Shown: positions 1 to 64,000 of the stretch, one piece after another
Numbering within the stretch: position 1 is the first letter of the stretch
Layout of the letters: every line of letters begins with the position of its first letter
Source: Candidatus Omnitrophota bacterium
Lineage (GTDB): Bacteria > Omnitrophota > Gorgyraeia > 2-01-FULL-45-10
Length of the DNA stretch: 64,000 nucleotides
Direction: 5' to 3'
NCBI GenBank assembly: GCA_041650935.1
Contig: JBAZKH010000001.1
Location: 73,243 to 137,242 of the forward strand
Notes under the pieces: model-generated
Told to the model about the DNA's origin: nothing
Database searches by the model: none
The model's input: only the letters and a program-made list of their open reading frames with translations
Made by a program: the position numbers and the translations under genes

Positions 1-1
1 C

Positions 2-634
2 GCCAAGGCCGGAGTGGGGCTATTTTTGAAGATCGGCGGCGTCGAATCGGTGAAGGACATCAAGGATTCGGTCGATCTCGGTGTCGATGGGATCATAGCC
101 CCGATGGTCGAGACCAAATTCGGGGTAAAGAAGTTCATGCAGGCTTTTGGTAGCATTTATAAAGACGAGCGGGTGCATCTTGCGATTAATATAGAGACCA
201 AAAATGCCGTTAACCAGATAGACGAGATACTGGAATACGCTAGTGGCAGGATCGATTCCATTACCATCGGCAGGACGGACTTGTGCGCATCATATTTCCA
301 TAAGAACGTGGTGCCGGACAGCGAATTTATAATGAATGTTCTCGAGATGGTCGGCGAAAAAACCAGGCGATATGGGATGGGGGCGGCAATAGGCGGGAGC
401 CTTGGCAAAACCAGCATAAACATCTTTAAGAAAAATAGGAGGATACTCGGGTTATTCGACAGGATGGAGACCCGCAAGGTCATATTGCCGTCAAGTGTGA
501 TGGTGGGAAATAAGAAAGCGATTAACGAAGCGCTCAGGTTCGAAGAGCTATACATACTGTCGAAGAAAGAGATAAACGACGTCTTCCTCGAATCGGAAAT
601 AGCAAGATTGACGCAGCTTGAAAGGAGGCTGTAA
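2..634 (+). CDS. PEP/pyruvate-binding TIM-barrel superfamily protein (HpcH/HpaI class II pyruvate aldolase-like), 5' end truncated by the window
   Basis: The ORF is open from the window start, with the first in-frame GTG at 14. Motifs GVDGIIAPMVET and ITIGRTDL resemble the HpcH/HpaI aldolase / citrate-lyase-beta fold. It sits directly upstream of two cytidylyltransferases. Confidence 0.5.
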   Translation, partial: AKAGVGLFLKIGGVESVKDIKDSVDLGVDGIIAPMVETKFGVKKFMQAFGSIYKDERVHLAINIETKNAVNQIDEILEYASGRIDSITIGRTDLCASYFHKNVVPDSEFIMNVLEMVGEKTRRYGMGAAIGGSLGKTSINIFKKNRRILGLFDRMETRKVILPSSVMVGNKKAINEALRFEELYILSKKEINDVFLESEIARLTQLERRL

Positions 635-636
635 AG

Positions 637-1317
637 ATGAATAAAAATATTGCCGTAATCATACCGGCCCTGGACAGGAACAGGTATCACGAAGAAGGCG
701 ATCTGGTCAGGTTTGGCGACCTTACTTTGCTGGAGTGGAAGTTTATCCAGTTGGAAAAGTTCACAGATAAGAAGAATATCTATGTATCTACTCCCTCCCG
801 TAAAGTCGAAAAGGTGGTGAAGGAGTCCGGTATTAATGTTATCAGGCGTAAGAAAGGCATAGATCTTGCCACTACGGTATATGACTCCGTGAAAGCGGCG
901 AGCGGTGAAATAATAATGTGGACGCACGCGACATCCCCTTTTGTCAGTCATAAAGATTTCGATAATATGTTCAACAAGTTCATGCGGCTGCCGAAAAAGT
1001 ACGATAGTCTTATTTCCGTCTACAGGCTGCAGGAGATGATCATTTATAAAAATGAACCGCTTAACTTCGATACCGTAAAAGAATGCTGGAGGAGCGGCAT
1101 CGAGCCGGTCTACAGGATAACGAACGGTTGCTCGATAGCCAGGAGAGATACGTGCCTGAAATACAAGAACCATTTCGGGATGAGCCCGTTTTTATTCGAG
1201 ATCGACATACTATCGTCGATGGAGATAAAGGACGTCGAGGATCTTCCCATAGCGAACGAGATGATATCGCTCTTTATAAAAAAAGAGATCGGTGCGTCCG
1301 CGCGGAGCCGGGGATGA
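637..1317 (+). CDS. Acylneuraminate/CMP-sugar-acid cytidylyltransferase family protein (CMP-NeuAc / CMP-Kdo synthetase-like)
   Basis: N-terminal IAVIIPALDRNRY resembles the IAIIPARxGSKxxxxKN signature. The size of 226 aa fits the family, and there is an ATGA stop/start overlap with the next gene. Confidence 0.65.
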   Translation: MNKNIAVIIPALDRNRYHEEGDLVRFGDLTLLEWKFIQLEKFTDKKNIYVSTPSRKVEKVVKESGINVIRRKKGIDLATTVYDSVKAASGEIIMWTHATSPFVSHKDFDNMFNKFMRLPKKYDSLISVYRLQEMIIYKNEPLNFDTVKECWRSGIEPVYRITNGCSIARRDTCLKYKNHFGMSPFLFEIDILSSMEIKDVEDLPIANEMISLFIKKEIGASARSRG

Positions 1318-2054
1318 CCGGTATGAAAATCGCTGCTCTATTGACAGGAAGAGGCGGCAGCTCGCTGCGCGATAAGAATGTCCGTAAGGTGCTGGGCAAG
1401 CCGCTCCTCGCTTATCCGGCCCTGGCTGCTACCGGCGCCGGGCGCATAACATTTTTTTATGTCAGTAGCGACGATAAGAAGATACTCGATGCCGCGAGCA
1501 GGTATGGTTATGTGAAGATCAGGAGGCCGGAGTATCTTTCCGCAGCCTCTGCCCAGCACGGCGACGTCATTATGCATGCGCTTGAAGTGATGGAAGAGCT
1601 GTACTCTGTTATTCCCGATGTTCTGGTTGTCCTCTTGGCCAACTCAGCCTGTGTGAAGACCGAGTGGATAGACGATTGCATAAGGGAGATAGTAAAAGAC
1701 CGCACTCTGTCGGCAGTCGTGCCCGTGTGTGAAGATTCCGACCATCATCCGTTCCGCGCAAAGAAGATGAGCGCGGGTGGATTGCTTGTGCCGTTCTTCG
1801 ATTTCGGCAAAAAGAAGGTATCGACCAACAGGCAGGACCTGGACCCGGCATATTTTCTGTGCCACAATTTCTGGGTCCTCAATTTAAAGAGATCTGTCTT
1901 TTCAGAGGGCGGCCAAAAACCATGGGAGTTTATGGGGAACAGAATAAAACCTTATCCCATAAAAGAATGCTGCGATGTCCATTGCGAGAAAGACCTGATA
2001 AGGACGAAAGAGTGGATCGCGCAGAACCTTAAGAAAAGTAAGCGAGGTAAGTAA
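1314..2054 (+). CDS. Second cytidylyltransferase (CMP-NeuAc synthetase family)
   Basis: Internal start ATGACCGGTATG gives MTGMKIAALLTGRGGSSLRDKNV, matching the GRGGSKGIPGKN-type motif. The stop of the previous gene overlaps this start (ATGA). The ORF-track start at 1083 is an upstream out-of-family extension. Confidence 0.7.
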   Translation: MTGMKIAALLTGRGGSSLRDKNVRKVLGKPLLAYPALAATGAGRITFFYVSSDDKKILDAASRYGYVKIRRPEYLSAASAQHGDVIMHALEVMEELYSVIPDVLVVLLANSACVKTEWIDDCIREIVKDRTLSAVVPVCEDSDHHPFRAKKMSAGGLLVPFFDFGKKKVSTNRQDLDPAYFLCHNFWVLNLKRSVFSEGGQKPWEFMGNRIKPYPIKECCDVHCEKDLIRTKEWIAQNLKKSKRGK

Positions 2055-2056
2055 TT

Positions 2057-2962
2057 GTGAAAATATTGATCACAGGCGGGACAGGGCTTTTAGGCAAGGC
2101 ACTCGTAGAAACCAACAATAGCGTTCGCGATATAACGGCTGTATATATCGGCAATTACGCCATGCAGGACGGCAGCAGTGCAAAATATATAAAGGCCGAT
2201 ATATGCGATAAAGATGCCATGGGCGATATCTTCGCCTCTACTATACCCGACGTCGTTATACATACCGCAGGGGCGGCGAATGTCGATTTTTGCGAAAAGA
2301 ACCAGGCCTCCGGACGCCGGGCCAACGTTTATGGGACCGAAGTCATAACATCCCTGTGCAAAATATACGGTTCGAAGATGGTCTTTATATCGACGAACGC
2401 CGTTTTCGATGGTAAGAATGCTCCTTATTCCGAGGCCGCTGCGCCGTGCCCGCTGAATATTTACGGTAAGATGAAACTGGAGGCCGAAAAGATAGTCTCC
2501 TCGAGCGGGCTTAAATACCAGATAATAAGGCCGATATTGATGTACGGCTGGAACGATGAGCGTGAAAGGGCTAATCCGGTAACGTGGCTTATAAATAAAC
2601 TCAAGAATAAAGAGACGGTAAATATGGTCGATGATGTTTACGAAAACCCGCTATTCAGTAATCACTGCGCCGAGATCATCTGGGCGCTCATCGATAAAAA
2701 TAAGGAAGGCTATTACCATGTGGCCGGGACCGATGTTGTGAACAGGTACCAGTTTGCTCATATTGTCGCGGAAATCTTCGGACTGGATAAAAACCTGGTA
2801 AAGGCGGTGCCTAGCAGCTTCTTCAAGGATATTGCTCCCCGACCCGCGAATACAAGTTATTCTACGGCGAAAGTCGAAAAGGATCTGAATATTAAATTGC
2901 CGGGCCTGCGAAAGAGCCTTGAACTCATGAAGAATATGAAAGGCGCAGGATGCCCAAAGTAA
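2057..2962 (+). CDS. RmlD-like NAD(P)-dependent sugar reductase/epimerase (dTDP-4-dehydrorhamnose reductase family)
   Basis: GTG start; KILITGGTGLLGKAL Rossmann motif; ~300 aa; catalytic YGKMK region. Confidence 0.65.
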   Translation: MKILITGGTGLLGKALVETNNSVRDITAVYIGNYAMQDGSSAKYIKADICDKDAMGDIFASTIPDVVIHTAGAANVDFCEKNQASGRRANVYGTEVITSLCKIYGSKMVFISTNAVFDGKNAPYSEAAAPCPLNIYGKMKLEAEKIVSSSGLKYQIIRPILMYGWNDERERANPVTWLINKLKNKETVNMVDDVYENPLFSNHCAEIIWALIDKNKEGYYHVAGTDVVNRYQFAHIVAEIFGLDKNLVKAVPSSFFKDIAPRPANTSYSTAKVEKDLNIKLPGLRKSLELMKNMKGAGCPK

Positions 2963-3885
2963 GCGTAGTCATACCCGCGTATAATTGCGAGCGGTTCATA
3001 TCCGGGGCGATAGACAGCGTTTTCAACCAGACCTACGGGAATTACGAGATTATTGTAGTGAACGACGGCTCTAAGGACAGGACGGCGGAGATACTTTCCG
3101 GCTATGGTACCCGTATTACGAAGATAGACCAGCCGAACAAAGGGCCGGCCGAGGCTAGGAATGCGGGAGTCCGGGCCGCGCGCGGTGAGTACATAGCTTT
3201 TCTCGACCAGGACGACGAATGGCTGCCGCATAAGCTTAAGGCGCAGGTGGAACTTATGGATAAGAACAGTAGGGTGGGGCTTGTTTATAGCGATACCTAC
3301 ATAATCAGGGATTCGGAGTTTTCGCATGCCGGTACGAAAAGTCGGCGCAGTTTTCAATCAAGGCGGCCGTATAGGGGTATGATTCTCGAGCGGTTGTTCA
3401 TGGATAATTTTATTTCGACGTCATCCGTTATGGTCAGAAAAGAATGTTTTGCGAAGGCCGGCATGTTCGATCCGGCGATAGTTCCTTCAGAAGACGTCGG
3501 CATGTGGCTGAACATAGCGGCTTTTTATGAAACCGACTATGTCGATATGCCGCTGGTAAAATTCAGGGACCATGTTGCGTGTTTCAGTTCCAATAAGGTG
3601 CGGACTTTGACCCACATCATAGACATGCTGAACAATACTTTAGCCGGGCACCCTGTTCTTAAAACCTCGCTGGGGCGAAAAGCTGCGGAACGAGTTTCCG
3701 ATTTTCATGTCATGCTGGGGAAAGCGTATCTTTCGAAAATGAAATTCAAAGAGGCGTTCGGCAATTTTAACGCCGCTTTAAGACTTGCGGGGTCCCCGGC
3801 GATGCCATTTAATATTTTGTTCTCTTTTATTGCGGAGAGTTTTTTGGACCTATTACGGCGTTTTAAAACCGCGGCGCGTGCTTAG
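2950..3885 (+). CDS. Family 2 glycosyltransferase
   Basis: VSVVIPAYNCERFISGAIDSVFNQTY...IIVVNDGSKDRT...LDQDD is a classic GT2 (DXD) N-terminus. Confidence 0.8.
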   Translation: MPKVSVVIPAYNCERFISGAIDSVFNQTYGNYEIIVVNDGSKDRTAEILSGYGTRITKIDQPNKGPAEARNAGVRAARGEYIAFLDQDDEWLPHKLKAQVELMDKNSRVGLVYSDTYIIRDSEFSHAGTKSRRSFQSRRPYRGMILERLFMDNFISTSSVMVRKECFAKAGMFDPAIVPSEDVGMWLNIAAFYETDYVDMPLVKFRDHVACFSSNKVRTLTHIIDMLNNTLAGHPVLKTSLGRKAAERVSDFHVMLGKAYLSKMKFKEAFGNFNAALRLAGSPAMPFNILFSFIAESFLDLLRRFKTAARA

Positions 3886-3917
3886 GGAAATGGTGTTAAA
3901 TAAAGAAAGGGAATGGA

Positions 3918-4883
3918 ATGCGTAGAAAATTGCTGGATATACTGGTATGTCCGAAATGTAAAAAGACGCTGACGCTGAAGGATGAGGTTGCCTCCGGCGA
4001 ACGGATAAAATCCGGCACCCTGAAATGCCGGGGGTGCGAGGCTTCATATGAAGTGCGGGATTATATACCGCGTTTCGTCGCTTCCGATTCGTATGTCGGG
4101 AACTTCAGCCTGGAATGGACGATCCATTCCAGGACGCAGGTGGATAACGCTTATTCGCAGGAGTCGCTCAAGACCTTTGCGCAGAAGACCGGGTTCGCGC
4201 GTGAAGATATACGCGGCAAGCTTGTCCTCGATGTCGGATGCGGCTCGGGCCGTTTTGCCGACATAGCCCTCAAGTGGGGAGGCGAAGTGGTGGGTGTGGA
4301 TATGAGTTACAGCGTCGATGCGGTCCGTAAGAACTTTGCGAATAAAGATAAGCTGGATCTTGTCCAGGCCGATATCTTTTACCTGCCGTTTAAAGATAAT
4401 GCGTTCGACATAATATACAGCATAGGCGTTCTTCACCATACAAAGGATTGTAAGGCCGCCTTCAAGCGTCTGCCGTCCTTATTAAGGAAAGGGGGCAAGA
4501 TCGCCATATGGGTCTATTCCGCGCACCTCTATCGCGGCATAGACGCCCGGGTGATGGAATTATACCGGCAGGCGGGGTCTAGGCTGCCGAAGAGGCTCTT
4601 ATATCTATTATGCGCTATGGCATCATTCTCTTATCCTTTATGGAACGGCCGTTTCATGTATAAATTCTGGCACATGGTGCTGCCGGGTTTTTTATTCCAT
4701 TCCGTGCCGGTGCTGACCGATTACAGGAAATACGACTGGCGCTTACTCGATAATTTCGATTTCTATTCGCCGAGATTCCAGTCGAAACATTCGTATCCCG
4801 AGGTCTTCTCCTGGTTTAAGGAGGAGAACCTGACGAATATTAAACCATTGGACTTCGAAGTTGCGGTGCAGGGTGAAAAATAA
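3918..4883 (+). CDS. Trm112-like zinc-ribbon fused to class I SAM-dependent methyltransferase
   Basis: N-terminal LLDILVCPKCKK...CRGCE is a Trm112/UPF0434-type CxxC..CxxC knuckle. It is followed by VLDVGCGSGRF (methyltransferase motif I). Confidence 0.7.
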   Translation: MRRKLLDILVCPKCKKTLTLKDEVASGERIKSGTLKCRGCEASYEVRDYIPRFVASDSYVGNFSLEWTIHSRTQVDNAYSQESLKTFAQKTGFAREDIRGKLVLDVGCGSGRFADIALKWGGEVVGVDMSYSVDAVRKNFANKDKLDLVQADIFYLPFKDNAFDIIYSIGVLHHTKDCKAAFKRLPSLLRKGGKIAIWVYSAHLYRGIDARVMELYRQAGSRLPKRLLYLLCAMASFSYPLWNGRFMYKFWHMVLPGFLFHSVPVLTDYRKYDWRLLDNFDFYSPRFQSKHSYPEVFSWFKEENLTNIKPLDFEVAVQGEK

Positions 4884-6018
4884 GGCCAGGATCCTATATC
4901 TTGTTAACCACCTGCGCTACGGCGGCGCGGAGATAGGGCTCCTTACCACCCTCAAGAATATAGACCGGGCCAGGTTCGACTGCTCGGTGGTAAGCGTGGA
5001 GAAAAAGGGCGAGGTTGCCGAAGAGATAGAGAGCGCGGGGATACCGGTAACGTATCTCAATACGCGCTCCGCGCTCTATAATTTGCCGGCCATCCTGGCG
5101 GTCCTGGATATTATAAAGAAGGAGCGGCCCGACATACTGCATACATCGCTATTCTATTCGAATTTTTTCGGCAGGATCGCCGCGCTGATGCTCTTTGGAC
5201 CGAAGCCCATTATTATAACGGAAGAGCGGAGCATGTATACGGAAAAGCGGTTTTATCATGTTATTATAGATAACCTCCTTAGCCATGTGACCGACAGGAT
5301 AATAGCGTGCTCGAAATCGGTCGTCGATTTTACCGCGCGGCAGGAAGGAATAAGAAAAGAAAAGTTTCACCTTATCTATAATGCGGTTGATTCGACCAGG
5401 TTCGATATACCGGAAACCAAAGATGCGATAAGACGGCGGCGCGGGTTTTCGGAGAGAGATTTTATCGTTGGTACCGTCGGGTCAATTATACCCAAGAAAG
5501 GGCACAAGTTCCTGATAGACGCGTGCGCCGGTCTGGCCGGCGACATCCCGGAACTGAAATTGGTAATAGTGGGCGACGGCGAGATTAGGACGCGCCTTGA
5601 GCGTTACGTGAGCGCGCAGGGGCTGGCCCAGAAGATAAAATTCCCGGGCCAGAGAAAAGATGTACCGGAAATCGTAAAGATGATGGACGTATTTGTCCTG
5701 CCGTCTTTGCAGGAAGGTTTCCCCAGGACGCTTGTGGAGGCGATGTATGAGGCCCTGCCGGTCTGCGCCGCGCGGATAAGCGGCATACCGGAACTTATCC
5801 GTGACGGCGAGAACGGCTTTCTCTTCGAACCGGGCAATGTGACGGAGATAGCCGAAAAGATATTTATGCTATATAATAATGCGGACCTGCGTAACAGGAT
5901 CGGAGCGAGCGCCAGAAGGACGATAGAGTCAGGATATCTTCCGGCGGACTACCTTAAGAGCCTGGAAGGCCTTTACGTGGACTTATTAAAAAGAGGAACA
6001 TCGAAAGCGCGATGGTAA
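4861..6018 (+). CDS. Family 4 (GT-B) glycosyltransferase
   Basis: RILYLVNHLRYGGAEIG N-terminus; C-terminal GT4 region LPSLQEGFPRTLVEAMYEALPV...ENGFLFEPGN. The start is ambiguous: TTG at 4861 or GTG at 4873. Confidence 0.8.
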   Translation: MRCRVKNKARILYLVNHLRYGGAEIGLLTTLKNIDRARFDCSVVSVEKKGEVAEEIESAGIPVTYLNTRSALYNLPAILAVLDIIKKERPDILHTSLFYSNFFGRIAALMLFGPKPIIITEERSMYTEKRFYHVIIDNLLSHVTDRIIACSKSVVDFTARQEGIRKEKFHLIYNAVDSTRFDIPETKDAIRRRRGFSERDFIVGTVGSIIPKKGHKFLIDACAGLAGDIPELKLVIVGDGEIRTRLERYVSAQGLAQKIKFPGQRKDVPEIVKMMDVFVLPSLQEGFPRTLVEAMYEALPVCAARISGIPELIRDGENGFLFEPGNVTEIAEKIFMLYNNADLRNRIGASARRTIESGYLPADYLKSLEGLYVDLLKRGTSKARW

Positions 6019-7136
6019 AGAATAAGAATATAAGGATTCTTAACGTTGTGGGCGCCAGGCCCAATATGATGAAGATAGCTCCGCTTCTCGACGAGATGCG
6101 AAAGCGCAGGGAGATAGAGCCGCTCCTTCTCCATACGGGCCAGCATTACGACAGGCGGATGTCGAAAGTATTTTTCGAGGATCTTGCGATACCGGAACCG
6201 GACATATATCTGGGCTCGGGATCGGGGAGCCATGCCGAACAGACTGCCGGCATCATGGTCAAGCTGGAGCGCGTCCTTATGAAACTTGAGCCGGATCTCG
6301 TCGTGGTGGTCGGCGACGTAAATTCGACGCTTGCCGCCGCTATCACGGCCTCTAAACTCGCGATACCGGTTGCGCATGTCGAGGCGGGCCTGAGGAGCTT
6401 TGACAGGACGATGCCGGAAGAGATAAACCGTATAGTCACGGACAGCATATCCGATTATCTCTTTGCGCCGTCGCCGGATGCGGTAACGAACCTGATAAAC
6501 GAGGGTCATTCCCGCAGGCAGATATTTTTCGTCGGGAACATAATGATAGATACTTTGATGCGGCAGAGGTCCAGGGCAGAGCGCTCTGCGATACTGGAAA
6601 AGCTGGGCTTGGCGAAAGGCGAGTATGCGGCCCTTACGCTTCACCGCCCCGCAAATGTGGACGATCGCGCCAGCCTTGATAGTATCCTGACGGCCGTTGA
6701 GCGGATAGAGAAAGACATAAAGATAGTCTTCCCGATGCATTTGCGTACCAGGAAGATGGCGGAGCGGTTCGGTATGTTAAAGCGCATGCACAGGATGCGG
6801 AACGTTGTAATGACACACCCGTTGGGATATCTCGATTTTCTGAATATACTCTGCAAATCAAAATTCGTTCTTACCGATTCCGGAGGGATCCAGGAAGAGA
6901 CGACCGCGCTCGGTATACCGTGTATAACGTTACGTGACAATACCGAGAGGCCCTCGACTATAACGGTGGGGACTAACATACTCGCAGGCAATGATACAGT
7001 AAAGATAGTGCGGGCCGCCGGCAAGATCCTTAAGTCCGGCGGCAAACAGGGCAAGGTGCCGAAGTTTTGGGATGGCAGGACGTCCGGAAGGATAGTCGAC
7101 ATAATCACAAGAAAGGTTGGCCTAGCGCATGGATAA
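6012..7136 (+). CDS. wecB: UDP-N-acetylglucosamine 2-epimerase (non-hydrolysing)
   Basis: Motifs MKIAPLLDEM, LLHTGQHYD, DIYLGSGSGSHAEQTAGIM and HVEAGLRSFD are diagnostic of WecB/MnaA. Confidence 0.85.
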   Translation: MVKNKNIRILNVVGARPNMMKIAPLLDEMRKRREIEPLLLHTGQHYDRRMSKVFFEDLAIPEPDIYLGSGSGSHAEQTAGIMVKLERVLMKLEPDLVVVVGDVNSTLAAAITASKLAIPVAHVEAGLRSFDRTMPEEINRIVTDSISDYLFAPSPDAVTNLINEGHSRRQIFFVGNIMIDTLMRQRSRAERSAILEKLGLAKGEYAALTLHRPANVDDRASLDSILTAVERIEKDIKIVFPMHLRTRKMAERFGMLKRMHRMRNVVMTHPLGYLDFLNILCKSKFVLTDSGGIQEETTALGIPCITLRDNTERPSTITVGTNILAGNDTVKIVRAAGKILKSGGKQGKVPKFWDGRTSGRIVDIITRKVGLAHG

Positions 7137-8094
7137 AAGATTCAGGGTGCTTAACGGGAAGACGGTCCTTGTTACCGGCGGTGCCGGCGCCATCGGAGGG
7201 AACCTCGTAAAGTTTCTCTCCGCGCATGGCGCGAAGGTGGTCGTTATCGATGACCTCTCAGCCGGTTTCGCGGATAATCTTTCTTTAGGGCGGAAAGTGG
7301 TATTCTACGAAGATACCATCCTGAACGACGAGATCCTCAAGAAGGTCTTTAAGGAAAGGATAGACTATATCTTCCATCTGGCGGCACACTTTGCCAACCA
7401 GAATTCCATAGATCATCCCTGCGAAGATCTTTTAACGAATGCTCTCGGGACGCTGAAGCTTCTGGAGTACGGCCGGCGGCATGCGGTCAAGAGATTTATA
7501 TATGCTTCCTCGTCCTGCGTTTACGGTTCTACGGATAAAAAGATGACCGAAGACCTGATAACGAGACTGGAGACGCCATACGCCGTGTCTAAATTGACCG
7601 GCGAAGAATATGTCCATTTCTATCATCGTTATTACAGGATGAAAGCAACGGTCGTCCGGTATTTTAACGCATACGGGCCGGGAGACCCTCCGGGCAGGTA
7701 TCGCAACGTGATACCGAACTTCTTTATGCTGGCCGCTAAAGGCAAGCCGCTTGTAATAACGGGCACCGGCCGTGAGACGAGAGATTTTACGTTTATGGAT
7801 GATGTCATCCGCGGGACGGTGCTTACAGTCACCACAGACGCATCTATGGGCGAGATATATAATATAGGAAGCGGCAGGGAGACCGAGATACTGCGTCTTG
7901 CGAAATCGATAAATAAGATAACCGGCAGCAAGGCAGGCATAGAATTTACCGCCCTGCGTAAATGGGACGCTATACGGAAGAGGGTTGCCAACATAAAAAA
8001 GTCGCGGAATCAATTGGGCTATGAACCGGTCGTCGGGCTGGAGGACGGCCTTGCCAGGACGTGGACGTGGTTTAAGGAAAGGTACGGCGTTTAA
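7129..8094 (+). CDS. NAD-dependent sugar epimerase/dehydratase (SDR; UDP-glucuronate decarboxylase-like)
   Basis: VLVTGGAGAIGGNLV; catalytic SSSCVYG ... YAVSKLTGE (S/YxxxK). Confidence 0.8.
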   Translation: MDKRFRVLNGKTVLVTGGAGAIGGNLVKFLSAHGAKVVVIDDLSAGFADNLSLGRKVVFYEDTILNDEILKKVFKERIDYIFHLAAHFANQNSIDHPCEDLLTNALGTLKLLEYGRRHAVKRFIYASSSCVYGSTDKKMTEDLITRLETPYAVSKLTGEEYVHFYHRYYRMKATVVRYFNAYGPGDPPGRYRNVIPNFFMLAAKGKPLVITGTGRETRDFTFMDDVIRGTVLTVTTDASMGEIYNIGSGRETEILRLAKSINKITGSKAGIEFTALRKWDAIRKRVANIKKSRNQLGYEPVVGLEDGLARTWTWFKERYGV

Positions 8095-8097
8095 TAT

Positions 8098-8832
8098 ATG
8101 ACGATAATACTCCTACCCGTTTATAACGAAGAAGAGAATATCGGTAAACTGCTGGAGCGTTTCGAGGCGCTGAAATTTTTTAAGAACGGGCTTAAGATAG
8201 TCCTTGTAAACGACGGGTCCAAAGACAGGTCTAAAGATGTCATAGAAACTTTCGCTCTCCGGCTGCCGATCCTTCTAGTAAATCACCCGGTCAATAAAGG
8301 CGTGACGGAGGCGATCAAGACAGGCCTTAACGAGGTCTCGAAATTTCTTAAGGATGACGACCTGGTCATTACCATGGATAGCGATAATACCCATGATCCG
8401 GCTTCGATCATAAACGTAATGGATAAATTCGACGAGGGCTACGATATAATAAACGGTTCCCGCTATTGCAAGGGCGGCAGTATGGTCGGGGTGCCGCTCT
8501 ACAGGTTATTCTTCAGTTATTCATGTAAGTTCCTCCTGACGAGAGTCTTTCCCATCGACGGGATACTGGACTATTCGATATTTTACAGGGGATACCGGGG
8601 GCGGCTCATACGCAAGGCCATCGAACTATACGGCGACAACCTTTTCCAGACAAAAGGTTTCGTGGGAATACCGGAACTGCTGATAAAAATGTCGCGTCTC
8701 GGCGGCCGCACCATCGAGATACCGCTAGTCGTAAGGTACGACATAAAATTAGGCGGTAGCAAGATGAAGGTTGCGAATACTGTCAAACACTATCTGGATA
8801 TGATATGGCTCTTAAAAAGACAGAAGCTGTAA
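8098..8832 (+). CDS. GT2 polyprenyl-phosphate glycosyltransferase (DPM1/GtrB/ArnC-like)
   Basis: ILLPVYNEEENIGKLLERF...VNDGSKDRS...TMDSDNTHDP is the DPM1/GtrB-type motif arrangement. Confidence 0.7.
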   Translation: MTIILLPVYNEEENIGKLLERFEALKFFKNGLKIVLVNDGSKDRSKDVIETFALRLPILLVNHPVNKGVTEAIKTGLNEVSKFLKDDDLVITMDSDNTHDPASIINVMDKFDEGYDIINGSRYCKGGSMVGVPLYRLFFSYSCKFLLTRVFPIDGILDYSIFYRGYRGRLIRKAIELYGDNLFQTKGFVGIPELLIKMSRLGGRTIEIPLVVRYDIKLGGSKMKVANTVKHYLDMIWLLKRQKL

Positions 8833-9617
8833 TGGCGAGAGATCACGAAGACTGGGATAAGATATGGGGCAGTGATCGCGTGCCCGACTGGGACTACCTT
8901 TCGCAGGTTATCCTGCGTATCCTGGAGGATGAGGCGGGTCCCATTAACGGCAAGGCTATGCTGGAGGCGGGCAGCGGCACGGGCAGGATATCGCTTAGAT
9001 TGGCCAGGGCGGGCGCGGCCGCAACACTGCTGGACAACTCCGCGCGCGCGATAGATTTTAGCAGCACGCTCTTTGCGCGCGACGGCAGGAAAGCCGTTAT
9101 AACCTGCGCGTCGATCGACGCGATGCCGTATGCCGCGGATTCTTTCGACGTCGTATGGAACGCCGGGGTGGTAGAGCATTTCATCGGCGGGGAGCAGGAC
9201 AGGGTATTAAAAGAGATGGCGCGGGTTTGCAGGCGGGGAGGGCTCATAGTTACGATAAATCCTTACGCAAAATCCATTCTCCACAGTTTCGGCAAATTTG
9301 TTATAGAACGGATGGGGCGGTACCCGTTCGGCGACGAAGTGCCCATAATAACGCTCAAGGATAAAGGCGGTATCCTGGGGTGCGAGCTGAAGAAACGCGA
9401 ATACTCCGCAGGCTTTATCGTGCTATGGGTGGGCATGTTCAAGAGACTGACATTGCTGCCGGCGGGAAAGATCTTCAGGCCCCTCGAGCGGTCGCTCAAC
9501 GCGATAGCCTGCTTTATCGACTCGTCTTTTTGCGGAAAAGTACTGCGGCGGGTAGATCTTATTCTCTCGAGGCTATTCGGCGGGTATCTGCTTGTAACGG
9601 TGTTTAAAAAGAGATGA
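8805..9617 (+). CDS. Class I SAM-dependent methyltransferase
   Basis: MLEAGSGTGRISLRLA (motif I) and VWNAGVVEHF. The start is either ATG 8805 or ATG 8832 (TAATG coupling). Confidence 0.65.
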   Translation: MALKKTEAVMARDHEDWDKIWGSDRVPDWDYLSQVILRILEDEAGPINGKAMLEAGSGTGRISLRLARAGAAATLLDNSARAIDFSSTLFARDGRKAVITCASIDAMPYAADSFDVVWNAGVVEHFIGGEQDRVLKEMARVCRRGGLIVTINPYAKSILHSFGKFVIERMGRYPFGDEVPIITLKDKGGILGCELKKREYSAGFIVLWVGMFKRLTLLPAGKIFRPLERSLNAIACFIDSSFCGKVLRRVDLILSRLFGGYLLVTVFKKR

Positions 9618-9624
9618 GGTAAGG

Positions 9625-11145
9625 TTGCCGGTACTATTTTTTATCATAGCGTTACTTTTCAGGATCCCCGGTCTGGCCAGGCCTACGATCATGGACGAGG
9701 CGAAAGCGCTTCTCTATGCTACGCTCCCCCTTAAAAAGCTGCTCGATTTATTGATCGTGGACTCTCAACCGCCGTTATATTTTTATATATTGAAATTCTG
9801 GTCCTGGATCTCGCCCGACCCATTCCGCCTGCGGCTGCTTACGGTATTTTTGGGAGCATTTATATGCGTGCTCCTATTCAGGATCGTAAAGAGACTTTAC
9901 GGCGTCCCGGCCGCGAACTATGCTTTTATATTCGCGGTCCTGTCGCCGCAGTTGATATTCCAGTCCCAGTATCTCAGGCCTTATTGTATGGGGACTTTCT
10001 TTTCCATACTTCTCGTATATCTTTTCATCGGGTTCATGTATGATGAAAAAAGGCAGCTCCTCTATGTCGGGATATTGGGTCTTGTAACGGCGTTTTGCCT
10101 ATACAGCTTCTACATGTCTATATTTATAGTAGCCGCTATGAATATTTTTGCCCTGTACTTTTTCTGGAAGAGGAAAGAAAAGCTCCTGTGCTGGATAGGA
10201 TCGCAGGCCATAGCCATGGCGTTATTTTCCTTTTGGTTTCCCGTATTTATGCTTCAGAAACGTCTTGTCGAAGAAGGTTTAACATGCCATCTGCTCGAGA
10301 TAAACAATGCCGGGATAGGTTTTTATGTAGGTAAGATACATGCCGGAGACCTGATAAGGGTCGCTATGGCGTATCTTCACTTCGACGATATCCTGGGAGA
10401 AGGGAGGAGGTACTCGGAATATATAAAAAATGTCCCGGTCTTCCTGGCCGTTATGTCTGCATTCGGCGCTCTGATAGCGGCTTGTGTCGTCAGGGGTGCC
10501 AGGGCTATGTTCAAAACGGAGCGCGTAAAGGGCGCCTCTCTTCTTCTAGTGCTATTAATGTTGGTGCCGGCTATTTCTTTTATCGCACTCTCGGTGGGAG
10601 GCGATCTGGGCTTATGGGGTTATGCCGTGGTAAATATAAGGTATTTCAGCCAAAGCTCCATATATGCCCTCGTATTATTAGCGGTCTTCTTAGCCGGCAT
10701 TACGAATAGACTGCTGAAGAGAGCCTTCTTCTCCGCCATTATCATAATCTTTATTTTGTTGGACCTTAATATTTATCGGCACCCTATGGAAATATACAGG
10801 CCGGCCGTAAAGTATCTCTCCGACGCGGGTAGAAACTGCCGCGTCGTAGTGCTGGGCCCACACAATGCCCTCGCGTTCCATAACCCGTTTTCCGACAAGC
10901 GGTTTTCTGATTATATCCTTCTGGAGTACGATGCCGATAAGAAAACGACCAGGGCAGTCAAAGAAAAGATAGGCAGTATCGATAAGCTCTATTTCTATTA
11001 TTTCAAATCCGCCGAAACAATGGTCCTCTTCCCGGACCTTGATACTAAGTTCGAAAAGTTCATCGGCGGTTTGGGATTTGTAAAGAAAAAGACGCGCAAA
11101 ATAAACGATATACTCTTCATCTCCTATTTCGAAAGGCGCCGGTAA
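9625..11145 (+). CDS. Polytopic membrane glycosyltransferase, GT-C fold (GT39/GT83 PMT/ArnT-like)
   Basis: TTG start after GAGGTAAGG. Many predicted TM helices. The early periplasmic-loop motif TIMDEAKALLYA matches the DE..YA signature of ArnT/PMT enzymes, which use polyprenyl-P-sugar donors. Confidence 0.55.
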   Translation: MPVLFFIIALLFRIPGLARPTIMDEAKALLYATLPLKKLLDLLIVDSQPPLYFYILKFWSWISPDPFRLRLLTVFLGAFICVLLFRIVKRLYGVPAANYAFIFAVLSPQLIFQSQYLRPYCMGTFFSILLVYLFIGFMYDEKRQLLYVGILGLVTAFCLYSFYMSIFIVAAMNIFALYFFWKRKEKLLCWIGSQAIAMALFSFWFPVFMLQKRLVEEGLTCHLLEINNAGIGFYVGKIHAGDLIRVAMAYLHFDDILGEGRRYSEYIKNVPVFLAVMSAFGALIAACVVRGARAMFKTERVKGASLLLVLLMLVPAISFIALSVGGDLGLWGYAVVNIRYFSQSSIYALVLLAVFLAGITNRLLKRAFFSAIIIIFILLDLNIYRHPMEIYRPAVKYLSDAGRNCRVVVLGPHNALAFHNPFSDKRFSDYILLEYDADKKTTRAVKEKIGSIDKLYFYYFKSAETMVLFPDLDTKFEKFIGGLGFVKKKTRKINDILFISYFERRR

Positions 11146-11149
11146 ATAG

Positions 11150-12070
11150 ATGGTCAACTTCATCAGGCGGAATAAATATCTGAAGATAGTGAAGAATATG
11201 CTTGAGAATGCGGTCTGTGCATTCAAGATAAAGGCCGGGCTGTATCGCCATGAATTTGGTTCGACGCATAAAGATTTTTCCGTTGCCGAGAGCCTTGCTT
11301 ATATCGACGCCGTCTTCGAGGACTATTTGAGATACGGCGGTATTTCCGCGGAGAAGTTGTCGGGTAAAACGGTGCTGGAGATCGGCCCCGGAGATAACCT
11401 CGGGGTTGCGCTTAAGTTTATCGCGTACGGCGCCGCCAGGGTAGTCTGCGTCGACAGGATCTATTCCGCCCGGGACAGGAAGAAAGAATTTGCCGTCTAT
11501 TCGGCGCTGAGGGAGAGTTTGGGCGGCGCGGAGATGAAATCCAGGTTCGATTCGGCCCTTGAGCTGGATAAAGGCGAATGCATCTTCAACGATAATAAAC
11601 TTGTCTATATTTACGGTTTGGATATAGGCGAGCGCGGCGCGGCGCTTAAAGAAGACAGCTTCGATTTAATAATATCACGGGCGGTCCTGGAGCACATCTA
11701 TAATATCGATTCAGCATTCGACTTTATGGATAGACACTTAAAAAGAGGCGGTTGCCATCTGCATAAGGTGGACCTGAGGGATCACGATATGTTTACCCGC
11801 GATGGGCATAATCCGCTGACGTTTTTAACGATACCGGAATTTTTCTGGAGCCTTATGACGCGGTATTCCGGTAAGCCGAACAGGCGCCGGGCGGATTATT
11901 TCGAAAAGAAATTGTCGGGGTTCGGGTATGACTACGATATCTCGATAACCAGTAAAGAGGATATGAGTTCCATAGATGCCGTAAGGCCCAAATTGGCCGC
12001 GGAGTTTAAGGGTCTGCCGGACGAGAATCTTCTCGTCGGCGGGATCTTTATCGCGGCAAGAAAGAAGTAG
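11150..12070 (+). CDS. Class I SAM-dependent methyltransferase
   Basis: VLEIGPGDNLGVALKFIAYGAARVVCVD (motif I) and ISRAVLEHI (motif II-like). Confidence 0.6.
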   Translation: MVNFIRRNKYLKIVKNMLENAVCAFKIKAGLYRHEFGSTHKDFSVAESLAYIDAVFEDYLRYGGISAEKLSGKTVLEIGPGDNLGVALKFIAYGAARVVCVDRIYSARDRKKEFAVYSALRESLGGAEMKSRFDSALELDKGECIFNDNKLVYIYGLDIGERGAALKEDSFDLIISRAVLEHIYNIDSAFDFMDRHLKRGGCHLHKVDLRDHDMFTRDGHNPLTFLTIPEFFWSLMTRYSGKPNRRRADYFEKKLSGFGYDYDISITSKEDMSSIDAVRPKLAAEFKGLPDENLLVGGIFIAARKK

Positions 12071-12076
12071 GGCGGA

Positions 12077-13510
12077 ATGAAAACAATTGGAAAGATACTG
12101 ATCGGGATATTGCTGGGGATTATATTCAGTTTCTTTCCGGGCGGATTTCTTGTCTTCTCAGTCTTCTTATCGGTACTATATTTTATGAACCGGTATCTAA
12201 ATACTCCGTCGAAAGATTTGTTGATAAAGTTATTTATGCTGGGCTTTGCGGTGAGGGTAATTATGGCGTTCGTGAATTATTACGTTGCCGTCGATGTGAT
12301 GCATGACGGCGTCGATACCCAGCCCGACGCAGTCATCTATAATAACAACGCTTATTATATAGCCAATCACCTGAAACCATTCGATAACTATTCGGAAGAT
12401 ATAACCAGAGACCAAAGACTAAAGCTCAGCATGGAGCGTGCGAAGAAGTGGCAAGGTAACAGGATCCCGCCTGTGGGGTCGTATCAGAATGGGTTTTATG
12501 TATTCGTTATAGGGCTCTTCTATTCATGGCTGGGATACTGCCCTATAGCGGCTAAGGTCATGAATTGCATCTTTGGATGCGGGTGTGCGGTATTGACCTA
12601 CTTTATAGCTAAGCATTTGTCCGGTTCCGAGACAATTGCAAAGGCATCCTATGTTGTCACCATGTTCTTCCCATCGCTTATGCTATGGTCGGCTACCCTT
12701 CTGCGTGATTCGATAGCCAATTTTTTATTCCTTGCTTATATGCTATCGTGTCTTCTCTATCTTAAATTTGGAAGAAACCGGGCTTTGCCGGCGGCTTTTG
12801 CAATGATAGTCCTGCTGGCTCTCTTCAGGTTGAAGATAGAGCCTATCCTGACGGCAGGGCTGGGGATCGTAATAATCGCGGGTTTATTGAAAAAGTTCTT
12901 CCCCGCGAAGCGGCTGACAGTTTTTTTTGCGGTTATATTCATTCTTATTATTTCGGCGGTTATGATTGGAAAGAACATCGACTTTGTGACCAACCAGGTA
13001 AATAGTAAGATCGTATTGGCATTCAAGCACCATCAGGCTTATTCGACGCACGATGTGGCATCCGTCTATAAGATATTCAAGGGAGATCTTTACGGGAAGG
13101 CAAATATGAATATCCGTGATTTTCTCGACGTCTCTTTATGTTTTTCCATGCTTAAAGGCCTGGCCTACTATTTTCTATCCCCGTTCCCGTGGCGGATACC
13201 ATGGAATCATTTCTGGCTGTTGATCTTCTATCCCCAGGTTATCGTAACATTTATCTTTCTGCCGTTTATAGCGCTGGGGCTGCTGGTGTCGGCGCGCCGC
13301 GATATTTACGTAACCGCAGTTATGCTGACGGTTTTGGCCATCGTTATCCTGCCTAATGTATTTTCGGAAGGAGTTATCGGTATCGTAGTGCGTCACAGGG
13401 ACATGTTCACGCCATTTTTGATTATCTTCGCGAGCTATGGTTTCTACTCGCTGATGCTGCCAAAAAAGCATCCGGAGGATGTATATCCCATCGGGAGGGA
13501 TGCCCGATGA
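12077..13510 (+). CDS. Polytopic integral membrane protein (putative GT-C glycosyltransferase or glycan polymerase)
   Basis: At least 10 hydrophobic segments and no recognisable soluble catalytic motif. Located inside the glycan cluster. Confidence 0.4.
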   Translation: MKTIGKILIGILLGIIFSFFPGGFLVFSVFLSVLYFMNRYLNTPSKDLLIKLFMLGFAVRVIMAFVNYYVAVDVMHDGVDTQPDAVIYNNNAYYIANHLKPFDNYSEDITRDQRLKLSMERAKKWQGNRIPPVGSYQNGFYVFVIGLFYSWLGYCPIAAKVMNCIFGCGCAVLTYFIAKHLSGSETIAKASYVVTMFFPSLMLWSATLLRDSIANFLFLAYMLSCLLYLKFGRNRALPAAFAMIVLLALFRLKIEPILTAGLGIVIIAGLLKKFFPAKRLTVFFAVIFILIISAVMIGKNIDFVTNQVNSKIVLAFKHHQAYSTHDVASVYKIFKGDLYGKANMNIRDFLDVSLCFSMLKGLAYYFLSPFPWRIPWNHFWLLIFYPQVIVTFIFLPFIALGLLVSARRDIYVTAVMLTVLAIVILPNVFSEGVIGIVVRHRDMFTPFLIIFASYGFYSLMLPKKHPEDVYPIGRDAR

Positions 13511-14961
13511 ATATCGTCCTGATATATCCGCTTCTGTCCAGACAGAGGAGCCTCGTCGACGAGAATAAGCAGTATTGGCCTCCTCTGGGCCTGGCGTATA
13601 TAGCCGCGGTCCTGGAGAGGAACGGCCATAAGGTAACTATTATAGACAGGGATGCGCTGCTTCACAGGCAATCGATGTCTTTTGAAAGGACGGACGAGGA
13701 GACGTTGGGCACGATAAAGCGGGTACGGGCAGATATCGTCGGGTTCAGCGCTACGACGCCCAATATAGCGGATGTCTTCGCCTTGTCGACAAAGATCAAA
13801 AAGATTTCCAGGGAAATAAAGATAGTGCTCGGAGGCCCTCACTCGACGGGTGAGCCGGAACTCACTCTCAAGCTTACGGATGATATAGATGCGGTTTGCA
13901 GGGGCGAGGGCGAATTTACGATGCTCGATCTGGCCGGCGGCAAAGGGTTAAAAGAGACCGCGGGCCTGAGCTTCAAATCCGGTCCGGAGATAGTACATAA
14001 CCCGGAGAGGATGCTTATAAACAATATAGACGATCTGCCGGCCCCGGCGCATCATCTGCTCGACATGGAGTTTTACTTAAGGCCCAGCAGGTTCACCAGC
14101 AGGAACCTGAGTCTGCGCACGACGTCCATCTTTACCGCGAGGGGCTGCCCCTACAGGTGCAATTTCTGCGCGGGCCCGCTCATCTTCTCCGGTAAGGTGA
14201 GGTTCCATTCCGCCGGACGGGTTATCGGCGAGGTGGAACGTTTAATAACCGACTACGGGATCGAAGCGCTATATTTTGCCGAAGATATGTTTTTGAGCGA
14301 CAGGCGAAGGGCCGGTGAGATACTGGAGCTATTTGTGCGTAACGGTATAAATAAGCGGTTGCGCTGGTTTGCCCAGGCAAAAGTGAATGTGATAGACAGG
14401 GATCTTCTTATGCTCATGAAGAGTGCCGGCTGTGCAGGCATCGAATATGGTTTCGAATCCGGTTCGCAGGCGATATTGGATAAGATGAATAAGAGAAGTA
14501 CCGTCGAGGATAATATAAAAGCGGCAAAACTGACGCAGGCGGCGGGTTTAAGGTACCAGGCGAACATAATAGCGGGGTATCCCGGCGAGACGGAACGCGA
14601 TTTCGAACTTACGATCGATTTTCTGAAGAAGATAAAACCCGGCAATATCGGGTTCAATCTATTCATGGCGCTTCCCGGCACGCCCGAGTATATAAAGCTG
14701 AAGAAAACAGGGGATATCTCTTATGACTGGGAGAATGTGGGCAACCCGGAGGGTGGTAAAAATTATACCGCAATGAGCGACCGGGTCTTCCAAAAGATGT
14801 ATGCCAGGGCCAGGCTCAGCGTGATTCTTCCCCTTAATCTGGCGAATTTTATAAGGTATAATATCAGGAACCCGCTCAGGTTCATATATCTTATCCTGAC
14901 ACAATCGCGGGGAATAATAGTCAAGACTGTCCGCTCCGACCTGAAGAGGCTCTTAAGATGA
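13507..14961 (+). CDS. B12-binding domain radical SAM enzyme (class B)
   Basis: N-terminal Rossmann-like B12-binding region (NIVLIYP...LAYIAAVLERNGHKVTIID). Canonical cluster motif ARGCPYRCNFCAG. ~480 aa. Confidence 0.8.
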   Translation: MNIVLIYPLLSRQRSLVDENKQYWPPLGLAYIAAVLERNGHKVTIIDRDALLHRQSMSFERTDEETLGTIKRVRADIVGFSATTPNIADVFALSTKIKKISREIKIVLGGPHSTGEPELTLKLTDDIDAVCRGEGEFTMLDLAGGKGLKETAGLSFKSGPEIVHNPERMLINNIDDLPAPAHHLLDMEFYLRPSRFTSRNLSLRTTSIFTARGCPYRCNFCAGPLIFSGKVRFHSAGRVIGEVERLITDYGIEALYFAEDMFLSDRRRAGEILELFVRNGINKRLRWFAQAKVNVIDRDLLMLMKSAGCAGIEYGFESGSQAILDKMNKRSTVEDNIKAAKLTQAAGLRYQANIIAGYPGETERDFELTIDFLKKIKPGNIGFNLFMALPGTPEYIKLKKTGDISYDWENVGNPEGGKNYTAMSDRVFQKMYARARLSVILPLNLANFIRYNIRNPLRFIYLILTQSRGIIVKTVRSDLKRLLR

Positions 14962-16160
14962 AGATACTTTACATCTCCTATAACGGCGCTTTGGAGCCCC
15001 TTCTTCAATCGCAGGGCATACCTTATATAATGGGCGTTCACAGGAACGGCCATCAATTTCATATCATGACGTTCGAGCCTGGTAAAAGTATAGGGCGGCG
15101 CGCGCCGGCATTTTTAAATATGAAGAATAGCCTGTCCGGGGCGGGGATTAGCTGGACGCCCTTACATTTCCATAGCTGGCCCGGCTTTATAGCCAAGGCT
15201 TACGATCTTCTGACGGGTGCGGTAGTTTCATTTATCTTGTCCGTCAAATTTAAACCCGACGCTATCCATGCCAGGGGGCTCTTCTCCGCGCTCGTTGCTC
15301 TTCCGGCAGCTTCCGTACTGAAGAAGCCCGTGATATTCGATATGAGGAGCAAATTGTCCGAGGCCTATGCGATAAGCGGCAAATGGCGGGATGGCGGGGC
15401 TGTTTCGAGACTGATGAGTTCTCTGGAAGATCGATGTTTGAGGAGAGCGGCGGCCGTAATCGTCGAAACGACGGAACACAAAAGGGAGGTGGAAGAGTTC
15501 CTGGCCGGGAACAGGACGCGGAAACCTGTCGAGGTAATACCTTGCTGCGTGGACCTGGAGAGATTTAAGGATGCGCGAAAGATTGCGGGGCGGGCTCCGG
15601 AATTTATGATAGCATATCTCGGTTCCCTGAGCGGCTGGTATTGTCTGGAAGAGACAGTGCGTTTTTTCGAAAAATTAAGCAGGACGATCCCGGGCAGTAA
15701 GATGATATTTTTAACAAAAGACGATCCGAAAAGTATCCTGAAATATCTGAAGGATAGCAATATCCCGGACGGCGCTGTCACCATAACCGGGGTGGCTCCG
15801 GGAATGGTCCCTGAGCGCCTGGCAAGATCGACGGCAGGTATACTTTTCAAGTACCCGAACCGGAGATTGAGCTCGTTTCCCGTCAAGATAGGGGAGTATC
15901 TTGCGGCGGGGATACCGGTCATAATCAATCGCGGTATGGGGGATGTGGAAGATTTTGTTTTGGGTAATGGGGTGGGCGTTGCAGTCGACGGGTTCGATGA
16001 CGGTGCGTTCGACAAAGGTATTGCGGCGCTGATTGCCTTGGCCAAAGATAAGGATATCGTGGAAAAGTGTTTTACTGCGGCACGGAAGCTCTCGACGGAG
16101 ATTGGCGTACAAAAGTACTTAGGTGTTTATGAACTTATCGAAAGAAAAACGGCGGCATAA
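14958..16160 (+). CDS. Family 4 glycosyltransferase
   Basis: MKILYISYNG N-terminus; C-terminal GT-B region with GEYLAAGIPVIINRGMGDVEDFV. Confidence 0.7.
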   Translation: MKILYISYNGALEPLLQSQGIPYIMGVHRNGHQFHIMTFEPGKSIGRRAPAFLNMKNSLSGAGISWTPLHFHSWPGFIAKAYDLLTGAVVSFILSVKFKPDAIHARGLFSALVALPAASVLKKPVIFDMRSKLSEAYAISGKWRDGGAVSRLMSSLEDRCLRRAAAVIVETTEHKREVEEFLAGNRTRKPVEVIPCCVDLERFKDARKIAGRAPEFMIAYLGSLSGWYCLEETVRFFEKLSRTIPGSKMIFLTKDDPKSILKYLKDSNIPDGAVTITGVAPGMVPERLARSTAGILFKYPNRRLSSFPVKIGEYLAAGIPVIINRGMGDVEDFVLGNGVGVAVDGFDDGAFDKGIAALIALAKDKDIVEKCFTAARKLSTEIGVQKYLGVYELIERKTAA

Positions 16161-16161
16161 T

Positions 16162-17202
16162 ATGCGGGTGCTTTTTATAGTACCGTATCCGACCTCGGGG
16201 CCCAGTAACAGGTTCCGGGTCGAGCAATACCTGCCCTATCTGGAAGGGCGGCGGGTATCGTATTGCCTGAGGCCGTTTTGCAACCCTGATTTCTATCTTC
16301 TCTTACGAAAGAGAGGGCATTATTTCAAGAAGGCCTATTACCTCCTGGTCTTCCTCTTCAGCAGGTTCGTCGATCTCCTCAGGGTACCCTACTACGACAT
16401 CGTATTTATCCACAGGGAAGCTTTCCCGGCCAAGGACTATATATTCGAGTGGCTATTCAGGATATTCAGCCGGAGGCTCGTCTATGATTTTGACGATGCC
16501 ATCTTCCTGAAGAAGCCCGCCAAGACCAGGGCAATAATCAGGTTGTCGGACCATATAATAGCGGGGAACGGTTTTCTAAAAAGTTACGCCGCGTCGCTTA
16601 ATAATGCGGTAACTATTTTACCGACGTGCATAGATACCGGCAGATACAGGCCGATCGAAAAGAAATGCGCCGGAGAAAAGATAGTAATAGGATGGATGGG
16701 GACGGCCACTACGTCGGAATATTTAGGAGAGCTCCGGAATGTCTTTAAATTCATACTGGATAAATACGGGAATGTGGAGATCAGGATCGTCGGGGGGATG
16801 TCCGAAGGCTTCCTGGGACCCGGCCTGGTATATAAGAACTGGTTTTTGGATAGTGAGATACTCGACCTGCAGGAATTCGATATAGGTATTATGCCTATGC
16901 CGGATAGCGATTGGACCAAAGGTAAATGCGCCTTTAAGATAATACAGTATATGGCGGTCGGGATCCCGTCGGTAGCCGCGCCGGTCGGCATGAACCTGGA
17001 AGTCATACGCCACGGCGTGAATGGTTTCTTTGCGTCTGGCGAAAAGGAATGGATTGACAGGCTGTCGCGCCTTATAGAGGATGCCGCCTTGCGCGGCGAG
17101 ATCGGCAAAAACGGAAGAAGAACGATCGAGGAGCGATACGCGCTCAAGATCGCGGAACCAAGATTCGTTGGAATATTGGAACAGACGTTGTCGAAAAGGT
17201 AA
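16162..17202 (+). CDS. Family 4 glycosyltransferase
   Basis: ATG immediately after the TAA of the previous gene gives MRVLFIVPYPTSGPS. C-terminal QYMAVGIPSVAAPVGMNLEVIRHGVNGFFA. The ORF-track start at 16123 is an upstream extension. Confidence 0.75.
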   Translation: MRVLFIVPYPTSGPSNRFRVEQYLPYLEGRRVSYCLRPFCNPDFYLLLRKRGHYFKKAYYLLVFLFSRFVDLLRVPYYDIVFIHREAFPAKDYIFEWLFRIFSRRLVYDFDDAIFLKKPAKTRAIIRLSDHIIAGNGFLKSYAASLNNAVTILPTCIDTGRYRPIEKKCAGEKIVIGWMGTATTSEYLGELRNVFKFILDKYGNVEIRIVGGMSEGFLGPGLVYKNWFLDSEILDLQEFDIGIMPMPDSDWTKGKCAFKIIQYMAVGIPSVAAPVGMNLEVIRHGVNGFFASGEKEWIDRLSRLIEDAALRGEIGKNGRRTIEERYALKIAEPRFVGILEQTLSKR

Positions 17203-17209
17203 TTTATAT

Positions 17210-19102
17210 ATGTGCGGTATTTGCGGAATTATAAATAATAGACCCGGGATCGCGGGTGAAAATGCGGTCAGGGCAATGTCGGATAAGCTGATCCATAGGG
17301 GTCCTGATGATGCCGGGATATATCGGGATAAGGCTTCTTTGCCGGAAGCGGTGCTGGGCCACAGGCGTCTTAGCATAATAGACTTAAGTCCGCGCGGGCA
17401 TCAGCCCATGTCGAATGAAGACGGCACTATATGGCTCGTAATGAACGGGGAGATCTATAATTACAGGGAACTAAAACTCGAGCTTGAAGCGAAGGGGCAC
17501 AAATTCAGCTCCAATACCGACACCGAAACGGTGGTACATCTGTATGAGGAATACGGTGAGGAATGCGTTACGCGCTTGAGGGGAATGTTCGCATTCGCCG
17601 TATGGGATGCCGGGAAAAAAATGCTGATGGCGGCCAGGGACAGGGTTGGGAAGAAGCCGCTGGTCTATTATCATGACGGCGGAACATTCTGTTTCGCGTC
17701 CGAGCTCGCCTCGCTGCTTGCAAGCGGTCTTATAAAGACCGATATAAATCACGAAGCCATAGACAACTATCTCACGCTTGGTTATATACCGGCGCCGTTG
17801 ACCGCTTATCGACGGATCCTGAAACTGCCGCCGGCGCATATCCTCACCTTCCGGGATAACAAGGTGACGATAAAGCGTTACTGGGAACTGGACTACTCCA
17901 ATAAGATCAAAATTACCGAAGGGGAAGCGGCCGAAGAGGTCTTGAAGCTGCTAAGAGAAGCCGTCAAGATAAGGCTCTACAGCGATGTCCCGCTGGGAGC
18001 CTTCTTAAGCGGCGGGATAGACTCGAGCGCGGTAGTTGCTTTGATGAGCAGGGTAAGCCCGGCCAGAGTCAAGACCTTTTCGATAGGCTTCGAAGAGAAG
18101 GCGTATAACGAGCTATCGTATGCGCGCTCCGTGGCGGAGCGGTTCGGCACAGAACATCACGAGTTTATCGTAAGACCCGACGCAATGGCTATCCTGCCCG
18201 CGCTGGTCGAGAGATACGGCGAGCCCTATGCTGACTCCTCCTGCATACCAACTTATTATGTCGCGAAAGAGACCAAACGGTATGTCACGGTTGCGTTAAA
18301 CGGAGACGGAGGGGACGAGTCGTTTGCGGGGTACGAACGTTATCAGGCTATGATAGCTTCGAAGATATATCGAATAGTGCCGCAACCGCTGCGCAAAGTA
18401 TTTAAAGGCGCTATGCAAGCCCTGCCCGGTTCCATGGACTATAAGAACAATCTGATAAGGATACAGAGATTCCTCGAGGGAGTAGAACTGCCGACGCTCC
18501 AGCGGTATGCGCGGTGGGTAAGTATCTTTAATCCAGGGATTAAAGATACTATGTATACAGCAGAGTTCAAGGCCGGACTTTCCGGCGAAGGCCATCTCGG
18601 ATTACTGCGGCCTTATATTGAAGGCAGTGGTAAGATCGACCTTCTGGACCGCATTCTCATGGCAGATGTGAATACATATCTCCCGGATGATCTTCTGGTG
18701 AAAGTGGATATAGCGAGCATGGCCAATTCGTTGGAGGCCCGTTCGCCGTTTCTCGACCACAAGCTTATGGAATTCGCCGCAGCCCTGCCTCCACAATATA
18801 AGATGAGGAATTTTGTCAAAAAACATATTTTAAAGAAGGCTCTCAAAGGCCTGGTGCCGGCGGGCAATCTTCACAGGCGGAAGATGGGCTTCGGGATGCC
18901 CGTCGGCGCATGGTTCAGGGGAGAGCTCAAAGGTTTCGTCAGGGATACTATCCTCTCCGGTAATTCTTTTTGCAGCCTTTATTTTAACGGGGAGGCTGTG
19001 CGTAAGATGATAGATGACAATGCGGAGATGAAGAGAGATCATACATACCGTCTCTGGGCGCTTTTGATGCTTGAACTATGGTATCAGAAGCAGGAGCTGT
19101 AA
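17210..19102 (+). CDS. asnB: Asparagine synthetase (glutamine-hydrolysing) family amidotransferase
   Basis: MCGICGII with the N-terminal nucleophile Cys2; PP-loop SGGIDSS; ~630 aa. In glycan clusters such homologs amidate sugar carboxylates. The ORF-track start at 17081 is an out-of-domain extension. Confidence 0.85.
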   Translation: MCGICGIINNRPGIAGENAVRAMSDKLIHRGPDDAGIYRDKASLPEAVLGHRRLSIIDLSPRGHQPMSNEDGTIWLVMNGEIYNYRELKLELEAKGHKFSSNTDTETVVHLYEEYGEECVTRLRGMFAFAVWDAGKKMLMAARDRVGKKPLVYYHDGGTFCFASELASLLASGLIKTDINHEAIDNYLTLGYIPAPLTAYRRILKLPPAHILTFRDNKVTIKRYWELDYSNKIKITEGEAAEEVLKLLREAVKIRLYSDVPLGAFLSGGIDSSAVVALMSRVSPARVKTFSIGFEEKAYNELSYARSVAERFGTEHHEFIVRPDAMAILPALVERYGEPYADSSCIPTYYVAKETKRYVTVALNGDGGDESFAGYERYQAMIASKIYRIVPQPLRKVFKGAMQALPGSMDYKNNLIRIQRFLEGVELPTLQRYARWVSIFNPGIKDTMYTAEFKAGLSGEGHLGLLRPYIEGSGKIDLLDRILMADVNTYLPDDLLVKVDIASMANSLEARSPFLDHKLMEFAAALPPQYKMRNFVKKHILKKALKGLVPAGNLHRRKMGFGMPVGAWFRGELKGFVRDTILSGNSFCSLYFNGEAVRKMIDDNAEMKRDHTYRLWALLMLELWYQKQEL

Positions 19103-19251
19103 TGAGCTATTCTCCGTCCGGCCCGGATAAATTTATCCTCCTTCGCAGAAAACCCCGGGCTTTCAAGCTCAAAGATGAACGCGCAGGCCGCGGCGGTGAC
19201 GAACATCGAATTGCAGGGTTTTCTGCTCCGGAGGATTCCGCCAACAGGCGA

Positions 19252-20190
19252 ATGGAAACTCCGGCCTTTAGGCCGGAGAGCTTCATTCCGGCTGTCAGTG
19301 TTGTCATAGTGGCGTATAACCACGCTGAATATATCGGCCAGGCTATCCAGTCGGTGCTCGACCAGACTTTCGGCGATTTTGAAGTGGTCGTCTTCGACGA
19401 CGGTTCGCGCGACAACACCAAAGACGTGGTTGCGTCCTTCCATGACGAGCGTATAAAGTATTACCGCCAGGAAAACAGCGGCCTTCCCGCAAAAGGCAGG
19501 AATGCCGGTATGCGGCTGGCCAGGGGCAGGTATATAGCTTTGATGGACGGCGACGATTTCTGGTATAAGGAGAAACTGGATAAGAGCATAAGGGCATTGG
19601 ATACAATGAAGGATGTAAGCCTCATATGTCATAACGAGGATATTATATACGGGACGCGGATACTGCCGCATAAATCGTACGGCCCTTACAGGGCGGATAT
19701 GTATTCAAGCCTTCTCTTTAACGGTAATTGCCTGCATTCTTCGGCCGTTACCATAAGGAGAGAGGTATTCTTCGACGATGGTATGCGGTTCTGCGAGGAC
19801 AAAGATCTCTTTGCCATAGAAGATTACGAATACTGGATGAGACTTTCGCGGAGGTACAAGTTCTATTTCCTGCCCGACCGCCTCGGTTGTTACAGGGTAA
19901 TAGATAAAGGCGCTTTCTTAAGCAGTAACGAGACGAACACAAAGAACTTGCTGTGCCTGCTGGAACGGCATTTTTCAAAACTAAACCGGCAGGACGACAA
20001 ATTCCGGGCCATGGCCAGACGGCGCAGATCCTCGGTGATGTGCGCGGCCGGTAGGATGCAGCAGCATAAGGCCAACTTTAAAGAGAGCGGCAGATGGTAT
20101 ATCATGGCATTAAGGGAGTATCCTTTTAACTATAAGGCATTGATAGGACTTGCGTTATCGACGCTTAGGATAAAACTGTTTTATGGATAG
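19252..20190 (+). CDS. Family 2 glycosyltransferase
   Basis: METPAFRPESFIPAVSVVIVAYNHAEYIGQAIQSVLDQTF...VVVFDDGSRDNT...MDGDD. The upstream 19078-19251 in-frame stretch is Arg-rich junk, so the start is placed at ATG 19252 (uncertain). Confidence 0.7.
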   Translation: METPAFRPESFIPAVSVVIVAYNHAEYIGQAIQSVLDQTFGDFEVVVFDDGSRDNTKDVVASFHDERIKYYRQENSGLPAKGRNAGMRLARGRYIALMDGDDFWYKEKLDKSIRALDTMKDVSLICHNEDIIYGTRILPHKSYGPYRADMYSSLLFNGNCLHSSAVTIRREVFFDDGMRFCEDKDLFAIEDYEYWMRLSRRYKFYFLPDRLGCYRVIDKGAFLSSNETNTKNLLCLLERHFSKLNRQDDKFRAMARRRRSSVMCAAGRMQQHKANFKESGRWYIMALREYPFNYKALIGLALSTLRIKLFYG

Positions 20191-20218
20191 AGAACGCAGT
20201 TAATTCTGGAGAGTGAAT

Positions 20219-21679
20219 ATGGCACGAGTATGTCTTGTCCGGCCGCCGTTTTTTAAACTGTACGGAATAGAGAAGGTCCATTTTCCCCTTAGCATAGGTT
20301 ATCTTGCTTCTTATCTCGAGCGGGGCGGGCACGAAGTTAGTTTCGTGGACGGAGAGGTATTCGATTATGGCTTATATGAAGGTATCCTGTATAAGGGCAT
20401 CATTAACGCGGCGCTCTTTTACGCGGACCCGTATTTTATAGAGCGAAAATTCAACGTTGTCGGGAAGGTCATGGAAGATCCGAGGCATAGGGTGTGGGAT
20501 ACATTGATCGGGCGGATCGCGGCCGCCAGGCCTGATGTCGTAGGCATAAGTTGTTATACCATAAACATGACGGCGGTTAATATTATTTCCGAAAGGATAA
20601 AGTCGGAGATAGGCGATATCCCGGTTGTCCTCGGAGGCATACACCCGACCGCGCTTCCCGCCGAAACATTGGAACAGGTCCGCGCTGCCGATTTTGCCGT
20701 TATGGGCGAAGGTGAAGTCACCCTGCTCGACCTGGTCAATGATATCGGGGACGGTAAGAGGACGGGTTTACATATCGCGGGAGTCGTCGAGAGAGGCAGC
20801 GCCGATTTTAAACCGAGGGAATTGATAACGGACCTAGACTCTATTCCTTTTCCGAAGCGCGACTTCTATGACAAGTCAAATTATATATTCGGCGCGCCCC
20901 TTCTGACGTCGCGGGGATGCCCTTTTTCATGTACTTTTTGCGCTTCTCACCTGATGTGGGGGCGCAAAGTGCGCAACAGGAGCGTCCGGAACGTGATAGA
21001 GGAGCTTAAAGTCCTGGCAGGGAAATTCGATGCCGGGCGGATACGCATACTCGATGACACCTTCGTACTGAATAAGCCCTGGATCATGGAATTTTGCGCG
21101 GAACTTAAGGCGAGCGGTCTCAAGCTGAGCTTTAATTGCAGCGGCAGGATAAATACGGTGGACGAGGACCTCTTCAGGGTCCTTAGCGACAGCGGCTTCG
21201 ATTCCATTGCCTTTGGCATCGAGAGCGGCAGCGACAGGATAGTTAAGTCTATAAATAAGAATATAGACCTGTCCCGCGTTGTAGATGTTATCAAGACGGC
21301 AAACAGGTACGGGTTCGACACGACCTCGTTCTACATGACCGGCCACCCCGGCGAGACCGCTGAGGATATCAGGAAATCGGCCGATTTGTTTATACGGTCG
21401 ATGTCTAAACGCGGCGAGCTGAGCATGCTTGTCCCGTATCCGAAGACGGATGCAGGCGAGCGGGCGGTTAAACAGGGTTTCGAATTCAGGGTCGGCGATG
21501 CCTATAAGATGCAGCACGCAAGGAATAGAGTGCTCTTCAATATGACACAGATGCCTGATGCGGCCTTCCTGGCTGAGCATAAGAGGTTCGAAAGGATCAT
21601 TATGCGCCGAAATTATATGACTTTATTCAAAAAGATGGCCAAAATGGCCGTACGTTTCATCACGGGCAGGTTAAAATAA
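20219..21679 (+). CDS. B12-binding domain radical SAM enzyme (class B), paralog 2
   Basis: RBS GGAGAG then ATG gives MARVCLVRPP. B12-binding N-domain; TSRGCPFSCTFCAS; ~486 aa. Confidence 0.8.
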   Translation: MARVCLVRPPFFKLYGIEKVHFPLSIGYLASYLERGGHEVSFVDGEVFDYGLYEGILYKGIINAALFYADPYFIERKFNVVGKVMEDPRHRVWDTLIGRIAAARPDVVGISCYTINMTAVNIISERIKSEIGDIPVVLGGIHPTALPAETLEQVRAADFAVMGEGEVTLLDLVNDIGDGKRTGLHIAGVVERGSADFKPRELITDLDSIPFPKRDFYDKSNYIFGAPLLTSRGCPFSCTFCASHLMWGRKVRNRSVRNVIEELKVLAGKFDAGRIRILDDTFVLNKPWIMEFCAELKASGLKLSFNCSGRINTVDEDLFRVLSDSGFDSIAFGIESGSDRIVKSINKNIDLSRVVDVIKTANRYGFDTTSFYMTGHPGETAEDIRKSADLFIRSMSKRGELSMLVPYPKTDAGERAVKQGFEFRVGDAYKMQHARNRVLFNMTQMPDAAFLAEHKRFERIIMRRNYMTLFKKMAKMAVRFITGRLK

Positions 21680-21739
21680 CGTACGCGTGTCAAACTCGCC
21701 CCGTTCTCCAATCCTGCAAATAAGGTCTGCAATATTGGG

Positions 21740-21768
21740 TTGTCATGCGCGGCTGTTTACTGTATAAT
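21740..21768 (+). promoter_or_regulatory. Sigma-70-like promoter (TTGTCA-17-TATAAT)
   Basis: TTGTCA at 21740-21745, a 17-nt spacer, and TATAAT at 21763-21768, 46 nt upstream of ATG 21815, in the only sizeable intergenic gap of the upstream half. Confidence 0.5.
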
Positions 21769-21814
21769 ATTATGCTAAATTAAACAAATATCTTATTAAT
21801 AGGGATATCGGTTA

Positions 21815-23680
21815 ATGATCAAGAACGAGAATATAGTCTGCATATCGTCGATAGATTGGGACTTCATCTGGCAGGGGCACCAGGAGATAATGGATGCCTT
21901 TGCCAAGAACGGCAACAGGGTCCTTTTTATCGAAAATACAGGCGTCAGGTCGCCGGGTATCAAGGATATCCCGCGCTTACGGAAGAGGCTGGTAAGCTGG
22001 ATAAAGAGCGCCAAGGGTTTCAGGGAAGAACGGGAGAACCTTTTTGTATATTCCCCGCTTGTTCTGCCGTTTCCGTATTCCCGGCTGGCCCGGTTCATTA
22101 ATAAATATACACTCCTCAGATCCCTTAAGAGATGGCTTAAGGTCATGGGCTTTCGTGATCCCATTATCTGGACGTTCCTGCCTACGGGTACGGCCGTCGA
22201 TATAGCAGGTAATATAGACGGTAAATTGCTTATCTATTATTGCATAGCGGATTTCTATAAACTGGTCGACAATTCAGCGAAAGTCAAGAGGACGGAAGAC
22301 GAGTTGATAAAGAGATGCGATCTGGTATTTGCCCAGGGGGATCTGCTGAAAGAGAGATGCCGGCGCCTGAATAAGAATGTCCATAAATTCCCATTCGGGG
22401 TAAATATCGAGGCATTTGAAAGTTATGACCGGCTAAACGGTAAGCTGCCGAAAGAGCTGGAGGGGATAAGAGGACCCGTTGTCGGATATGTGGGAGGTCT
22501 CCACAGGCATGTAGACTTCGAGCTCATAAGGTTCATTTCAGATAAGCATCCTGATTGGTCTATTGTGATGATCGGGCCTGTGCAGGCGGATATATCCGAG
22601 ATCGATAAACGGAAGAATATCCTGCTTTTAGGCAAGAAAGATTTTAATGATCTGCCGGCATATATAAACAGGTTCGACGCCTGCATGATACCGTATATCA
22701 TCAATGACTATACCATGACGGTCTTCCCTACCAAGCTGAACGAATATCATGCCATGGGCAAGCCGGTCGTTTCTACGAGCTTGCCGGAGGTTATCGACTT
22801 TAACAAGAAGAATAACGCTCTCATAGCGGTAGCGGCGGCTAGGGAGGATTTTGACAGCAAGCTGGCGGCGGCGGTTGCCGACAAGAGCGGCGGACTTGCC
22901 GATATGCGGATAAAATCTGCTAAGAATAATAGCTGGACGGAACGTATCGAGGAGATGAGCCGTCTTATCCAATCGACTATGGAGAGGAAGGCGGTCAGTC
23001 CTCCGCACTGGCGGGAAAGTTTCCTGCAGTTATATAAGACCGCCAGGGTACGCATGATAAAGATCCTGGCTGCGGCTATAACCGTTTATGGTCTCATATT
23101 TTATACTCCTATTATCTGGTATGCCGCAAAACCGCTTTTGATTTCCCAGACACCGGTTAAAGCGGATTGCATAGTAGTTTACGGCGGCGGCGTGGGGGAA
23201 TCAGGGAAGGCCGGACAGGGGTATGAAGAGAGGGTACAGCGGGCTGTCGAGTTATACAAAAGCGAATACGCCGGCAAGATGATCTTTTTGTCGGGTTACG
23301 CGTATCTCTTCAAAGAGCCGCTCGTCATGAAGGCGCTGGCTATATCGCTAGGCGTGCCGGAAAAAGATATAATATTGGAAGATATGGCGAAGAATACGTT
23401 CGAGAACGTGGAATTCACCAGGCGTATAGTGCAAAAGCACGGATGGCGGCATATTCTTCTGGTAAGTTCGCCTTACCATATGGGCAGGGTCTCTTTAGTC
23501 TTCCGCAAGATCGCAGGAGATATCGATGTTACGTATACACCGATTGTGAACGGCCATTTTTATGCTCGCACACCCGGCAACCTGGGCTCGAGGTGGAAGA
23601 GGATAAATATAGAACAGATCCGCGGAATACTTCATGAATATATCGGGATTCTCTATTATTGGTTTAAGGGGTATATATAA
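21815..23680 (+). CDS. GT4 glycosyltransferase fused to C-terminal DUF218 (YdcF/ElyC/SanA-like) domain
   Basis: N-terminal ~400 aa is GT-B with KLNEYHAMGKPVVST. C-terminal ~200 aa carries DCIVVYGGGVG...LSGY...LLVSSPYHMGRV, a DUF218 signature. Confidence 0.65.
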   Translation: MIKNENIVCISSIDWDFIWQGHQEIMDAFAKNGNRVLFIENTGVRSPGIKDIPRLRKRLVSWIKSAKGFREERENLFVYSPLVLPFPYSRLARFINKYTLLRSLKRWLKVMGFRDPIIWTFLPTGTAVDIAGNIDGKLLIYYCIADFYKLVDNSAKVKRTEDELIKRCDLVFAQGDLLKERCRRLNKNVHKFPFGVNIEAFESYDRLNGKLPKELEGIRGPVVGYVGGLHRHVDFELIRFISDKHPDWSIVMIGPVQADISEIDKRKNILLLGKKDFNDLPAYINRFDACMIPYIINDYTMTVFPTKLNEYHAMGKPVVSTSLPEVIDFNKKNNALIAVAAAREDFDSKLAAAVADKSGGLADMRIKSAKNNSWTERIEEMSRLIQSTMERKAVSPPHWRESFLQLYKTARVRMIKILAAAITVYGLIFYTPIIWYAAKPLLISQTPVKADCIVVYGGGVGESGKAGQGYEERVQRAVELYKSEYAGKMIFLSGYAYLFKEPLVMKALAISLGVPEKDIILEDMAKNTFENVEFTRRIVQKHGWRHILLVSSPYHMGRVSLVFRKIAGDIDVTYTPIVNGHFYARTPGNLGSRWKRINIEQIRGILHEYIGILYYWFKGYI

Positions 23681-23687
23681 GTCAGGC

Positions 23688-23846
23688 TAAGGTAGTCCCT
23701 CGGTGCAGGACTTAGATTGTTGCACCTCGGGACGATTTGTCTAAAGTTAGATACAAATTAAGGTAGCCCCTCGCTGCCGGAGTTAGACAGTAGCAGCTCG
23801 GGACGATTTGTCAGAGTTAGATAATAACAAATCGGAGGTATGTATA
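23688..23846 (+). promoter_or_regulatory. Structured 5' leader: 2 tandem units of conserved RNA module A (bipartite hairpin) each followed by module B hairpin; terminal B hairpin abuts the SD
   Basis: Unit 1 is GTCCC-tc-GGTGCA-[ggacttagattgt]-TGCACC-tc-GGGAC. Unit 2 is GCCCC-tc-GCTGC-[cggagttagacagta]-GCAGC-tc-GGGAC, with compensatory inner-stem changes. Then GATTTGT-[cagagttagataata]-ACAAATC, then GGAGG, then GTG 23847. Confidence 0.6.
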
Positions 23847-24371
23847 GTGGCGAAGATAATCGATGAGAAGGGCAGGCTTTTCGGTATTATTAATGTAATA
23901 GACCTCGCCGTTATCCTGGTGATACTCTCTTTTGTGCCGATAATATTCATAGGGTATAAGGTTATGAACAAACCGGAAGAGATAACCGGCGCAAAGCAGG
24001 TAGTGATACGTACGGAAATGGTCTCTGCCCGGATAAAATTTTGGGATATAGAGCCCGAATTCAGCGGTATCATAACAAAGGGTGATGTCGAGCGAGATGC
24101 TGCCGGAAAGAAGATAAGCGAAGTTGTAGACATAGTGAGCGTCAACCCTTCCAAAACATGGGTGGTGGTCGAAAATAAGGCGTTAGCGATGATAGAGCAC
24201 CCTGCGAAGAAAGATGTCGTCATCGATGCCAGGATCCTGTGCACGAAGACGGACGGCATCTTATATCATAAGTCCGCGCTTGTAAAGATAGGCAGCCCGA
24301 TAATATTCACTACGGACCTGTATAATTTCCCGGGTCGGATCGTGGGATTGAAGACCGATGATAAAAACTAA
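23847..24371 (+). CDS. Small membrane-anchored protein of unknown function, first gene after the structured leader
   Basis: GTG start 8 nt after GGAGG. One N-terminal TM segment (LAVILVILSFVPIIFIGY) then a ~130-aa soluble domain. No family recognised. Confidence 0.5.
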   Translation: MAKIIDEKGRLFGIINVIDLAVILVILSFVPIIFIGYKVMNKPEEITGAKQVVIRTEMVSARIKFWDIEPEFSGIITKGDVERDAAGKKISEVVDIVSVNPSKTWVVVENKALAMIEHPAKKDVVIDARILCTKTDGILYHKSALVKIGSPIIFTTDLYNFPGRIVGLKTDDKN

Positions 24372-24951
24372 CTTTAGGATTTACGTCCGCGGCAACCTAT
24401 TGCGAAATAGCATAAGCGCCGGGATCGCAAAAGAGGTTCTTGAAAAGAACCGTTCTTTCGAGATGAATGCGTCGGAGGTATACAGAAACAGCGTCTTATG
24501 CGGCGCTATGCGGATGTCCTGGAAAGCATTTAAAGAGTATTCCAGGCAGAGCTTTTTGGGCAGGCTTACGGAATGGAGAACGGACGGTTTTTTGGATGTC
24601 GCGGATAGCAGGATAGCGGCATGGCCTACCCGCTTTCTCAGAGAAAGCGGGGGAAGGACGGCGGAGTATTTTGAGCATAGTAAAGTAAGTTCACTCACCC
24701 GCCGCGCGAAGAGGAGCCTTTGCGCGGATCCGTTAAAGACGGTCTGCGCGGTAGGCGTGGCGGCTATCCTGACCAATGCGGTGATCTCTCCGGCCATAAA
24801 GAGCGAGATAGACTTACCCGGCTGGATAACGAGGGCGATATTTGTGCTCTTCGGCATGACTGTTATATCGAGCGGTGTTAGCTGGGATGCCGCGAAGAGG
24901 ACCAGCCTCTTTGCCAGATTTTTTACCCGATACGAAAAGACGCCGGTTTGA
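24358..24951 (+). CDS. Hypothetical protein (C-terminal TM segment)
   Basis: ATG overlaps the previous stop by 14 nt. No recognisable motifs. Confidence 0.4.
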   Translation: MIKTNFRIYVRGNLLRNSISAGIAKEVLEKNRSFEMNASEVYRNSVLCGAMRMSWKAFKEYSRQSFLGRLTEWRTDGFLDVADSRIAAWPTRFLRESGGRTAEYFEHSKVSSLTRRAKRSLCADPLKTVCAVGVAAILTNAVISPAIKSEIDLPGWITRAIFVLFGMTVISSGVSWDAAKRTSLFARFFTRYEKTPV

Positions 24952-24954
24952 TCT

Positions 24955-26169
24955 ATGGCAATGGTCCGGAAAGATGGAAATAAGATTAGGATAGTCAGGG
25001 TGATAACCAGGCTGAATATAGGCGGCCCGGCTATCCATACGATATTGCTTACAGAGGGCATAAATAAAGAGATTTTCGAGACGCATCTTGTGGCCGGTAT
25101 GCCTGATGCGTCCGAGGGTGATCTTTCAGGGTTGGCGCGGCGGCAGAATATCAGCGTCGATTTTATACCCGAACTCGGCAGGGAGATAAGTTTTAAAGAT
25201 ATTACGGCTTTCGTGAAACTGCTGAAGATATTGTTGAAAGTACGGCCGGATATAATCCATACGCATACGGCCAAAGCGGGAACGCTTGGAAGGCTCGCCG
25301 CTATCCTGGCGGGCGTTCCGGTCAGGATACATACTTTCCACGGGCATATCTTCGACGGTTATTTCAGCCCGGTAAAGACAAAGTTCTTTCTTGCGATCGA
25401 GAAGTTCCTGGGGGTTTTTACCGACAGGGTTGTAGTGGTCAGCGAAAAGGTCAGGAGCGAGATAGTCGATAAATTGAAGGTGGTGCCCGGCAAAAAGTGC
25501 ATAGTCCTGAAATTAGGATTCGATCTCAAAGATTTTTTGGATAATGACCGTTTCAAGGGCGCCCTTAAAAAAAAGCTGGGCATAGCGCCGGATGTCATGC
25601 TTATCGGTATTGTAGGCAGGCTCGTTCCGATAAAGAACCATACGATGTTTTTGGCTGTGGCGGGTAAGGTAATAGCGGGCATGCCGGATGAGCGGGTGAA
25701 GTTTCTCATAATAGGCGACGGGGAGTTGCGGCAGTCTCTGGCGGCGGCGGCCGCGCGGATGGGGCTTGCGGATAAGGTAATATTTACAGGCTGGATCAGA
25801 GATACCGCCAAAATATACGCGGATCTTGATATAGTGGTTCTCACATCCCTTAATGAAGGGACGCCGGTTTCGCTTATAGAGGCGATGGCGTCGGCAAAGC
25901 CGGTCGTTGCGACAGATGTAGGCGGTGTGGCGGATATAGTTAAGGATGGCGGGAACGGGTTATTGTTCGGCGCGGACGATATCGAAGGTTTTGCCCGGGG
26001 AGTATCGATTCTTATAAAAGACCGGCAAAAGAGATCGGAATTAGGCGCTGCCGGCAGGGAATTCGTAAGGAATACTTTCCATAAAGACCGGTTGATCAAA
26101 GAGATGGAGGATCTATATATGGATTGTTTAAGACGGAAGAATAAAATTAAATATGCCGGAGGGCGGTAA
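24955..26169 (+). CDS. Family 4 glycosyltransferase
   Basis: IVRVITRLNIGGPAIH N-terminus; VLTSLNEGTPVSLIEAMASAKPVVATDVGG...NGLLF. Confidence 0.8.
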   Translation: MAMVRKDGNKIRIVRVITRLNIGGPAIHTILLTEGINKEIFETHLVAGMPDASEGDLSGLARRQNISVDFIPELGREISFKDITAFVKLLKILLKVRPDIIHTHTAKAGTLGRLAAILAGVPVRIHTFHGHIFDGYFSPVKTKFFLAIEKFLGVFTDRVVVVSEKVRSEIVDKLKVVPGKKCIVLKLGFDLKDFLDNDRFKGALKKKLGIAPDVMLIGIVGRLVPIKNHTMFLAVAGKVIAGMPDERVKFLIIGDGELRQSLAAAAARMGLADKVIFTGWIRDTAKIYADLDIVVLTSLNEGTPVSLIEAMASAKPVVATDVGGVADIVKDGGNGLLFGADDIEGFARGVSILIKDRQKRSELGAAGREFVRNTFHKDRLIKEMEDLYMDCLRRKNKIKYAGGR

Positions 26170-26175
26170 CTAAAG

Positions 26176-27162
26176 ATGAAAAATCTTATAACGGGCGGCG
26201 CGGGTTTTATTGGATCGCATTTGGCGGAAAGGTTACTTGCCAGAGGCGAGGAGGTCGTGATAATAGATAACCTTTCGACCGGTTCCATGAAGAATATAGA
26301 GCATCTTAAGAGCGACCCGAACTTTTCTTATCATATCGATACTATAATGAATAAGGGGTTGATGAAACGTCTCATTAAAGGGAGCGATGCCGTTTACCAT
26401 CTGGCCGCGGCCGTCGGCGTTAAGTATATAATCGATAACACCCTGGACTCTATCAACACTAATGTTGAAGGTACCCAGGTAGTCTTGAGCCTTGCAAACA
26501 GGCTTGGCAATAAAAAAGTAATAGTGGCCTCGACGTCGGAGATATACGGCAAGGACAGGCCGGGGAAGAGGATATTCAAAGAGGATGACGACAGGGTCCT
26601 GGGCGCTACGACCATATCGAGGTGGAGTTACTCCTGCACGAAGGCGATCGACGAATTTCTTGCGCTCGCATATTGGAGAGAGAAAGGGCTGCCCGTTGTT
26701 ATAGTGAGATTCTTCAACACCTGCGGGCCCAGGCAGACGGGCAGGTATGGCATGGTTGTGCCGCGATTTATCTCTCAGGCGCTTTCGGGTAAGCCGATAA
26801 CGATATACGGCGACGGTAAACAGTCGAGATGCTTTACCGATGTCAGGGATACCGTTGCGGCGCTAGTCTTGTTGGCAAAGAATAAAAAAGCGGTGGGCAA
26901 GGTCTTCAATATAGGCAATCCGGATAATAAGGTGACCATAGGAGCATTGGCGAAAAAGATAAAGGTAATGACATGTTCCGGGTCCAGGATCGTAACGATC
27001 CCTTACGAGAAAGCGTTCAAGGAAGGCTTCGAGGATATGCGGCATAGAGAGCCGGACATAACCAGGCTGAAGTCGTTTACAGGTTTTAGGCCTAAGATTA
27101 AAATGGACGATATGCTCGAAGACATGATAGAGGATATCGGTAGAAGCAGGGATAGGATATGA
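26176..27162 (+). CDS. NAD-dependent sugar epimerase/dehydratase (UDP-GlcA decarboxylase / UDP-glucose 4-epimerase-like)
   Basis: LITGGAGFIGSHL; STSEIYG; YSCTKAIDE. Confidence 0.8.
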   Translation: MKNLITGGAGFIGSHLAERLLARGEEVVIIDNLSTGSMKNIEHLKSDPNFSYHIDTIMNKGLMKRLIKGSDAVYHLAAAVGVKYIIDNTLDSINTNVEGTQVVLSLANRLGNKKVIVASTSEIYGKDRPGKRIFKEDDDRVLGATTISRWSYSCTKAIDEFLALAYWREKGLPVVIVRFFNTCGPRQTGRYGMVVPRFISQALSGKPITIYGDGKQSRCFTDVRDTVAALVLLAKNKKAVGKVFNIGNPDNKVTIGALAKKIKVMTCSGSRIVTIPYEKAFKEGFEDMRHREPDITRLKSFTGFRPKIKMDDMLEDMIEDIGRSRDRI

Positions 27163-28193
27163 ACTATATCCAGATAATAGATGTCTTTTTTATTTCAGGT
27201 TTCGTAACATACTTATTGACGCCCTTTGTCAGGACGATGGCGGTAAAATTCAATTATCTGGACCACCCTCAGAATAATAAGGTGCACGCTCACCCCACGC
27301 CTCTCCTGGGAGGTATTGCCATATTCGCTGCTTTTATAATAGCCCTGTTGTCGAAAGAAGCGATCGTCTCTTTATCGCCGGTACGGGCGATGCTTATAGG
27401 CGCATTTATACTGGTTATCATAGGGCTTATCGACGACAAGATGGGGATGATGCCGAATTTCAAGCTTCTCGGCCAGTTTCTGGCGGCGATGGTCGTAATA
27501 AAGGCCGGGTTGAGGGTGGAGTTCATACAAAACTATTATCTCAGCGTTGTAGTTACCTATATATGGATAATCGGTATAACCAATGCCTTTAACCTGCTCG
27601 ACAACATGAACGGCCTATCTGCGGGGATAGCTTTTATAGCGTCCGTATTCTTCGGCAGTATATCGTACATGAACGGGCAGTATGAGGTTAGCGCCGTGGC
27701 TTTTGCGCTTGCGGGGAGCTCTCTTGGATTTCTCAGATACAATTTTCCAAAGGCCGGCATATTCATGGGCGATACCGGAAGTCTCGTATTAGGTTACGTG
27801 CTTGCCGCCATAGCGATAATGGGAAGCTGGAAGACATATATATTTACGACCTCTATCATGATACCGGTGCTGGTACTCGGTTACCCGATATTTGATACGA
27901 CGCTCGTTTCCGTAATGCGCATACTGGAAGGAAGATCGGTCTTCCAGGGCGGCAAGGATCATTCTTCGCACCGCCTGGCTCTTATGGGATTTAAGCGCTT
28001 CAGGACCGTTCTCGTTATTTATGCTATATGCATCTTTTTGGGGACGGTAGCGCTTGTTATAAGCAATGTGCATTGGCGTATAGGCCTTCCCATACTTGCC
28101 GCTACGGCTATTATAATGCTTGGCTTCGGTGTGCGTCTAGGCTTTGTCGACACAAAACGCTATGGAAGGAAAAAAGGCGCTTATGAAGATTGA
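27159..28193 (+). CDS. Polyprenyl-phosphate N-acetylhexosamine-1-phosphate transferase (WecA/MraY family)
   Basis: NAFNLLDNMNGLSAG and MGDTGSLVLGY motifs; ~10 TM helices. Confidence 0.85.
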   Translation: MNYIQIIDVFFISGFVTYLLTPFVRTMAVKFNYLDHPQNNKVHAHPTPLLGGIAIFAAFIIALLSKEAIVSLSPVRAMLIGAFILVIIGLIDDKMGMMPNFKLLGQFLAAMVVIKAGLRVEFIQNYYLSVVVTYIWIIGITNAFNLLDNMNGLSAGIAFIASVFFGSISYMNGQYEVSAVAFALAGSSLGFLRYNFPKAGIFMGDTGSLVLGYVLAAIAIMGSWKTYIFTTSIMIPVLVLGYPIFDTTLVSVMRILEGRSVFQGGKDHSSHRLALMGFKRFRTVLVIYAICIFLGTVALVISNVHWRIGLPILAATAIIMLGFGVRLGFVDTKRYGRKKGAYED

Positions 28194-29412
28194 CAAAGCG
28201 AAAACAGTTTTCTTCCTGGATAAGGCGGCGGCATGGTCGCTCTATGCAATTATCTTTACACTGCCATTCTCCAAGTCCATGGTAGAGATCTCCATAGTCA
28301 TTGGCATCCTGAGTGTAGTAGCGAAGAAGATCATTGTTAAAGAACGGTTTGTTGCGAATACTCACATAGAGATACTGCTTTATATATTTATCATGGCATC
28401 CCTTATCTCTATATTTAATACGCAGGCATCTCAGATGGGGCTTAGCATGAAGGCTTTATTCTCCAAGGTGCTTAAGTTCGCGGCGCTTTTCCTAATAGCT
28501 AAAGATGTCATAAATACGCGCGAAAAACTTAAGGATTTTCTGATAATCGCTTCGTTGTCATGCGTTATCATAGTGATAGACGCTTTTGTGCAGTATTACG
28601 TAACGCACATGGATTTTTTGCATAACTACCCGGCCTTCTTGTACAGGCCGGAGGTACAATCTGTGCGCGGTGTGCCGACGGCATCATTCCCTTTCCAAAA
28701 CGATTTTGCCGCCTGGATACTGGTATTCATCTTCCCGGCATTATGTTTAGCCATCTTTGGAAAAATCGGCCGGCGTGGGACCGTATTCGCAGTATCGGCC
28801 TTTATAGGATTGCTTTATCTCTTGATCCTGACAAAAGTCCGAGGCGCGTGGATAGCTTTTGTTATCTCTTTTATAATACTGTCGGTCGTAAAGTTGAAGA
28901 AGGCCGGATGGGCCCTACTAGTAGTTATCGTATTATTGGGTCTTGCCTATAACGGGCGGAATATCATGTCCAGGCCGAGCATAAACGACAGGTCGGTTAT
29001 GTGGAATAACGGCATGACAATCTTTATGCGTCACCCGGTAATAGGCAATGGATTGAATACTTTTTATGATAACTATATGAAGGTCCGTGAGGATAAGCAT
29101 AAAAATATCCGCGGCAGTTATGCCCATAATTGTTATCTACAAATGGCGGCGGATATAGGGTTGGCAGGGCTTGCCGCTTTCCTTCTGTTTGCGATCGCCG
29201 TCCTGGCGTCCGGTTTCCGGGCGCTCAAGGCCGCCGGGGATCCGCTATGTTATTCTTTGATCCTTGGGATAAGCCTGGGGCTTATAGCGTTTCTGGTGCA
29301 TAGCTCGGGAGATACAAACCTCTATTCGCTTCCTTTAGCGGCTCTCTTCTGGCTCTCCTCCGGTATATTATTGGCTGTGGTCAAAATTTCCGGACCAAGG
29401 AGCGGGGCTTAG
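28183..29412 (+). CDS. O-antigen ligase / Wzy-like polytopic membrane protein
   Basis: ATG 28183 (MKIDKAK) overlaps the upstream stop. ~12 TM segments with a large periplasmic loop near the C-terminus, typical of the Wzy_C / O-antigen ligase family. Confidence 0.55.
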   Translation: MKIDKAKTVFFLDKAAAWSLYAIIFTLPFSKSMVEISIVIGILSVVAKKIIVKERFVANTHIEILLYIFIMASLISIFNTQASQMGLSMKALFSKVLKFAALFLIAKDVINTREKLKDFLIIASLSCVIIVIDAFVQYYVTHMDFLHNYPAFLYRPEVQSVRGVPTASFPFQNDFAAWILVFIFPALCLAIFGKIGRRGTVFAVSAFIGLLYLLILTKVRGAWIAFVISFIILSVVKLKKAGWALLVVIVLLGLAYNGRNIMSRPSINDRSVMWNNGMTIFMRHPVIGNGLNTFYDNYMKVREDKHKNIRGSYAHNCYLQMAADIGLAGLAAFLLFAIAVLASGFRALKAAGDPLCYSLILGISLGLIAFLVHSSGDTNLYSLPLAALFWLSSGILLAVVKISGPRSGA

Positions 29413-30489
29413 GTGAAGATACTGATCATTAACCCCTTTGGGATAGGAGATGTGCTCTTTTCGACCCCACTGATAGAGGCTATAAAGAGAATATTCCCGC
29501 AGTCTTATATCGGATATATCTGTAACAGGAGGGTCTCGGAACTAATAAGGACGAATCCGCACCTGGGCAGGATATTCGTATATGAAAAAGACGATTACAG
29601 GGAGATATGGCGCCACTCCAAGATGAGATGCCTGGTAAAGATACTCGCTTTTTTGCGGGATGTCAGGAAAGAGCGGTTCGACGTATCGATAGACCTTTCG
29701 CTGAATTACCAATACAGCATGCTCTTTAAGCTGATAGGCATAAAGACGCGGGCGGGTTTCAATTACAGGAACAGGGGTAAGTTCCTTACGCACAAAATAG
29801 ATATCGAAAGTTTCGACGATAAACATGTTGTTGAGCATTATCTCGATGTTTTACGGCTTCTGGGTGTCGATCCGTCGAAGGGCATAGCCGCTCCGAAAAT
29901 ATATGTCTCCGAAGAAAGCCGGCGTTTCGGTGAAAAATTTCTGGAAGAAAATAGTATCGCTAAGACGGACCTGCTGATAGGCATGGTGCCCGGTTGCGGC
30001 GCCAGCTGGGGACGGGATGCCGGCCGCAGGCGGTGGGAGGGTAAAAATTTTGCCATTGTTGCCGATAGGCTCATCGAAAAATATAACGCGCGGGTCGTTT
30101 TGCTGGGCAATTCCAAAGAGACAAATATATGCGAAGATGTCCGGGCGGCGACAAACGACAGGGCTATAAACTATAGCGGTAAGACCTCGATCGAAAAACT
30201 TATAGGTATTCTCAGCAGGTGCAAAGTCCTGATAACGAACGAAGGCGGTATGCTTCATATGGCGGCCAGCCTCGGTATCAGGACGGTGTCGATCTTCGGC
30301 CCTGTCGATGAGACCACCTACGGTCCGTATCCCAGGAGCGCAGACCATATTATCCTAGCCAAAAAGGACATTCCATGCAGGCCGTGTTATAAGCGGTTCA
30401 AATATAACGATTGCGATGAAAGGCGCTGTCTGGAGGCTATTACCGTCGATGAAGTCTTCCGGGCCGCGGAGGGCGCGATTAGGCGATGA
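29413..30489 (+). CDS. Family 9 glycosyltransferase (heptosyltransferase-like)
   Basis: MKILIINPFGIGDVLFSTPLIEAIKR...; C-terminal GGMLHMAASLGIRTVSIFGP. Confidence 0.8.
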   Translation: MKILIINPFGIGDVLFSTPLIEAIKRIFPQSYIGYICNRRVSELIRTNPHLGRIFVYEKDDYREIWRHSKMRCLVKILAFLRDVRKERFDVSIDLSLNYQYSMLFKLIGIKTRAGFNYRNRGKFLTHKIDIESFDDKHVVEHYLDVLRLLGVDPSKGIAAPKIYVSEESRRFGEKFLEENSIAKTDLLIGMVPGCGASWGRDAGRRRWEGKNFAIVADRLIEKYNARVVLLGNSKETNICEDVRAATNDRAINYSGKTSIEKLIGILSRCKVLITNEGGMLHMAASLGIRTVSIFGPVDETTYGPYPRSADHIILAKKDIPCRPCYKRFKYNDCDERRCLEAITVDEVFRAAEGAIRR

Positions 30490-31640
30490 AGTGCGATATC
30501 GTAATACCGGTCTGGAACCAGCCGGAGACTACCAGGGAATGCATCGCGGCCATAAGAAGGACGACGCGCTATCCTTACAGGCTCATAATCATAGACAATG
30601 GGAGCGGAGACGAGACGCGGAATTACCTGAAAGAAACGGCGCGGCTATATCCGTCTGAAGTAGAGATTGTGCGGAACGATACGAATCTCGGGTACGTTAA
30701 GGCGGTGAACCAGGGGCTTAAAATTTCAACCGCGCCCTACGTATGTGTTATGAATAACGATACCATACCAGGCGCAGGATGGCTGGAGAGGCTGATAAAT
30801 TTCGCCGAGACACACCGCGGGATAGGGCTGATGAATCCTCTGTGTAACGGTCACGGCAGCCTTTCGATAGATGAGTACGCCGCGCATGTCGCACGGAACG
30901 CGGATAGATATATGGAGATGAACCAGTGCTTCGGATTTTGCACGCTCATCCGCCGCGAGGTCATAGATAAAGTGGGCTGCCTGGACGAGGTCTTCGGGAT
31001 GGGCGGTTACGACGATACGGATTATTCGATGAGGGCATGCAGGGCAGGATACCTTTGCGCGTCGGTCCACTCCGCGTATGTATATCACAAAGAGCACGTC
31101 TCTTTCAGGGCCATGGGTGCCAAAGACAGTTCTACGCTTAAAGGGCAGGCGGAATACCTTAAAAAGTGGCCGCGCCATCTGCGGGTCGGATTGACTTTTT
31201 CTGTCGATAGCAGGACCGATAGGCCTGAGATCGCTTCTGTTTTGAAGGCGATATTGTTTCTGGCCAGGGAGTGGTGCTGGGTCAATTTCTGGATCATAGG
31301 CGACGAAAAAGAGAACAGGGAGAAGATAGCGTCGGTTTCTGCCGAAATCGGCATGCCGCTGCACCAGAATATAAAATTCAATTTTATCCCGGCGGCCTTT
31401 GCGAAACTCCAGACTTTAACGAGAGTTATCGAGCGCGCCTTCGGAACGAAGAGAAGGAAGAGGTATGATGCGGTCCTTGTCGATAACGACGGTGTTGCGG
31501 CGCTCCTGAATTTCTTCTTCGTCGTGCATAATACAAGGATAATCCTGGCAAAGCCCGGATCCGGGATGACGGCGGAAGCATGCCGGATGATTGCCGAGAT
31601 ACGGAAGAGCGGGGAGAGGTTGTACGCAATTAACGCGTAG
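30486..31640 (+). CDS. GT2 domain + conserved ~130-aa C-terminal extension of unknown function (paralog A of 4)
   Basis: MKCDIVIPVWNQPETTRECIAAI...IIIDNGSGDET...DTNLGYVKAVNQG; KKWPRHLRVGLTFSVDSR extension. Confidence 0.7.
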   Translation: MKCDIVIPVWNQPETTRECIAAIRRTTRYPYRLIIIDNGSGDETRNYLKETARLYPSEVEIVRNDTNLGYVKAVNQGLKISTAPYVCVMNNDTIPGAGWLERLINFAETHRGIGLMNPLCNGHGSLSIDEYAAHVARNADRYMEMNQCFGFCTLIRREVIDKVGCLDEVFGMGGYDDTDYSMRACRAGYLCASVHSAYVYHKEHVSFRAMGAKDSSTLKGQAEYLKKWPRHLRVGLTFSVDSRTDRPEIASVLKAILFLAREWCWVNFWIIGDEKENREKIASVSAEIGMPLHQNIKFNFIPAAFAKLQTLTRVIERAFGTKRRKRYDAVLVDNDGVAALLNFFFVVHNTRIILAKPGSGMTAEACRMIAEIRKSGERLYAINA

Positions 31641-31659
31641 TTTAAGGAGGGGTTCTACA

Positions 31660-32778
31660 GTGGAGAAGGTGCTGGTTACGGGAGGGGCGGGATTCATCGG
31701 TTCCCATCTGGTTGATGAGCTCATCAACCGTAAGTATAAGGTAAAGGTCCTCGATATCTTCGATCGGCAGGTCCATGGCGGTAAGAGGCCCGGCTATTTG
31801 AATAAAAGATGCGAATATATAAAAGGGGACGTTCGCAGGCCCGGGGACCTGGAGAAAGCGGTCTCTGGCGTAAACGTGGTCTTCCACCTCGCCGCACAGG
31901 TCGGAGTGGGGCAATCGATGTATCAGATCGCGAAGTACGTTGACCATAACACTCTCGGCACGGCCATCCTTATGGAATATATTATATCGAACCGCCGCAG
32001 GCTCGGTATCAGGAAGGTAGTGGTTGCGAGTTCGATGAGCATATACGGCGAAGGCGCTTACCGGTGCAGCAAGTGCGGCCCGGCCGAACCTGTAGAGAGG
32101 GATGAAGCGGATCTGAAGAAGAGGGTCTGGGAATATTCATGCCCTAAGTGTTCCGGCCCGCTGAAACCGGCGGCGACTACGGAAGAGAAGAGTTTGCGTT
32201 CAAATTCTATTTATGCGATTTCGAAGAAGGATCAGGAAGAGATAGTGCTCAATCTGGCCAAGGCGTATAAGCTGCCTGCAGTAGCTTTAAGGTTCTTCAA
32301 CGTTTACGGGCCCAGACAATCCCTTTCCAATCCTTACACGGGGGTTTGTGCCATATTCCAGTCGCGGATAAAGAACGATAACCCTGTCCTGATATACGAA
32401 GACGGCCGCCAGACGAGGGATTTCATAAGCGTAAAGGATATAGCCGCCGCTAATATCTTTGTCATGAATTCTCCGGCGGCGGACTACCGGTATTTCAATG
32501 TCGGAACCGGGCGGGCCACCAGCGTCCTTGATATAGCCAGGACGCTCAGCCGTCTTTACGGTAAAGAACCAGACATGATAATAAAGAACGAATACAGGAT
32601 GGGCGATATCCGTCACTGTTTCGCGGATATATCGAAAATAAAGAGCATAGGCTTTAAGCCGTCCGTCAATTTCGACGACGGCATGCAAGAGATGGTGGAG
32701 TGGGGCAAACGGGCCGTTTCCGTCGACAGGGTTAATGAGGCGGATAAGCTGCTTGCGCGGATGAATTTAAAGATATAG
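31660..32778 (+). CDS. SDR sugar epimerase/dehydratase with an inserted CxxC...CxxC zinc-ribbon
   Basis: RBS AGGAGGGG then GTG gives MEKVLVTGGAGFIGSHL. Catalytic SSMSIYGE ... YAISKK. A 40-aa insert YRCSKCG...YSCPKCSG (four Cys) lies between the catalytic Ser and Tyr. Confidence 0.75.
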   Translation: MEKVLVTGGAGFIGSHLVDELINRKYKVKVLDIFDRQVHGGKRPGYLNKRCEYIKGDVRRPGDLEKAVSGVNVVFHLAAQVGVGQSMYQIAKYVDHNTLGTAILMEYIISNRRRLGIRKVVVASSMSIYGEGAYRCSKCGPAEPVERDEADLKKRVWEYSCPKCSGPLKPAATTEEKSLRSNSIYAISKKDQEEIVLNLAKAYKLPAVALRFFNVYGPRQSLSNPYTGVCAIFQSRIKNDNPVLIYEDGRQTRDFISVKDIAAANIFVMNSPAADYRYFNVGTGRATSVLDIARTLSRLYGKEPDMIIKNEYRMGDIRHCFADISKIKSIGFKPSVNFDDGMQEMVEWGKRAVSVDRVNEADKLLARMNLKI

Positions 32779-32785
32779 GTGCCGG

Positions 32786-33886
32786 GTGAACGTAAAACGT
32801 TGCGACATAATACTGCCGACGTGCGGACAGACCGCTCTTATCAAAGATTGCATAGAGAGCCTCATTAGGTCGACCAGCTACCCGGTCAGGCTTATAGCGA
32901 TCGATAACGGCGCGTCGGAAGAAGCCTCCGCCTATTTGAAAGAGATGTCGGTATCCGGCAGGCTCGATATGATCCTGATAAAGCCGCCTGAAAATTTAGG
33001 CTGGGTCATGTCGATAAATAAAGGGCTTGAACTCTCGAAAGATTCCGAATTTGTCTCTTTCCAGAACGATGATACCGTATTTGCTTCGGGCTGGATGGAA
33101 GAGCTCTCGGACATATTTGCCAAAGACCCAAAGATCGGCATAGCAAATCCGGAATGGGAACTGCCAGAAGGCCGGGACGTAGAGAACTTTGCCGCCGGGT
33201 TAAAGAAATATGCCGGCCAGACGATCGATATGGACTGGTGCAGGGGACACTGTTTTGTCGTAAAGCGTGAAGTAGTCGATAAATTAGGCGGTTTTGATCC
33301 GGCATATATTCCTGTTTACTATGACGACAGGGATTATTCTTTGAAAGCAATAGCGGCCGGCTACAGGTGCGTGAAGGCGAAGGGCGCTTTTGTCTATCAC
33401 ATCAGGAATGTGACGATGAAGAAGACGATGCGGCAGGATAAGATCTCCGACCTGATGGCGCGTAACGGCAGGATATTCTATAAGAGGTGGGGGTATCCGT
33501 TACGTCTGGTATTTACGCTTAACGATCTGGCCGGCGCGAAGGGCTTGCTTAAAAAGATGTGCATGGACCAGAATAAGGTAGTCGTGATGGCGCCAAAAGG
33601 GAGCGCGGTGCCGTATGAACATACGAATATGAAGGTGCTGGGGTTCGGGAAGGCTCTATTCAATATCTCGGCCCTTGCGTACATAATTTCTAACAGGAGC
33701 AGGAAGCATCAGAAGCGGACCGACTTTATATTTACGGATGACGGAAAATTTTATTCTCTGATAAAGCCTTTTATCCGGCTTGTCCCGGCAGATGTCGTCT
33801 TCGAGCCCGACATCGCTTCTTTGACGGCGGCGGCGGTAAGACTCACGAAAGAAAAAAAAGATAAAGACAGGAGCGCGATAGAATGA
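32786..33886 (+). CDS. GT2 domain + C-terminal extension (paralog B of 4)
   Basis: CDIILPTCGQTALIKDCIESL...IAIDNG...; YKRWGYPLRLVFTLNDL extension. Confidence 0.65.
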   Translation: MNVKRCDIILPTCGQTALIKDCIESLIRSTSYPVRLIAIDNGASEEASAYLKEMSVSGRLDMILIKPPENLGWVMSINKGLELSKDSEFVSFQNDDTVFASGWMEELSDIFAKDPKIGIANPEWELPEGRDVENFAAGLKKYAGQTIDMDWCRGHCFVVKREVVDKLGGFDPAYIPVYYDDRDYSLKAIAAGYRCVKAKGAFVYHIRNVTMKKTMRQDKISDLMARNGRIFYKRWGYPLRLVFTLNDLAGAKGLLKKMCMDQNKVVVMAPKGSAVPYEHTNMKVLGFGKALFNISALAYIISNRSRKHQKRTDFIFTDDGKFYSLIKPFIRLVPADVVFEPDIASLTAAAVRLTKEKKDKDRSAIE

Positions 33887-34722
33887 CGACCCCGCGCAAA
33901 AGAGAAAAACTGTCGGTAGTCGTTTTGACCAGGAACGAGGCGGATATCATAGTCCGGTGCCTGGAGAGCGTCGGGTGGGCGGATGAGGTCATCGTCATTG
34001 ACGACAACTCTGCTGACGGGACCGCAGGTATAGCGAAAGAATATGCGGATAAAGTCATAGTCCATCCGCTCGATAATAATTTTTCGGACCAGAGGAACTT
34101 CGGGACCGGCTGCGCTTCGGGCGATTGGATATTACAAATGGACGCGGATGAGCGCGTTACGGAAGCTTTGCGCGGGAAGATAGAGGCGGTATTGGCAGGC
34201 GGCTCTAAGATGGCGGCTTTCAGGTTCAGGAGGTCGAATAATTTTTGCGGTAAATTTCTCACCGCCGGCGGGGAGGACAGGCACAGGCCCCTGCGGCTCT
34301 TCAGGCGGGGGCGAGCGCGCTTCTCCGGCGGGAGGATACATGAAGAGCTGGCCGTAGACGGTCCCGTAGGCGAAATAGATGCCGTAATGGAACATTATAA
34401 CTTTCCGGATATAAGCCATTACGTTGCCACGCAGGATTTTTACTGCGGTCTGGAGGCCGTATCATTGCAGGAAAGCGCGGGTCTTCTGCCCAAAAAGAAA
34501 CTTCGACGGGAATTGACCATCGGTCCGGTGAAATTATTCTTCAAGATATATATGAAGAAAAGGGCTTACAAGGACGGTATGCACGGACTCGTATTCGCTA
34601 TACTTTCGGCATGGCGGAGGTTTCTCATATACGCGAAATACTGGGAAGCGAATCAGGAGAAATATCGGGATAAATACGAATTTCGAAATCCGGATTCCGA
34701 AACAATTTCGAAATCCGAATGA
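33883..34722 (+). CDS. Small family 2 glycosyltransferase (KdtX/WaaE-like), paralog of 37888..38649
   Basis: LSVVVLTRNEADIIVRCLESVGWADEVIVIDDNSADGT. The 3' end runs into an AT-rich repeat element. Confidence 0.7.
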   Translation: MTTPRKREKLSVVVLTRNEADIIVRCLESVGWADEVIVIDDNSADGTAGIAKEYADKVIVHPLDNNFSDQRNFGTGCASGDWILQMDADERVTEALRGKIEAVLAGGSKMAAFRFRRSNNFCGKFLTAGGEDRHRPLRLFRRGRARFSGGRIHEELAVDGPVGEIDAVMEHYNFPDISHYVATQDFYCGLEAVSLQESAGLLPKKKLRRELTIGPVKLFFKIYMKKRAYKDGMHGLVFAILSAWRRFLIYAKYWEANQEKYRDKYEFRNPDSETISKSE

Positions 34723-34805
34723 CCGAATGTCAAGAATATCATATTTGTAAATGTGAATTTGGTAATTCGACGTTGTGTCTAATTTCGATATTCGTATTTT
34801 GAGTT
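34660..34805. repeat. AT-rich element with terminal inverted repeats and reiterated (A)ATTTCGAAAT(C) words; related to the element at 52040-52165
   Basis: Left arm AAATACGAATTTCGAAAT versus right arm AATTTCGATATTCGTATTT (near-perfect reverse complement). Internal AATTTCGAAATCC occurs twice, plus CCGAAACAA. Confidence 0.45.
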
Positions 34806-34827
34806 TTTTTGTAAAAGTGAGGCATCG

Positions 34828-36537
34828 ATGAATATTCTTGGTTTCGGAGGTCCGGGGTTTTTGCATGACCCGGCCGCGGCCATAGTGATAGATGGTAAGG
34901 TTACGGCTGCCGTCGAAGAAGAGAGGCTCATAAGGGAAAAGCACGCCGTCGGTAAACCGTGCCTTAAGTCGATAGAATTTTGTCTAAAAGCCTCCGGCCT
35001 TCGTCCTGAGGATATCGATGCCGTTGCTTTTCCGTGGTCCTTCGAGGCGTTTAACCGCAAAAAATGGCTTTACGCATTCAATACCATCCTCTCCGAACCT
35101 TCGCGCGCATATAAAACGATAGCTAGATCCGCCAGGCAGTCCGCCGGCACAAAGAAGGCGGTTTTTCAGATGCTGGACCATTTTGGTATCAGGGTGCCTC
35201 CGGAGAAGGTATTCTTTGTGGAACATCATATGGCGCATGCCGCGAGCGCTTACCTCCTGGCGGGTTTTAACGAAGCGGCCGTTATGAGTATTGACGGAAG
35301 CGGTGAATTTACCTCGACCCTCTTTGCCGAAGTATCGGGAGGGCGGATGAGGAAGATAAAAGAGATAGATATACCGGACTCCCTTGGCAGATTCTACTCC
35401 ACGATGACGGCATATTTGGGTTTCGATCCGAACGACGGTGAATATAAACTTATGGGAATGGCGCCGTACGGCGACGCGTCCAAAGCCGACCTTTCGGATA
35501 TCATCTCGTGCGATGGCCGCACATTCAAAACGAACCCCGAATACGTATGGCCCATCCGCTCCCGCAGATACCAAAAGGAAGCGATGATCCCGCGGAAGCT
35601 AGTCGATCGTTTTGGGCCGCCGAGGCAGGGGGATGGGCTCGCGGCGCCGTATATACATATAGCGGCCGCGACGCAGAAGGCCTTCGAGGAGACGGTGCTA
35701 AAGCTGATGGATTTCCATCTGGGCGGCACCTTGCGGCGGACAGGAAATCTTGCCTATGCCGGAGGGTGCGCGCTCAACGTTTCATTGAACCGTAAACTTG
35801 TCGAAAATCCGCTCGTGAAGAATATGTTCGTCCAGCCTGCATCGAATGACGCCGGCACGTCGCTTGGCGCCGCGGTATTCGCGTCCAGCATGATGGGCGA
35901 TAGCATCTTGCCGATGAAGGACGTTTATCTCGGCCCGGGATACGCTAACGACGAGGTAGCCTCCGCGCTAAAGAGGCCCGGGCTTAAATATTCCCGCTCA
36001 AACGATATAGAGAAAGAGGTAGCCCTGCTTCTTGCGAACGGCGATGTCGTCGGATGGTTCCAGGGCAGGATGGAGTTCGGTCCCCGCGCGCTCGGCAACA
36101 GGTCGATACTCGGCAATCCCACGATACCCGGGACGAGCGACCGCATAAATGAGATGGTGAAGTTCAGGGAGAAGTGGCGGCCGTTCTGCCCGTCGATACT
36201 GCGTGAATACGCAAAAGATATTATCGGCAGGGATATGGACGCGCCGTTCATGACGCTCAGTTTCGCAGTTACGAATAAGTGGAAGGACCGCATACCGGAA
36301 GTCGTTCATGTGGACGGTTCGATGCGGCCGCAGACCGTGAGCCAGGGCGCTAACCCGAGGTTCTACCGGCTGATAAGGCATTTTTTCGAAAAAACCGGCG
36401 TGCCGGTCCTGATAAATACGTCTCTCAACAGGAGGGGTGAACCGATGGTCGCGAGTCCCAAAGATGCCGTGGATATGTATCTGGGCTCAGGGCTCGACTA
36501 TCTGGCGATCGGCGACTATTTGGTTAGCAGGAATTAA
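34828..36537 (+). CDS. Carbamoyltransferase (NodU/CmcH family)
   Basis: MNILGFGGPGFLHDPAAAIVIDGKVTAAVEEERLIREKH and HHMAHAASAY are diagnostic of the NodU/CmcH N-domain. ~570 aa with a C-terminal YrdC/Kae1-like half. Confidence 0.85.
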   Translation: MNILGFGGPGFLHDPAAAIVIDGKVTAAVEEERLIREKHAVGKPCLKSIEFCLKASGLRPEDIDAVAFPWSFEAFNRKKWLYAFNTILSEPSRAYKTIARSARQSAGTKKAVFQMLDHFGIRVPPEKVFFVEHHMAHAASAYLLAGFNEAAVMSIDGSGEFTSTLFAEVSGGRMRKIKEIDIPDSLGRFYSTMTAYLGFDPNDGEYKLMGMAPYGDASKADLSDIISCDGRTFKTNPEYVWPIRSRRYQKEAMIPRKLVDRFGPPRQGDGLAAPYIHIAAATQKAFEETVLKLMDFHLGGTLRRTGNLAYAGGCALNVSLNRKLVENPLVKNMFVQPASNDAGTSLGAAVFASSMMGDSILPMKDVYLGPGYANDEVASALKRPGLKYSRSNDIEKEVALLLANGDVVGWFQGRMEFGPRALGNRSILGNPTIPGTSDRINEMVKFREKWRPFCPSILREYAKDIIGRDMDAPFMTLSFAVTNKWKDRIPEVVHVDGSMRPQTVSQGANPRFYRLIRHFFEKTGVPVLINTSLNRRGEPMVASPKDAVDMYLGSGLDYLAIGDYLVSRN

Positions 36538-36554
36538 CTGGAAAAGAGAGCTAT

Positions 36555-37571
36555 ATGAACTGCGATATTGTTATACCTGTCTGGAATCAGCTTGCCCTTA
36601 CGCGGGACTGCATAGATTCCATCTTCAAGAATACCGCGGATATTGCATTCAAGCTGATCGTAATCGATAATGCCAGTAATGAGGAGACGAAGTCATATCT
36701 TGCAGACCTCCGGAACCAGAAACCCGGGCAGGTCATCGTCGTATGGAACGCGGCCAATCTTGGTTTCGTGAAGGCGGTTAATCAGGGTATAGCCGCTTCC
36801 AGCGCGCCGTACGTCTGCCTGTTAAATAACGATACGCTCGTTACGCGGAATTGGCTTAAAGAGATGATCGCGGTCGCGGAATCCGCCGACGATATCGGGC
36901 TCGTGAACCCGTCGAGCAATAATCTGGGGCAGGCGCCTGCGCGGGGTGAGCCTATCGAGCTTTATGCCGGGAAAATAGCTAAAGAGTCCGGCGGTTTTAT
37001 CGAACTGGGCGCGGCGATAGGGTTCTGTATGCTCATCAAGAGACGGCTCTTCGAAAAGATAGGGGTCTTCGACGAAATATACGGTATGGGGAATTTCGAC
37101 GATACGGACTTTTCGCGGAGGGCGGTGCAGGCGGGCTACCGGTGCGTAAGGGCCTGCGGCGCCTATGTCTATCACAGGCAGAATACGTCTTTCGATAAGG
37201 TCAGGACCTTCGACGAAGATTTTAAGCGCAACCGCGAGATATATGAGTTCAGGTGGGGACGGCCGCGGAGGATCGCGTATATCCTCGACAAAGTCGATAC
37301 CAACAATTTAAGACGGATAAACGGCGATGCGATGACGCTTGCGAGGAGCGGCAACTGGATATGGTATTTCATAAAGGATCCTATAGCCGTTCCGAAACAT
37401 TCCAATATTATCATTAAATATTTCCAGGGACAGTGGTTCTACCCAAAAGTCATATTCACTATATTAAAGAAAAAGAAGAGATTTAACGAGATAAATATCG
37501 GCGCCGAACGGGTGGGCGGGTTTTTATCGGGCCTGACTTTCGTCCATAAAGCGAAGATAAAATTTTTCTGA
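36555..37571 (+). CDS. GT2 domain + C-terminal extension (paralog C of 4)
   Basis: MNCDIVIPVWNQLALTRDCIDSI...VIDNASNEET...ANLGFVKAVNQG; FRWGRPRRIAYILDKV extension. Confidence 0.7.
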   Translation: MNCDIVIPVWNQLALTRDCIDSIFKNTADIAFKLIVIDNASNEETKSYLADLRNQKPGQVIVVWNAANLGFVKAVNQGIAASSAPYVCLLNNDTLVTRNWLKEMIAVAESADDIGLVNPSSNNLGQAPARGEPIELYAGKIAKESGGFIELGAAIGFCMLIKRRLFEKIGVFDEIYGMGNFDDTDFSRRAVQAGYRCVRACGAYVYHRQNTSFDKVRTFDEDFKRNREIYEFRWGRPRRIAYILDKVDTNNLRRINGDAMTLARSGNWIWYFIKDPIAVPKHSNIIIKYFQGQWFYPKVIFTILKKKKRFNEINIGAERVGGFLSGLTFVHKAKIKFF

Positions 37572-37587
37572 ACAGGTAGAGTCAGTT

Positions 37588-37887
37588 TAAAGGTAGTCCC
37601 TCGGCGCGGGAGTGAGAGCGTTGCACCTCGGGATGATTTGCAGGAGTGAGATAAGGGCAAATCACGGTACAATTTGTCTAAAGTTAGATACAGATTAAGG
37701 TAGTCCCTCGGCGCGGGAGTTAGATTGTTGCGCCTCGGGATGATTTGCAAGAGTGAGATAAGGGCAAATCACGGGACGATTTGTCTAAAGTTAGATATAA
37801 ATTAAGGTAGTCCCTCGCTGCCGGAGTTAGACAGTGGCAGCTCGGGACGATTTGTCTAAAGTTAGATAATAACAAATCGGAGACATA
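37588..37887 (+). promoter_or_regulatory. Structured 5' leader: three tandem 107-nt units (module A + module B/B') ending at the SD of the GT2 gene
   Basis: GTCCC at 37596, 37703 and 37810, an exact 107-nt period. Inner stems GGCGCG/TGCACC (imperfect), GGCGC/GCGCC and GCTGCC/GGCAGC covary. Loops carry GGAGTTAGA. B' is GATTTGCA-[rgagtgagataaggg]-CAAATC. The final B is GATTTGT...ACAAATC, then GGAG, then ATG 37888. Confidence 0.6.
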
Positions 37888-38649
37888 ATGGAGAAGATAC
37901 CGGTATCGGTAGTGGTCATAACAAAGAACGAAGAAAATAATATAGCAGATTGCTTAAAGAGCGTCTCGTGGGCGGACGAGATCGTGGTGCTCGATGACGA
38001 TTCTACCGACAAGACCGTAACCATAGCCAGGCAATATACCGACAGGGTCTCCGCGCGCAAGATGGACATAGAGGGGCGGCACAGGAACTACGCGTACGGC
38101 CTGGCTAAAAATAAGTGGGTCCTGTCGCTCGATGCCGATGAACGCGCAAGCGCCGAGTTGGAAAACGAATTGCGCGGGCTCTTCAACGGCGGGATGAAAG
38201 CGGCGGCCTATTCGATACCTATAAAGACTTTCATAGGAAAACGCTGGATAAGATACGGCGGATGGTATCCCGCCCCTAAGGTGCGGCTCTTCGACAAAGG
38301 GCGCTTCAAGTATGAAGAGGCCGAGGTCCATCCCAGGGCATTTATAGACGGTACATGCGGCCATCTTACGAAGGATATAGTCCATTATTCATACAGGGAT
38401 TTTCACGATTTCTTCCAGAGTCTCAACAACCAGACGACGTTAGAGGCAAAAAAATGGTTCAAAGAACGCCGAAAGATAGGGTTTTTGAAGATGTACCGGA
38501 AGGCCATAAGCAGATTCTTGAAGGCCTATCTCCAGAAGGCCGGTTTCAGGGACGGGCTCCTGGGGTTCGTCATATCTTATGGCGGCGGCCTGTATCAATT
38601 CATGAGCTACGTAAAATACCGCGAGATGCTTGATAATGAAGGCGAATAG
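37888..38649 (+). CDS. Small family 2 glycosyltransferase (KdtX/WaaE-like)
   Basis: VSVVVITKNEENNIADCLKSVSWADEIVVLDDDSTDKT. Preceded by three tandem structured leader repeats and GGAG. Confidence 0.7.
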   Translation: MEKIPVSVVVITKNEENNIADCLKSVSWADEIVVLDDDSTDKTVTIARQYTDRVSARKMDIEGRHRNYAYGLAKNKWVLSLDADERASAELENELRGLFNGGMKAAAYSIPIKTFIGKRWIRYGGWYPAPKVRLFDKGRFKYEEAEVHPRAFIDGTCGHLTKDIVHYSYRDFHDFFQSLNNQTTLEAKKWFKERRKIGFLKMYRKAISRFLKAYLQKAGFRDGLLGFVISYGGGLYQFMSYVKYREMLDNEGE

Positions 38650-39718
38650 CTGCGACATAATAATTCCGGTCTGGAACGAGCCGGATGTTACCAGGGAGTG
38701 CATAGATTCTATAGCCCGGCATACGCATTATCCTTACAGGCTGGTCGTGATAGACAACGCGAGCGCGGAACCCGCGCGGAGTTATCTGGCGGGCCTGAAA
38801 CGCCGGGGCGATATGACAGTGGAGCTCATAAGGAACGAAACGAATCTGGGTTTCGTGAAGGCCGTGAACCAGGGGATAAGGTTTTCGGACGCGCCTTATA
38901 TATGTATCATGAATAACGATACCATCGCCACGGACGGCTGGCTGGAAGCGATGATAAAGGCGATGGAGACCAACTCCGGCGTCGGTCTGATAAACCCGAC
39001 GAGCAATACATTCAGCCACTATCCGGACGATAACGAAACGATAGATGAATATGCCGCCAGGCTGCGTCTTTTTAGCGATGCCATACAGGAGCTGCATTGC
39101 TGCCGCTTCTTCTGCACCGTTATAAAACGCGAGATCCTGGAAAAACTGGGGCCGCTGGACGAGATCTACCATCTCGGCTATTTCGACGACACCGACTATT
39201 GCAAGAGGGCCCAGGCCCTGGGCTACAGGACCGCCCGCGCGAAGAGCGCATACGTCTACCATAAAGAGAATACGACTTTCAAAAAGCTCGCCGACAATAG
39301 CGCCCTATTCAAGGCAAACGAAAATATATTCCTCAAGCGATGGGGCCGGCACGTAAGGGTGGGCTACTTTGTAGATAAAGTAAGATCGCGGGAGCGCATA
39401 GAGGCTATCGCCATAGATGTGGCAAGGCGCGGCCACCAGGTATTCATCTTTATAAAAAAAGGTCTGGAGTGGCCGGTGGGTCTGGACCACTACAATATAG
39501 TAAAGGTAGAGGTCAGCCCGCGCCTCTTCGGCATCGTCTCGCTCTATAAGATACTTAAAAGAAAGAAGAAGAAGGCCCTGGAGATACTTTTGACGGACAA
39601 TCCTCTATTCGGCGCTGTACTGAATATTTTAAAGTTCCTTCACGGGGCCGATCTGTTTGTAAGCGCCGGAAAAGAGGAACTTGTGGATAGGCTTAAAGAG
39701 AGGTCGAGTGTATTCTGA
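38636..39718 (+). CDS. GT2 domain + C-terminal extension (paralog D of 4)
   Basis: ATG 38636 gives MKANSCDIIIPVWNEPDVTRECIDSI...VIDNASAEP...TNLGFVKAVNQG; LKRWGRHVRVGYFVDKV extension. Confidence 0.7.
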   Translation: MKANSCDIIIPVWNEPDVTRECIDSIARHTHYPYRLVVIDNASAEPARSYLAGLKRRGDMTVELIRNETNLGFVKAVNQGIRFSDAPYICIMNNDTIATDGWLEAMIKAMETNSGVGLINPTSNTFSHYPDDNETIDEYAARLRLFSDAIQELHCCRFFCTVIKREILEKLGPLDEIYHLGYFDDTDYCKRAQALGYRTARAKSAYVYHKENTTFKKLADNSALFKANENIFLKRWGRHVRVGYFVDKVRSRERIEAIAIDVARRGHQVFIFIKKGLEWPVGLDHYNIVKVEVSPRLFGIVSLYKILKRKKKKALEILLTDNPLFGAVLNILKFLHGADLFVSAGKEELVDRLKERSSVF

Positions 39719-39779
39719 AAAAATAGGAGACAATTTAAATGGTAAATACAGGTATTAGTATAACCAGAGAAGGTGCTGA

Positions 39780-40481
39780 ATGTCTGGCGATATAAGCTTA
39801 TCGGTTGTTATGCCGGTTTATAATGAAAAAGAGTACGTCCTGAAGATCATCGACAGGGTCCTTGCGCTCGATATGGTAAAAGAGCTCATAGCGGTCGACG
39901 ACTATTCGACGGACGGGACGCGCGAGCTTCTCGAGAGCACGAAGTTCGACGGGCGGGTCAAGTGCCTTTATCACGACAAGAACATGGGGAAAGGCGCCGC
40001 CCTGCGCACAGGATTTGCGCAGACGACAAAAGATGTGGTCGTGGTGCAGGACGCGGACCTGGAATACGATCCGGACGAATTCAAAGAGATGATAAAACCC
40101 ATAGCGGCGGGCCAGGCGGACGTCGTATACGGCTCGAGGCTCTCCGGCGGCAGGCCGCAGAGGGTATATATGTTCTGGCACAGGATAGGGAACGACTTCC
40201 TATCATTTGTCACGAATCTTCTGTATAATTCCACCCTCACCGACATGGAGACCTGCTACAAGATGTTCAGGAAGGGCGTTATAGATAATATCAGGATAAA
40301 GTCAAACGATTTTTCCGTAGAGCCGGAGCTGACGGCCAAGATACTGAAAGATAAGCGGCTAAGGGTCTACGAGGTGCCGATCTCTTATTACGGCAGGACG
40401 TATGCCGAGGGTAAGAAGATATCGTGGCGGCACGGTTTCGGCGCCATCTGGGCGCTTTTAAAGTACAGGTTCGTAAATTAA
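39780..40481 (+). CDS. GT2 polyprenyl-phosphate glycosyltransferase-like (DPM1/GtrB-like, short form)
   Basis: LSVVMPVYNEKEYV...AVDDYSTDGT...VQDADLEYDP. Confidence 0.7.
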   Translation: MSGDISLSVVMPVYNEKEYVLKIIDRVLALDMVKELIAVDDYSTDGTRELLESTKFDGRVKCLYHDKNMGKGAALRTGFAQTTKDVVVVQDADLEYDPDEFKEMIKPIAAGQADVVYGSRLSGGRPQRVYMFWHRIGNDFLSFVTNLLYNSTLTDMETCYKMFRKGVIDNIRIKSNDFSVEPELTAKILKDKRLRVYEVPISYYGRTYAEGKKISWRHGFGAIWALLKYRFVN

Positions 40482-40482
40482 G

Positions 40483-41862
40483 ATGAAGATACTTTTGTTA
40501 AAACCGTTCAACAAGAGCGACCATATCCAGCCGTCGCTGGGCCTCGGGTACCTGGCGGAGTCCGTCCGCAGGGACCATGAGGTGATGATACTCGACTGTA
40601 TCAAGGATAAAATCAGCGTTGATAAATTGGAAGGTGTGCTGAAGCGCTGCAGGCCGGACGTTCTCGGTATGCAGTGCTATACCTTCGACCTGAATTTCAT
40701 CGATGCCGCGCTGGTGTCCGCGAAGGCATTCGATAAAAATATCGTTACCGTAACGGGCGGTCCGCATCCCTCGGCAGCCGCGGCGGAGATGATGGATATG
40801 TTCCGGGGCCGGCTAGACTTTGCTTTCTCAGGCGAGGCGGAAATAGGATTCCCGAAACTTTTGGATTGCCTGAAGAACGGCGGCAGGAATTTTGACGGTG
40901 TGCCGGGGCTTATGTGGAGAGAGGGCGCGGTATTGAAGTCGAATCCGAAGACGGTCTCTGAGGACCTTGACAATATCCCGATGCCCGCCTGGGACCTTAT
41001 CCGTCCCGAGACGTACCCGGAGTCACAGCACGGAGCTTTCTTCAAACAGTTCCCGATAGCGCCCATCATGATAACGCGGGGATGCCCTTACCCGTGCACC
41101 TTCTGCGCCGGGGGAACGGTCTCCGGAAAGAAGGTCAGGCACAGGTCCATCGATAATGTGTTAAAGGAGCTCATCTACCTTAATAAGGAGCGCGGGATCA
41201 AAGAATTTCATGTCATCGATGATAATTTCACCATGGATATGGGTTACGCCAAAGAATTCCTGCGCAGGCTGAAAGCCTTAAACCTCGGCATGACCTGGGC
41301 GGTCCCGAACGGCGTCCGGATGGATGCTCTCGACGACGAACTTCTGAAGCTTATGAAGGAGACGGGGTTGTATATGATTTCTTTAGGGATAGAATCCGGC
41401 TCCGACAAGGTCCTGCGCGACATGAAGAAGAGCCTTACGATATCTAAGATAAAGGAATGCGTGAAAAGGATAAACGACGGCGGTATAGACGTCTCCGGCT
41501 TCTTCATACTCGGATTTCCCGGAGAGACCGAGGAGTCGATAAGAGATACCATACGTCTTTCGCTTGAACTGAAGCTCGTCAGGGCCAACTTCTTCACATA
41601 TCTTCCTTTCCCGGGGTCCGAAAGCTATGAGCGATTGCGCGCCGAAAATAAACTTAAAGGGATAGACTGGAACAACTTCTATTTCATGACCGCCTCCTAT
41701 GCGCCCGACGGAATGACAAGGGCGCGGCTCAAGAATCTGCAGCGTTTCGCTTTCGCCAGGTTCTATCTCCGCCCGCGTATCATCGCGTATAACATTATGT
41801 CTATACAGTCGTTTAGACATTTTCTGTTTCTATTCAAGAGGTTCTTCCGATGGCTCGCTTAA
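40483..41862 (+). CDS. B12-binding domain radical SAM enzyme (class B), paralog 3
   Basis: MKILLLKP B12-binding-like N-domain; TRGCPYPCTFCAG. Confidence 0.8.
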   Translation: MKILLLKPFNKSDHIQPSLGLGYLAESVRRDHEVMILDCIKDKISVDKLEGVLKRCRPDVLGMQCYTFDLNFIDAALVSAKAFDKNIVTVTGGPHPSAAAAEMMDMFRGRLDFAFSGEAEIGFPKLLDCLKNGGRNFDGVPGLMWREGAVLKSNPKTVSEDLDNIPMPAWDLIRPETYPESQHGAFFKQFPIAPIMITRGCPYPCTFCAGGTVSGKKVRHRSIDNVLKELIYLNKERGIKEFHVIDDNFTMDMGYAKEFLRRLKALNLGMTWAVPNGVRMDALDDELLKLMKETGLYMISLGIESGSDKVLRDMKKSLTISKIKECVKRINDGGIDVSGFFILGFPGETEESIRDTIRLSLELKLVRANFFTYLPFPGSESYERLRAENKLKGIDWNNFYFMTASYAPDGMTRARLKNLQRFAFARFYLRPRIIAYNIMSIQSFRHFLFLFKRFFRWLA

Positions 41863-42254
41863 TAGTATTCTATGCCGTCTTTGCGGCCTGGGTAGTGATG
41901 TGGGGATGGTTTCTGGTCAGGGAGGTCTTTGTCAAGGGCGCCATAAAGGATTATAAGGTGCTTATTTCGCGGCCCCTGGAAGGAAGACGCGCGTATGTCA
42001 CGAAGGACAACCTGTATGAGTTCCTGACCTTTTGCAGGGAGAATCTGCCGCGGGATTCCAGTTATAGTCTGGTAGGGCCGGAACCGGGGGCGATAGAAAG
42101 GGTGAGGGCCGTGTACTATCTCTATCCCAGGATCGAATCTACGGATCCGCAATATATACTTGTTTATGGTACGCCCGGCGTCGGGCATGAAGGATATCGC
42201 CTTATCAAAAAGCTCGACGATTCCCGGTATATGCTTAAAAAGATAGAAGGATGA
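41850..42254 (+). CDS. Small hypothetical protein with N-terminal TM helix
   Basis: 134 aa; LIVFYAVFAAWVVMWGWFLV hydrophobic N-terminus; no family recognised. Overlaps the upstream gene by 13 nt (operonic). Confidence 0.4.
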   Translation: MARLIVFYAVFAAWVVMWGWFLVREVFVKGAIKDYKVLISRPLEGRRAYVTKDNLYEFLTFCRENLPRDSSYSLVGPEPGAIERVRAVYYLYPRIESTDPQYILVYGTPGVGHEGYRLIKKLDDSRYMLKKIEG

Positions 42255-42260
42255 TATAAC

Positions 42261-43646
42261 TTGGCGCTATTGAATTTATCGACGGCAATACTCTTTATCA
42301 TATTCGCAGGCGCGAATATGCTCTGCCTTATCTTCCGCCGCGCGGATACGGGCCTTTCGATGGCGGAGAAGTTAGCCATGGCCTACGGCCTGGGCATAGG
42401 TTTTATAAGTCTCGAGATGCTGGCGCTGTCATTATTAAAGATGCGTTTTACATTCTTTAATATTGCCGCGCCGTGGCTCGTTATCCTGATCGCCAATGTC
42501 ATTCTGTTATCGAAGAAAGCCCCCGGGCATAGTATTAAGCCGGACCTGTCCGCTAAAGATGACAGTAAAATCCTCGTCCTTAAAATTGTATTGCAGGCCG
42601 GGATCGCCCTCGAAATTTTTTACGCGTTCTTCAGGGCCCTGATAAAACCGATAGAGTCTTATGATGCCGTTGCGATCTATGCGATAAAATCAAAAATATT
42701 CTATCTTGCAGGGATCATCCCGTCGGACTACTTCACGGCGCTTGCAAAACATTTCCCGCATCCCGACTACCCGCTCAACATACCTCTTATCGAGACGTTC
42801 ATTTACCTGACGCTGGCTAGCCTCAACGATGCGCTGGTAAAGATCGTATTCCCTTTGTATTTCATCGGGACGCTTGCGATGCTCTATTTTGCGGTCAGGC
42901 GGTTTGCCAATAGTAACTACGCGCTCATATTTACTTTTATGCTGGCGACCATCCCGCAGTTCAACGCTTACGCCTGCAATGCGTATATCGATCTTCCGCT
43001 GGCATTTTACTGCTTCACGAGCGCCATATTCTTATTCGAGTACTTCAGGGACAGGACCAGGATTCACTTTATGGTATTGTCAGCCGTTATGGCGGCCCTG
43101 GCAGGCTGGACGAAAAACGAGGGGTTGATGTATTGTGCGGCGTATATCGTTACCATGATCATATATTTTGCCTTTAATCTTAAGAAGAGTTCCGTAAAGG
43201 ATATCATCTCCGCGCTCCTATATGTCATTATAATAGCGGCGATATCGGTCCCGTGGCTCTTGATCAAAAAGATTTTCGGCCTGGTCAATAACGATATGGG
43301 CCTGATGGATATGAGCCCGGCGTCCCTGGTTAACAATATCTATAAGCTCGGACCTATCTTCTACGAATTCCAGAAAGAGCTGTTCGGTCCGAAGAAATGG
43401 AACATATTTTGGGCGGCGGCGGCCTGTATCTTCATAATCCGCATTAAAGCCGCGTTCAGCGGGCACCGGCGATATGTTACGATAACGCTCTTCCTTATTA
43501 TATCCGGTTACGTCCTGGCATATATGGTCTCTCCTATAGATATAAGGTTTTTCCTCGCCAAGACGTGGAGCAGGTTTTTGGTGCAGTTTCTCCCCATTGC
43601 TGTTTACTGGCTGGCTCTTATGTTAAAGGACGATATTGATCTATGA
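42261..43646 (+). CDS. Polytopic integral membrane protein (possible GT-C-type glycosyltransferase)
   Basis: TTG start; at least 11 TM segments; sits downstream of a DPM1-like GT2. Confidence 0.45.
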   Translation: MALLNLSTAILFIIFAGANMLCLIFRRADTGLSMAEKLAMAYGLGIGFISLEMLALSLLKMRFTFFNIAAPWLVILIANVILLSKKAPGHSIKPDLSAKDDSKILVLKIVLQAGIALEIFYAFFRALIKPIESYDAVAIYAIKSKIFYLAGIIPSDYFTALAKHFPHPDYPLNIPLIETFIYLTLASLNDALVKIVFPLYFIGTLAMLYFAVRRFANSNYALIFTFMLATIPQFNAYACNAYIDLPLAFYCFTSAIFLFEYFRDRTRIHFMVLSAVMAALAGWTKNEGLMYCAAYIVTMIIYFAFNLKKSSVKDIISALLYVIIIAAISVPWLLIKKIFGLVNNDMGLMDMSPASLVNNIYKLGPIFYEFQKELFGPKKWNIFWAAAACIFIIRIKAAFSGHRRYVTITLFLIISGYVLAYMVSPIDIRFFLAKTWSRFLVQFLPIAVYWLALMLKDDIDL

Positions 43647-44203
43647 GGCCGATCTTTGTAGACAGGGATGGAGTTATAAACAAGGATCCGGGCGGCTGGA
43701 CGGAGCATAGTTACGTTACAAAGTGGGCGGAGTTCCGTTTTCTACCCGGCGCGAAAGAGGCGTTAAAACTGCTTACCGATAACGGGTATGATATAATCAT
43801 AATCTCGAACCAGGGCGGAGTCAGCAAAAAATTCTTTTCGCAGGATGCTCTGAATGCCGTAACCGGTAAGATGCTTGAGGAGCTTGCGAGCGCCGGGGCG
43901 CGGGTGAAGAAGGTATATTACTGTATCCACCATGATAAGGATAATTGCGATTGCCGTAAGCCCAAGATAGGCATGTTTATCCAGGCGGAAAAGGATTTTG
44001 GGATAAAGGCTAAAGGGTGCTACTTTATCGGCGACGGGCGGATGGATGTCGAGGCTGGTTCGAGGGCGGGTCTGAAGACGCTGCTTGTTCTCAGCGGGAA
44101 GTCGTCGCCGGCGGACGTGGAGACGTGGGAGACGCGGCCGGATCACACATTTGAAGGTTTGACGGAAGCTGTTGAATTTGTTCTGAGGGGAGAAACAAAA
44201 TGA
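43643..44203 (+). CDS. gmhB: D,D-heptose 1,7-bisphosphate phosphatase (HAD family)
   Basis: MRPIFVDRDGVIN (DxDGV HAD motif I), ITNQGG-like IISNQGG, and the CxC zinc motif CDCRKPK typical of GmhB. Confidence 0.75.
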   Translation: MRPIFVDRDGVINKDPGGWTEHSYVTKWAEFRFLPGAKEALKLLTDNGYDIIIISNQGGVSKKFFSQDALNAVTGKMLEELASAGARVKKVYYCIHHDKDNCDCRKPKIGMFIQAEKDFGIKAKGCYFIGDGRMDVEAGSRAGLKTLLVLSGKSSPADVETWETRPDHTFEGLTEAVEFVLRGETK

Positions 44204-45237
44204 GAATTCTTGTAACGGGCGGGGCGGGTATGGTCGGCAGCCACACCGCGGAATATTATGCCTCGAGACAGGCGGAAGTCGTCGTCCTCGATAACCTTAT
44301 GCGCTCGCAGTTATTCGAGTACGACAAGAGGAGCGTGGAGTATAACTGGAATTATCTCAAACAATACAGGAATATCAAGCGTATACGGGGCGATGTCAGG
44401 GACAAGCGCGACGTACTTGCGGCCATAGGTAAGGGCGTCGATCTCTGCATCCACACGGCGGGTCAGCCGGGCGTCGGGCTCTCTATCAAAGAGCCGCTCG
44501 AGGATTTCAGCATAAATGCCTTCGGGACCCTAAATGTTCTCGAGGCTCTGAGACAGAGATCTAAAGAGGCGTGTTTTATATATTGCTCGACCAATAAGGT
44601 GTTCGGCGAAAACGTAGATAAGATAAAACTGGCCGAGAAGGAGAAGCGGTATATATTTGCCGGAGGCGAGAGCGTGAAAGAGGAGATGCCGGTAGATCTG
44701 ACCGGCCACACGCCTTACGGGGCGAGCAAATACACGGGCGATATCTATGCCCAGGAGTATGCGCGCATATACGGGATGAAGACGGCGGTCTTCAGGATGA
44801 GCTGTATATATGGGACTAGGCAATTCGGATTCGAGGACCAGGGATGGATAGCCCATTTTGTAATATCGAATCTGTTGAACCGCCCGGTGACGATCTATGG
44901 CGACGGTAAGCAGGTGAGGGACATGCTATATGTCGAGGATCTCGTCGCGGCATACGATAAATTTTTTCGGAGTACCGTTAAACATAATGTTTATAACATA
45001 GGCGGAGGCGCGGAGAATACGACGTCGCTTTTGGAGCTTATAGAAACTATAGAAGGCCTGACCGGTATCAAGATGGTATATAAATTCGGAGACTGGAGGC
45101 CGTCGGACCAGCGGGTCTACATTTCGGACATATCGAAAGTATCCGGCCAGCTCGATTGGCTGCCGAAAATCACACCCTCTTACGGGGTGAAACTGTTAAC
45201 GGAATGGGTCAAAGACAACATAAGGATATTTAAATGA
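44200..45237 (+). CDS. NAD-dependent sugar epimerase/dehydratase (SDR)
   Basis: ILVTGGAGMVGSH; CSTNKVFGE; YGASKYTGD. Confidence 0.8.
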   Translation: MRILVTGGAGMVGSHTAEYYASRQAEVVVLDNLMRSQLFEYDKRSVEYNWNYLKQYRNIKRIRGDVRDKRDVLAAIGKGVDLCIHTAGQPGVGLSIKEPLEDFSINAFGTLNVLEALRQRSKEACFIYCSTNKVFGENVDKIKLAEKEKRYIFAGGESVKEEMPVDLTGHTPYGASKYTGDIYAQEYARIYGMKTAVFRMSCIYGTRQFGFEDQGWIAHFVISNLLNRPVTIYGDGKQVRDMLYVEDLVAAYDKFFRSTVKHNVYNIGGGAENTTSLLELIETIEGLTGIKMVYKFGDWRPSDQRVYISDISKVSGQLDWLPKITPSYGVKLLTEWVKDNIRIFK

Positions 45238-45238
45238 C

Positions 45239-45270
45239 CCCGTACCACTCACTTCGTTCGGGTACGGGGC
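45239..45270 (+). terminator. GC-rich hairpin (terminator or attenuator-like, no U-tract)
   Basis: CCCCGTACC-[actcacttcgttcg]-GGTACGGGG, a perfect 9-bp stem, immediately after the stop at 45237. Confidence 0.35.
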
Positions 45271-45288
45271 ACGGAAAGGAGCAGTTGA

Positions 45289-46416
45289 GTGAAGAAGATA
45301 TTGATCCTTTATGCGACGGCGGGGATAGGCCATAAGAAAGCGGCCATAGCGGTAAAGACGGCGTTCGACGAATTGAATATCAGCGGCTGTGAAGTGACGC
45401 TTGCGGATGCGCTCGATTACACCAACGCCTTCTTTAAATGGTCATATCTCAAGGCATATCTTCTTATGGTAAATAAGCTTCCGACATTCTGGGGATTTTC
45501 CTACTATCTTACGGATAATTTTTACGCGAACCTTATAATATCGAAACTGCGCCGGTTCAATAACTGGCTGAATTCGGGAAAGCTGACGAAGTATCTTATC
45601 GCCGAGAACCCGGACGTGGTCATATCTACGCATTTCTTCGCGACCGAGGTGATATCGGAGCTGAAGAAAGCCGGCCGGTTAAACTCAAAACTCGTCACGG
45701 TCGTTACCGATTACAGGCTCCACTCATGGTGGGTTGCCGGCCATAGCGATATGTATGTAGTTGCGGGCCGGGACGCGTATGACGATCTTGTGCGATGGGG
45801 CATAGATAAGTCCAGGATAAAGATACTAGGCATTCCCGTCGAGCCGGTATTCGCGCGGCAGCTTGACAGGGCGAAGATATTGCAGACGACGGGGCTCAAA
45901 GATAAGATCTTTACAGTCCTGGTTATAGGCGGCGGGTTCGGCGTCGGCCCGATAGAGGATATAATTAAGACGATAGGTAATATTCCGCAACCTATACAGG
46001 TCGTGACGATCTGCGGACACAATGAAGAACTGGCCAGGAAACTGGAGGCCCTGAAGCCGTCGCTTAAATCCGATATAAAGGTATTTGGTTTCGTCAACAA
46101 TGTCTATGAATATATGAATATAGCGGACCTTCTTATTTCGAAGTCCGGAGGTATCACGGTCTCCGAGAGCCTGGCCAGGGAACTGCCGATGGTAATAATA
46201 GCTCCGATCATGGGCCAGGAGACGAGGAATAGCGACTATCTCATAAGACACGGCGCAGCGGTCAAGATCGCGAAGGCCTCTGACCTGAAAGAGGTCGTAG
46301 AGTATCTGGTGCTCCACCCGGAGCGGATGGCGGCAATGAAAGAGGCCATTCGTGCTATAAGGAAGCCGGCGGCCTGTTACGATATTGCGAAATTGTCGGT
46401 CGATATATGCGGATAG
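45289..46416 (+). CDS. GT28-like glycosyltransferase (MGDG synthase / UgtP / MurG-like)
   Basis: GTG start after AAGGAG. ILILYATAGIGHKKAA resembles the UgtP/MGD N-terminus. C-terminal GG(I/F)TVSESLARELPMVI. Confidence 0.6.
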   Translation: MKKILILYATAGIGHKKAAIAVKTAFDELNISGCEVTLADALDYTNAFFKWSYLKAYLLMVNKLPTFWGFSYYLTDNFYANLIISKLRRFNNWLNSGKLTKYLIAENPDVVISTHFFATEVISELKKAGRLNSKLVTVVTDYRLHSWWVAGHSDMYVVAGRDAYDDLVRWGIDKSRIKILGIPVEPVFARQLDRAKILQTTGLKDKIFTVLVIGGGFGVGPIEDIIKTIGNIPQPIQVVTICGHNEELARKLEALKPSLKSDIKVFGFVNNVYEYMNIADLLISKSGGITVSESLARELPMVIIAPIMGQETRNSDYLIRHGAAVKIAKASDLKEVVEYLVLHPERMAAMKEAIRAIRKPAACYDIAKLSVDICG

Positions 46417-47081
46417 AAGGGTTGGAACCTATAATATCATCCATTAAATCTTACCTGGAGCTGGAACGCTCAACGGGGATCGAAGAGTTTTTTTTCGCCT
46501 CACCGGAAGGTAATGCCGCGAAAGGAACCGCCTCACCGGATGCTCTCGCGGCTCTAAAAAAAGAGGTGCTCGGCTGTCAGGAGTGCGATCTGTGCCGGAC
46601 GCGGACCAATGTCGTCTTCGGCGCAGGCAACCCAAAAGCGAAGCTCATGTTTGTAGGAGAGGCGCCTGGCCAGGAAGAAGATAAACAGGGGCTGCCGTTT
46701 GTGGGCCGCGCAGGACAGCTATTAACCAAGATAATCGAGGCGATGGGCCTGAAGCGCCAGGATGTATACATCGCCAATATACTGAAGTGCCGCCCGCCCA
46801 ACAACCGTCCGCCGCTTCCCGCCGAGATACTCGCCTGCCGGGATAATGTAAAACGGCAGGTGGAGATAATAAAACCCCGCGTGATATGTACGCTGGGGAA
46901 GTTTGCCAGCCAGACGCTCCTTGCCAAGGAGACGCCTATTTCGGCCCTGAGGGGAAATTTCTATGAATATAACGGCATAAAAGTTATGCCGACCTTTCAT
47001 CCTGCTTACCTTTTAAGAAATCCCGAAGACAAGCGGCTGGTCTGGCAGGACATGAAGAAAGTGATGAAAGAGTTGAAGTGA
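46407..47081 (+). CDS. Uracil-DNA glycosylase, family 4
   Basis: [50 protein letters not shown] is the family-4 UDG signature. Confidence 0.8.
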
Positions 47082-49081
47082 TGGATCATTTCGCGGAAGT
47101 AGCGGTAGCCCTCCCAATAGACAGGACATTTCACTATTCCATACCACAAAAACTTTCGGCGGAAATAGCTGTCGGCAAAAGAGTTTTCGTTCCGTTTCAG
47201 TCGAGAGCCATAGTGGGCTATGTCGTCGGTATCAGTCGCGAGGCGGATGTGAAAGACGTGAAGCCGGTAATCTCCGTAATAGACAGGGCGCCCGTCTTAA
47301 GCGAGGAGATGCTTAAACTTACCAAATGGGTCAAGGAGAACTATTTCTGTTCCTGGGGCGAGGCTATAGCGGCTGTCATACCGGCAGGGATAAAGAAGGG
47401 GCAAGAGGCGATCGGCGCACGGCTTAAAGAGGCCGCTAAGACCCCCGGAGAGTTCCAGCCGTCCAAGCCGCATGACCTGATGGAGGAGCAGTCGCGGGCG
47501 CTCAAGACTGTCATAGAATCCGTAGATAAGCATGAACACAAAGTATTCCTCCTCCATGGCATAACCGCGAGCGGTAAGACCGAGGTATATCTGCAGGCGA
47601 TCGATCATGTTTTGAGGCAGGGCAAACAGGCGATAGTCCTTGTGCCGGAGATAGCCCTTACGCCGCAGACCGTCGAACGCTTCTCGTCGAGGTTTGGCGA
47701 GCACGTCGCGGTCATACATTCGCGCCTTACGGCTGCGCGGCGGTTTCTCGAATGGCGGAAGATAAAGGATGGGAGAGCGAATATAATTGTAGGTGCCCGC
47801 TCGGCTATCTTCGCGCCGGTCCAGCGCCTCGGCCTTATCATTATAGACGAGGAACACGAGACCTCGTATAAACAGGACGACGTTCCGCGTTACCATGCGC
47901 GCGATGTTGCCGAGGAGAGAGCAAGGCTCAACAGCTGTCCGCTGATACTGGGCAGCGCTACTCCGTCCCTGGAGTCATACTACAAGTCCAAACTGGGCGA
48001 GTACAAGATGATCAGGCTCACGAAGAGGGTCGATGAGCGGCTCCTGCCGAAAGTGAAGATCGTCGATATGCGGATGGAGCTGGCGACGCGGCGGAGGATA
48101 GAGGTATTTTCCAAGGTCCTGTTAGATGCGGTTGCGGATACATTGAAGCGCGGGAAACAGGCGATAATATTCCTGAACAGGCGCGGGTTTTCGACATTTA
48201 TAAATTGCAAGAGATGCGGGTTCGTCCTGAAATGCAAACGGTGCGACACCGTGCTTGTATACCATTTCGATACGAAAAAGCTTATCTGCCATTACTGTAA
48301 TTATGAGGCCAATCCTCCCGATATATGCCCGAAGTGCAGGTCCGACTATATAAAGTACCTGGGGCTGGGTACAGAGAAGGTGGAATCCGAAATGAGCCAT
48401 AGCTTTCCCGGCGCGCGGGTAGCGCGGATGGATTCTGATACGACGGTAAAACGCGGCTCGCATGACAGGATCCTTGGCGAATTCAAGACCGGAGCGGTTA
48501 ATCTGCTTGTCGGGACACAGATGATAGCGAAGGGCCTTGACTTCCCGGAGGTGACGCTTGTAGGGGTCGTCTCGGCGGACGTCAGTCTAAATATACCGGA
48601 CTTCCGGGCGAGCGAACGGACGTTTAACCTGCTGACACAGGTGGGCGGCCGGGCCGGCAGGGGCGACGCCGGGGGCGAGGTCATAATACAGACATACACG
48701 CCGCACCATTACGCGGTCCTCTCTGCGGCGAAACACGACTACGAAAAGTTTTACGAGGAGGAGATAGCCTCGCGTAAAGAGCTCTTCTTCCCGCCGTTCA
48801 TCAACTTGACGAAGGTTACCGTCCGTGCGCGGAACGATGAGTTGACCGCGAAAACCGCCGGGGAATTGGCGCAGGCGATTAGAACTGAGGATCCGTCGAT
48901 GCTCATGGCGGGCCCGTCGCCGGCGCCTATAGCCAGGATGCGCGGTTATTACCGCTACAATATAGTGTTAAAACATAAAGAGAGGCGCCAGTCCTGCGTG
49001 CTCCTAAAGAAGGTGCTCGGCTCTTTCAGGCGGCCGCACGGTGTCCTCATAGCCGTTGACGTCGACCCGGTGAGCATGTAA
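47078..49081 (+). CDS. priA: Primosomal protein N' (replication restart helicase)
   Basis: Walker A GITASGKTEVY, DEEHE box, and the Cys-rich zinc-binding region CKRCGFVLKCKRCD...CHYCNY...CPKC. Confidence 0.85.
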   Translation: MMDHFAEVAVALPIDRTFHYSIPQKLSAEIAVGKRVFVPFQSRAIVGYVVGISREADVKDVKPVISVIDRAPVLSEEMLKLTKWVKENYFCSWGEAIAAVIPAGIKKGQEAIGARLKEAAKTPGEFQPSKPHDLMEEQSRALKTVIESVDKHEHKVFLLHGITASGKTEVYLQAIDHVLRQGKQAIVLVPEIALTPQTVERFSSRFGEHVAVIHSRLTAARRFLEWRKIKDGRANIIVGARSAIFAPVQRLGLIIIDEEHETSYKQDDVPRYHARDVAEERARLNSCPLILGSATPSLESYYKSKLGEYKMIRLTKRVDERLLPKVKIVDMRMELATRRRIEVFSKVLLDAVADTLKRGKQAIIFLNRRGFSTFINCKRCGFVLKCKRCDTVLVYHFDTKKLICHYCNYEANPPDICPKCRSDYIKYLGLGTEKVESEMSHSFPGARVARMDSDTTVKRGSHDRILGEFKTGAVNLLVGTQMIAKGLDFPEVTLVGVVSADVSLNIPDFRASERTFNLLTQVGGRAGRGDAGGEVIIQTYTPHHYAVLSAAKHDYEKFYEEEIASRKELFFPPFINLTKVTVRARNDELTAKTAGELAQAIRTEDPSMLMAGPSPAPIARMRGYYRYNIVLKHKERRQSCVLLKKVLGSFRRPHGVLIAVDVDPVSM

Positions 49082-49103
49082 AATAAGGTAAAGTAAAATT
49101 TTG

Positions 49104-49126
49104 CCCGAGAGGAATCCCCTCTCGGG
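49104..49126 (+). other. Perfect 9-bp hairpin 23 nt after the priA stop
   Basis: CCCGAGAGG-aatc-CCTCTCGGG. Confidence 0.5.
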
Positions 49127-49181
49127 GTTGGCGTATCGCAGGGACGCTCAATTTTGGACCATGCCAAAATTTTCGCTCGGT

Positions 49182-49213
49182 AAAACTTGTGCGAACGCTG
49201 TCGCACAAGTTTT
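49182..49213 (+). other. Perfect 13-bp hairpin in a non-coding island
   Basis: AAAACTTGTGCGA-acgctg-TCGCACAAGTTTT. Confidence 0.5.
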
Positions 49214-49761
49214 AACGCCCTGCTCAACACCAACCCCTCGGGGGACCCCTCCAGCGAGAATGGCAAAAATTTTACTAGGGGAAGAGGAAAAGAAAAGTAA
49301 AACAATAAAACTTTATGATCGAAACGCCAACATTATTCATTTTAGGTGCAGGTGCAAGTGAACCATTTAAATACCCAACCAGTTGCCATCTAAGGGAAGA
49401 GATTAGAGGGGGGGCTGGGCAACGACATATCATTATTAATGCATTTAAACTATAATGAGTAGCGAGCAACTGATGTTTAAACGGTAGCTATATCTATTCC
49501 ACCCCGGGGTGGAATGGGAGCATAGTAGGGCGGGTGACGCGGCTTCTAGCCTTTTGTCGAATAGGGCGATTACGGGGTGGGGTTGGTGCTTTCGTCTTTG
49601 CCGTAGCATGATGACCGTTTAGGTTATATAGGTAGAGCTGATTAAATCAAGGATGCCGATATTAAAAGCCGCGCATGCACGCGGATAAAGCCCTATAGAA
49701 CAAAAGGCGAAGCCGTGGCAGGACCCGCCAGGGGTTAAGGTGGCCATTTAAGGAGTGGTAC

Positions 49762-50694
49762 ATGAAAGTCGTATTTTTCGGAACATCGGAGTTTGCGATA
49801 CCGGCGCTGAATGCGCTCATGGACTCGCCTTGCAAGGTCCTCGCCGTCGTGACACAGCCGGACAGGAAGCGCGGCAGGAACCTCAAGGTCTCCGCGCCGC
49901 CCGTGAAAGCCATGGCGATCGCCCATGATATTCCGGTCTACCAGCCGCAGGACGCCTCCGACGCGGCGGCCGCGGCGTATCTGAAATCGCTTAATGCCGA
50001 CTTGTTCGTGGTCATATCGTTCGGCCAGATACTGAAAGAGAATATCCTCACTATCCCTAAATTGTATTCGATCAATCTCCACGGTTCACTCCTGCCCGCC
50101 TATCGCGGTGCGGCGCCGACGAATTGGGCGATAATAAACGGCGAAAGGGTGAGCGGTGTTACCGTCATAAAGATGAACGAAAAGATGGACGAGGGCGACA
50201 TAATTTTAAGACATGAGACGGCCATATATCCGGAAGATACTAACATTACCCTGACCGAAAGGCTCGCGGATCTGGGCGCGCGCTCACTTGGCGCGGCGAT
50301 CGCCTTAATCGAAAATGGCGGCGCCGTTTTCGCGAAACAGGATAGCGCTAAAGCGACATATGCGCCGAAACTGAAAAAAACGGACGGCCTTATAGACTGG
50401 AATATGAAGGCCTGCGAGATCCACGCCAGGGTACGCGGCCTTCTGCCGTGGCCGGGCGCATATAGCCGTTATGGCGGCAGGATACTTAAGGTCCTGAAGA
50501 CCGAAATTGCCGGTTCCACCGGCGCGGAGTGCGCCAGGGGCGAGGTTGTAAATATAATCAAAGGTAAGGGGATCGTAGTCCGCACGGGCGCGGGCGACCT
50601 TATCGTACAATACCTCCAGCTTGAGGGGAAAAAAGTGCTCGATGCCGATTCTTTTGTGCGCGGGCACAAGATCGAGCGAGGATATCGCTTTTAA
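49762..50694 (+). CDS. fmt: Methionyl-tRNA formyltransferase
   Basis: MKVVFFGTSEFAIPAL...VVTQPDRKRGR; SLLPAYRGAAP. Confidence 0.9.
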   Translation: MKVVFFGTSEFAIPALNALMDSPCKVLAVVTQPDRKRGRNLKVSAPPVKAMAIAHDIPVYQPQDASDAAAAAYLKSLNADLFVVISFGQILKENILTIPKLYSINLHGSLLPAYRGAAPTNWAIINGERVSGVTVIKMNEKMDEGDIILRHETAIYPEDTNITLTERLADLGARSLGAAIALIENGGAVFAKQDSAKATYAPKLKKTDGLIDWNMKACEIHARVRGLLPWPGAYSRYGGRILKVLKTEIAGSTGAECARGEVVNIIKGKGIVVRTGAGDLIVQYLQLEGKKVLDADSFVRGHKIERGYRF

Positions 50695-50724
50695 TAATAT
50701 GCCTTACATGTTATAATTTTCATC

Positions 50725-52032
50725 ATGGCGAAAAAAGTAGCACCGAAAGAACTTATCCAACAGGATTTCCATAACCTGAAGACTCAGGAGAGGCTCTATA
50801 CCATTCCGAGAGTGGAGGATCTTGTCTTCATGCAGTCGATCGAAGGCAGGGCCCATAACGGCGCGGGTATCTTCAATAAGCACACCTATGTCAATACGAC
50901 CATGGAGGATATCGTCGGTGCGCTGGGCCGTTCCGCCAAGGTGGTAAAGGCCAAGCGCCAGGAGCTGATCGATGAGATAGTGGAGTATGTCGACAGCGTC
51001 TTTGCCGATGATCCGCGCGAGAGGCTTGTGACGCGGAACGGCCGTCCGCTTCTTGGGATCCCGCAGTTCAAAGAGAGGACGGTAAACTACCACGATATCT
51101 TAAAAGGGCTGTATCTCGGCGGGCTGAGGGACGATCCCGATATAAGGAAGAAGACGCAGGGGCTCTACAGCATAAATATAGGTTACGGCAAATGCTACAT
51201 GGTAAACACCAAGATAATGGAGGAGATGGCCCTCGACGGAGAGCAGTTGGCGCACCAGGAGAATGAGGACAGGATAAATTATTTCAAGTCCTGCGGGCTT
51301 ATAGTCGACGATGTAAAACCGAAACACAGCGCTTCGAAATATATAAAGTGGTTGTATATCCGCCATCACGTAGGCCCCGGCCAATCCGACGACGGCGCCA
51401 TCGTCGCAAGCGGCCTGATCTACAGCGTAGACGTTGCGCTCGGAGTCTTCCTATCGGACGCCATCGATACGCTCGAAAAGTACGTGAGCATCTACCGCGA
51501 CCAGGATAAGGAGCTCGCCCTCTATATTAAAGAGAAGTATCCGTTCCTCGATCTCGATGAGAAAGACGCCTATGAATTGGCATATCTGGCCGCCATACCG
51601 GGCGAGCGGGTGGATGAAATACCGGACAGCTCCTTAAGGTATCTGCTTGCCATAGACCAGGAGACCGGGCAATCTACCTTAGAGACGCACCTCAACTTTA
51701 TAGAGGGAAAGCCGTTTGCGCCGATCGCTATAAGTTATAAAAGGATAGCCATATCGCAGCTATACGATTTTATCAGGGAGAAGCTGAAGAGTATCAATAA
51801 AGAAGTTTTATTCAAGATACCCGAAGCCATAGTGAAAGAACTCGACTCCTCCGTTGCCAAAGTCATGCAAAGGAGATTTATAACGGTGAGCCCGCAGACG
51901 TCGTTGAAATCCGCGCTCGAAAAGGTTGAGGCGAGGAAAGGCGAACTGATAATAGTTAAGGATGAAAACGGAAATATTCTCGGCGTCGTAAACCCGAGCG
52001 ATTTTTTGGTATTCTTAAAAGGACGGAGCTAA
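50725..52032 (+). CDS. Hypothetical protein with C-terminal CBS-like domain
   Basis: 435 aa with no catalytic motifs recognised. The C-terminal FITVSPQTSLKSALEKV...IIVKDENGNILGVVNPSDFL looks like a single CBS module. Confidence 0.45.
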   Translation: MAKKVAPKELIQQDFHNLKTQERLYTIPRVEDLVFMQSIEGRAHNGAGIFNKHTYVNTTMEDIVGALGRSAKVVKAKRQELIDEIVEYVDSVFADDPRERLVTRNGRPLLGIPQFKERTVNYHDILKGLYLGGLRDDPDIRKKTQGLYSINIGYGKCYMVNTKIMEEMALDGEQLAHQENEDRINYFKSCGLIVDDVKPKHSASKYIKWLYIRHHVGPGQSDDGAIVASGLIYSVDVALGVFLSDAIDTLEKYVSIYRDQDKELALYIKEKYPFLDLDEKDAYELAYLAAIPGERVDEIPDSSLRYLLAIDQETGQSTLETHLNFIEGKPFAPIAISYKRIAISQLYDFIREKLKSINKEVLFKIPEAIVKELDSSVAKVMQRRFITVSPQTSLKSALEKVEARKGELIIVKDENGNILGVVNPSDFLVFLKGRS

Positions 52033-52039
52033 ATTCGAA

Positions 52040-52165
52040 ATTCTAAATCCGAAATACGAAACAAGTTCTAATTTTCCAAATCCTAATGCTCCAAACTTAT
52101 TTATTTTTGAATTTTGAATATTCTGATTTTGGATTTGTTTCGAATTTCAATATTCGGATTTAGGA
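52040..52165. repeat. AT-rich inverted-repeat element, second member of the same family
   Basis: TAAATCCGAAATACGAAACAA ... TTGTTTCGAATTTCAATATTCGGATTTA with ~60 nt between the arms. It shares AAATCCGAA, CGAAACAA and TTTC(A/G)ATATTCG with the 34.7-kb element. Confidence 0.45.
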
Positions 52166-52193
52166 GTTAAAGTCAATAATATATGAGAAAAAT

Positions 52194-53231
52194 ATGCCTG
52201 AGCTAAGACGCGATCCTGTAATCGGAAGATGGGTCATAATATCTACGGAGAGGGCGCGGAGGCCGGACCAGTTTGTTTCGGCGGCCGCCGAAAAAGAAGA
52301 GTTCCCGGCGGGCGGGAAGTGCCCGTTCTGTGAAGGCAATGAGGGTCTTACCGCTCCCGAGATCACCGCTGTCAGGCATCACGGCAGCCGGCCGAATAGT
52401 CCGGGATGGGAAATCCGCGTGATCCCCAGCATATCGCCGCTTTTGCAGATCGAAGGTTCTTTGGACCGCCATGGCCACGGTATGTATGATCTCATGAATG
52501 CCCGCGGCGCGCATGAGATAGTCATAGAATCGCCCCGGCATCTCAAGGAGTCCGAACTTCCGAAAGAGCAGATGGTCAAAGCCGTCAATGTTATCCTCGA
52601 CAGGATACACGACCTCGAGAAAGACAGGGACATAAAATATGTGCTGATCTTTAAAAATTGCGGCAAAGCCGCGGGCAGCGGCCGCATACAGCACGCAAGG
52701 ACGCAGATCATCGGGACACCCGTCAACCTGAAAAGGGTCAAGGAAGAGCTTGCGGGCGCAAAGGCGTATTATGATTACAAAGACAGGTGCATATTTTGCG
52801 ATATGCTTAAGCAGGAGATGCAGTCCGGCAAGCGCGTGATAGCGGAATCCAAACATTTTGTGGCGCTGGCCGCTTTCGCGTCGCGTTTTCCTTTCGAGAC
52901 CTGGATAATGCCTAAAGAGCATTCCTGCGATTTCTATAAGATCGATAGGACCAGGATACCGGACTTTGCCGAGATCATGGCGACGATATTTGCGAAGATG
53001 CGCAAGGTCCTGGGCGATTTCCCGTTCAATTTTGTACTGCATACGGCTCCTTTCAGGAGAGATTTAGGAAAACGCGGGTATTGGGAGACGATAGAATGCG
53101 ATTATCACTGGCACTTCGAGATACTCCCGATACTTACCCGCGTCGCCGGGTTCGAATGGGGCAGCGGGTTCTACATAAACCCGCTCTTACCGGAGGATGC
53201 GTGTAATTCCGTGAGAGAGGCAAAGATTTAA
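52194..53231 (+). CDS. Galactose-1-phosphate uridylyltransferase-like protein (HIT superfamily), active-site variant
   Basis: GalT zinc knuckle CPFCEGNE is present. The HPH nucleophile motif is replaced by HARTQ. Confidence 0.7.
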   Translation: MPELRRDPVIGRWVIISTERARRPDQFVSAAAEKEEFPAGGKCPFCEGNEGLTAPEITAVRHHGSRPNSPGWEIRVIPSISPLLQIEGSLDRHGHGMYDLMNARGAHEIVIESPRHLKESELPKEQMVKAVNVILDRIHDLEKDRDIKYVLIFKNCGKAAGSGRIQHARTQIIGTPVNLKRVKEELAGAKAYYDYKDRCIFCDMLKQEMQSGKRVIAESKHFVALAAFASRFPFETWIMPKEHSCDFYKIDRTRIPDFAEIMATIFAKMRKVLGDFPFNFVLHTAPFRRDLGKRGYWETIECDYHWHFEILPILTRVAGFEWGSGFYINPLLPEDACNSVREAKI

Positions 53232-53233
53232 TT

Positions 53234-54238
53234 ATGAACGAGCTTAGGCGCGATCCGATAACCGCAAGGTGGATCATCGTTCCGCTGGATAAGTCGGCGG
53301 ACGTCTCCGACTTTATTTCGGAACCGCACCTGAAGACTAAGGACTCCTGCCCGTTCTGCTACGGCGGCGAGACGATGACGCCGCCGGAGATAGTCGCGCA
53401 CCGGAAAAGCGGCAGTCCCAATACCCCGAATTGGACCGTGCGGGTTGTGCCGAACAAATTCCCCGCCCTTCGCATAGAGGGAGAGCTCGAGAGGCAGGGT
53501 GTCGGTATGTTCGATATGATGAACGGCGTCGGGGCGCATGAAGTCATAGTAGATACGCCGGATCACTTCAGGGATATGGCGGACTTGAGCCATGCGGAGA
53601 CCGAAGAGGTCATCTGGGCTTACAGGGCCAGGTCGCTCGACCTGAGGCGGGATAGCCGCTTCAAGTATATCCTTATATTCAAGAACTACGGACGCTCGGC
53701 CGGCGCATCTTTGGAGCATCCGCACAGCCAGCTCATAGCGCTGCCCATCGTTCCCAAGAGGGTCCACGAAGAGATGGAAGGCGCCGCAAAGTACTACGAT
53801 TATAAGGAGAGATGCGTATTCTGCGATATAGTGCGGGAAGAACTGGAAGAGACGGACAGGATAATATATAATGATGAAAAGTTCGTGGCCTTCTGTCCTT
53901 ATGTTTCGCGTTTTGCCTACGAGATATGGATATTGCCGAAAAAGCACGCGTCCGATTTTGCCAATATCGACAGGGACCATGTTTCGTCGTTTGCGCGGGC
54001 ACTCCGGGATTCCCTGGCAAAATTAAAAGGACTCTTGAAAGATCCGTCATATAATTTTATAATACATACGTCGCCGATCAATGGCCATGAGCGCGAGGAT
54101 TACCACTGGCACGTAGAGATAATGCCGAAGCTTTCGAAGGTGGCCGGCTTCGAATGGGGAAGCGGTTTTTACGTCAATCCGGTTTTACCCGACATCGCGG
54201 CGCGGAATTTGTTTGGTGTAAAAGTTCCGGAGAAATAA
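53234..54238 (+). CDS. galT: Galactose-1-phosphate uridylyltransferase
   Basis: CPFCYGGE and canonical EHPHSQLIALP. Confidence 0.75.
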   Translation: MNELRRDPITARWIIVPLDKSADVSDFISEPHLKTKDSCPFCYGGETMTPPEIVAHRKSGSPNTPNWTVRVVPNKFPALRIEGELERQGVGMFDMMNGVGAHEVIVDTPDHFRDMADLSHAETEEVIWAYRARSLDLRRDSRFKYILIFKNYGRSAGASLEHPHSQLIALPIVPKRVHEEMEGAAKYYDYKERCVFCDIVREELEETDRIIYNDEKFVAFCPYVSRFAYEIWILPKKHASDFANIDRDHVSSFARALRDSLAKLKGLLKDPSYNFIIHTSPINGHEREDYHWHVEIMPKLSKVAGFEWGSGFYVNPVLPDIAARNLFGVKVPEK

Positions 54239-54373
54239 AACAAAGGCCGAAAGATGGCTTGGACCTTAGGGTGAGGTTTTCAATATGTATCTTTCGGCAT
54301 TAAATTCGCCCCTGCATGAAGTGAGGCGAGCGACTTATGTCGCTATCGCTCCATAAGTCGTGGGCTCATTTAA

Positions 54374-55444
<1,071 letters not shown>

Positions 55445-55470
55445 ATTTTTTTGTCACAGAAGGAACCGGC

Positions 55471-55510
55471 AAAAGCCGCTCTCCGAAAAGGATGGCGGCT
55501 TTTGTTTTCT
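55471..55510 (+). terminator. Rho-independent terminator after gap
   Basis: AAAAGCCGC-[tctccgaaaaggatg]-GCGGCTTTT followed by GTTTTCTT. Confidence 0.6.
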
Positions 55511-55525
55511 TGGGAAAATAGATGG

Positions 55526-55553
55526 TTGTAGTAATGCGGGGTAATGATATAAT
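55526..55553 (+). promoter_or_regulatory. Putative promoter (TTGTAG-16-TATAAT) for the azoreductase-like gene
   Basis: TATAAT at 55548-55553 with a weak -35, 22 nt upstream of the RBS. Confidence 0.35.
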
Positions 55554-55575
55554 ATATGCGCTAAAGGAGGGTGTC

Positions 55576-56148
55576 ATGAATAAACTATTGCATATAATAG
55601 CCGCTCCTAGAGGAGCGGATTCAAGGACCCTTAAAGTAAGTCATGCCTTTTTAGATAGTTTTATCAAGAAATACCCATCCTGCCATATAGAGGGACTCGA
55701 GCTCTTCAAAGAGACGCTGCCGCCGCTTACACTGGAAGTTATCTCCGGGAAGTATGTATTGCTGGGCGGCAGATCGCTAGACGAAAAACTCCAGAATGCC
55801 TGGAAAGATGTAGAGCGCTATATAAATCAATTTCTTTCCGCGGATTTAATACTTATAAGCACGCCCATGTGGAACTTCAGTATCCCTTATTTTTTAAAAC
55901 AATATATAGATATAATAGTCCAGCCGAAGTATCTCTTCCGGTATACGGATAAAGGTACAGTGGGTCTGGCTGCGGACAAAAAGATGGTTGTGGTCACGAG
56001 CCGCGGCGGCGACTACACTCCGGGCAGTCCATCGGCGGCGTACGATTATCAGGAGCCGTACCTGCGCGCGATATTTGGGTTGTGCGGTATAAAAGGGATT
56101 ATTTTTGTGAATGCCCAGCCCGTGGACATGGGTAATGCGCTGCAGTAA
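55576..56148 (+). CDS. FMN-dependent NAD(P)H azoreductase / flavodoxin-like fold oxidoreductase
   Basis: RBS AGGAGGG then ATG gives MNKLLHIIAAPRGADSRT (AzoR/AcpD-like). ~190 aa. Confidence 0.6.
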   Translation: MNKLLHIIAAPRGADSRTLKVSHAFLDSFIKKYPSCHIEGLELFKETLPPLTLEVISGKYVLLGGRSLDEKLQNAWKDVERYINQFLSADLILISTPMWNFSIPYFLKQYIDIIVQPKYLFRYTDKGTVGLAADKKMVVVTSRGGDYTPGSPSAAYDYQEPYLRAIFGLCGIKGIIFVNAQPVDMGNALQ

Positions 56149-56212
56149 AAGGCGCTGGAAGAAGCGAAAGCGTCCGCGAAGAAAGCGGCGGAGCTGCTAT
56201 AGAAGGTACGAT

Positions 56213-57955
56213 ATGGACGATCTGAAACTATCCCTTAACAGTATGGAGGTGTTGAAGAAGAGATATCTCCTTAAAGATGACAATCAAAATATCGTCGAAA
56301 CGCCGGATGAGCTCTTCCGCCGGGTCGCCGGCAATATCGCGAAAGGCGAAAAGAATTTTAAGAGGGGCAACGACGCAGCCGGGGTGGAGGAGAGTTTTTA
56401 CGGGATGATGAAGGACCTGGAGTTCATGCCGAACTCGCCGACGCTCATGAACGCGGGGACATCCCTGGGGCAGTTGTCGGCTTGTTTCGTCCTGCCTGTC
56501 GGGGATTCAATAGGCGATATCTTCACATCGCTCGGCAATATGGCGAAGATCCACCAGACGGGCGGCGGCACGGGTTTCGACTTCTCGCATTTAAGACCAA
56601 AGGACGATCTGGTGTCGACGACGAAAGGCGGCGCTTCCGGCCCGGTCTCGTTCATGCGCATATTCGATACGGCTACCGGGGTGATTCTGCAGGGCGGCCG
56701 AAGGCGCGGCGCCAACATGGGGATTTTGCGATGCGACCATCCGGATATAATCGAGTTTATAGAAGCGAAGCTCGATAAGGGCGCATTTTCGAATTTCAAT
56801 CTCTCCGTAGGCATAACCGGCAAATTCATGAGGGCCGTCAGGACAGGAGACGACTTCGACCTGATAAATCCGCGGACGAAGAGAAAGGCGCGGAAGATAA
56901 GCGCGAGAGTGGTATTTAATCTCATAGCGCTCGCCGCCTGGCGCACGGGAGATCCCGGCCTAATCTTTTTAGACGCCATAAACGCGAAGAATCCTACGCC
57001 CGGCATTGGTGCCATAGAAGCGACTAATCCTTGCGGCGAACTGCCGCTTCTTCCGTATGAGAGCTGCAACCTGGCCTCAATAAATCTTTCAAAGATGGTG
57101 AGGGGTGGAAACGTCGATTGGAAAAAAATACGCTCTTGCGTGAGGCTGGGGATCAGGTTTTTAGATGACGTAATAGAGGTGAATAAGTTTCCTCTTACGC
57201 AGATAAGGAATATAACGTTTGATAATAGAAAGATAGGGCTTGGCGTTATGGGATTTGCCGATATGCTGATAAAGCTGGGGATACCGTATAATTCCGCCAA
57301 GGCCGTCTCGTTTGCCGGCGGCCTTATGAGGTTTGTACGCGCGGCATCGGTCGCGGCATCGGTAGATCTTGCCAGAGAAAGAGGCGTATTCCCTAATTAC
57401 AAAAGATCGATCTATGCGAAGAGGGGCCTGCGGCTCAGGAACGCTACGGTCAATACCATAGCCCCGACGGGAACCGTCAGTATAATAGCGGAATGTTCCA
57501 GCGGAATAGAGCCTATATTTGCCATCAGTTTTATCCGCAATATCCTGTCCGGCGCGAAACTGTTCGAGACCAACCCGATATTTAAAGAGATGGCTAAGGG
57601 CGGCTTGCGCAAAACAAAAGAGGTGCCCGCGGCTTTTAAGAAGATATTCATAACCGCGTTCGACGTGGCGCCGGAAACGCATCTGCATATTCAGGACGCG
57701 TTTCAAAAACATACGGACAATTCGGTTTCAAAGACGATAAACCTGCCGCAGGGCGCTACCGTTGAAGACGTAAAGAACATATACCTTACGGCTTACAAAT
57801 TGCGCTTGAAAGGCATAACTGTATACCGTTACGGCAGTAAAGAGGGGCAGGTCCTTTCTTTTAATTATGGCGCAAGGCATAAACTTGCGGCCGGGTCGGT
57901 AGTTGCCGGATCCGAATATTCGGGCGGATGCGTTGCCGGAATATGCCCGTTTTAA
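56213..57955 (+). CDS. nrdJ: Adenosylcobalamin-dependent (class II) ribonucleotide reductase
   Basis: MDDLKLSLNSMEVLKKRY start; active-site ATNPCGELPL; SCNLASINL. Monomeric class II architecture. The ORF-track extension from 56111 is an Arg-rich artefact. Confidence 0.75.
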   Translation: MDDLKLSLNSMEVLKKRYLLKDDNQNIVETPDELFRRVAGNIAKGEKNFKRGNDAAGVEESFYGMMKDLEFMPNSPTLMNAGTSLGQLSACFVLPVGDSIGDIFTSLGNMAKIHQTGGGTGFDFSHLRPKDDLVSTTKGGASGPVSFMRIFDTATGVILQGGRRRGANMGILRCDHPDIIEFIEAKLDKGAFSNFNLSVGITGKFMRAVRTGDDFDLINPRTKRKARKISARVVFNLIALAAWRTGDPGLIFLDAINAKNPTPGIGAIEATNPCGELPLLPYESCNLASINLSKMVRGGNVDWKKIRSCVRLGIRFLDDVIEVNKFPLTQIRNITFDNRKIGLGVMGFADMLIKLGIPYNSAKAVSFAGGLMRFVRAASVAASVDLARERGVFPNYKRSIYAKRGLRLRNATVNTIAPTGTVSIIAECSSGIEPIFAISFIRNILSGAKLFETNPIFKEMAKGGLRKTKEVPAAFKKIFITAFDVAPETHLHIQDAFQKHTDNSVSKTINLPQGATVEDVKNIYLTAYKLRLKGITVYRYGSKEGQVLSFNYGARHKLAAGSVVAGSEYSGGCVAGICPF

Positions 57956-57969
57956 AAAACGGCCGGAAA

Positions 57970-57979
57970 TGCTATAATG
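57970..57979 (+). promoter_or_regulatory. Extended -10 element TGcTATAAT upstream of rubredoxin
   Basis: TGCTATAAT lies 23 nt upstream of RBS AGAGGAG. Confidence 0.35.
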
Positions 57980-58001
57980 TCCGCTAAAAGAGGAGAAAAA
58001 T

Positions 58002-58160
58002 ATGGATAAGTATAAGTGTTTAGTTTGTGGATATATTTACGATCCGGCAAAAGGGGATCCGGATAACGGTGTGCCGGCAGGGACGAGTTTTGACAAGATA
58101 CCCGATGACTGGGTATGCCCGGAGTGCGGCGCTCCGAAGAGTGAGTTCGAAAAAGTGTGA
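58002..58160 (+). CDS. Rubredoxin
   Basis: 52 aa with CLVCGYIY...[10 protein letters not shown], the two CxxCG knuckles. Below the ORF-track length cutoff. RBS AGAGGAG. Confidence 0.8.
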
Positions 58161-58249
58161 AGCGGTCCCTCGGCGCGGCCTATAATTAGATAGTAGCCTT
58201 GCCCGGGACGGTTTGTAGAAGTAAAACTACAACAAATCGGAGGTAAAAA
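58161..58249 (+). promoter_or_regulatory. Divergent single copy of the same leader module upstream of porD
   Basis: GGTCCC-tc-GGCGCGG...CCTTGCC-c-GGGAC (degenerate inner stem), then GTTTGTAG...CTACAACAAATC, then GGAGG, then ATG 58250. It shares the GTCCCTCGG and ACAAATCGGAGG ends with the other copies. Confidence 0.45.
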
Positions 58250-58438
58250 ATGAAGGCAAAAATTGACGCAGATACATGCATTGGTTGCGGGCTTTGTGTG
58301 ACTACGTGCCCCGAGGTTTACAAGATGCAAGACGATAAAGCGGTTGTTTATGCAAGCGTCGCTCCTAATGGGTCGGAGGAGAGTTGTCAAAAGGCTGCAG
58401 ATGAATGCCCCGTGACGGCAATAACCGTAACCAGGTAA
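58250..58438 (+). CDS. porD: 4Fe-4S ferredoxin (PFOR delta subunit-like)
   Basis: CIGCGLCVTTCP ... CQKAADECP; immediately upstream of porGA. Preceded by a divergent structured leader copy plus GGAGG. Confidence 0.7.
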   Translation: MKAKIDADTCIGCGLCVTTCPEVYKMQDDKAVVYASVAPNGSEESCQKAADECPVTAITVTR

Positions 58439-58492
58439 AGCGCGAACCCCGCACCTTCTAGATAGGGTGCAGGGGCGGGAAGAAGGTGCGGT

Positions 58493-60166
58493 GTGGCGGA
58501 TTTTTCTGTCCTTATAGGAGGTAAAGCCGGTTTCGGCATAGACAGGGCCGGCTTCGCCATTGCGAATATTTTGAATCAGATGGGATATTGCTTGTATATC
58601 TATCGCGATTACCCGTCGATCATACGCGGCGGCCATACTTTTTCGCTTGTAAGGGCGGCGGCGCGCAAGATCGCGGCCCATAAGGATAGGATCGACACCC
58701 TGATCGCATTGAACCAGGATGCGTTCAGTCTGCATAAAGATAAGCTGACGCGGGACGCGGTGGTGATCTATGACTCGGATTCGGTAAATATAGAAAACGC
58801 GCCGCCGGCTAGCAAGACCGCCGGCCTGCCGATCACGAAGATCCTGAAGGAAGAGAATGCCCCCGAGATAATGCGCAATTCTTGTGTGATCGGCGCCTTC
58901 TGTAAGGCGGCAGGGATTTCGCCGGAGATCCTCGAAGGAGAATTCAGGAAGGATTTTCCGGAGGGGCTGGATCTTAACCTCAAGGTTGCGCGCCGGGGAT
59001 ATGATGCTGTTTCGGAAATTTATAAGATTAAAGCCGCGGGCCGGAAGCGGCTTCCTATTTTTACCGGGAACGAAGCCACGGCCCTGGGCCTTGTAAAGGG
59101 CGGTCTCGAGACCTATATCTCTTATCCTATGACGCCGAGTTCGCCCATACTTCATTATTTGGCCGCGCTCGCGGATGAATTTTCACTGAAAGTGATCCAT
59201 CCCGAGAGCGAGATATCGGTTATGTTGATGGCGCTTGGCGCAGCTTACTGCGGCGAGAAAGCCGCCGTCGGCACATCGGGCGGCGGGTTTTGTCTCATGA
59301 CGGAGGGATTAAGTTTTTCGGCTATGGCGGAACTGCCGGCTGTCATCGTCCTTGGCCAGAGGCCCGGACCGTCTACGGGACTTCCTACATATAGCGCTCA
59401 GACGGAGCTCCATTTTGCGCTCAATGCCGGCCAGGGGGAATTCCCCAGACTTGTAATAGCGCCGGGCGATGCGGAAGAGGCGTATTATATGGCACAGGTT
59501 GCTCTCAATATCGCGTGGAAGTGCCAGGTGCCGGCAATAATACTCACCGACAAAAACCTCGGAGAAGGCGTTTACAGTTTCGATAGCGGGCTTATCCCTG
59601 ATATTAAGGAAGACCGCCCTATCCTGTGGGACAGGAAATCGCCGTACAAACGATACAGCTATGCTGAAAATGGGGTTTCGCCGCTGGCCTTTGCTCCCGC
59701 CAAAGACAACGTCATTAAGATAAATAGCTATGAACACGATGAATTGGGATTGACCACAGAAGACCCGGCCGAAACAGAGAAGATGCAGGCCAAGCGCCTG
59801 AGTAAAGAGAAATATTTGCGCGCGGAATGCGCCCGTTATGAAACCGTCAAGACGTACGGGAATAAAAGCGCACGGACGGCCGTCATTTGCTGGGGTTCCA
59901 ATAAAGGCGCGGCAGTCGAAGCGGCGGAAGAATTGGATTTAAAGGTGGTTCAGCCGCTCTGTCTTTCGCCGTTCCCGGTTTCTCAGGTTGCGGAAGCGAT
60001 TGCCGGTGCCGAGAAATTAATAGCCGTGGAATCGAACGCGACGGGGCAACTCGTCAGGCTCATGAATCTGCACGGACTGAGTGTCCATAAAACCATATTG
60101 AAATATGACGGAAGGCCGTTTTCTGTAGAAGAACTGGTTTCGGAATTACGGAAGGCGATGAAATGA
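58493..60166 (+). CDS. porA: Pyruvate/2-oxoacid:ferredoxin oxidoreductase, gamma-alpha fusion
   Basis: N-terminal VLIGGKAGFGIDRAGFAIANIL (gamma), then FTGNEATALGLVKGGLETYISYPMTPSSPILHYLA (alpha). Confidence 0.8.
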   Translation: MADFSVLIGGKAGFGIDRAGFAIANILNQMGYCLYIYRDYPSIIRGGHTFSLVRAAARKIAAHKDRIDTLIALNQDAFSLHKDKLTRDAVVIYDSDSVNIENAPPASKTAGLPITKILKEENAPEIMRNSCVIGAFCKAAGISPEILEGEFRKDFPEGLDLNLKVARRGYDAVSEIYKIKAAGRKRLPIFTGNEATALGLVKGGLETYISYPMTPSSPILHYLAALADEFSLKVIHPESEISVMLMALGAAYCGEKAAVGTSGGGFCLMTEGLSFSAMAELPAVIVLGQRPGPSTGLPTYSAQTELHFALNAGQGEFPRLVIAPGDAEEAYYMAQVALNIAWKCQVPAIILTDKNLGEGVYSFDSGLIPDIKEDRPILWDRKSPYKRYSYAENGVSPLAFAPAKDNVIKINSYEHDELGLTTEDPAETEKMQAKRLSKEKYLRAECARYETVKTYGNKSARTAVICWGSNKGAAVEAAEELDLKVVQPLCLSPFPVSQVAEAIAGAEKLIAVESNATGQLVRLMNLHGLSVHKTILKYDGRPFSVEELVSELRKAMK

Positions 60167-61008
60167 AGGAGCTAAATACGACCGCAGTTAACACGTGGTG
60201 CCCGGGCTGCGGGAACTTCGCCATCCTTACCGCTATGAAATCGGTGTTGAACTCTCTTGCCGGCGAAGGTCTCGGGCTCGAAAATGTCGTTCTCGTTTCC
60301 GGTATAGGCTGCCACGCGAAGATAGTCGATTATATCAACGTGAACAGTTTCTACTCGTTACACGGCCGGGTATTCCCTCCCGCCACCGCGATCAAAGTTG
60401 CAAGACCTGGGCTTAAGGTCATCGGCCATGCCGGCGACGGAGATGCGTATGGCGAGGGGATAGAGCATCTCGTATTTGCCGCGAAAAGGAATGTCGATAT
60501 AACGGCAATAATCCACAATAACCGCGTCTACGGCCTTACCACGGGGCAATATACGCCGACATCTCCGCTTGGATACAAAGGCCGCTCCACCCCGTCGGGC
60601 ACAAAAGAGCGGCCGATAAATCCACTCGATCTTATGCTTTCAAGCGGCGCGACTTTTTTGGCGCGCGGGACATCTCACGGGCTTGAACTATTGAAAAAGA
60701 TATTTAAAGAAGCTATTTTACATAAAGGTTTTTCATTGGTCGACGTTCTGCAGGTTTGTGTTACCTATTACAATATGTATGAATATTACGATAAGCGTGT
60801 TTATGAACTGAAGGACCACGACCCTTTCGACTATGACCGGGCGGCGAAGAAGATAAGGGAATGGGACTATGATAAAGACGCTCCGATCGCCCTCGGTGTA
60901 TTTTATAAGAAAGCCGCGCCGACCTTCGAAGAAGGATTTGTTAAGACAGGATTGAGTGAAATTGAAAGACGGGAGAAGCTGAAAGCATTGATGCAAGGGG
61001 CGGAGTAA
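60163..61008 (+). CDS. porB: Pyruvate/2-oxoacid:ferredoxin oxidoreductase beta (TPP-binding) subunit
   Basis: WCPGCGNFAIL...GIGCH...GDGDAYGEGIEH. Confidence 0.85.
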   Translation: MKELNTTAVNTWCPGCGNFAILTAMKSVLNSLAGEGLGLENVVLVSGIGCHAKIVDYINVNSFYSLHGRVFPPATAIKVARPGLKVIGHAGDGDAYGEGIEHLVFAAKRNVDITAIIHNNRVYGLTTGQYTPTSPLGYKGRSTPSGTKERPINPLDLMLSSGATFLARGTSHGLELLKKIFKEAILHKGFSLVDVLQVCVTYYNMYEYYDKRVYELKDHDPFDYDRAAKKIREWDYDKDAPIALGVFYKKAAPTFEEGFVKTGLSEIERREKLKALMQGAE

Positions 61009-61081
61009 TTTTAAAGATTGGGATTTGGAAATTAATTTGTCATTTGGATTTTGACGTTAAAGTTGGGCCTTAAGTGAGTAA

Positions 61082-61600
61082 ATGATGGATCCTAATGTCC
61101 TGCACAATTTAAGTTACGGAATGTACATAGTTTCGTCGAATAAACTCGAACGCTTAAACGGCCAGATCGCGAACACCGTCTTCCAGATAACGAACGAGCC
61201 GGTGACTATCGCTATAAGCATAAATAAGAACAACCTGACGCACGAATTCATCGAGACTAGCCGCCAGTTTGCGGTATCGGTCCTAAGCGAGGAAGCGCCG
61301 CTTACGTTCATCGGTAAATTCGGGTTTAAAACAGGTAAGACGGAAGACAAGTTCAAAGACGTAAATTTTAAAAAACTTCCTTCCGGATGCCCTGTGGTAC
61401 TGGATTATTCCATATGTTATGTCGAAGCAAAAGTGGCGGGCAAATTCGATTGCGGGACGCATACCGTCTTCCTGGGCCAGATGACGGCTTCGGAGATGGT
61501 AAAACCGGGGAAACCCATGACGTATGAATATTACCATTTAGTCAAGAAAGGAACGACGCCGCGCCGAGCGCCGACATTTATAAAAGGAGAGAAAAGATGA
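61082..61600 (+). CDS. Flavin reductase-like (flavoredoxin) domain protein
   Basis: ~170 aa; YGMYIVSS...ANTVFQITNEPVTIAISI matches the flavin reductase-like FMN-binding split barrel. Confidence 0.6.
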   Translation: MMDPNVLHNLSYGMYIVSSNKLERLNGQIANTVFQITNEPVTIAISINKNNLTHEFIETSRQFAVSVLSEEAPLTFIGKFGFKTGKTEDKFKDVNFKKLPSGCPVVLDYSICYVEAKVAGKFDCGTHTVFLGQMTASEMVKPGKPMTYEYYHLVKKGTTPRRAPTFIKGEKR

Positions 61601-62784
61601 AGCCGCTTGAGATTAAAAAAGGGATATATTCCGTCGGAGTAGTCGATTGGAACATCAGGAACTTCCATGGGCACACTTATTCTACGCAAAGAGGGTCGAC
61701 TTATAACTCTTATCTTATTGTTGACGAGAAGATCGCCATAATTGACACCGTACTTGGTTCTTTCGCGAAAGAATTTATAGAAAGAATAAGAGAGGTCATC
61801 CCCCCGGAGCGGATAGATTACGTCATCGCGAACCACGTAGAGACGGACCACTCCGGCGCGATGCCGGCGCTTATGAAGCTTTGCCCGAAGGCGAAGGTCT
61901 ACGGTACCCAGAAATGCAAGGAAGGCCTTTACAGGAACTACTATGAGAATTGGGATTTTAATATAGTGCGGACGGGGGATAGATTGAAACTGGGAAAAAG
62001 GACTCTCTCGTTTGTCGAGGCGCCGATGATACACTGGCCGGACAGCATGTTCACATACTGTCCCGAAGAGGAACTCCTTATGCCTAACGACGCGTTCGGC
62101 CAGCATCTTGCTACGAACGAGCGTTTCGACGACGAAGTGGACCAGTGCGCCCTTATGGACGAGGCCGCCAAATATTACGGTAATATACTCTGGCCTTTAA
62201 GCTCGCTCATCCTGAAGAAGATAGAAGAAGTGCAGCGGATGAATATATCCATAAAGATGATCGCGCCGAGCCACGGCATCGTCTGGCGCAAGGATCCGAT
62301 GAAGATAGTAAATTCGTATGTCAGATGGGCGCGGAACGAGACTAAAACCAGGGTGGTTATCGTTTATGAGACTATGTGGAACTCGACCGAAAAGATGGCC
62401 AGGCGGATAGCCGAAGCTTTGACGGATTCCAATATCGACGTGAAACTCTTCGATATCGCGCAGTCCGATAGCACGGAGGTCATCAAGGAAATGCTGGATG
62501 CTAAAGGTTTTATAATAGGCTCATCTACGCATGATAACGATATGCTTACGACGATTGCAGGGTTCATGGAATTCCTGAAAGGGCTGAAGCCAAAAAACAG
62601 GCGCGCCGCGGCGTTCGGTTCATACGGATGGTCGGGCGGCGCGGTTGCGTCTATCGAGAAGGTGCTTAAAGAAGGAGGCATAGAAGTCGTTCAACCCGGT
62701 ATCGGTGTTAAATTTGTTCCGGACGGGGATGATTTAGATAAGATTTATCAGTTCGGGAAAGATTTTGGGGATAAGCTAAAGTAA
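61597..62784 (+). CDS. fprA: Flavodiiron protein (FprA; metallo-beta-lactamase + flavodoxin domains)
   Basis: HVETDHSGA diiron motif; C-terminal flavodoxin VVIVYETMWNSTEKMA...IGSSTHDNDM. Confidence 0.85.
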   Translation: MKPLEIKKGIYSVGVVDWNIRNFHGHTYSTQRGSTYNSYLIVDEKIAIIDTVLGSFAKEFIERIREVIPPERIDYVIANHVETDHSGAMPALMKLCPKAKVYGTQKCKEGLYRNYYENWDFNIVRTGDRLKLGKRTLSFVEAPMIHWPDSMFTYCPEEELLMPNDAFGQHLATNERFDDEVDQCALMDEAAKYYGNILWPLSSLILKKIEEVQRMNISIKMIAPSHGIVWRKDPMKIVNSYVRWARNETKTRVVIVYETMWNSTEKMARRIAEALTDSNIDVKLFDIAQSDSTEVIKEMLDAKGFIIGSSTHDNDMLTTIAGFMEFLKGLKPKNRRAAAFGSYGWSGGAVASIEKVLKEGGIEVVQPGIGVKFVPDGDDLDKIYQFGKDFGDKLK

Positions 62785-62839
62785 CCGTGGTATAATAAGG
62801 CAGATAGCGGAGTAAATAGTTTTGAAAAAAGGAGGGGCT

Positions 62840-63253
62840 ATGGCGGAAGCGAATGCTGCTATGGAGTTGAAAAGTCTCTTCCAGAGCGCCGACTGGAAGA
62901 AGGAAAAACATGTGCCTGTGATCGATGCGCCGGATAGCGCTAAGAAGGGCGAGTTTTTTAAGATATCCGTCTGTGTCGGCAAAGATATCCCGCACCCCAA
63001 CGCAACCGCTCATCACATAAGATGGATTGCGGTATTTTTCCTGCCCGAGGGAGAAAAAATCCCTTATCAGATAGGCCGGGCGGAATTTACGTCTCACGGC
63101 GAGTCTACGCTGGGCGCGGATACGAGCACCGTCTTCACCCATTCCGAGGCTGTGCTATCGATGAAGACGGATAAGCCGGGTACGATTATGGCTTCGTCGT
63201 ATTGCAACATACACGGCTTGTGGCAGGACTCGAAGAGGATAGGTATAAAATAG
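62840..63253 (+). CDS. Superoxide reductase (neelaredoxin/desulfoferrodoxin family)
   Basis: RBS AGGAGG then ATG gives MAEANAA. EKHVPVI and HPNATAHHIRWI...C...H are SOR centre II ligand motifs. Confidence 0.7.
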   Translation: MAEANAAMELKSLFQSADWKKEKHVPVIDAPDSAKKGEFFKISVCVGKDIPHPNATAHHIRWIAVFFLPEGEKIPYQIGRAEFTSHGESTLGADTSTVFTHSEAVLSMKTDKPGTIMASSYCNIHGLWQDSKRIGIK

Positions 63254-63259
63254 GTATCG

Positions 63260-63904
63260 ATGGTATATATAGATTCTATCTTTTTCGACATTGATGGTAC
63301 GCTCATCGACGCCAGAGGCGACATCGTCACGGCGATGAACTACGCTCTCCGGGAGATGGGTTTTCCCGAGAAGCCCTTTGAAGAGATAATTTCGTATGTC
63401 GGCACCGGCGTCACATACCTTATCTCAAAGAGCCTGGGTTCGGACGATGACAGCCTCGTCGCAAAAGGTGTCGAGCTATACGCCGGTTATTACGTGGCCC
63501 ATCCGGCGGACAAAGCGAGTCTCTTCCCGCATGCCAGGGAGATCCTGGAACATTTCAAGAAGAAGCGAAAGATCATACTCACAAACCGCTACACAAACTT
63601 CGCCGAACCTGTCCTCAACGCGCTTGGCATCAGGGGCTACTTTGAAGATATAGTGGGCGGAGACGACGAGAACTGCCTTAAGCCTTCCGCCTGCGTTCTG
63701 GACCCAATAGTTTCAAAATTACATATCGATAGATCGAAATCGCTTATAGTCGGCGATATGGCTATAGATATAATGACAGGAAAGAATTCCGGGATAAAGA
63801 CCTGTTGGGTCAGGCACGGACTTGGAAAGGCTGAAGATGTCCAGCCGTTGAAGCCGGATTTTGTAATAAGCGATCTTATGGAGTTAATAAATATAATACG
63901 GTAG
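63260..63904 (+). CDS. HAD-superfamily hydrolase (phosphoglycolate phosphatase-like)
   Basis: FFDIDGTLID (motif I), ILTNR (motif II), VGDMAIDIMTGKNSG (motif IV). Confidence 0.7.
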   Translation: MVYIDSIFFDIDGTLIDARGDIVTAMNYALREMGFPEKPFEEIISYVGTGVTYLISKSLGSDDDSLVAKGVELYAGYYVAHPADKASLFPHAREILEHFKKKRKIILTNRYTNFAEPVLNALGIRGYFEDIVGGDDENCLKPSACVLDPIVSKLHIDRSKSLIVGDMAIDIMTGKNSGIKTCWVRHGLGKAEDVQPLKPDFVISDLMELINIIR

Positions 63905-63920
63905 TTGCAAGTAACGGATA

Positions 63921-63953
63921 GGGCAGGTTTAAACCTGCCCTGCAATAGCTTTT
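63921..63953 (+). terminator. Terminator-like palindrome after the HAD hydrolase gene
   Basis: Perfect palindrome GGGCAGGTTTAAACCTGCCC followed by TGCAATAGCTTTT. Confidence 0.45.
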
Positions 63954-63967
63954 AATCGGAGGTGTAT

Positions 63968-64000
63968 ATGGCCAAAACCGTAACGGTATACAGCACGCCG
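63968..64000 (+). CDS. Glutaredoxin/thioredoxin-fold protein, 5' fragment (runs off the window)
   Basis: RBS GGAGGTG then MAKTVTVYSTP, the typical glutaredoxin/NrdH start preceding CPxC. Confidence 0.3.
   Translation, partial: MAKTVTVYSTP

What the first reader, a model, noticed from the sequence alone, without database searches (positions are those of the whole stretch)
23681..23846. Second locus of the same leader module (two units) at the head of a >20-gene co-directional glycan operon
It uses the same GTCCC..GGGAC bipartite hairpin. The inner stem is GGTGCA/TGCACC in unit 1 and GCTGC/GCAGC in unit 2, with GGA-containing loops (ggaCTTAGAttgt / cGGAGTTAGAcagt). The terminal GATTTGT...ACAAATC hairpin ends immediately 5' of GGAGG and the GTG start of a small membrane-anchored protein of unknown function. 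The position, straight after the only strong intergenic break (stop 23680) and before a run of overlapping genes reaching ~47 kb, suggests it controls entry into the downstream operon.
Basis: seen in the sequence. Interest (0 to 1): 0.75.

Follow-up and report, generated by a model that had tools for sequence, protein, structure and literature searches.

The report
Dispersed twin-hairpin leader repeat of Omnitrophota
The two hairpin units are real, but they are copies of a ~70-base twin-hairpin repeat that some Omnitrophota bacteria place, always in the gene's orientation, flush against the ribosome-binding site or tRNA start of well over a hundred unrelated genes. It is therefore a general-purpose leader, apparently undescribed, and not a switch for this sugar-polymer operon.

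Summary
Window 23695-23833 holds two tandem ~70-nt units. Each has a two-tier hairpin H1 (GYCCC-UC-[variable stem-loop]-UC-GGGAC) directly followed by an AU-rich hairpin H2 (GAUUUGY...RCAAAUY). The last H2 ends flush at GGAGG, 8 nt before the GTG of a DUF4330 gene.

The same module also sits at 37596-37878 (before a GT2 gene) and at 58165-58238 (between rubredoxin and ferredoxin). Scans found it in 42 loci of 12 Candidatus Omnitrophota MAGs and in 107 metagenome stretches. Of 148 distinct units, 111 are followed at offset 0 by a Shine-Dalgarno sequence and at least 10 by tRNA position +1. All are in the sense orientation.

Covariation supports both hairpins. The module is absent from Rfam 15, and the text searches run here found no description of it.

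Five syntenic relatives keep the same glycan gene order but have no module at this junction. One of them carries a module at a different junction of the same cluster. The glycan cluster also continues upstream of 23.68 kb.

Best reading: a REP-like dispersed repeat that serves as a sense-strand structured leader or boundary element for whatever gene follows it. The mechanism is inferred, not shown.

The parts
23681..23694 (+). 5' flank GTCAGGCTAAGGTA, running from just after the TAA stop (23678-23680) to H1. It includes the GTAG 'tag' whose final G is the first base of H1.
   Evidence: The same (A)GTCAGGC(T/A)AAGGTA extension precedes units in L033, L096, L103, L105 and L147. GTAG precedes or overlaps H1 in 76 of 149 units.
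23695..23733 (+). Unit 1, hairpin H1: GTCCC-tc-GGTGCA-[13-nt loop]-TGCACC-tc-GGGAC.
   Evidence: The covariance-model hit 23689-23759 scores 60 bits.
23734..23759 (+). Unit 1, hairpin H2: GATTTGT-ctaaagttagat-ACAAATT.
   Evidence: It is identical, apart from one base, to the 'extra' hairpin of locus B.
23760..23765 (+). Inter-unit spacer AAGGTA.
23766..23804 (+). Unit 2, hairpin H1: GCCCC-tc-GCTGC-[loop]-GCAGC-tc-GGGAC, with one C.A mismatch in the outer stem.
   Evidence: The covariance-model hit 23760-23839 scores 82.5 bits.
23805..23833 (+). Unit 2, hairpin H2: GATTTGT-cagagttagataata-ACAAATC, ending flush at the SD.
23834..23838 (+). Shine-Dalgarno GGAGG. Its first G can pair with the C of GGGAC as an 8th pair of H2.
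   Evidence: The column 51 / column 84 pair is C-G in 38, U-A in 5 and U-G in 1 of 47 units.
23847..24371 (+). DUF4330 gene (174 aa, GTG start, N-terminal hydrophobic helix): the gene served by this copy of the leader.
   Evidence: PF14221, E 1.7e-18. Orthologues.
37596..37887 (+). Locus B. It holds three units (37596-37663, 37703-37770, 37810-37878). Units 1 and 2 each carry a 36-nt internal duplication of GGGAY+H2, which gives the 107-nt period. GGAG at 37879-37882 precedes the ATG at 37888 of a GT2 gene.
   Evidence: 66-92 bits. Units 2-3 are about 93% identical to locus A.
58165..58249 (+). Locus C. One unit (58165-58238) with a longer H1 top, then GGAGG 58239-58243. It is intercistronic: it starts 4 nt after the rubredoxin stop and precedes the ferredoxin ATG at 58250.
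   Evidence: 50.3 bits. The same rubredoxin-[module]-ferredoxin-OFOR arrangement occurs in nzgw317. A promoter consensus lies upstream of rubredoxin at 57951-57978.

Best explanation
The element is two tandem copies of a ~70-nt module. The module belongs to a large dispersed repeat family found, in the collections scanned, almost only in a subset of Candidatus Omnitrophota.

It is transcribed with its host genes on the sense strand, either as a 5' leader or as an intercistronic spacer. It folds into two adjacent hairpins:
- H1 has an invariant base (G/A-UCCC, a UC/UC 2x2 internal loop, then G...C) under a freely covarying top.
- H2 is AU-rich, and its 3' end is flush with the first base of the Shine-Dalgarno sequence or with tRNA position +1.

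I read it as a portable boundary or leader cassette that acts after transcription on whatever follows it:
- The self-contained fold locks up the spacer, so the RBS (or the tRNA body) stays free of upstream context.
- After any processing, the downstream RNA keeps a hairpin-protected 5' end and the upstream cistron keeps a hairpin-protected 3' end.
- The invariant, pseudo-symmetric H1 base is probably the docking site of a conserved factor, either an RNase or RNA-binding protein, and/or the protein that copies the element.

The family spreads and is homogenised within genomes in a REP-like manner. The copy at 23.7 kb is a lineage-specific arrival in the middle of a glycan cluster, copied to or from the 37.7 kb locus.

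Shown here: family membership, the structure, sense orientation, the flush-to-SD/tRNA rule, lack of glycan specificity, filled versus empty syntenic sites, and genome-specific subfamilies.

Follows from established knowledge: in tRNA-linked copies with a promoter upstream, RNase P must cut exactly at the 3' base of H2.

Inferred: the insulation and stability role, any cleavage in mRNA copies, and the existence and identity of the trans factor.
For: Structure:
- 94% of cells pair in 19 pairs over 47 units. 0 of 500 shuffles reach the observed percentage paired or covariation score. Slid controls give 34-45%.
- RNAalifold independently returns the same fold.
- H2 variants GAUUUGY/RCAAAUC, GAUUUGA/UCAAAUC and GAAAUUUGC/GCAAAUUUC keep pairing.

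Position rule:
- Of 148 distinct units, the SD lies at offset 0 in 111, offset 1 in 5 and offset 2-4 in 6. tRNA +1 is flush in at least 10. The modal start codon is 10-11 nt after H2.
- All strong hits are co-oriented with the downstream gene.

Transcribed rather than acting as a promoter:
- Full TTGACA/TATAAT-type promoters lie at variable distances upstream, for example in L001, L030, L045, L127, L130, L134 and L146.
- Locus C and L038 are intercistronic, starting 4-10 nt after a stop codon.
- G.U outnumbers A.C 19:10 in core pairs.

Generic use: downstream genes include rpsP, rplU, rplM, tuf, rubredoxin, ferredoxin, IscU, PFK, lipoproteins and tRNA-Ser/Gly/Leu/Pro/Lys.

Retention at orthologous sites:
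- rubredoxin-[module]-ferredoxin in the window and in nzgw317.
- tRNA-Ser(tga) in three MAGs.
- tRNA-[module]-tuf in three contigs.

Turnover: empty syntenic sites in L052-L056 and a reciprocal filled site in L049.

Intragenomic copying:
- Locus A is about 93% identical to locus B units 2-3.
- Variable regions are 0.69 identical within genomes against 0.46 between genomes.

RBS accessibility: unpaired probability is 0.59 with the native module against 0.51 with a shuffled module (Wilcoxon p = 1e-6).
Against: - There are no transcript data, so sense transcription and any processing remain unproven.
- The accessibility gain is small. It is what any stable self-contained fold would give, and the RBS is freer still with no leader at all (0.68).
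- A purely structural insulator would not need invariant stem sequences. The model therefore leans on an unidentified trans factor.
- A hairpin flush with the RNase P site is not obviously helpful for tRNA maturation.
- Covariation cannot distinguish an RNA hairpin from an ssDNA hairpin recognised by a transposase.
- Relatives manage without the module at this junction, so its contribution here may be small or nil.
Confidence: 0.5

Rival explanations
1. It is a purely selfish REP/MITE-like mobile DNA. The hairpins are ssDNA recognition structures for a transposase such as a RAYT/HUH enzyme. The element has no role for the host. The position next to the SD and the single orientation only reflect where insertions are tolerated or targeted.
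For: - Filled and empty syntenic sites occur in both directions.
- Subfamilies are genome-specific.
- A near-identical two-unit block occurs at two loci 14 kb apart.
- There are tandem arrays, and H1 copies nested inside H1.
- A GTAG tag is present in 76 of 149 units. GTAG-tagged stem-loops are known in the PVC superphylum (PMC3733652).
- The asymmetric UC/UC loop would let a protein tell the two DNA strands apart.
Against: - The junction with tRNA +1 is flush across at least five tRNA species whose 5' sequences differ (GGAGG, GGAGA, GCGAG, GCGGG, GCGGA, GGGGG). No sequence-targeted DNA insertion would explain that.
- Orthologous sites are retained between genomes with ~70% protein identity.
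- There is no target-site duplication (P = 0.16 and 0.51).
- There are no inverted pairs, and all copies are in the sense orientation.
- Typical REPs sit at a fixed distance from the upstream ORF and a variable distance from the downstream one (PMC3733652). This family does the opposite.
- No RAYT-like ORF was found in 1.06 Mb of held flanks. This is a weak test, because the query sequence was recalled from memory.
Confidence: 0.2
2. It is a dedicated RNA 'punctuation' site. A conserved endoribonuclease docks on H1 and cuts exactly at the 3' base of H2. This would create mRNAs that begin at GGAGG and tRNAs with mature 5' ends.
For: - The same boundary (CAAAUC|G) is used for SDs and for tRNA +1.
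- For tRNA-linked copies with promoters about 30 nt upstream (L042, L050), a cut at this position must occur.
- The H1 base is invariant and pseudo-symmetric, as expected for a protein site.
- The C51/G84 and U51/A84 covariation ties the junction nucleotide into H2.
Against: - No cleavage data exist.
- RNase P alone explains the tRNA case.
- Other tRNAs in the same loci lack the module.
- No candidate enzyme has been identified.
- Internal units of arrays are followed by AAGGTA or ATA, not by a functional RNA.
Confidence: 0.12
3. It is a binding array for a global translational regulator or titration target (CsrA-like, S1-like or Csp-like). The regulator would sit next to the SD and tune translation of a large regulon.
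For: - The module lies immediately 5' of the SD in more than 120 units.
- In one large subfamily both loops show the same motif, GAGU(G/U)AGAU, and H1 loops start with GGAG.
- Tandem arrays would multiply such sites.
- It is analogous to the TAACTGA repeats found just upstream of start codons in Beggiatoaceae (PMC4679880).
Against: - The loop motifs are absent from most units: 93 of 148 have it in neither loop.
- They are absent from whole genomes (nzgw317, MEGAHIT-0.790, LacPavin).
- tRNA-linked copies have nothing to translate.
Confidence: 0.08
4. It is a cis-acting processive antiterminator RNA, like the put RNAs of phage HK022. Two adjacent stem-loops in the nascent leader would modify RNA polymerase so that it reads through long operons.
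For: - It has two directly adjacent hairpins of about 70 nt in leaders and inside very long co-directional gene runs.
- It is in the sense orientation and occurs upstream of tRNA, ribosomal-protein and polysaccharide genes. These are classes that use antitermination in other bacteria (my own knowledge of rrn boxA, RfaH/ops, LoaP and EAR).
Against: - The exact abutment to the SD or tRNA +1 is unexplained by this model.
- Many copies precede single short genes such as the 62-aa ferredoxin, rubredoxin and xseB.
- Relatives run the same glycan cluster without it.
- Rfam gives no match to EAR or any other family.
Confidence: 0.05
5. This is the first reader's view: an operon-specific riboregulator or attenuator that gates entry into the glycan operon. 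A DNA-level variant is that the module itself is a promoter with its start site at the G after CAAATC.
For: - It lies in a 166-nt gap before a long run of glycan genes.
- GGGAC falls at about -35 relative to that G, a geometry noted by inspection.
Against: - It is not glycan-specific and not at the cluster head.
- It is absent at the syntenic site in five relatives.
- There is no terminator or sigma-70 consensus at the site.
- Compensatory changes occur in H2, and the length of H1 varies from 19 to more than 39 nt. Both are incompatible with a linear double-stranded promoter.
- Canonical promoters lie upstream of many copies.
Confidence: 0.05

Closest known systems
REP / BIME elements: GTAG-tagged repetitive extragenic palindromes, RAYT-associated (PMC3733652)
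   Same: - Short, high-copy extragenic stem-loops, often with a GTAG at one end.
- Co-transcribed with genes.
- Genome-specific families and filled/empty polymorphism.
- Known in the PVC superphylum.
- Proposed roles in mRNA stabilisation.
   Different: - REPs are single 20-40-bp palindromes, commonly in inverted pairs. They lie close to the upstream ORF's 3' end and at variable distance from the downstream ORF.
- This module has two different hairpins (~70 nt), always in one orientation, never in inverted pairs, and flush with the downstream SD or tRNA.
- GTAG is present in only 51% of units.
- No RAYT has been seen.
Correia (CREE/NEMIS) and ERIC/IRU elements: co-transcribed MITEs (my own knowledge)
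   Same: Dispersed intergenic repeats that become part of mRNAs, fold into hairpins, are processed by RNase III, and alter the stability or expression of neighbouring genes.
   Different: - Those have terminal inverted repeats spanning the whole element, target-site duplications (TA for Correia), and insert in both orientations at variable distances from genes.
- Here there are no TIRs, no TSD, a strict orientation and a strict position.
TAACTGA direct repeats upstream of start codons in Beggiatoaceae, cyanobacteria and Bacteroidetes (PMC4679880)
   Same: An abundant lineage-restricted repeat within a few nucleotides of start codons of functionally unrelated genes, including ribosomal protein genes. 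It is interpreted as a post-transcriptional regulator site of unknown mechanism.
   Different: - Those are unstructured heptamer direct repeats that largely replace a canonical RBS.
- Here it is a structured twin hairpin placed next to a canonical GGAGG, and also next to tRNAs.
Phage T7 intercistronic RNase III sites, and synthetic 5'-UTR insulators such as RiboJ or Csy4 hairpins (my own knowledge)
   Same: Irregular hairpins with internal loops sit between cistrons, just upstream of RBSs. They standardise or define the 5' end of the downstream message and leave a protective hairpin on the flanking RNAs.
   Different: - No cleavage has been shown here.
- H1 plus H2 is shorter than a classical RNase III substrate unless the two helices stack.
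- This is a cellular, multi-genome family and also abuts tRNAs.
HK022 put antiterminator RNAs (my own knowledge)
   Same: About 70 nt, with two adjacent stem-loops in a nascent leader. Function depends on the lower stems rather than the loops.
   Different: - There is no sequence relation.
- put is phage-specific and needs no fixed distance to a downstream RBS.
- Function cannot be tested with these tools.

Membership tests
REP / REPIN (RAYT-mobilised GTAG palindromes) | A short imperfect palindrome tagged at one end by an unpaired GTAG. | tested here: inconclusive
   GTAG (its G being the first paired base of H1) is present in 76 of 149 units; the others carry GAAG, ATAG, ATTG and similar. 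H1 alone would fit the definition, but the H1+H2 unit is longer than 20-40 bp.
REP / REPIN (RAYT-mobilised GTAG palindromes) | Units occur frequently as inverted pairs, in both orientations, mostly just downstream of ORFs. | tested here: not met
   All strong covariance-model hits are co-oriented with the downstream gene, and the only opposite-strand hits are weak self-matches. The distance to the downstream SD is 0 in 111 of 148 units, while the distance to the upstream ORF varies. This contrasts with PMC3733652, section 15.
REP / REPIN (RAYT-mobilised GTAG palindromes) | An associated RAYT (Y1/HUH transposase) gene is flanked by the repeats. | tested here: inconclusive
   tblastn with an E. 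coli RAYT sequence recalled from memory, against 1.06 Mb of held loci, gave no hit better than E = 1.8. Whole genomes were not available.
MITE (for example Correia, ERIC) | Terminal inverted repeats and a target-site duplication. | tested here: not met
   The two hairpins are independent and the ends are not inverted repeats. The longest shared flank word is no greater than in permuted pairings (mean 3.78 against 3.65, P = 0.16).
Any curated RNA family (Rfam 15: riboswitches, leaders, EAR, ribozymes, sRNAs) | A score at or above the family gathering threshold. | tested here: not met
   There are 0 hits in the 64-kb window. At E <= 10 on 23600-23900 the only match is a 10-bit chance hit to a snoRNA. 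In 28 related loci only tRNAs and one FMN riboswitch are found.
CsrA/RsmA-binding leader | GGA motifs are presented in hairpin loops, with one overlapping the SD, and this is conserved across members. | tested here: not met
   GGAG-type loops occur only in one subfamily. Loops in nzgw317, MEGAHIT-0.790 and LacPavin lack GGA. The module also precedes tRNAs.
Intrinsic terminator / attenuator | A GC-rich hairpin followed by a U tract. | tested here: not met
   No terminator-like site lies in the module at any of the three loci. H2 is followed by GGAGG.
Sigma-70 promoter (the module itself) | -35 and -10 hexamers at 16-18 bp spacing, with no requirement for base pairing. | tested here: not met
   No consensus lies inside the module on the + strand at locus A. 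Compensatory changes and variable H1 length argue for a folded single strand. Canonical promoters lie upstream at variable distance.
Integron attC site | R''/R' core sites (RYYYAAC / GTTRRRY) in arrays of cassettes next to an integrase. | tested here: not met
   No GTTRRRY or RYYYAAC at the ends, by inspection. Contexts are housekeeping genes and tRNAs on many contigs.
HK022 put-type antiterminator RNA | Two adjacent stem-loops that bind the transcribing RNA polymerase and suppress termination. | not testable with these tools
   Only the two-hairpin architecture can be seen. No model or assay was available.

The most novel reading that the evidence does not exclude
The module is the recognition signal of an RNA 'punctuation' system peculiar to Omnitrophota. 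A dedicated nuclease (or RNase P/III guided by the fold) would cut exactly at the 3' base of H2. Many mRNAs would then begin at their Shine-Dalgarno sequence, and some tRNAs would receive their mature 5' end from the same signal. This would be a bacterial, cis-encoded counterpart of tRNA punctuation or a common leader.
Probability: 0.12. Interest if true: 0.9.

Novelty: new variant of a known kind. Interest (0 to 1): 0.6.

Why it matters
If the reading holds, a whole branch of an uncultured, ultra-small-celled phylum reuses one conserved structured leader. It sits in front of translation genes, redox genes, envelope genes and tRNAs.

- This points to a shared, still unidentified factor that acts at the 5' boundary of functional RNAs.
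- It gives a ready-made handle (a covariance model) for annotating transcription-unit and RBS boundaries in Omnitrophota MAGs.
- It offers a natural example of a portable RBS or tRNA 'insulator'.
- It is a useful caution: an intergenic break created by such a repeat is not evidence for an operon start.

Tried and rejected
- Rfam, at gathering and at permissive thresholds, gave nothing.
- Literature searches by phylum plus RNA terms, by sequence strings and by concept found no description. They returned only general REP and TAACTGA analogues.
- Exact look-up of the window's own DUF4330 protein failed twice, probably because of the V/M first residue. Homologues were used instead.
- The target-site duplication test was not significant.
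- A sigma-54 reading (GG-N-GC spacing too short) and sigma-70 or ECF-like promoter readings of GGGAC...CAAATC|G were considered by inspection. They were rejected because H2 covaries, H1 length varies, and real promoters lie upstream.
- TRAP and HutP (GAG/UAG repeat) and ANTAR (hexaloop) readings of the AGUUAGAU loops were rejected on spacing, loop size and lack of conservation.
- Pairing of the H1 5' arm with the SD as a switch gives only a mismatched 6-mer, so it was not pursued.
- The integron attC reading was rejected (no core sites; housekeeping contexts).
- Some apparent TATAAT boxes upstream proved to be coding sequence, for example the rubredoxin stop region in L038. Only full -35/-10 cases are therefore cited.
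- Single-sequence folding z-scores are weak (-1.0 to -2.2).
Full report
**What is at 23681-23846.** The sequence holds two tandem units.
- Unit 1 is GTCCC-tc-GGTGCA-[ggacttagattgt]-TGCACC-tc-GGGAC (23695-23733), followed without a spacer by GATTTGT-[ctaaagttagat]-ACAAATT (23734-23759).
- After AAGGTA comes unit 2: GCCCC-tc-GCTGC-[...]-GCAGC-tc-GGGAC (23766-23804) and GATTTGT-[cagagttagataata]-ACAAATC (23805-23833).
- GGAGG follows at 23834-23838. The GTG at 23847 opens a 174-aa protein that Pfam assigns to DUF4330.

The module is not a chance palindrome:
- The core pattern has 0.00 expected matches in shuffles.
- Repeat finding shows the same unit three times at 37.6 kb and once at 58.2 kb.
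- A covariance model built later finds exactly these six units in 64 kb, all on the + strand, at 50-92 bits. The next hit scores 11.9 bits.

Folding one sequence alone is not impressive (z = -1.0 to -2.2).

**The module is not tied to glycan genes.** Locus B precedes a GT2 gene. Locus C lies between rubredoxin and a ferredoxin that heads a 2-oxoacid:ferredoxin oxidoreductase operon. It starts 4 nt after the rubredoxin stop, and the only promoter consensus lies upstream of rubredoxin.

**Distribution.** One scan of 185,579 species-representative genomes with GTCCCTCG-N18-40-TCGGGAYGRTTTG returned 51 loci.
- 42 lie in 12 Candidatus Omnitrophota MAGs, up to about 14 contigs in one MAG.
- One canonical copy is in a MAG labelled Planctomycetia.
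- The remaining eight lack the second hairpin, and their number is within what chance predicts for such a pattern in 596 Gb (my estimate).

A scan of JGI metagenomes with a pattern spanning both hairpins gave 107 stretches. The window itself comes from an NCBI Omnitrophota MAG contig of 710 kb.

Rfam 15 has no family that matches, either in the window or in 28 related loci. Full-text searches found no description.

**Anatomy and structure.** In 47 aligned units the invariant positions are:
- the H1 base (UCCC/GGGA);
- the first pair above the internal loop (G...C);
- the core of H2 (AUUU/AAAU).

The UC/UC 2x2 internal loop is nearly invariant (one unit has UU on the 5' side). The top of H1 and both loops vary.

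The proposed pairs are formed in 94% of cells. 0 of 500 column shuffles reach the observed percentage paired or covariation score. Slid controls give 34-45%. Four inner H1 pairs and the closing pair of H2 show many double changes. RNAalifold predicts the same fold without guidance.

More divergent copies keep H1 but carry different, still self-complementary AU-rich H2 arms: GAAAUUUGC/GCAAAUUUC, GAAAUC/GAUUUC and GAUUUGA/UCAAAUC.

The last base of GGGAC covaries with the base that follows H2 (C-G in 38, U-A in 5). H2 can therefore extend by one pair into the SD or tRNA, in competition with the first pair of H1.

In nzgw317 extra tiers (GYCCC plus a GA/GA tandem mismatch) are stacked inside H1. 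In one case a complete H1 is nested in another.

G.U pairs outnumber A.C mismatches 19:10 in the well-supported pairs. This mildly favours the gene-sense strand as the folded strand.

**The position rule.** This is the most striking result. Of 148 distinct units pooled from genomes, metagenomes and the window:
- 111 are followed at offset 0 by GGAG/GAGG-type SDs, with a start codon most often 10-11 nt after H2;
- 11 more have the SD 1-4 nt away, mostly the GGGAU variant with one extra A;
- 6 are internal units of arrays;
- at least 10 abut a tRNA gene, with H2's last base at -1 and tRNA +1 next. The gap is 0 in most, and 1 where the extra A is present. The tRNAs are Ser, Gly, Leu, Pro and Lys.

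Every copy is co-oriented with the gene it precedes.

Downstream genes are diverse and often highly expressed: rpsP, rplU, rplM, tuf (three contigs with tRNA-[module]-tuf), rubredoxin, ferredoxin, IscU, phosphofructokinase and several lipoproteins.

On the upstream side the distance is not fixed. Many copies start 0-25 nt after a co-directional stop codon, sometimes sharing the TAG of GGTAG. Others lie behind gaps that contain full TTGACA-N17-TATAAT-type promoters, whose -10 box ends 8-40 nt before H1.

The module is therefore transcribed as a leader or intercistronic spacer. It is not itself a sigma-70 promoter, and it has no terminator features.

DUF4330 orthologues of 51-57% identity were traced to five contigs.
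- All keep the order (Asn synthase, GT2, radical SAM) - GT1(-DUF218) - DUF4330 - hypothetical - GT4 - epimerase - MraY-like - Wzy_C - GT9.
- At the GT1/DUF4330 junction the genes overlap or are 6-30 nt apart: stop, about 20 nt, (A)GGAGG, 5-6 nt, GTG.
- The model finds no module anywhere in these 50 kb.

In STD1_81, which carries many modules elsewhere, the same cluster has a module between the orthologues of window genes 30486-31640 and 31591-32778. There the window has only TAG-ttta-AGGAGG-N9-GTG.

So filled and empty sites occur in both directions within one conserved cluster.

In the window, co-directional glycan genes also extend at least 14 kb upstream of 23.68 kb. The 166-nt 'break' is thus created by the repeat and does not mark an operon head.

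By contrast, rubredoxin-[module]-ferredoxin-OFOR is shared by the window and nzgw317. Module-tRNA-Ser(tga) is shared by three MAGs. Some sites are therefore retained over long times.

**How the family evolves.**
- Locus A is about 93% identical to units 2-3 of locus B, apart from a 36-nt internal duplication of GGGAY+H2 in B.
- The variable parts are much more alike within a genome than between genomes (0.69 against 0.46 for the H1 top, p = 2e-45). This holds even at orthologous sites (L008 against L015; window C against L038).
- This is the signature of intragenomic copying or homogenisation, as for REP-type repeats.
- There is no target-site duplication and there are no inverted pairs.
- Only half of the units carry the GTAG tag.
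- A weak tblastn test for a RAYT in 1.06 Mb of flanks was negative.
- Classical REPs are fixed relative to the upstream ORF and variable relative to the downstream one (PMC3733652). This family does the reverse.

**Mechanism.** The facts to be explained are:
- sense orientation;
- a self-contained covarying fold;
- invariant stem sequences and an invariant pyrimidine internal loop;
- a boundary that coincides with the first base of the SD or of a mature tRNA;
- use both behind promoters and between cistrons.

A DNA-level insertion preference cannot 'see' tRNA +1 in tRNAs whose 5' sequences differ. The boundary must therefore be kept by selection acting on the RNA.

For tRNA-linked copies with upstream promoters (for example L042 and L050), RNase P necessarily cuts at the base of H2. 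This follows from the established role of RNase P. Whether mRNA-linked copies are cut is unknown.

I therefore favour a portable leader or boundary element, as described under the best explanation. A modest computational hint fits this. The 16 nt after H2 are more often unpaired with the native module than with dinucleotide-shuffled versions (0.59 against 0.51, p = 1e-6). Any stable local fold would do the same, and having no leader at all is better still (0.68).

The invariant, pseudo-two-fold H1 base implies a sequence-specific partner. I cannot say whether that partner is an RNase, an RNA-binding protein or the protein that copies the element.

**Loops.** In the window lineage, in STD1_81 and in many metagenome contigs, both loops carry GAGU(G/U)AGAU and the H1 loops begin with GGAG. 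However, 93 of 148 units have the motif in neither loop, and whole genomes lack it. It is a subfamily trait and not the conserved core.

**Verdict.**
- The feature is real and statistically solid.
- The operon-entry interpretation fails its own synteny test.
- The element is one instance of an apparently undescribed, phylum-restricted, REP-like twin-hairpin leader with an unusually strict flush-to-RBS/tRNA placement.
- Its function remains inferred.

Noticed in passing
window 49082-49761: A 680-nt gap between a priA-like gene (47078-49081) and an fmt-like gene (49762-50694). It has no ORF of 100 aa or more, several GC-rich hairpins and no Rfam hit. It could hold an unannotated RNA or a decayed gene.
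   Followed up: partly
window 23839-23860 versus 37883-37900: Similarity between loci A and B seems to continue about 17 nt past the SD into the first codons (ATAgTGGcGAAGATA against ATAaTGGaGAAGATA; V-A-K-I against M-E-K-I). This is either chance or the start region was copied along with the module.
   Followed up: no
window 37664-37702 and 37771-37809: Locus B units 1 and 2 carry a 36-nt internal duplication of GGGAY+H2. This gives two alternative GGGA partners for the GTCCC arm and eight hairpins in 316 nt.
   Followed up: partly
L038 5874-5971 (nzgw317); also L007, L014, L032, L037, L046: H1 is built in extra tiers: GTCCC-tc-[GCCCC-ga-[GTCCC-tc-[...]-tc-GGGAC]-ga-GGGGC]-tc-GGGAC. It has tandem GA/GA internal loops, and in L038 a complete H1 is nested inside another.
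   Followed up: partly
L019 6316-6395 and 6591-6754: A module followed by a truncated tRNA-Ser fragment lies 275 nt upstream of an identical module followed by the intact tRNA-Ser(tga). It looks like a duplication or integration scar.
   Followed up: no
L007 4463-4600: A variant module (H2 GAAATC/GATTTC) is flush with the ATG of rplM, with no SD. It is preceded by a TTGACA-17-TAAGAT promoter and a terminator-like hairpin plus a T-run.
   Followed up: no
L101, L126, L145: The 3' end of a tRNA, then 15-25 nt, then the module, then tuf (MAKEAF...), in three different metagenome contigs. The module separates a tRNA from an mRNA within one likely transcript.
   Followed up: no
window 13507-14961, 20213-21679, 40483-41862: Three paralogous B12-binding radical SAM genes sit inside the glycan cluster (D10, 15, 58, 70). 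There are also paralogous GT2 genes at about 30.5, 36.6 and 38.6 kb (D5-D7, D11).
   Followed up: no
L045 184-308: An FMN riboswitch (85 bits) lies on the same STD1_81 contig that carries two module copies.
   Followed up: no
L090 / L129 and L027 3936-4017: These units are followed by neither an SD, a tRNA nor any Rfam family (for example GCAAATC-aagggacacgtctgtttaagacc). They may precede unknown non-coding RNAs.
   Followed up: partly

What the first reader, a model, noticed from the sequence alone, without database searches (positions are those of the whole stretch)
30486..39718. Four-fold expansion of a GT2 + unknown C-terminal domain architecture within 9 kb
The ORFs at 30486, 32786, 36555 and 38636 all begin (M)xCDI(V/I)IPVWNQ...T(R/K)(E/D)CI(D/A)SI and contain IIDN(A/G)S, NLGFVKAVNQG and FGMGxYDDTDY. 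Each continues after a K(K/R)WGR(H/P)xR(V/I) hinge into a ~120-130-aa domain with no motif I can assign. The N-domains resemble rhamnosyl/hexosyltransferases of the WbbL type. Four paralogs in one locus imply addition of four related residues, or a modular or phase-variable repertoire. The common extension may be a membrane or acceptor-targeting module.
Basis: seen in the sequence. Interest (0 to 1): 0.6.

Follow-up and report, generated by a model that had tools for sequence, protein, structure and literature searches.

The report
Four old glycosyltransferase paralogs, shared basic tail
Four related sugar-adding enzymes in a cell-envelope glycan gene cluster of an uncultured Omnitrophota bacterium all carry the same small, strongly basic extra domain, found almost only in this phylum, that looks like half of a different kind of glycosyltransferase and probably docks the enzyme onto its membrane-bound substrate.

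Summary
Four + strand genes (A 30486-31640, B 32786-33886, C 36555-37571, D 38636-39718) encode family-2 glycosyltransferases that are 29-41% identical. Each has a 100-155 aa C-terminal domain ("X") after a WG(R) hinge.

It is not a recent or phase-variable expansion. The window comes from a Candidatus Omnitrophota genome. A, B, C and D each form their own orthologous clade, kept in synteny across the phylum. Copy number is 4 in 11 of 24 complete loci, otherwise 3, 2 or 1. A and B are fused in six loci.

X is neither a GT2 lid nor a Pfam domain. AlphaFold gives a confident separate Rossmann-like alpha/beta domain. Its best solved-structure matches are GT-B enzymes (BshA, GT4). Of 35 X sequences, 8 weakly hit Pfam N-terminal GT4 profiles, in register. 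X has pI about 10 and a conserved polybasic loop. A profile search of 1.84 billion proteins found it in only 134 clusters, nearly always behind this GT2.

Best reading: four sequential inverting transferases build a conserved lipid-linked envelope oligosaccharide, probably LPS-core-like. Each is docked to the membrane or acceptor by a vestigial half of a GT-B enzyme. Donor, acceptor and X function are inferred. Moderately interesting; a new variant of a known kind.

The parts
30486..31640 (+). Paralog A (384 aa): GT2 catalytic domain (about residues 1-230) plus X domain (about 231-384, window ~31176-31640). X carries a ~17-aa insertion between strand 2 and the invariant His. The start overlaps the GT9 stop by 4 bp.
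   Evidence: ORF; PF00535 E 1.1e-27; alignment; A clade in 28 loci
32786..33886 (+). Paralog B (366 aa, GTG start): the most divergent GT2 plus X (X about residues 238-366, window ~33497-33886). The stop overlaps the start of the short GT2a by 4 bp. This B subtype travels with epimerase Epi2 and the carbamoyltransferase.
   Evidence: B clade with three subclades; linkage to CarbT/Epi2 in L003, L010, L027, L036, L038, L039 and L049
36555..37571 (+). Paralog C (338 aa): GT2 plus the shortest X (about residues 237-338, window ~37263-37571; lacks the last helix). It is the most widely conserved member and is often the only copy, sitting next to GT9.
   Evidence: 758 homologs, named ones all Omnitrophota
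38636..39718 (+). Paralog D (360 aa from ATG 38636; alternative TTG 38630): GT2 plus X (about residues 239-360, window ~39350-39718). Sister clade of C. In some genomes it is relocated between the UDG and PriA genes.
   Evidence: AlphaFold2 model pLDDT 94.5, pTM 0.90
29413..30489 (+). GT9 (heptosyltransferase-family) gene. It lies immediately upstream of the first GT2+X gene in nearly every locus.
   Evidence: PF01075 E 2e-28; synteny
27159..29412 (+). WecA/MraY-type polyprenyl-phosphate HexNAc-1-P transferase (27159-28193) and a Wzy_C (O-antigen ligase/polymerase-like) membrane protein (28144-29412). Both are conserved upstream partners.
   Evidence: PF00953 and PF04932; synteny
31591..32778 (+). 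NAD-dependent sugar epimerase/dehydratase (Epi2), inserted between A and B in this lineage.
   Evidence: PF01370 E 1e-49; absent at this position in L001/L002
33883..36537 (+). Short GT2a (33883-34722, 279 aa, no X domain) and a NodU/CmcH-type carbamoyltransferase (34828-36537).
   Evidence: co-occurrence with the B subtype
37888..38649 (+). Short GT2b (253 aa, no X domain). Highly conserved (70-89% identity across loci). Its stop overlaps the start of D.
39780..44203 (+). Conserved downstream module: polyprenyl-phosphate glycosyltransferase-like GT2 (39780-40481), B12-radical SAM (40483-41862), 134-aa protein (41850-42254), PMT_2/ArnT-like GT-C (42261-43646) and GmhB-like HAD phosphatase (43643-44203).
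   Evidence: synteny
37590..37869 (+). Intergenic tandem array of 107-bp units (2.6 copies) between C and GT2b. Each unit carries a ~40-nt hairpin. It is not part of the enzymes, but it lies inside the flagged interval.

Best explanation
The four genes are old, functionally distinct members of one Omnitrophota-specific glycosyltransferase family.

Each is a soluble inverting GT-A (GT2) enzyme, predicted to be active because the IDN, NNDT, DDTDY and VYH motifs are conserved. Each is rigidly joined to a ~100-150 aa, strongly basic Rossmann-like domain, X. X most resembles, and probably descends from, the first two-thirds of the N-terminal (acceptor- and membrane-binding) half of a GT4-type GT-B glycosyltransferase. 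It has no donor-binding half.

The genes sit in a translationally coupled operon that is conserved across the phylum. The operon order is WecA-like initiating transferase, Wzy_C ligase-like protein, GT9 heptosyltransferase-like enzyme, the GT2+X genes, two short GT2s, a polyprenyl-P sugar synthase with an ArnT-like GT-C, and a GmhB-like phosphatase.

The most likely mechanism is as follows. At the cytoplasmic face of the inner membrane, A, B, C and D each add one specific residue in sequence to a lipid-anchored oligosaccharide. This is most likely an LPS-core-like glycan, or alternatively an undecaprenyl-PP-linked glycan. The X domain uses its polybasic loop and adjacent hydrophobic helix to hold the catalytic domain on the anionic membrane and lipid-linked acceptor.

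Shown here: paralogy, orthologous lineages, synteny, the fold of X, its basic charge and its narrow distribution. Inferred: GT4 ancestry of X, its docking role, and the identity of the glycan, donors and acceptors.
For: **Family and activity**
- All four pass PF00535. D37, N90/D92/T93, D176/D177/D179 and H201 (A numbering) are invariant.
- The AlphaFold2 model of D matches GT-A enzymes (K4CP, GalNAc-Ts, PcManGT, CgT) over the N-domain only, with TM to query <=0.53.

**Old paralogs**
- The NJ tree gives separate A, B, C and D clades, each filled with orthologues from many species.
- The gene order GT9-A-B-C-sGT2-sGT2-D-DPM is kept in genomes where D is only 47-57% identical.
- Of 24 loci that span the region, 11 have four copies, 7 three, 2 two and 4 one.
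- A and B are fused as GT2-X-GT2-X proteins of 716-768 aa in six loci.
- The closest relative, L003, has the same four genes.

**The X domain**
- It is a separate domain with order b-a-b-b-a-b-a-b-a: pLDDT 94.5 and pTM 0.90 in the full-length model, pLDDT 91 when modelled alone.
- The best Foldseek PDB hits are the GT4 enzymes BshA (6d9t, E 5e-4, TMq 0.62, rmsd 3.3 A over 117 columns) and 7qsg, 3mbo and 7mi0, plus GT1 UGTs.
- 8/35, 6/35 and 2/35 X sequences hit the three Pfam GT4 N-terminal-domain models (best E 2.4e-4). No other family is hit by more than 2 sequences.
- These hits are collinear: X residues 16-112 map to profile positions 1-102 of 158.
- X has pI ~10 and net charge +9 to +11 in all four clades, against pI ~7 for the GT2 domain. 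A K/R-rich loop (KRKKKK, KKKKR, TKRRKR, RSRKHQKR) sits at the same position.
- Only 134 clusters out of 1.84e9 contain X. All have it at residues ~230-360 of the same architecture, are fragments, or are longer fusions with methyltransferase, GT9 or a second GT2.

**Context**
- Pfam assignments of the neighbours and 4-14 bp start/stop overlaps.

**Precedent**
- Alg14, the N-half of a split GT-B, carries the acceptor site and membrane association (PMC8993221).
- N-domains of GT4 enzymes bind anionic lipid through basic and hydrophobic helices (PMC12022483).
Against: **GT4 ancestry is not proven**
- All Pfam hits are far below gathering scores (13-17 bits against 28-30).
- Window paralog D itself gives no Pfam hit.
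- hhalign of the X profile against GT4, GT9 and GT28 alignments built from these loci gave probabilities <7%.
- A broad X HMM did not preferentially pick up GT-B proteins.
- Foldseek also lists CoaB, methylglyoxal synthase and other generic Rossmann-like folds at similar scores.

**The docking role is untested**
- No coordinates were available to check where the basic loop lies relative to the active site.

**The glycan is not identified**
- No lipid A or Kdo genes lie in the window, so 'LPS core' rests only on GT9, Wzy_C and the GmhB-like genes.
- Nothing identifies the donors or the order of action.

**Other roles for X remain open**
- A basic Rossmann-like domain could equally bind a nucleotide, a phosphorylated sugar or a partner protein.
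Confidence: 0.55

Rival explanations
1. X is an oligomerisation or scaffold domain. It assembles the GT2+X enzymes, and perhaps GT9, into a multi-enzyme complex that channels the growing glycan. Its basic charge would be incidental or would serve partner binding.
For: A and B occur as a single GT2-X-GT2-X polypeptide in six loci, and X is also found fused to GT9 (P0236) and to a second GT2 (P0176, P0221, P0245). These fusions suggest the enzymes work in physical proximity. C-terminal oligomerisation domains are known in other GT2 enzymes (TarS/TarP; my own knowledge). pTM 0.90 shows X is rigidly packed on the catalytic domain.
Against: A net charge of +9 to +11 on every copy would make X-X contacts electrostatically unfavourable. 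Fusions indicate functional linkage, not necessarily X-mediated contact. No multimer prediction could be run.
Confidence: 0.2
2. X is a ligand-binding or second catalytic domain. It could be a Rossmann-like module that binds a nucleotide or phosphorylated intermediate. It could also be the acceptor half of a split GT-B that pairs in trans with a separately encoded donor half, as Alg14 pairs with Alg13.
For: X has a Rossmann-like fold. One His (DHxDIR in D) and one Lys are invariant, and a second Lys is nearly invariant, across all four clades. Split GT-B enzymes exist.
Against: There is no glycine-rich or other nucleotide-binding loop after strand 1. No orphan GT-B C-terminal half is conserved in the locus. 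The Alg14 Pfam family is not among even the weak hits. C lacks the last helix, and A tolerates a 17-aa insertion.
Confidence: 0.12
3. The four copies are a recent local amplification, or a phase-variable or modular repertoire that generates surface-glycan diversity.
For: Copy number does differ between Omnitrophota lineages (1 to 4). The B position is occupied by three different subclades that correlate with accessory genes such as the carbamoyltransferase and Epi2.
Against: The paralogs are only 29-41% identical. Each has orthologues at 45-82% identity in other species. The order is syntenic. There are no simple-sequence or homopolymer tracts in or before the genes. The nearest relative has the identical set (L003). 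The variation is between deep lineages, not within populations.
Confidence: 0.03
4. The tail is just the ordinary C-terminal part (lid or helices) of a COG1216-type GT2, and the 'domain' is an artefact of Pfam model boundaries.
For: Pfam PF13641 extends to about residue 220. Many GT2s have poorly modelled C-termini.
Against: The model shows an independent five-stranded alpha/beta domain after the last GT-A helix. GT-A structures align only to the N-domain. The tail profile is absent from the billions of other GT2s.
Confidence: 0.02

Closest known systems
COG1216/PF00535-type inverting GT2 glycosyltransferases (solved examples: SpsA 1qg8, streptococcal GalT1/CgT 5hea, PcManGT 6yv7)
   Same: The N-terminal 230 residues share the GT-A fold, the nucleotide-binding IDN motif, an NDT (DxD-type) motif, a DDTDY acidic motif and a distal His.
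   Different: None of these has the X domain. Sequence identity is 13-19%. No NCBIfam equivalog reaches its cutoff, so donor and acceptor cannot be transferred by homology.
N-terminal domain of GT4 (GT-B) enzymes, e.g. BshA (6d9t, 3mbo), PimA, WaaG
   Same: X superposes on BshA with TM 0.62 and rmsd 3.3 A. It gives in-register weak hits to PF13439, PF13579 and PF13477. Like membrane-associated GT4 N-domains, it carries a basic and hydrophobic surface element.
   Different: X is only about two-thirds of such a domain (five strands). It lacks the Gly-rich loop after strand 1, has no partner C-terminal donor domain, and follows a GT-A enzyme. Homology is below every curated threshold.
Alg14/EpsE: the stand-alone N-terminal half of a split GT-B (MurG-like) enzyme
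   Same: It is a precedent for half a GT-B fold existing on its own and providing acceptor binding and membrane recruitment (PMC8993221).
   Different: Alg14 works with Alg13, the donor half, to form one active site. Here no donor half is present and catalysis is supplied by a GT-A domain. The Alg14 Pfam family is not hit.
LPS core (waa/rfa) clusters, and LPS-core GT-A enzymes with basic C-terminal membrane-association regions (e.g. Neisseria LgtC; from my own knowledge)
   Same: The operon combines GT9, a Wzy_C/WaaL-like protein, a GmhB-like phosphatase and several soluble GTs. A basic C-terminal appendage on a GT-A enzyme acting on a membrane glycolipid is a known solution.
   Different: LgtC is GT8, and its tail is a pair of helices rather than a Rossmann-like domain. 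No Kdo or lipid A genes are in the window. A WecA-like gene in the same operon would also fit an undecaprenyl-PP-linked glycan.

Membership tests
Glycosyltransferase family 2 (Pfam PF00535, GT-A fold) | Sequence match above the curated gathering score | tested here: met
   A 97.5, B 51.8, C 85.2 and D 94.9 bits against a cutoff of 23.3
Glycosyltransferase family 2 (Pfam PF00535, GT-A fold) | GT-A fold with a DxD-type metal/nucleotide motif and an acidic catalytic-base region | tested here: met
   The model of D matches GT-A structures. IDN, N-D-T and DD(T/R)D plus His are invariant in all four and in 44 homologs. Catalytic activity itself was not tested.
WbbL-type rhamnosyltransferase (TIGR01556) | Score above the family's curated cutoff | tested here: not met
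   33.5, 38.4 and 40.9 bits for A, C and D against a cutoff of 200.55; B has no hit
GT4 N-terminal domain (PF13439 / PF13579 / PF13477) for the X domain | Sequence match above the gathering score | tested here: not met
   Best 13-17 bits against 28-30. 8, 6 and 2 of 35 sequences hit with best E 2.4e-4, collinear with profile positions 1-102. This is suggestive of remote homology only.
GT4 N-terminal domain (PF13439 / PF13579 / PF13477) for the X domain | Structural superposition on the N-terminal Rossmann-like half of solved GT-B enzymes | tested here: inconclusive
Complete GT-B glycosyltransferase | Two Rossmann-like halves with a donor-binding C-terminal domain | tested here: not met
   The protein ends 100-155 aa after the hinge. 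Only one small alpha/beta domain is present.
Alg14/EpsE-type split GT-B half | Match to the Alg14 family and a conserved neighbouring Alg13-like donor half | tested here: not met
   No Alg14 hit even at E<=10. No orphan GT-B C-half in the conserved locus.
LPS core-oligosaccharide (waa-type) locus | GT9 heptosyltransferase-family gene, WaaL-like (Wzy_C) gene and a heptose-pathway gene clustered with core GTs | tested here: met
   PF01075, PF04932 and a GmhB-like HAD (PF13242 + PNK3P) are in one conserved operon. The assignments are at domain level only.
LPS core-oligosaccharide (waa-type) locus | Acceptor is Kdo-lipid A; product is ligated to lipid A-core | not testable with these tools
   No Kdo or lipid A genes in the 64-kb window. 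The rest of the genome was not examined. Chemistry is needed.
Phase-variable / recently amplified glycosyltransferase repertoire | Simple-sequence repeats in or before the genes, near-identical copies, strain-level copy variation | tested here: not met
   No such repeats. Copies are 29-41% identical. The same four genes are present in the closest relative and in distant species.

The most novel reading that the evidence does not exclude
X is a true evolutionary remnant of a GT-B acceptor half that has been grafted onto a GT-A catalytic domain. That would create a hybrid GT-A/half-GT-B enzyme class not described before. The four-member set, together with GT9 and the two short GT2s, would specify a conserved envelope oligosaccharide that is a signature of the phylum Omnitrophota. 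That glycan would be a candidate determinant of the surface biology of these ultra-small, possibly host-dependent cells.
Probability: 0.3. Interest if true: 0.6.

Novelty: new variant of a known kind. Interest (0 to 1): 0.42.

Why it matters
Glycosyltransferases of the GT-A and GT-B superfamilies are normally treated as separate solutions. If a GT-A enzyme borrows the acceptor- and membrane-binding half of a GT-B enzyme, that is a new way to build peripheral-membrane specificity, and a new domain family to curate. It is currently unannotated: every source calls these proteins just 'glycosyltransferase family 2 protein'.

The conserved operon gives a concrete, testable handle on the envelope glycan of Omnitrophota. 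This is a widespread uncultured phylum, and no description of this locus or its glycan turned up in two targeted full-text searches. The lineage-specific pattern of 1, 2, 3 or 4 GT2+X genes predicts stepwise differences in that glycan.

The finding also corrects the first impression of a 'four-fold expansion'. These are ancient, individually conserved genes, not a hypervariable locus.

Tried and rejected
**Searches on X that found nothing or were unavailable**
- A sequence search of the X profile against all PDB chains found only spurious de novo TIM-barrel repeats.
- hhalign of X against GT4, GT9, GT28, epimerase, HAD and other profiles built from the fetched loci gave all probabilities <7%.
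- A broad X HMM run against all 1488 locus ORFs with filters off showed no enrichment of GT-B proteins among weak hits.

**Whole-protein and annotation checks**
- Foldseek with the whole model found no solved two-domain relative. The long alignments to K4CP and heparosan synthase have rmsd 15-21 A and are not meaningful for X.
- NCBIfam gave no equivalog for any of the seven GT2s.

**Ideas considered and dropped**
- P0238 (GT2-X followed by a Glyco_trans_1_2 domain) as a possible ancestral full GT2-GT-B fusion. Rejected because about 370 unrelated residues separate X from that domain, and the N-part is simply a C-class enzyme.
- Recent duplication or phase variation. Rejected.

**Literature**
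- Searches on Omnitrophota plus glycosyltransferase or LPS found no description of this family or locus.

Full report

Yes. The mechanical ORF list shows four + strand ORFs at the stated places:
- A: 30486-31640, 384 aa.
- B: 32786-33886, 366 aa, GTG start.
- C: 36555-37571, 338 aa.
- D: 38630/38636-39718. The public copy of this protein is 360 aa, which favours the ATG at 38636.

A four-way alignment gives 29, 38 and 41% identity to A and about 50 invariant columns. All four pass the Pfam GT2 model PF00535 (E 1e-13 to 1e-27). PF13641 extends the match to about residue 220, and nothing matches beyond that.

The tails after the W-G/P-R hinge are 154, 129, 102 and 122 aa.

Taken alone, the tails are collinear but weakly similar: C-D 32%, A-D 22%, B-D 26%. 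Their homology is confirmed independently. An HMM of the tail, dominated by D orthologues, finds the A-, B- and C-type genes of unrelated genomes (L001, L002) at the same position, with E 8e-6 to 4e-19.

**2. Where does it come from, and what surrounds it?**

D and C are 100% identical to proteins of a Candidatus Omnitrophota MAG on a 710-kb contig. Every named homolog is from Omnitrophota.

The whole stretch from about 1 to 46 kb is + strand glycan biosynthesis. The first 24 kb look like a variable O-antigen-type cluster: RmlD, GT2, GT4, methyltransferases, UDP-GlcNAc 2-epimerase, asparagine synthase-like and B12-radical SAM genes.

The flagged genes lie in the following series:
- GT4
- epimerase
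- WecA/MraY-type transferase
- Wzy_C (O-antigen-ligase-like) protein
- GT9 (heptosyltransferase family)
- **A**
- epimerase
- **B**
- short GT2
- carbamoyltransferase
- **C**
- short GT2
- **D**
- polyprenyl-phosphate glycosyltransferase-like GT2
- B12-radical SAM
- 134-aa protein
- PMT_2/ArnT-like GT-C
- GmhB-like HAD phosphatase
- epimerase
- MGDG-synthase-like GT28
- UDG
- PriA

Several starts overlap the preceding stop by 4-14 bp: GT9/A, B/short GT2 and short GT2/D. This indicates one translationally coupled operon. Downstream of 49 kb the genes are housekeeping.

**3. Is it an 'expansion'?**

Not in the sense of something recent. I fetched the neighbourhoods of two distant D orthologues (47% and 57% identity) and 72 further loci from species-representative genomes. 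They show the same operon. The order is epimerase, WecA, Wzy_C, GT9, three GT2+X genes, two short GT2s, a fourth GT2+X gene, then the same downstream genes through UDG and PriA.

A neighbour-joining tree of 139 family members resolves separate A, B, C and D clades. B has three subclades, and C and D are sisters. Each clade is populated by orthologues from many species.

Among 24 loci that span the region, 11 carry four GT2+X domains, 7 three (A, B, C), 2 two (A, C) and 4 one. For at least one of the 'three' cases, D is simply relocated between UDG and PriA on the same contig (L044/L017). C, next to GT9, is the most widely kept member.

In six loci A and B are one polypeptide, GT2-X-GT2-X, of 716-768 aa. 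The window's closest relative (L003) has the identical arrangement, including the epimerase and carbamoyltransferase insertions.

No simple-sequence or homopolymer tracts occur in or before the genes. The 'phase-variable or modular repertoire' reading is therefore rejected. 'Four different steps' is the natural reading, and the A-B fusions argue that the enzymes act on the same substrate.

**4. What is the C-terminal domain (X)?**

The AlphaFold2 model of D, built with 47 homologs, is confident: pLDDT 94.5 and pTM 0.90. It shows a GT-A domain to about residue 236, followed by an independent alpha/beta domain with order b-a-b-b-a-b-a-b-a. Modelled alone, X gives the same fold (pLDDT 91).

The whole model matches solved GT-A enzymes only over the N-domain, with TM to query <=0.53. 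No solved structure has both domains. X is therefore not a GT2 'lid'.

Structural and sequence signals point to the N-terminal half of a GT4 enzyme:
- X alone finds the GT4 enzyme BshA as best solved match (6d9t, E 5e-4, TM 0.62, rmsd 3.3 A over 117 columns).
- Other GT-B enzymes follow (7qsg, 3mbo, 7mi0, plant UGTs), among generic Rossmann-like folds such as CoaB and methylglyoxal synthase.
- At sequence level no curated model reaches threshold, and the PDB profile search is empty.
- When 35 X sequences are scanned one by one, the only families hit by more than two members are the three Pfam models of the N-terminal half of GT4 enzymes: PF13439 in 8 sequences (best E 2.4e-4), PF13579 in 6, and PF13477 in 2.
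- These alignments are in register: X residues ~16-112 map to profile positions 1-102 of 158.
- The order of elements also fits what I know of GT4 N-domains: helix ending in ..ARxGH, strand QVxIF, loop, strand, helix, strand LTDN, helix, strand. This is my own knowledge, not a test.

Against this, profile-profile comparison with GT4, GT9 and GT28 alignments made from these loci found nothing. I therefore rate 'vestigial GT4 N-half' as likely, about 0.6, but not shown.

Two further properties are solid:
- **Charge.** X is strongly basic in all four clades (pI ~10, net +9 to +11, against pI ~7 for the catalytic domain). A K/R-rich loop sits at the same place, between the second helix and the fourth strand, following a hydrophobic helix (FFGxxSxYKILKRKKKK in D).
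- **Invariant residues.** One His (DHxDIR in D), the hinge Trp and one Lys are invariant across clades, and a second Lys is nearly invariant.
- **Distribution.** X is very narrowly distributed. An exhaustive HMMER search of 1.84 billion cluster representatives found 134 proteins at E<=1e-3. All have X at residues ~230-360 of the same architecture, are fragments that begin inside the GT2 domain, or are longer fusions. The fusions add a methyltransferase, a GT9, a second GT2(+X) or other C-terminal domains.

**5. How it most likely works**

Shown:
- Four predicted-active inverting GT-A enzymes, with IDN, NNDT, DD(T/R)D and VYH conserved.
- Each is rigidly coupled to a basic Rossmann-like domain.
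- They are encoded in a conserved operon with a polyprenyl-phosphate initiating transferase, a ligase-like Wzy_C protein and a GT9.

Inferred:
- The enzymes act in sequence at the cytoplasmic face of the inner membrane on a lipid-anchored oligosaccharide.
- X, like the N-terminal halves of membrane-associated GT-B enzymes and like Alg14, supplies membrane and acceptor docking through its basic loop and adjacent hydrophobic helix. [quoted passage not shown] GT4 N-domain helices rich in hydrophobic and Lys/Arg residues contact anionic lipid (PMC12022483).

The combination of GT9, Wzy_C and a GmhB-like phosphatase suggests an LPS-core-type glycan. However, no Kdo or lipid A genes are in the window, and the WecA-like gene would equally fit an undecaprenyl-PP-linked glycan. 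Donor sugars cannot be read. The 'WbbL-type rhamnosyltransferase' label fails its curated cutoff (33-41 bits against 200).

The B position varies between three subclades. The subclade in this window travels with a carbamoyltransferase and an extra epimerase. This predicts lineage-specific variants of one residue of the glycan.

**6. Rivals**

- X as an oligomerisation or scaffold domain is favoured by the fusions and disfavoured by the uniform strong positive charge.
- X as a ligand-binding or trans-pairing half-enzyme fits the invariant His and Lys. It lacks a nucleotide loop, a donor-half partner and any Alg14 signal.
- Recent amplification or phase variation is contradicted by the data.
- An ordinary GT2 C-terminus is contradicted by the data.

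**7. Comparison with what is known, and novelty**

The catalytic domains are members of GT2; the membership tests were met. X is not a member of any curated family. It works like, and probably derives from, a GT-B N-terminal half, but it fails the gathering thresholds.

I know of no described GT-A enzyme carrying an orphan GT-B N-half. The literature searches on Omnitrophota glycosyltransferases and LPS returned nothing on this family or locus. All sources annotate the proteins only as 'glycosyltransferase family 2 protein'.

I file it as a new variant of a known kind: an ordinary enzyme class with an undescribed, phylum-restricted accessory domain, in a phylum-conserved envelope-glycan operon. 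Interest is moderate (0.42). It is not a surprise at the level of mechanism. It is a clean, testable domain-architecture novelty and a useful marker locus for Omnitrophota envelope biology.

**8. Side observation**

The 316-bp gap between C and the next gene is filled by 2.6 tandem copies of a 107-bp unit. The conserved 66-nt core of the unit folds into a hairpin, and three of its base pairs show compensatory changes between copies.

A covariance model finds the same element twice more at 23689-23825, after the GT4-DUF218 gene. It also finds it once in the closest relative at the equivalent of the A/epimerase junction (L003:3407-3472), and weakly at 58159-58229. It finds nothing in the other 72 loci. 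There is no Rfam match.

It looks like a young, lineage-restricted intergenic element on the coding strand of the glycan operon. It could be a processing, terminator or antiterminator hairpin, or a small mobile repeat. Its function is untested.

Noticed in passing
window 37590-37869 (also 23689-23825, weak 58159-58229; L003:3407-3472): An intergenic 107-bp tandem repeat (2.6 copies) lies between paralog C and the short GT2b. Its 66-nt core forms a hairpin, and 3 base pairs show compensatory changes between copies. Two more copies lie after the GT4-DUF218 gene, and one lies in the closest relative at the A/epimerase junction. The element is absent from the 72 other Omnitrophota loci and has no Rfam match. 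It may be a processing, terminator or antiterminator element, or a small mobile repeat, specific to this lineage's glycan operon.
   Followed up: partly
L032:3335-5593, L050:1046-3352, L051:1735-3939, L068:732-2882, L070:9977-12217, L071:3710-5920: In six Omnitrophota loci, paralogs A and B are fused into one 716-768 aa protein with the domain order GT2-X-GT2-X. Other family members carry C-terminal methyltransferase (P0166, P0198, P0218), GT9 (P0236) or further GT2 domains (P0176, P0221, P0245).
   Followed up: partly
L015, L016, L017, L019, L031 (D-type gene between the UDG and PriA genes): In several lineages the D-type gene has left the operon and sits between the uracil-DNA glycosylase and PriA genes. 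In L015, L017 and L019 a B12-radical-SAM-like ORF lies immediately upstream of it. The rest of the locus keeps its order.
   Followed up: no
window 31591-32778: The epimerase/dehydratase between A and B carries an inserted Cys-rich segment (CSKCG...CPKCSG) that looks like a zinc ribbon inside the Rossmann-fold enzyme. The listed ORF start (TTG 31591) overlaps the end of A, and the true start is probably about 24 codons downstream.
   Followed up: no
window 33883-34722 and 37888-38649: Two short GT2 proteins (279 and 253 aa), with N-termini of the VVVITKNEE...W(A)DE(I/V)(I/V)V(I/L)DD type, are conserved partners of the GT2+X genes (up to 89% identity across species). From memory they resemble WaaE/KdtX-type LPS-core glucosyltransferases. 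No NCBIfam model confirms this.
   Followed up: no
window 39780-43646: A conserved trio follows paralog D: a polyprenyl-phosphate glycosyltransferase-like GT2, a 134-aa protein with one N-terminal hydrophobic helix and no Pfam match, and a PMT_2/ArnT-like GT-C, with a B12-radical SAM enzyme interleaved. This suggests a periplasmic glycan- or lipid-modification branch analogous to ArnC/ArnT or GtrB/GtrC.
   Followed up: no
window 13507-14961, 20213-21679, 40483-41862: Three B12-binding radical SAM enzymes lie within one 46-kb glycan region. Relatives carry further copies at varying positions in the operon. They may carry out C-methylation or other radical tailoring of the sugars.
   Followed up: no
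loci L007, L009, L021, L024, L028, L030 and others; L047: Several public MAGs titled 'uncultured Planctomycetia bacterium', and one titled 'Spirochaetes bacterium', carry members of this family. Most of the 'Planctomycetia' ones also carry the characteristic Omnitrophota operon. The 'Spirochaetes' contig (L047, 7.7 kb) showed only a single C-type gene, so no synteny could be assessed there. Their deposited taxonomy is probably wrong or outdated.
   Followed up: no

What the first reader, a model, noticed from the sequence alone, without database searches (positions are those of the whole stretch)
37572..37887. Tandem 107-nt structured RNA repeats with compensatory base changes and GGA loops, ending at the ribosome-binding site of a GT2 gene
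Three head-to-tail units each contain a bipartite hairpin GTCCC-tc-[inner stem]-loop-[inner stem]-tc-GGGAY. The outer 5-bp stem and the tc/tc internal loop are invariant. The inner stem differs between copies in a strictly compensatory way (GGCGC/GCGCC, GCTGCC/GGCAGC, GGTGCA/TGCACC across all loci). This is the signature of selection on RNA structure rather than on DNA sequence. Each hairpin loop presents GGAG/GGAC followed by TTAGA. A second hairpin (GATTTGN...NCAAATC) follows, and the last one ends 2 nt before the GGAG Shine-Dalgarno. Multiple GGA-in-loop hairpins plus a GGA-containing SD is the architecture recognised by CsrA/RsmA-type translational repressors, and also that of CsrB/RsmZ decoy RNAs. 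Alternatively it could be a new riboregulator or a phage-like anti-termination element controlling the glycan genes. I do not recognise it as any described Rfam family.
Basis: seen in the sequence. Interest (0 to 1): 0.9.

Follow-up and report, generated by a model that had tools for sequence, protein, structure and literature searches.

The report
Dispersed twin-hairpin repeat of Omnitrophota
The tandem repeat is real, but it is three copies of a roughly 75-base two-hairpin element found repeatedly across genomes of the uncultured phylum Omnitrophota, sitting flush against a gene's ribosome-binding site or a tRNA end; it appears undescribed, is not a CsrA-type regulator of the sugar genes, and most likely acts as a general RNA 'punctuation mark' between genes.

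Summary
Window 37590-37878 carries three head-to-tail copies of a two-hairpin element. H1 is GTAG-tagged and GC-rich, with an invariant UC/UC internal loop and a covarying inner stem. H2 is GAUUUG...CAAAUC. The array ends flush against the GGAG ribosome-binding site of a GT2 gene.

It is not specific to the glycan cluster. The window holds two more loci (23689-23833 and 58159-58238). Pattern and covariance-model searches found more than 150 further distinct copies, almost all in Omnitrophota MAGs and metagenomes.

- About 70% of copies abut a Shine-Dalgarno site, with the start codon mostly 10-13 nt downstream. Downstream genes include EF-Tu, DnaK, GAPDH, HU/IHF, ribosomal proteins, TatA and ferredoxin.
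- About 10% abut nucleotide +1 of a tRNA.
- Inverted variants abut tRNA 3' CCA ends.

Covariation is strong (13 pairs with double changes; 0 of 500 shuffles reach the observed score). There is no Rfam match and no literature hit.

GGA in the loops is clade-specific (both loops in 6 of 121 copies), so the CsrA/RsmZ reading fails.

The closest known kind is the GTAG-tagged REP/BOX/MIRU class of dispersed repeats. This element differs in being anchored to the downstream start site, in having a second hairpin, and in forming head-to-tail arrays.

Best guess at function: transcribed RNA punctuation, acting as a decay barrier and as an insulator that presents the ribosome-binding site. This function is inferred, not shown.

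The parts
36555..37571 (+). Upstream gene (GT2 glycosyltransferase). Its stop codon lies 18 nt before the array.
   Evidence: ORF list; Pfam PF00535, E=6.6e-24
37590..37663 (+). Element copy 1. Tag AAGGTAG (37590-37596), H1 (37596-37634, inner stem GGCGC/GCACC with one C.A mismatch), H2B (37635-37663).
   Evidence: Sequence; model R1 68.6 bits
37664..37696 (+). Extra half-module of unit 1: A, then CGGTAC (remnant of the H1 3' arm), then a shortened H2C (AATTTGTCTAAAGTTAGATACAGATT).
   Evidence: Sequence. The same 'H2B-A-CGGGAC-H2C' layout recurs in L070, L118 and L091.
37697..37770 (+). Element copy 2. Tag, H1 (37703-37741, GGCGC/GCGCC), H2B (37742-37770).
   Evidence: Sequence; R1 76.5 bits
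37771..37803 (+). Extra half-module of unit 2: A, then CGGGAC, then a shortened H2C (GATTTGTCTAAAGTTAGATATAAATT).
   Evidence: Sequence
37804..37878 (+). Element copy 3, the canonical form. Tag, H1 (37810-37848, GCTGCC/GGCAGC), H2C (37849-37878).
   Evidence: Best hit of the calibrated model, 87.9 bits
37879..37890 (+). GGAG Shine-Dalgarno (37879-37882) immediately after H2, then a 5-nt spacer and the ATG (37888-37890) of the GT2 gene 37888-38649. G37879 can pair with C37848 as the 8th pair of H2.
   Evidence: Sequence; Pfam PF00535; Y-R pair table
23689..23759 (+). Second locus, copy 1. H1 at 23695-23733 (GGTGCA/TGCACC), shortened H2 at 23734-23759.
   Evidence: 69.9 bits
23760..23849 (+). 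Second locus, copy 2. H1 at 23766-23804 (GCCCC variant), H2 at 23805-23833, GGAGG at 23834-23838, and the GTG start (23847) of a DUF4330 gene.
   Evidence: 79.7 bits
58159..58253 (+). Third locus, a diverged copy between the rubredoxin gene (58002-58160) and the ferredoxin gene. H1 at 58165-58209, H2 at 58210-58238 (GGTTTG/CAAATC, a G.U pair on the + strand), GGAGG at 58239-58243, ATG at 58251.
   Evidence: R1 44.4 bits, E=2.7e-8; sequence

Best explanation
The array is three head-to-tail copies of a dispersed, modular, two-hairpin repeat family that I found almost only in Candidatus Omnitrophota.

Structure of each unit:
- a 5' tag, most often GTAG;
- H1, a GC-rich REP-like imperfect palindrome (UCCC / UC.UC internal loop / variable 5-7 bp stem / 11-17 nt loop);
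- directly abutting it, H2, an 8-bp AU-rich hairpin (Y-GAUUUG-N...N-CAAAUC-R).

What is shown:
- The unit lies on the sense strand of transcribed DNA.
- It ends exactly where the Shine-Dalgarno site or a tRNA begins.
- Both hairpins keep their pairing through compensatory changes.

What is inferred about function: in the RNA it acts as 'punctuation' between cistrons, and as a 5'-terminal cap structure on primary transcripts.
- H1 and H2 form a stable, self-contained block. It shields the upstream cistron's 3' end and the downstream RNA's 5' end from exonucleolytic or 5'-end-dependent decay.
- The block stops upstream coding sequence from pairing with the ribosome-binding site or the tRNA.
- It presents the GAGG core single-stranded at a fixed position next to a helix.

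What is inferred about spread: copies multiply within a genome by a DNA-level copy-and-paste or conversion process of REP type. They are kept where the unit fits between a stop codon and a ribosome-binding site. Tandem arrays such as this one arise by unequal recombination.

It is not a dedicated regulator of the glycan genes.
For: Family and distribution:
- 44 loci in genome contigs, 42 of them titled Omnitrophota MAGs, with up to 17 loci in one MAG.
- The window holds 3 loci in 64 kb.

Structure:
- 97.5% and 95.5% of cells are paired.
- 6 and 13 pairs show double-sided changes.
- 0 of 500 shuffles reach the covariation score.
- RNAalifold gives the same fold.
- The 5' arm CCCTCG was not part of the metagenome search pattern, yet it is present in 82 of 89 copies.
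- The eighth pair of H2 reads C-G 94, T-A 20, T-G 3, C-A 3.

Anchoring to the downstream RNA:
- 119 of 165 distinct hits have a start codon 3-23 nt after CAAATC, mostly at 10-13 nt.
- tRNAs start 0-1 nt after the element.
- The distance to the upstream ORF varies from 0 to more than 400 nt.

Transcription:
- All copies are co-oriented with the gene they abut.
- Many lie between co-directional genes. In 10 cases the TAG of the tag is the upstream stop codon.
- In L052 and L020 an extended -10 box (TGTTATAAT) lies 8 nt upstream of H1, so H1 would be at the very 5' end of the rubredoxin transcript.

Downstream genes include EF-Tu, DnaK, GAPDH, IHF/HU, L21, S16, S20, S6, TatA and GlnA.

An intercistronic hairpin seems to be a general need. 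In rubredoxin-ferredoxin spacers that lack the element, unrelated hairpins occupy the same place (L020, L070).

Copy-and-paste spread:
- Loop sequences are genome-specific, not locus-specific. The rplU loci L022, L027 and L046 carry their own genome's loop type.
- Filled and empty orthologous sites exist: L043 has AAGTAG[element]GGAGG where the window has GCGTAG-TTTAA-GGAGG.
- Tandem copy number varies between loci (L135).
Against: - No expression, RNA-end or half-life data exist. Every functional step is inferred.
- A pure hairpin-barrier role does not explain why the outer stem, the UC/UC loop and the H2 stem are sequence-invariant across species. That invariance points to a sequence-reading partner, either a protein or a DNA-level enzyme.
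- G.U pairs are not enriched over A.C (13 against 23; 8 against 5-7).
- The reverse complement folds about 3 kcal/mol better as RNA in 108 of 135 copies. The sense-strand RNA is therefore not demonstrably the selected form.
- Inverted variant copies abut the CCA 3' end of tRNAs (L112, L105, L140, L076). This fits a DNA palindrome used in either orientation.
- Copies next to tRNAs cannot serve translation.
- The association with highly expressed genes is qualitative and was not tested against a background.
Confidence: 0.45

Rival explanations
1. A REP-type DNA element that is essentially selfish or neutral. H1 with its GTAG tag, and H2, would be hairpins read in single-stranded DNA by a RAYT/IS200-like HUH enzyme, or spread by microhomology between 'TAG' and 'GGAGG'. 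Position and orientation would reflect where insertion is tolerated in very short spacers. Any RNA effect would be incidental.
For: - GTAG is the commonest 4-mer before the palindrome (63 of 138; G[TA]AG 75 of 138).
- The TAG of the tag serves as a stop codon, as described for GTAG REPs (PMC3733652).
- The imperfect palindrome has a conserved mismatch.
- Stems are almost purely Watson-Crick, with G.U no commoner than A.C.
- Loops are homogenised within each genome.
- Filled and empty orthologous sites exist.
- Inverted copies lie at tRNA 3' ends, whose reverse complement reads TGGnGGAG and is therefore SD-like.
- Tandem copy number varies.
Against: - Anchoring is to the downstream start at 0 nt, with variable upstream distance. 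This is the opposite of uni-REPs, which sit near the upstream ORF at varying distances from the downstream one (PMC3733652).
- Copies are almost all in one orientation and arrays are head-to-tail, whereas REPs are mostly HH/TT dimers.
- The same genes carry the element in different species: rplU, tuf, tRNA-Gly, tRNA-Ser and a ThiS-like gene.
- The H2 closing pair uses a nucleotide of the flanking gene and still covaries.
- No Y1 transposase was found in about 1 Mb of flanking DNA.
Confidence: 0.25
2. A sequence-specific processing or binding site. A dedicated endoribonuclease (Cas6-like or RNase III-like), a self-cleaving fold, or a ribosome- or RNAP-associated protein would read the invariant stems. 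It would either cut at the H2 foot to create defined 5' ends for mRNAs and tRNAs, or recruit ribosomes as a translational enhancer for highly expressed genes.
For: - The stems are invariant across species while the loops and inner stem vary.
- H2 abuts the functional RNA in both orientations: the 5' ends of mRNAs and tRNAs, and the CCA 3' ends of tRNAs.
- H1 and H2 abut with no spacer, which would allow a coaxial rod of about 21 bp.
- Downstream genes are those expected to be highly expressed.
Against: - The boundary is not constant relative to tRNA +1. In C-type copies the G that closes H2 is tRNA nucleotide +1 (L009, L038). In T-type copies an extra A precedes +1 (L007, L076, L095). One fixed cut could not make both mature ends, so RNase P is still needed.
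- An RNA-binding protein would not read the reverse-complement copies as the same site.
- No ribozyme family matches, even at E<=10.
- Conserved positions lie in helices rather than junctions.
Confidence: 0.12
3. A cis-acting processive-antitermination or anti-pausing RNA, like the put RNA of phage HK022 or the eps-associated EAR element. It would modify RNA polymerase as it leaves the element.
For: - Two adjacent stem-loops of about 70 nt, on the sense strand, in long one-directional operons such as this 60-kb gene cluster.
- The presence before untranslated tRNAs would fit protection from Rho.
Against: - Many copies precede short single genes or 75-nt tRNAs, where processivity is irrelevant.
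- The position is fixed relative to the SD, not to promoters or terminators.
- Inverted copies exist.
- No terminators were found downstream to read through.
- The comparison with put rests on my recollection of its architecture only.
Confidence: 0.05
4. A terminator-plus-promoter cassette. H1 would terminate the upstream unit, and the GATTTG-N17-19-CAAATC region would be a promoter starting transcription at the SD or at tRNA +1.
For: - The spacing between GATTTG and CAAATC is narrow, at 17-20 nt.
- The element precedes tRNAs and highly expressed genes.
Against: - The H2 7th and 8th pairs covary, which a promoter does not require.
- CAAATC lacks the -11 A / -7 T geometry for a start at the following G. 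A start 7 nt downstream would fall past the SD or inside the tRNA.
- The consensus scan found no terminator and only chance-level promoter matches.
- Canonical TGnTATAAT promoters exist in these genomes, and in L052 and L020 they lie upstream of the element.
Confidence: 0.04
5. One reading: a CsrA/RsmA-repressed leader or a CsrB/RsmZ-like decoy, with GGA motifs displayed in hairpin loops.
For: In the window's clade both loops often contain GGAG/GGAC, and the SD is GGAG.
Against: - GGA is in both loops in only 6 of 121 copies, and A-N-GGA in 18 and 3.
- Whole clades have GGA-free loops.
- The element also precedes tRNAs.
- There is no match to any Csr/Rsm Rfam model.
- No csrA was found in about 1 Mb of local sequence (a weak test).
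Confidence: 0.02

Closest known systems
GTAG-tagged REP / BIME repeats (Di Nocera et al. 2013, PMC3733652; RAYT-associated REPs)
   Same: - A 39-nt GC-rich imperfect palindrome, preceded in about half the copies by GTAG.
- Sub-families with complementary stem changes.
- A conserved mismatch inside a long stem. The paper notes unpaired GA residues in P. aeruginosa GTAG-24.
- Intergenic, dispersed and transcribed.
- The TAG of the tag is used as a stop codon.
- Occasional clusters.
- REPs are also reported in PVC-group bacteria (Opitutus, Rhodopirellula).
   Different: - A second, AU-rich hairpin is fused without a spacer.
- The element is anchored at 0 nt to the downstream SD or tRNA, rather than to the upstream ORF's 3' end.
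- It is almost always in one orientation and forms head-to-tail arrays, whereas REPs are mostly HH/TT dimers.
- GTAG is present in 46% of copies, against more than 90% in most REP families.
- The core is conserved across many species, and at the same genes.
- No RAYT has been identified.
BOX elements of Streptococcus pneumoniae and MIRUs of mycobacteria (from my own knowledge, not checked here)
   Same: - Modular dispersed repeats with a variable number of internal modules.
- They lie in transcribed spacers, for MIRUs mostly within operons and in one orientation.
- They are predicted to fold as RNA.
   Different: - The sequences are unrelated.
- BOX and MIRU are not positioned flush with the SD.
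- MIRUs are thought to act through short overlapping ORFs (translational coupling), for which there is no sign here.
Intercistronic RNase III processing hairpins of phage T7 early mRNA, and 5'-terminal stabiliser hairpins such as the ompA leader (own knowledge)
   Same: - A conserved hairpin with an internal loop between cistrons, just upstream of the next ribosome-binding site.
- In some copies, a hairpin at the extreme 5' end of the transcript.
- This is the functional analogy I favour.
   Different: - No cleavage or stabilisation has been shown here.
- H1 alone (12-14 bp equivalents) is short for RNase III.
- The element is chromosomal, phylum-wide and multicopy.
CsrB/RsmZ decoys and CsrA-repressed leaders
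   Same: Several hairpins next to a GGA-containing SD; in this window, GGA in the loops.
   Different: - GGA loops are not conserved in the family.
- The element also precedes tRNAs.
- No Rfam match.

Membership tests
CsrA/RsmA target or CsrB/RsmZ-type decoy | Repeated (A)NGGA motifs in hairpin loops, conserved among homologues | tested here: not met
   Of 121 copies, GGA is in the H1 loop in 46, in the H2 loop in 20, and in both in 6. A-N-GGA occurs in 18 and 3.
CsrA/RsmA target or CsrB/RsmZ-type decoy | Match to a curated Csr/Rsm RNA model | tested here: not met
   No Rfam match at gathering scores across the window, and none among the three E<=10 hits at 37400-38000.
CsrA/RsmA target or CsrB/RsmZ-type decoy | A csrA/rsmA gene in the genome | tested here: inconclusive
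   tblastn with E. coli CsrA against the window and 152 loci (about 1 Mb) found nothing. Whole genomes were not available.
GTAG-tagged REP | A 20-40 bp GC-rich palindrome, high copy number, intergenic | tested here: met
   H1 is 39 nt. There are 3 loci per 64 kb in the window, 17 loci in MAG STD1_81, and all copies are intergenic.
GTAG-tagged REP | Terminal unpaired GTAG (or a close variant) in more than 90% of members | tested here: inconclusive
   GTAG in 63 of 138 copies, G[TA]AG in 75 of 138, and a G in the last position in 114 of 138. It is the commonest tag but far below 90%.
GTAG-tagged REP | Close to the 3' end of the upstream ORF, at variable distance from the downstream ORF; mostly inverted (HH/TT) dimers | tested here: not met
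   The distance to the downstream start is fixed and the upstream distance varies. Arrays are head-to-tail only.
GTAG-tagged REP | An associated RAYT (Y1/HUH) gene flanked by the repeats | not testable with these tools
Intrinsic terminator | A GC-rich hairpin followed by a U tract | tested here: not met
   0 terminator-like sites in 37300-38000. H1 is followed by GAUUUG only. Some inverted copies after tRNAs are followed by U-rich runs.
Sigma-70-type promoter | -35 and -10 hexamers placed to start transcription upstream of the SD or tRNA | tested here: not met
   Only chance-level matches. CAAATC is unsuitable as a -10 box. Real TGnTATAAT boxes lie upstream of the element in L052 and L020.
HK022 put-type antiterminator RNA | Two adjacent stem-loops that act on the transcribing polymerase | not testable with these tools
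   Only the two-hairpin layout can be compared. The activity needs an in vitro transcription experiment.
Any Rfam 15 family | Covariance-model match | tested here: not met
   The best hit is E=0.92, to a snoRNA model, which is noise.

The most novel reading that the evidence does not exclude
The invariant stems and the UC/UC loop are read by a dedicated Omnitrophota factor: a nuclease, a ribosome-platform protein or an RNAP-binding protein. The element would then be a phylum-wide 'expression punctuation code' that sets the 5' boundary, stability and translation rate of the most highly expressed mRNAs, and flanks tRNAs. It would be a new class of general cis-acting RNA signal rather than a passive REP-like repeat.
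Probability: 0.2. Interest if true: 0.85.

Novelty: new variant of a known kind. Interest (0 to 1): 0.68.

Why it matters
Omnitrophota are uncultured, mostly ultra-small bacteria whose gene-expression signals are essentially unknown.

This element is a conserved, strongly covarying structure of about 75 nt. By rough extrapolation from 3 loci in this 64-kb window, it may be present on the order of a hundred times per genome. It sits exactly at the ribosome-binding sites of core housekeeping genes and at tRNA ends.

If it works in the RNA, it is a general solution to a general problem: how to insulate and stabilise cistrons in tightly packed operons. It would also offer ready-made natural 'insulator' parts.

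If instead it is a REP-type mobile palindrome, it is an unusual one, because its placement is dictated by the downstream start site. That would bear on how such repeats spread and become domesticated.

Either way, it gives annotators a covariance model that marks true start codons and transcript boundaries in these MAGs.

Tried and rejected
- **Rfam.** Searched at gathering scores over the whole window and at E<=10 over the region. Found nothing.
- **Promoter and terminator reading.** The consensus scan was negative. A positional scan for -10 boxes upstream of 149 copies gave no general peak. The peak at -7 is the element's own TAAGGT, and several TAAAAT hits are stop codons. Only L052, L020 and L094 show clear promoters just upstream.
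- **Strand of function from G.U against A.C.** No asymmetry was found. The MFE comparison favours the reverse complement, because of GA/GA against UC/UC loop energies. This does not settle the question.
- **Kissing interaction between loops.** In the window, loop 1 UUAGA could pair with loop 2 UCUAA. This is not conserved in relatives (read).
- **Alternative proximal hairpin inside H2** (UUUGCC/GGCAAA or UUGUCUA/UAGAUAA). It is lineage-specific and was dropped.
- **Exact endonuclease in place of RNase P.** The junction differs by one nucleotide between C-type and T-type copies.
- **RfaH ops similarity** (GGTAG within GGCGGTAGnnTG). The match is only 5 nt, it is not universal in the family, and the element is not specific to glycan operons.
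- **Integron attC, CRISPR repeat, IS200/IS605 ends.** Considered from memory. The core sites and spacing do not fit, and no integrase, cas or tnpA genes were seen nearby.
- **Phage origin.** No match in viral contigs.
- **Exact-protein look-up of the downstream GT2.** Not on record.
- **Literature.** No paper holds the core sequences or describes an Omnitrophota RNA motif.
Full report
**1. The observation**

Window 37590-37869 is a tandem array: period 107, 2.6 copies, 87% matches. Read base by base, it has two 107-nt units and one 75-nt unit.

Every unit begins AAGGTAG. It then carries H1, a 39-nt hairpin: GTCCC, an unpaired TC, a 5-6 bp stem that differs between copies, a 13-15 nt loop, the complementary stem, an unpaired TC, and GGGAY.

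- In units 1 and 2, H1 is followed by H2B (GATTTGCARGAGTGAGATAAGGGCAAATC). Then come an A, a remnant of the H1 3' arm (CGGKAC) and a shortened H2C.
- In unit 3, H1 is followed by a full H2C (37849-37878). This runs straight into GGAG (37879-37882) and the ATG at 37888 of a GT2 glycosyltransferase gene.

- Two of the window's copies have one C.A mismatch in the inner stem.
- The last hairpin ends 0 nt, not 2 nt, before GGAG.

A second array lies at 23689-23833, before a DUF4330 gene. The covariance model later found a third, diverged copy at 58159-58238, between the rubredoxin and ferredoxin genes.

**2. It is a large family**

I scanned one genome per prokaryotic species for CCCTCG-N22-26-CTCGGGAYGATTTG. 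This gave 44 loci. Forty-two are titled Candidatus Omnitrophota MAGs, and the other two come from one 'Planctomycetia' bin. One MAG (STD1_81) contributed 17 loci and another (nzgw317) contributed 8.

IMG/VR viral contigs gave nothing.

A covariance model built from 50 copies found 71 hits at E<=1 (about 60 of them above 30 bits) and 115 hits at E<=0.01 in the two sets. That amounts to 165 distinct copies with their flanks.

No Rfam family matches. The paper library holds neither the core sequences nor any description of such a motif in Omnitrophota.

**3. Structure**

RNAalifold predicts the same two hairpins without guidance.

On the 50-copy alignment, 97.5% of cells pair. The four variable pairs of the H1 inner stem show double-sided changes in 17, 25, 23 and 4 copies, and the 7th pair of H2 does so in 14.

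On the 108 distinct metagenome copies, 95.5% of cells pair and 13 of 17 pairs show double-sided changes (218 cells). No shuffle out of 500 reaches the observed covariation score. All slid controls collapse to 14-56% pairing.

The 5' arm of H1, including the TC of the internal loop, was not part of the metagenome search pattern. It is nevertheless CCCTCG in 82 of 89 copies. Its invariance is therefore a finding rather than an artefact of the search.

The nucleotide after GGGA (Y) covaries with the first nucleotide after CAAATC (R): C-G 94, T-A 20, T-G 3, C-A 3. It covaries only weakly with the G of the tag. So:
- H2 is an 8-bp helix.
- Its closing pair uses either the first G of GGAGG, or nucleotide +1 of a tRNA, or an extra A.
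- H1 and H2 abut without a spacer.

Loop sequences are not conserved across genomes. They are similar among the copies of one genome, and even between the H1 and H2 loops of one genome.

**4. Context**

Of the 165 distinct hits:
- 119 have a start codon 3-23 nt after CAAATC. The mode is 10-13 nt, that is, an SD plus a normal spacer.
- About 15 abut a tRNA gene on its 5' side. The tRNAs are Ser, Leu, Gly, Lys and Pro, and the gap is 0 or 1 nt.
- About 10 are internal units of tandem arrays.
- About 7 are inverted variants (described under 'RNA or DNA?').
- The rest are low-scoring.

The distance to the upstream gene varies. Among 109 copies with enough upstream sequence, 43 have a co-directional ORF of at least 100 aa ending within 100 nt, and 36 of those end within 30 nt. 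In 10 cases the TAG of the GTAG tag is itself the stop codon. In other copies the upstream spacer reaches 400 nt or more. The element is therefore tied to the downstream RNA, not to the upstream gene.

Downstream genes, named by NCBIfam, include EF-Tu, DnaK, GAPDH, IHF/HU, ribosomal proteins L21, S16, S20 and S6, TatA and glutamine synthetase. By their N-termini, others include rubredoxin, ferredoxin, P-II, thioredoxin and many lipoproteins. The same genes carry the element in different species: rplU, tuf, tRNA-Gly(CCC), tRNA-Ser and a ThiS-like gene.

This rules out a function specific to the glycan cluster.

**5. The element is in the transcript and is not a promoter**

All copies point the same way as the gene they abut, and many lie between co-directional genes with no room for a promoter.

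In L052 and L020 an extended -10 box (TGTTATAAT) lies 8 nt upstream of H1. The rubredoxin transcript should therefore begin at the foot of H1. The window's own rubredoxin has a TGCTATAAT promoter (57970-57978) and no element.

The GATTTG...CAAATC region cannot serve as a sigma-70 promoter for a start upstream of the SD or the tRNA, and its stem covaries. The simple scan finds no terminator and only chance-level promoter matches. A positional scan for -10 boxes upstream of 149 copies shows no general peak.

**6. Turnover**

- STD1_81 is syntenic with window 24982-31889 at 73% identity. It has AAGTAG-[element]-GGAGG where the window has GCGTAG-TTTAA-GGAGG.
- Four rubredoxin-ferredoxin loci carry the element at the 5' UTR, in the spacer, at both, or at neither. 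Where the spacer lacks it, an unrelated hairpin sits there instead.
- L135 has three to four tandem units.
- The three-hairpin layout of the window's units 1-2 recurs in L070 (before GAPDH), L118 and L091.

Genome-specific loops at orthologous loci imply ongoing copying or conversion among the copies of a genome.

**7. RNA or DNA?**

This is not settled.

G.U pairs are very rare (13 of 1762 cells) and no commoner than A.C mismatches (23). Counts on the first set agree: 8 against 5-7.

As RNA, the reverse complement is about 3 kcal/mol more stable in 108 of 135 copies. This is mainly because the UC/UC loop becomes a tandem G.A loop.

Inverted variant copies abut the CCA 3' end of tRNAs. Examples are tRNA-Ser in L112 and L105, tRNA-Ala in L140 and tRNA-Gly in L076. 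In L112 the tRNA is bracketed by a direct copy and an inverted copy. On their own strand these copies are followed by TGGnGGAG, which resembles an SD. On the tRNA strand some are followed by U-rich runs.

These facts fit a palindrome that is propagated and constrained as DNA, as REPs are. They fit equally well a helix whose geometry, rather than its strand, matters.

**8. Comparison with known kinds**

H1 resembles the GTAG-tagged REP superfamily (PMC3733652):
- It is a 20-40 bp GC-rich palindrome with a GTAG tag. Here the tag is present in 63 of 138 copies.
- It has sub-families with complementary stem changes.
- It has a conserved mismatch in a long stem.
- It is intergenic and transcribed.
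- The TAG of the tag is used as a stop codon.

It departs from that family on features I could test:
- The tag is far below 90%.
- The position is fixed relative to the downstream start, not the upstream ORF.
- Arrays are head-to-tail, not HH/TT dimers.
- A second hairpin is fused to it.

No RAYT could be sought properly.

Functionally, the closest analogies come from my own knowledge. They are the intercistronic RNase III hairpins of phage T7, 5'-terminal stabiliser hairpins, and synthetic insulators placed before ribosome-binding sites.

The CsrA/RsmZ model fails its defining test. GGA is in both loops in only 6 of 121 copies. It also cannot account for the tRNA-adjacent copies.

A single fixed endonucleolytic cut replacing RNase P is unlikely. 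The H2 closing nucleotide is tRNA +1 in C-type copies, but an extra A lies before +1 in T-type copies.

**9. Verdict**

The finding is a genuine, apparently undescribed, structured repeat family found almost only in Omnitrophota. The array in the window is an ordinary multi-copy locus of that family.

I favour, at about 0.45, a REP-like element that works in the transcript as punctuation. It would act as a decay barrier for the flanking cistrons, an insulator, and a presenter of the ribosome-binding site.

The main rival, at about 0.25, is that it is essentially a selfish DNA palindrome. The most exciting reading not excluded, at about 0.2, is that a dedicated factor reads the invariant stems.

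All functional statements are inferences from anatomy and context. Transcript-end mapping and reporter assays would decide between them.

Noticed in passing
window 58159-58238: A third, diverged copy of the element lies between the rubredoxin gene (58002-58160) and the ferredoxin gene (58251-58439). It has a longer H1 and a G.U pair in H2 (GGTTTG/CAAATC).
   Followed up: yes
L112 222-464; also L105 7271-7435, L140 7038-7188, L076 1757-1895: Inverted variant copies abut the CCA 3' end of tRNA genes. In L112 a tRNA-Ser is bracketed by a direct copy at its 5' end and an inverted copy at its 3' end. On the tRNA strand the internal loop becomes a tandem G.A, and a U-rich run sometimes follows, so these copies may act as tRNA terminators.
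   Followed up: partly
L101 7017-7105 and 11181-11289; L091 533-659: Variant elements share an extra conserved 5' flank (TGAGTCCATGTACGCAATAAAAGGAAG). They are followed by sequences that read as the reverse complement of tRNA 3'-end fragments (...CCACCA). These could be att-site duplications of integrated elements.
   Followed up: no
L052 401-477: A variant whose H2 (AAATTTTAC...GTAAAATT) holds the AAGGAG ribosome-binding site in its loop and the TTG start of ferredoxin at its 3' foot. Here the hairpin would occlude the start site rather than present it.
   Followed up: no
window 49362-49761: A 400-nt spacer with no ORF, lying before the gene at 49762 and containing GC-rich self-complementary stretches. 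No Rfam match at E<=1. It may be an unannotated RNA or a long leader.
   Followed up: partly
window 1-64000: In my crude ORF-based gene call, 55 of 58 genes are on the + strand, as one nearly uninterrupted co-directional series. The stretch 21815-47081 is a large glycan-biosynthesis cluster with GT1/GT2/GT4 glycosyltransferases, a carbamoyltransferase and a B12-radical SAM enzyme.
   Followed up: partly
window 16161-17080: A 920-nt stretch left empty by my crude gene call reads like glycosyltransferase coding sequence continuing from the previous gene. It could be a frameshift, a pseudogene or a missed start.
   Followed up: no
L118 about 880-1160 (- strand) and L140 6355-6630: A conserved 90-aa ORF (MEEKKS[LP]RDDE[PQ]VPIVAPLKVL...) of unknown function follows the element in two different metagenome contigs.
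   Followed up: no
window 57970-57978; L052 153-161; L020 (- strand) about 2680: Canonical extended -10 promoters (TGCTATAAT, TGTTATAAT) lie upstream of rubredoxin. These Omnitrophota therefore appear to use ordinary sigma-70-type promoters.
   Followed up: partly
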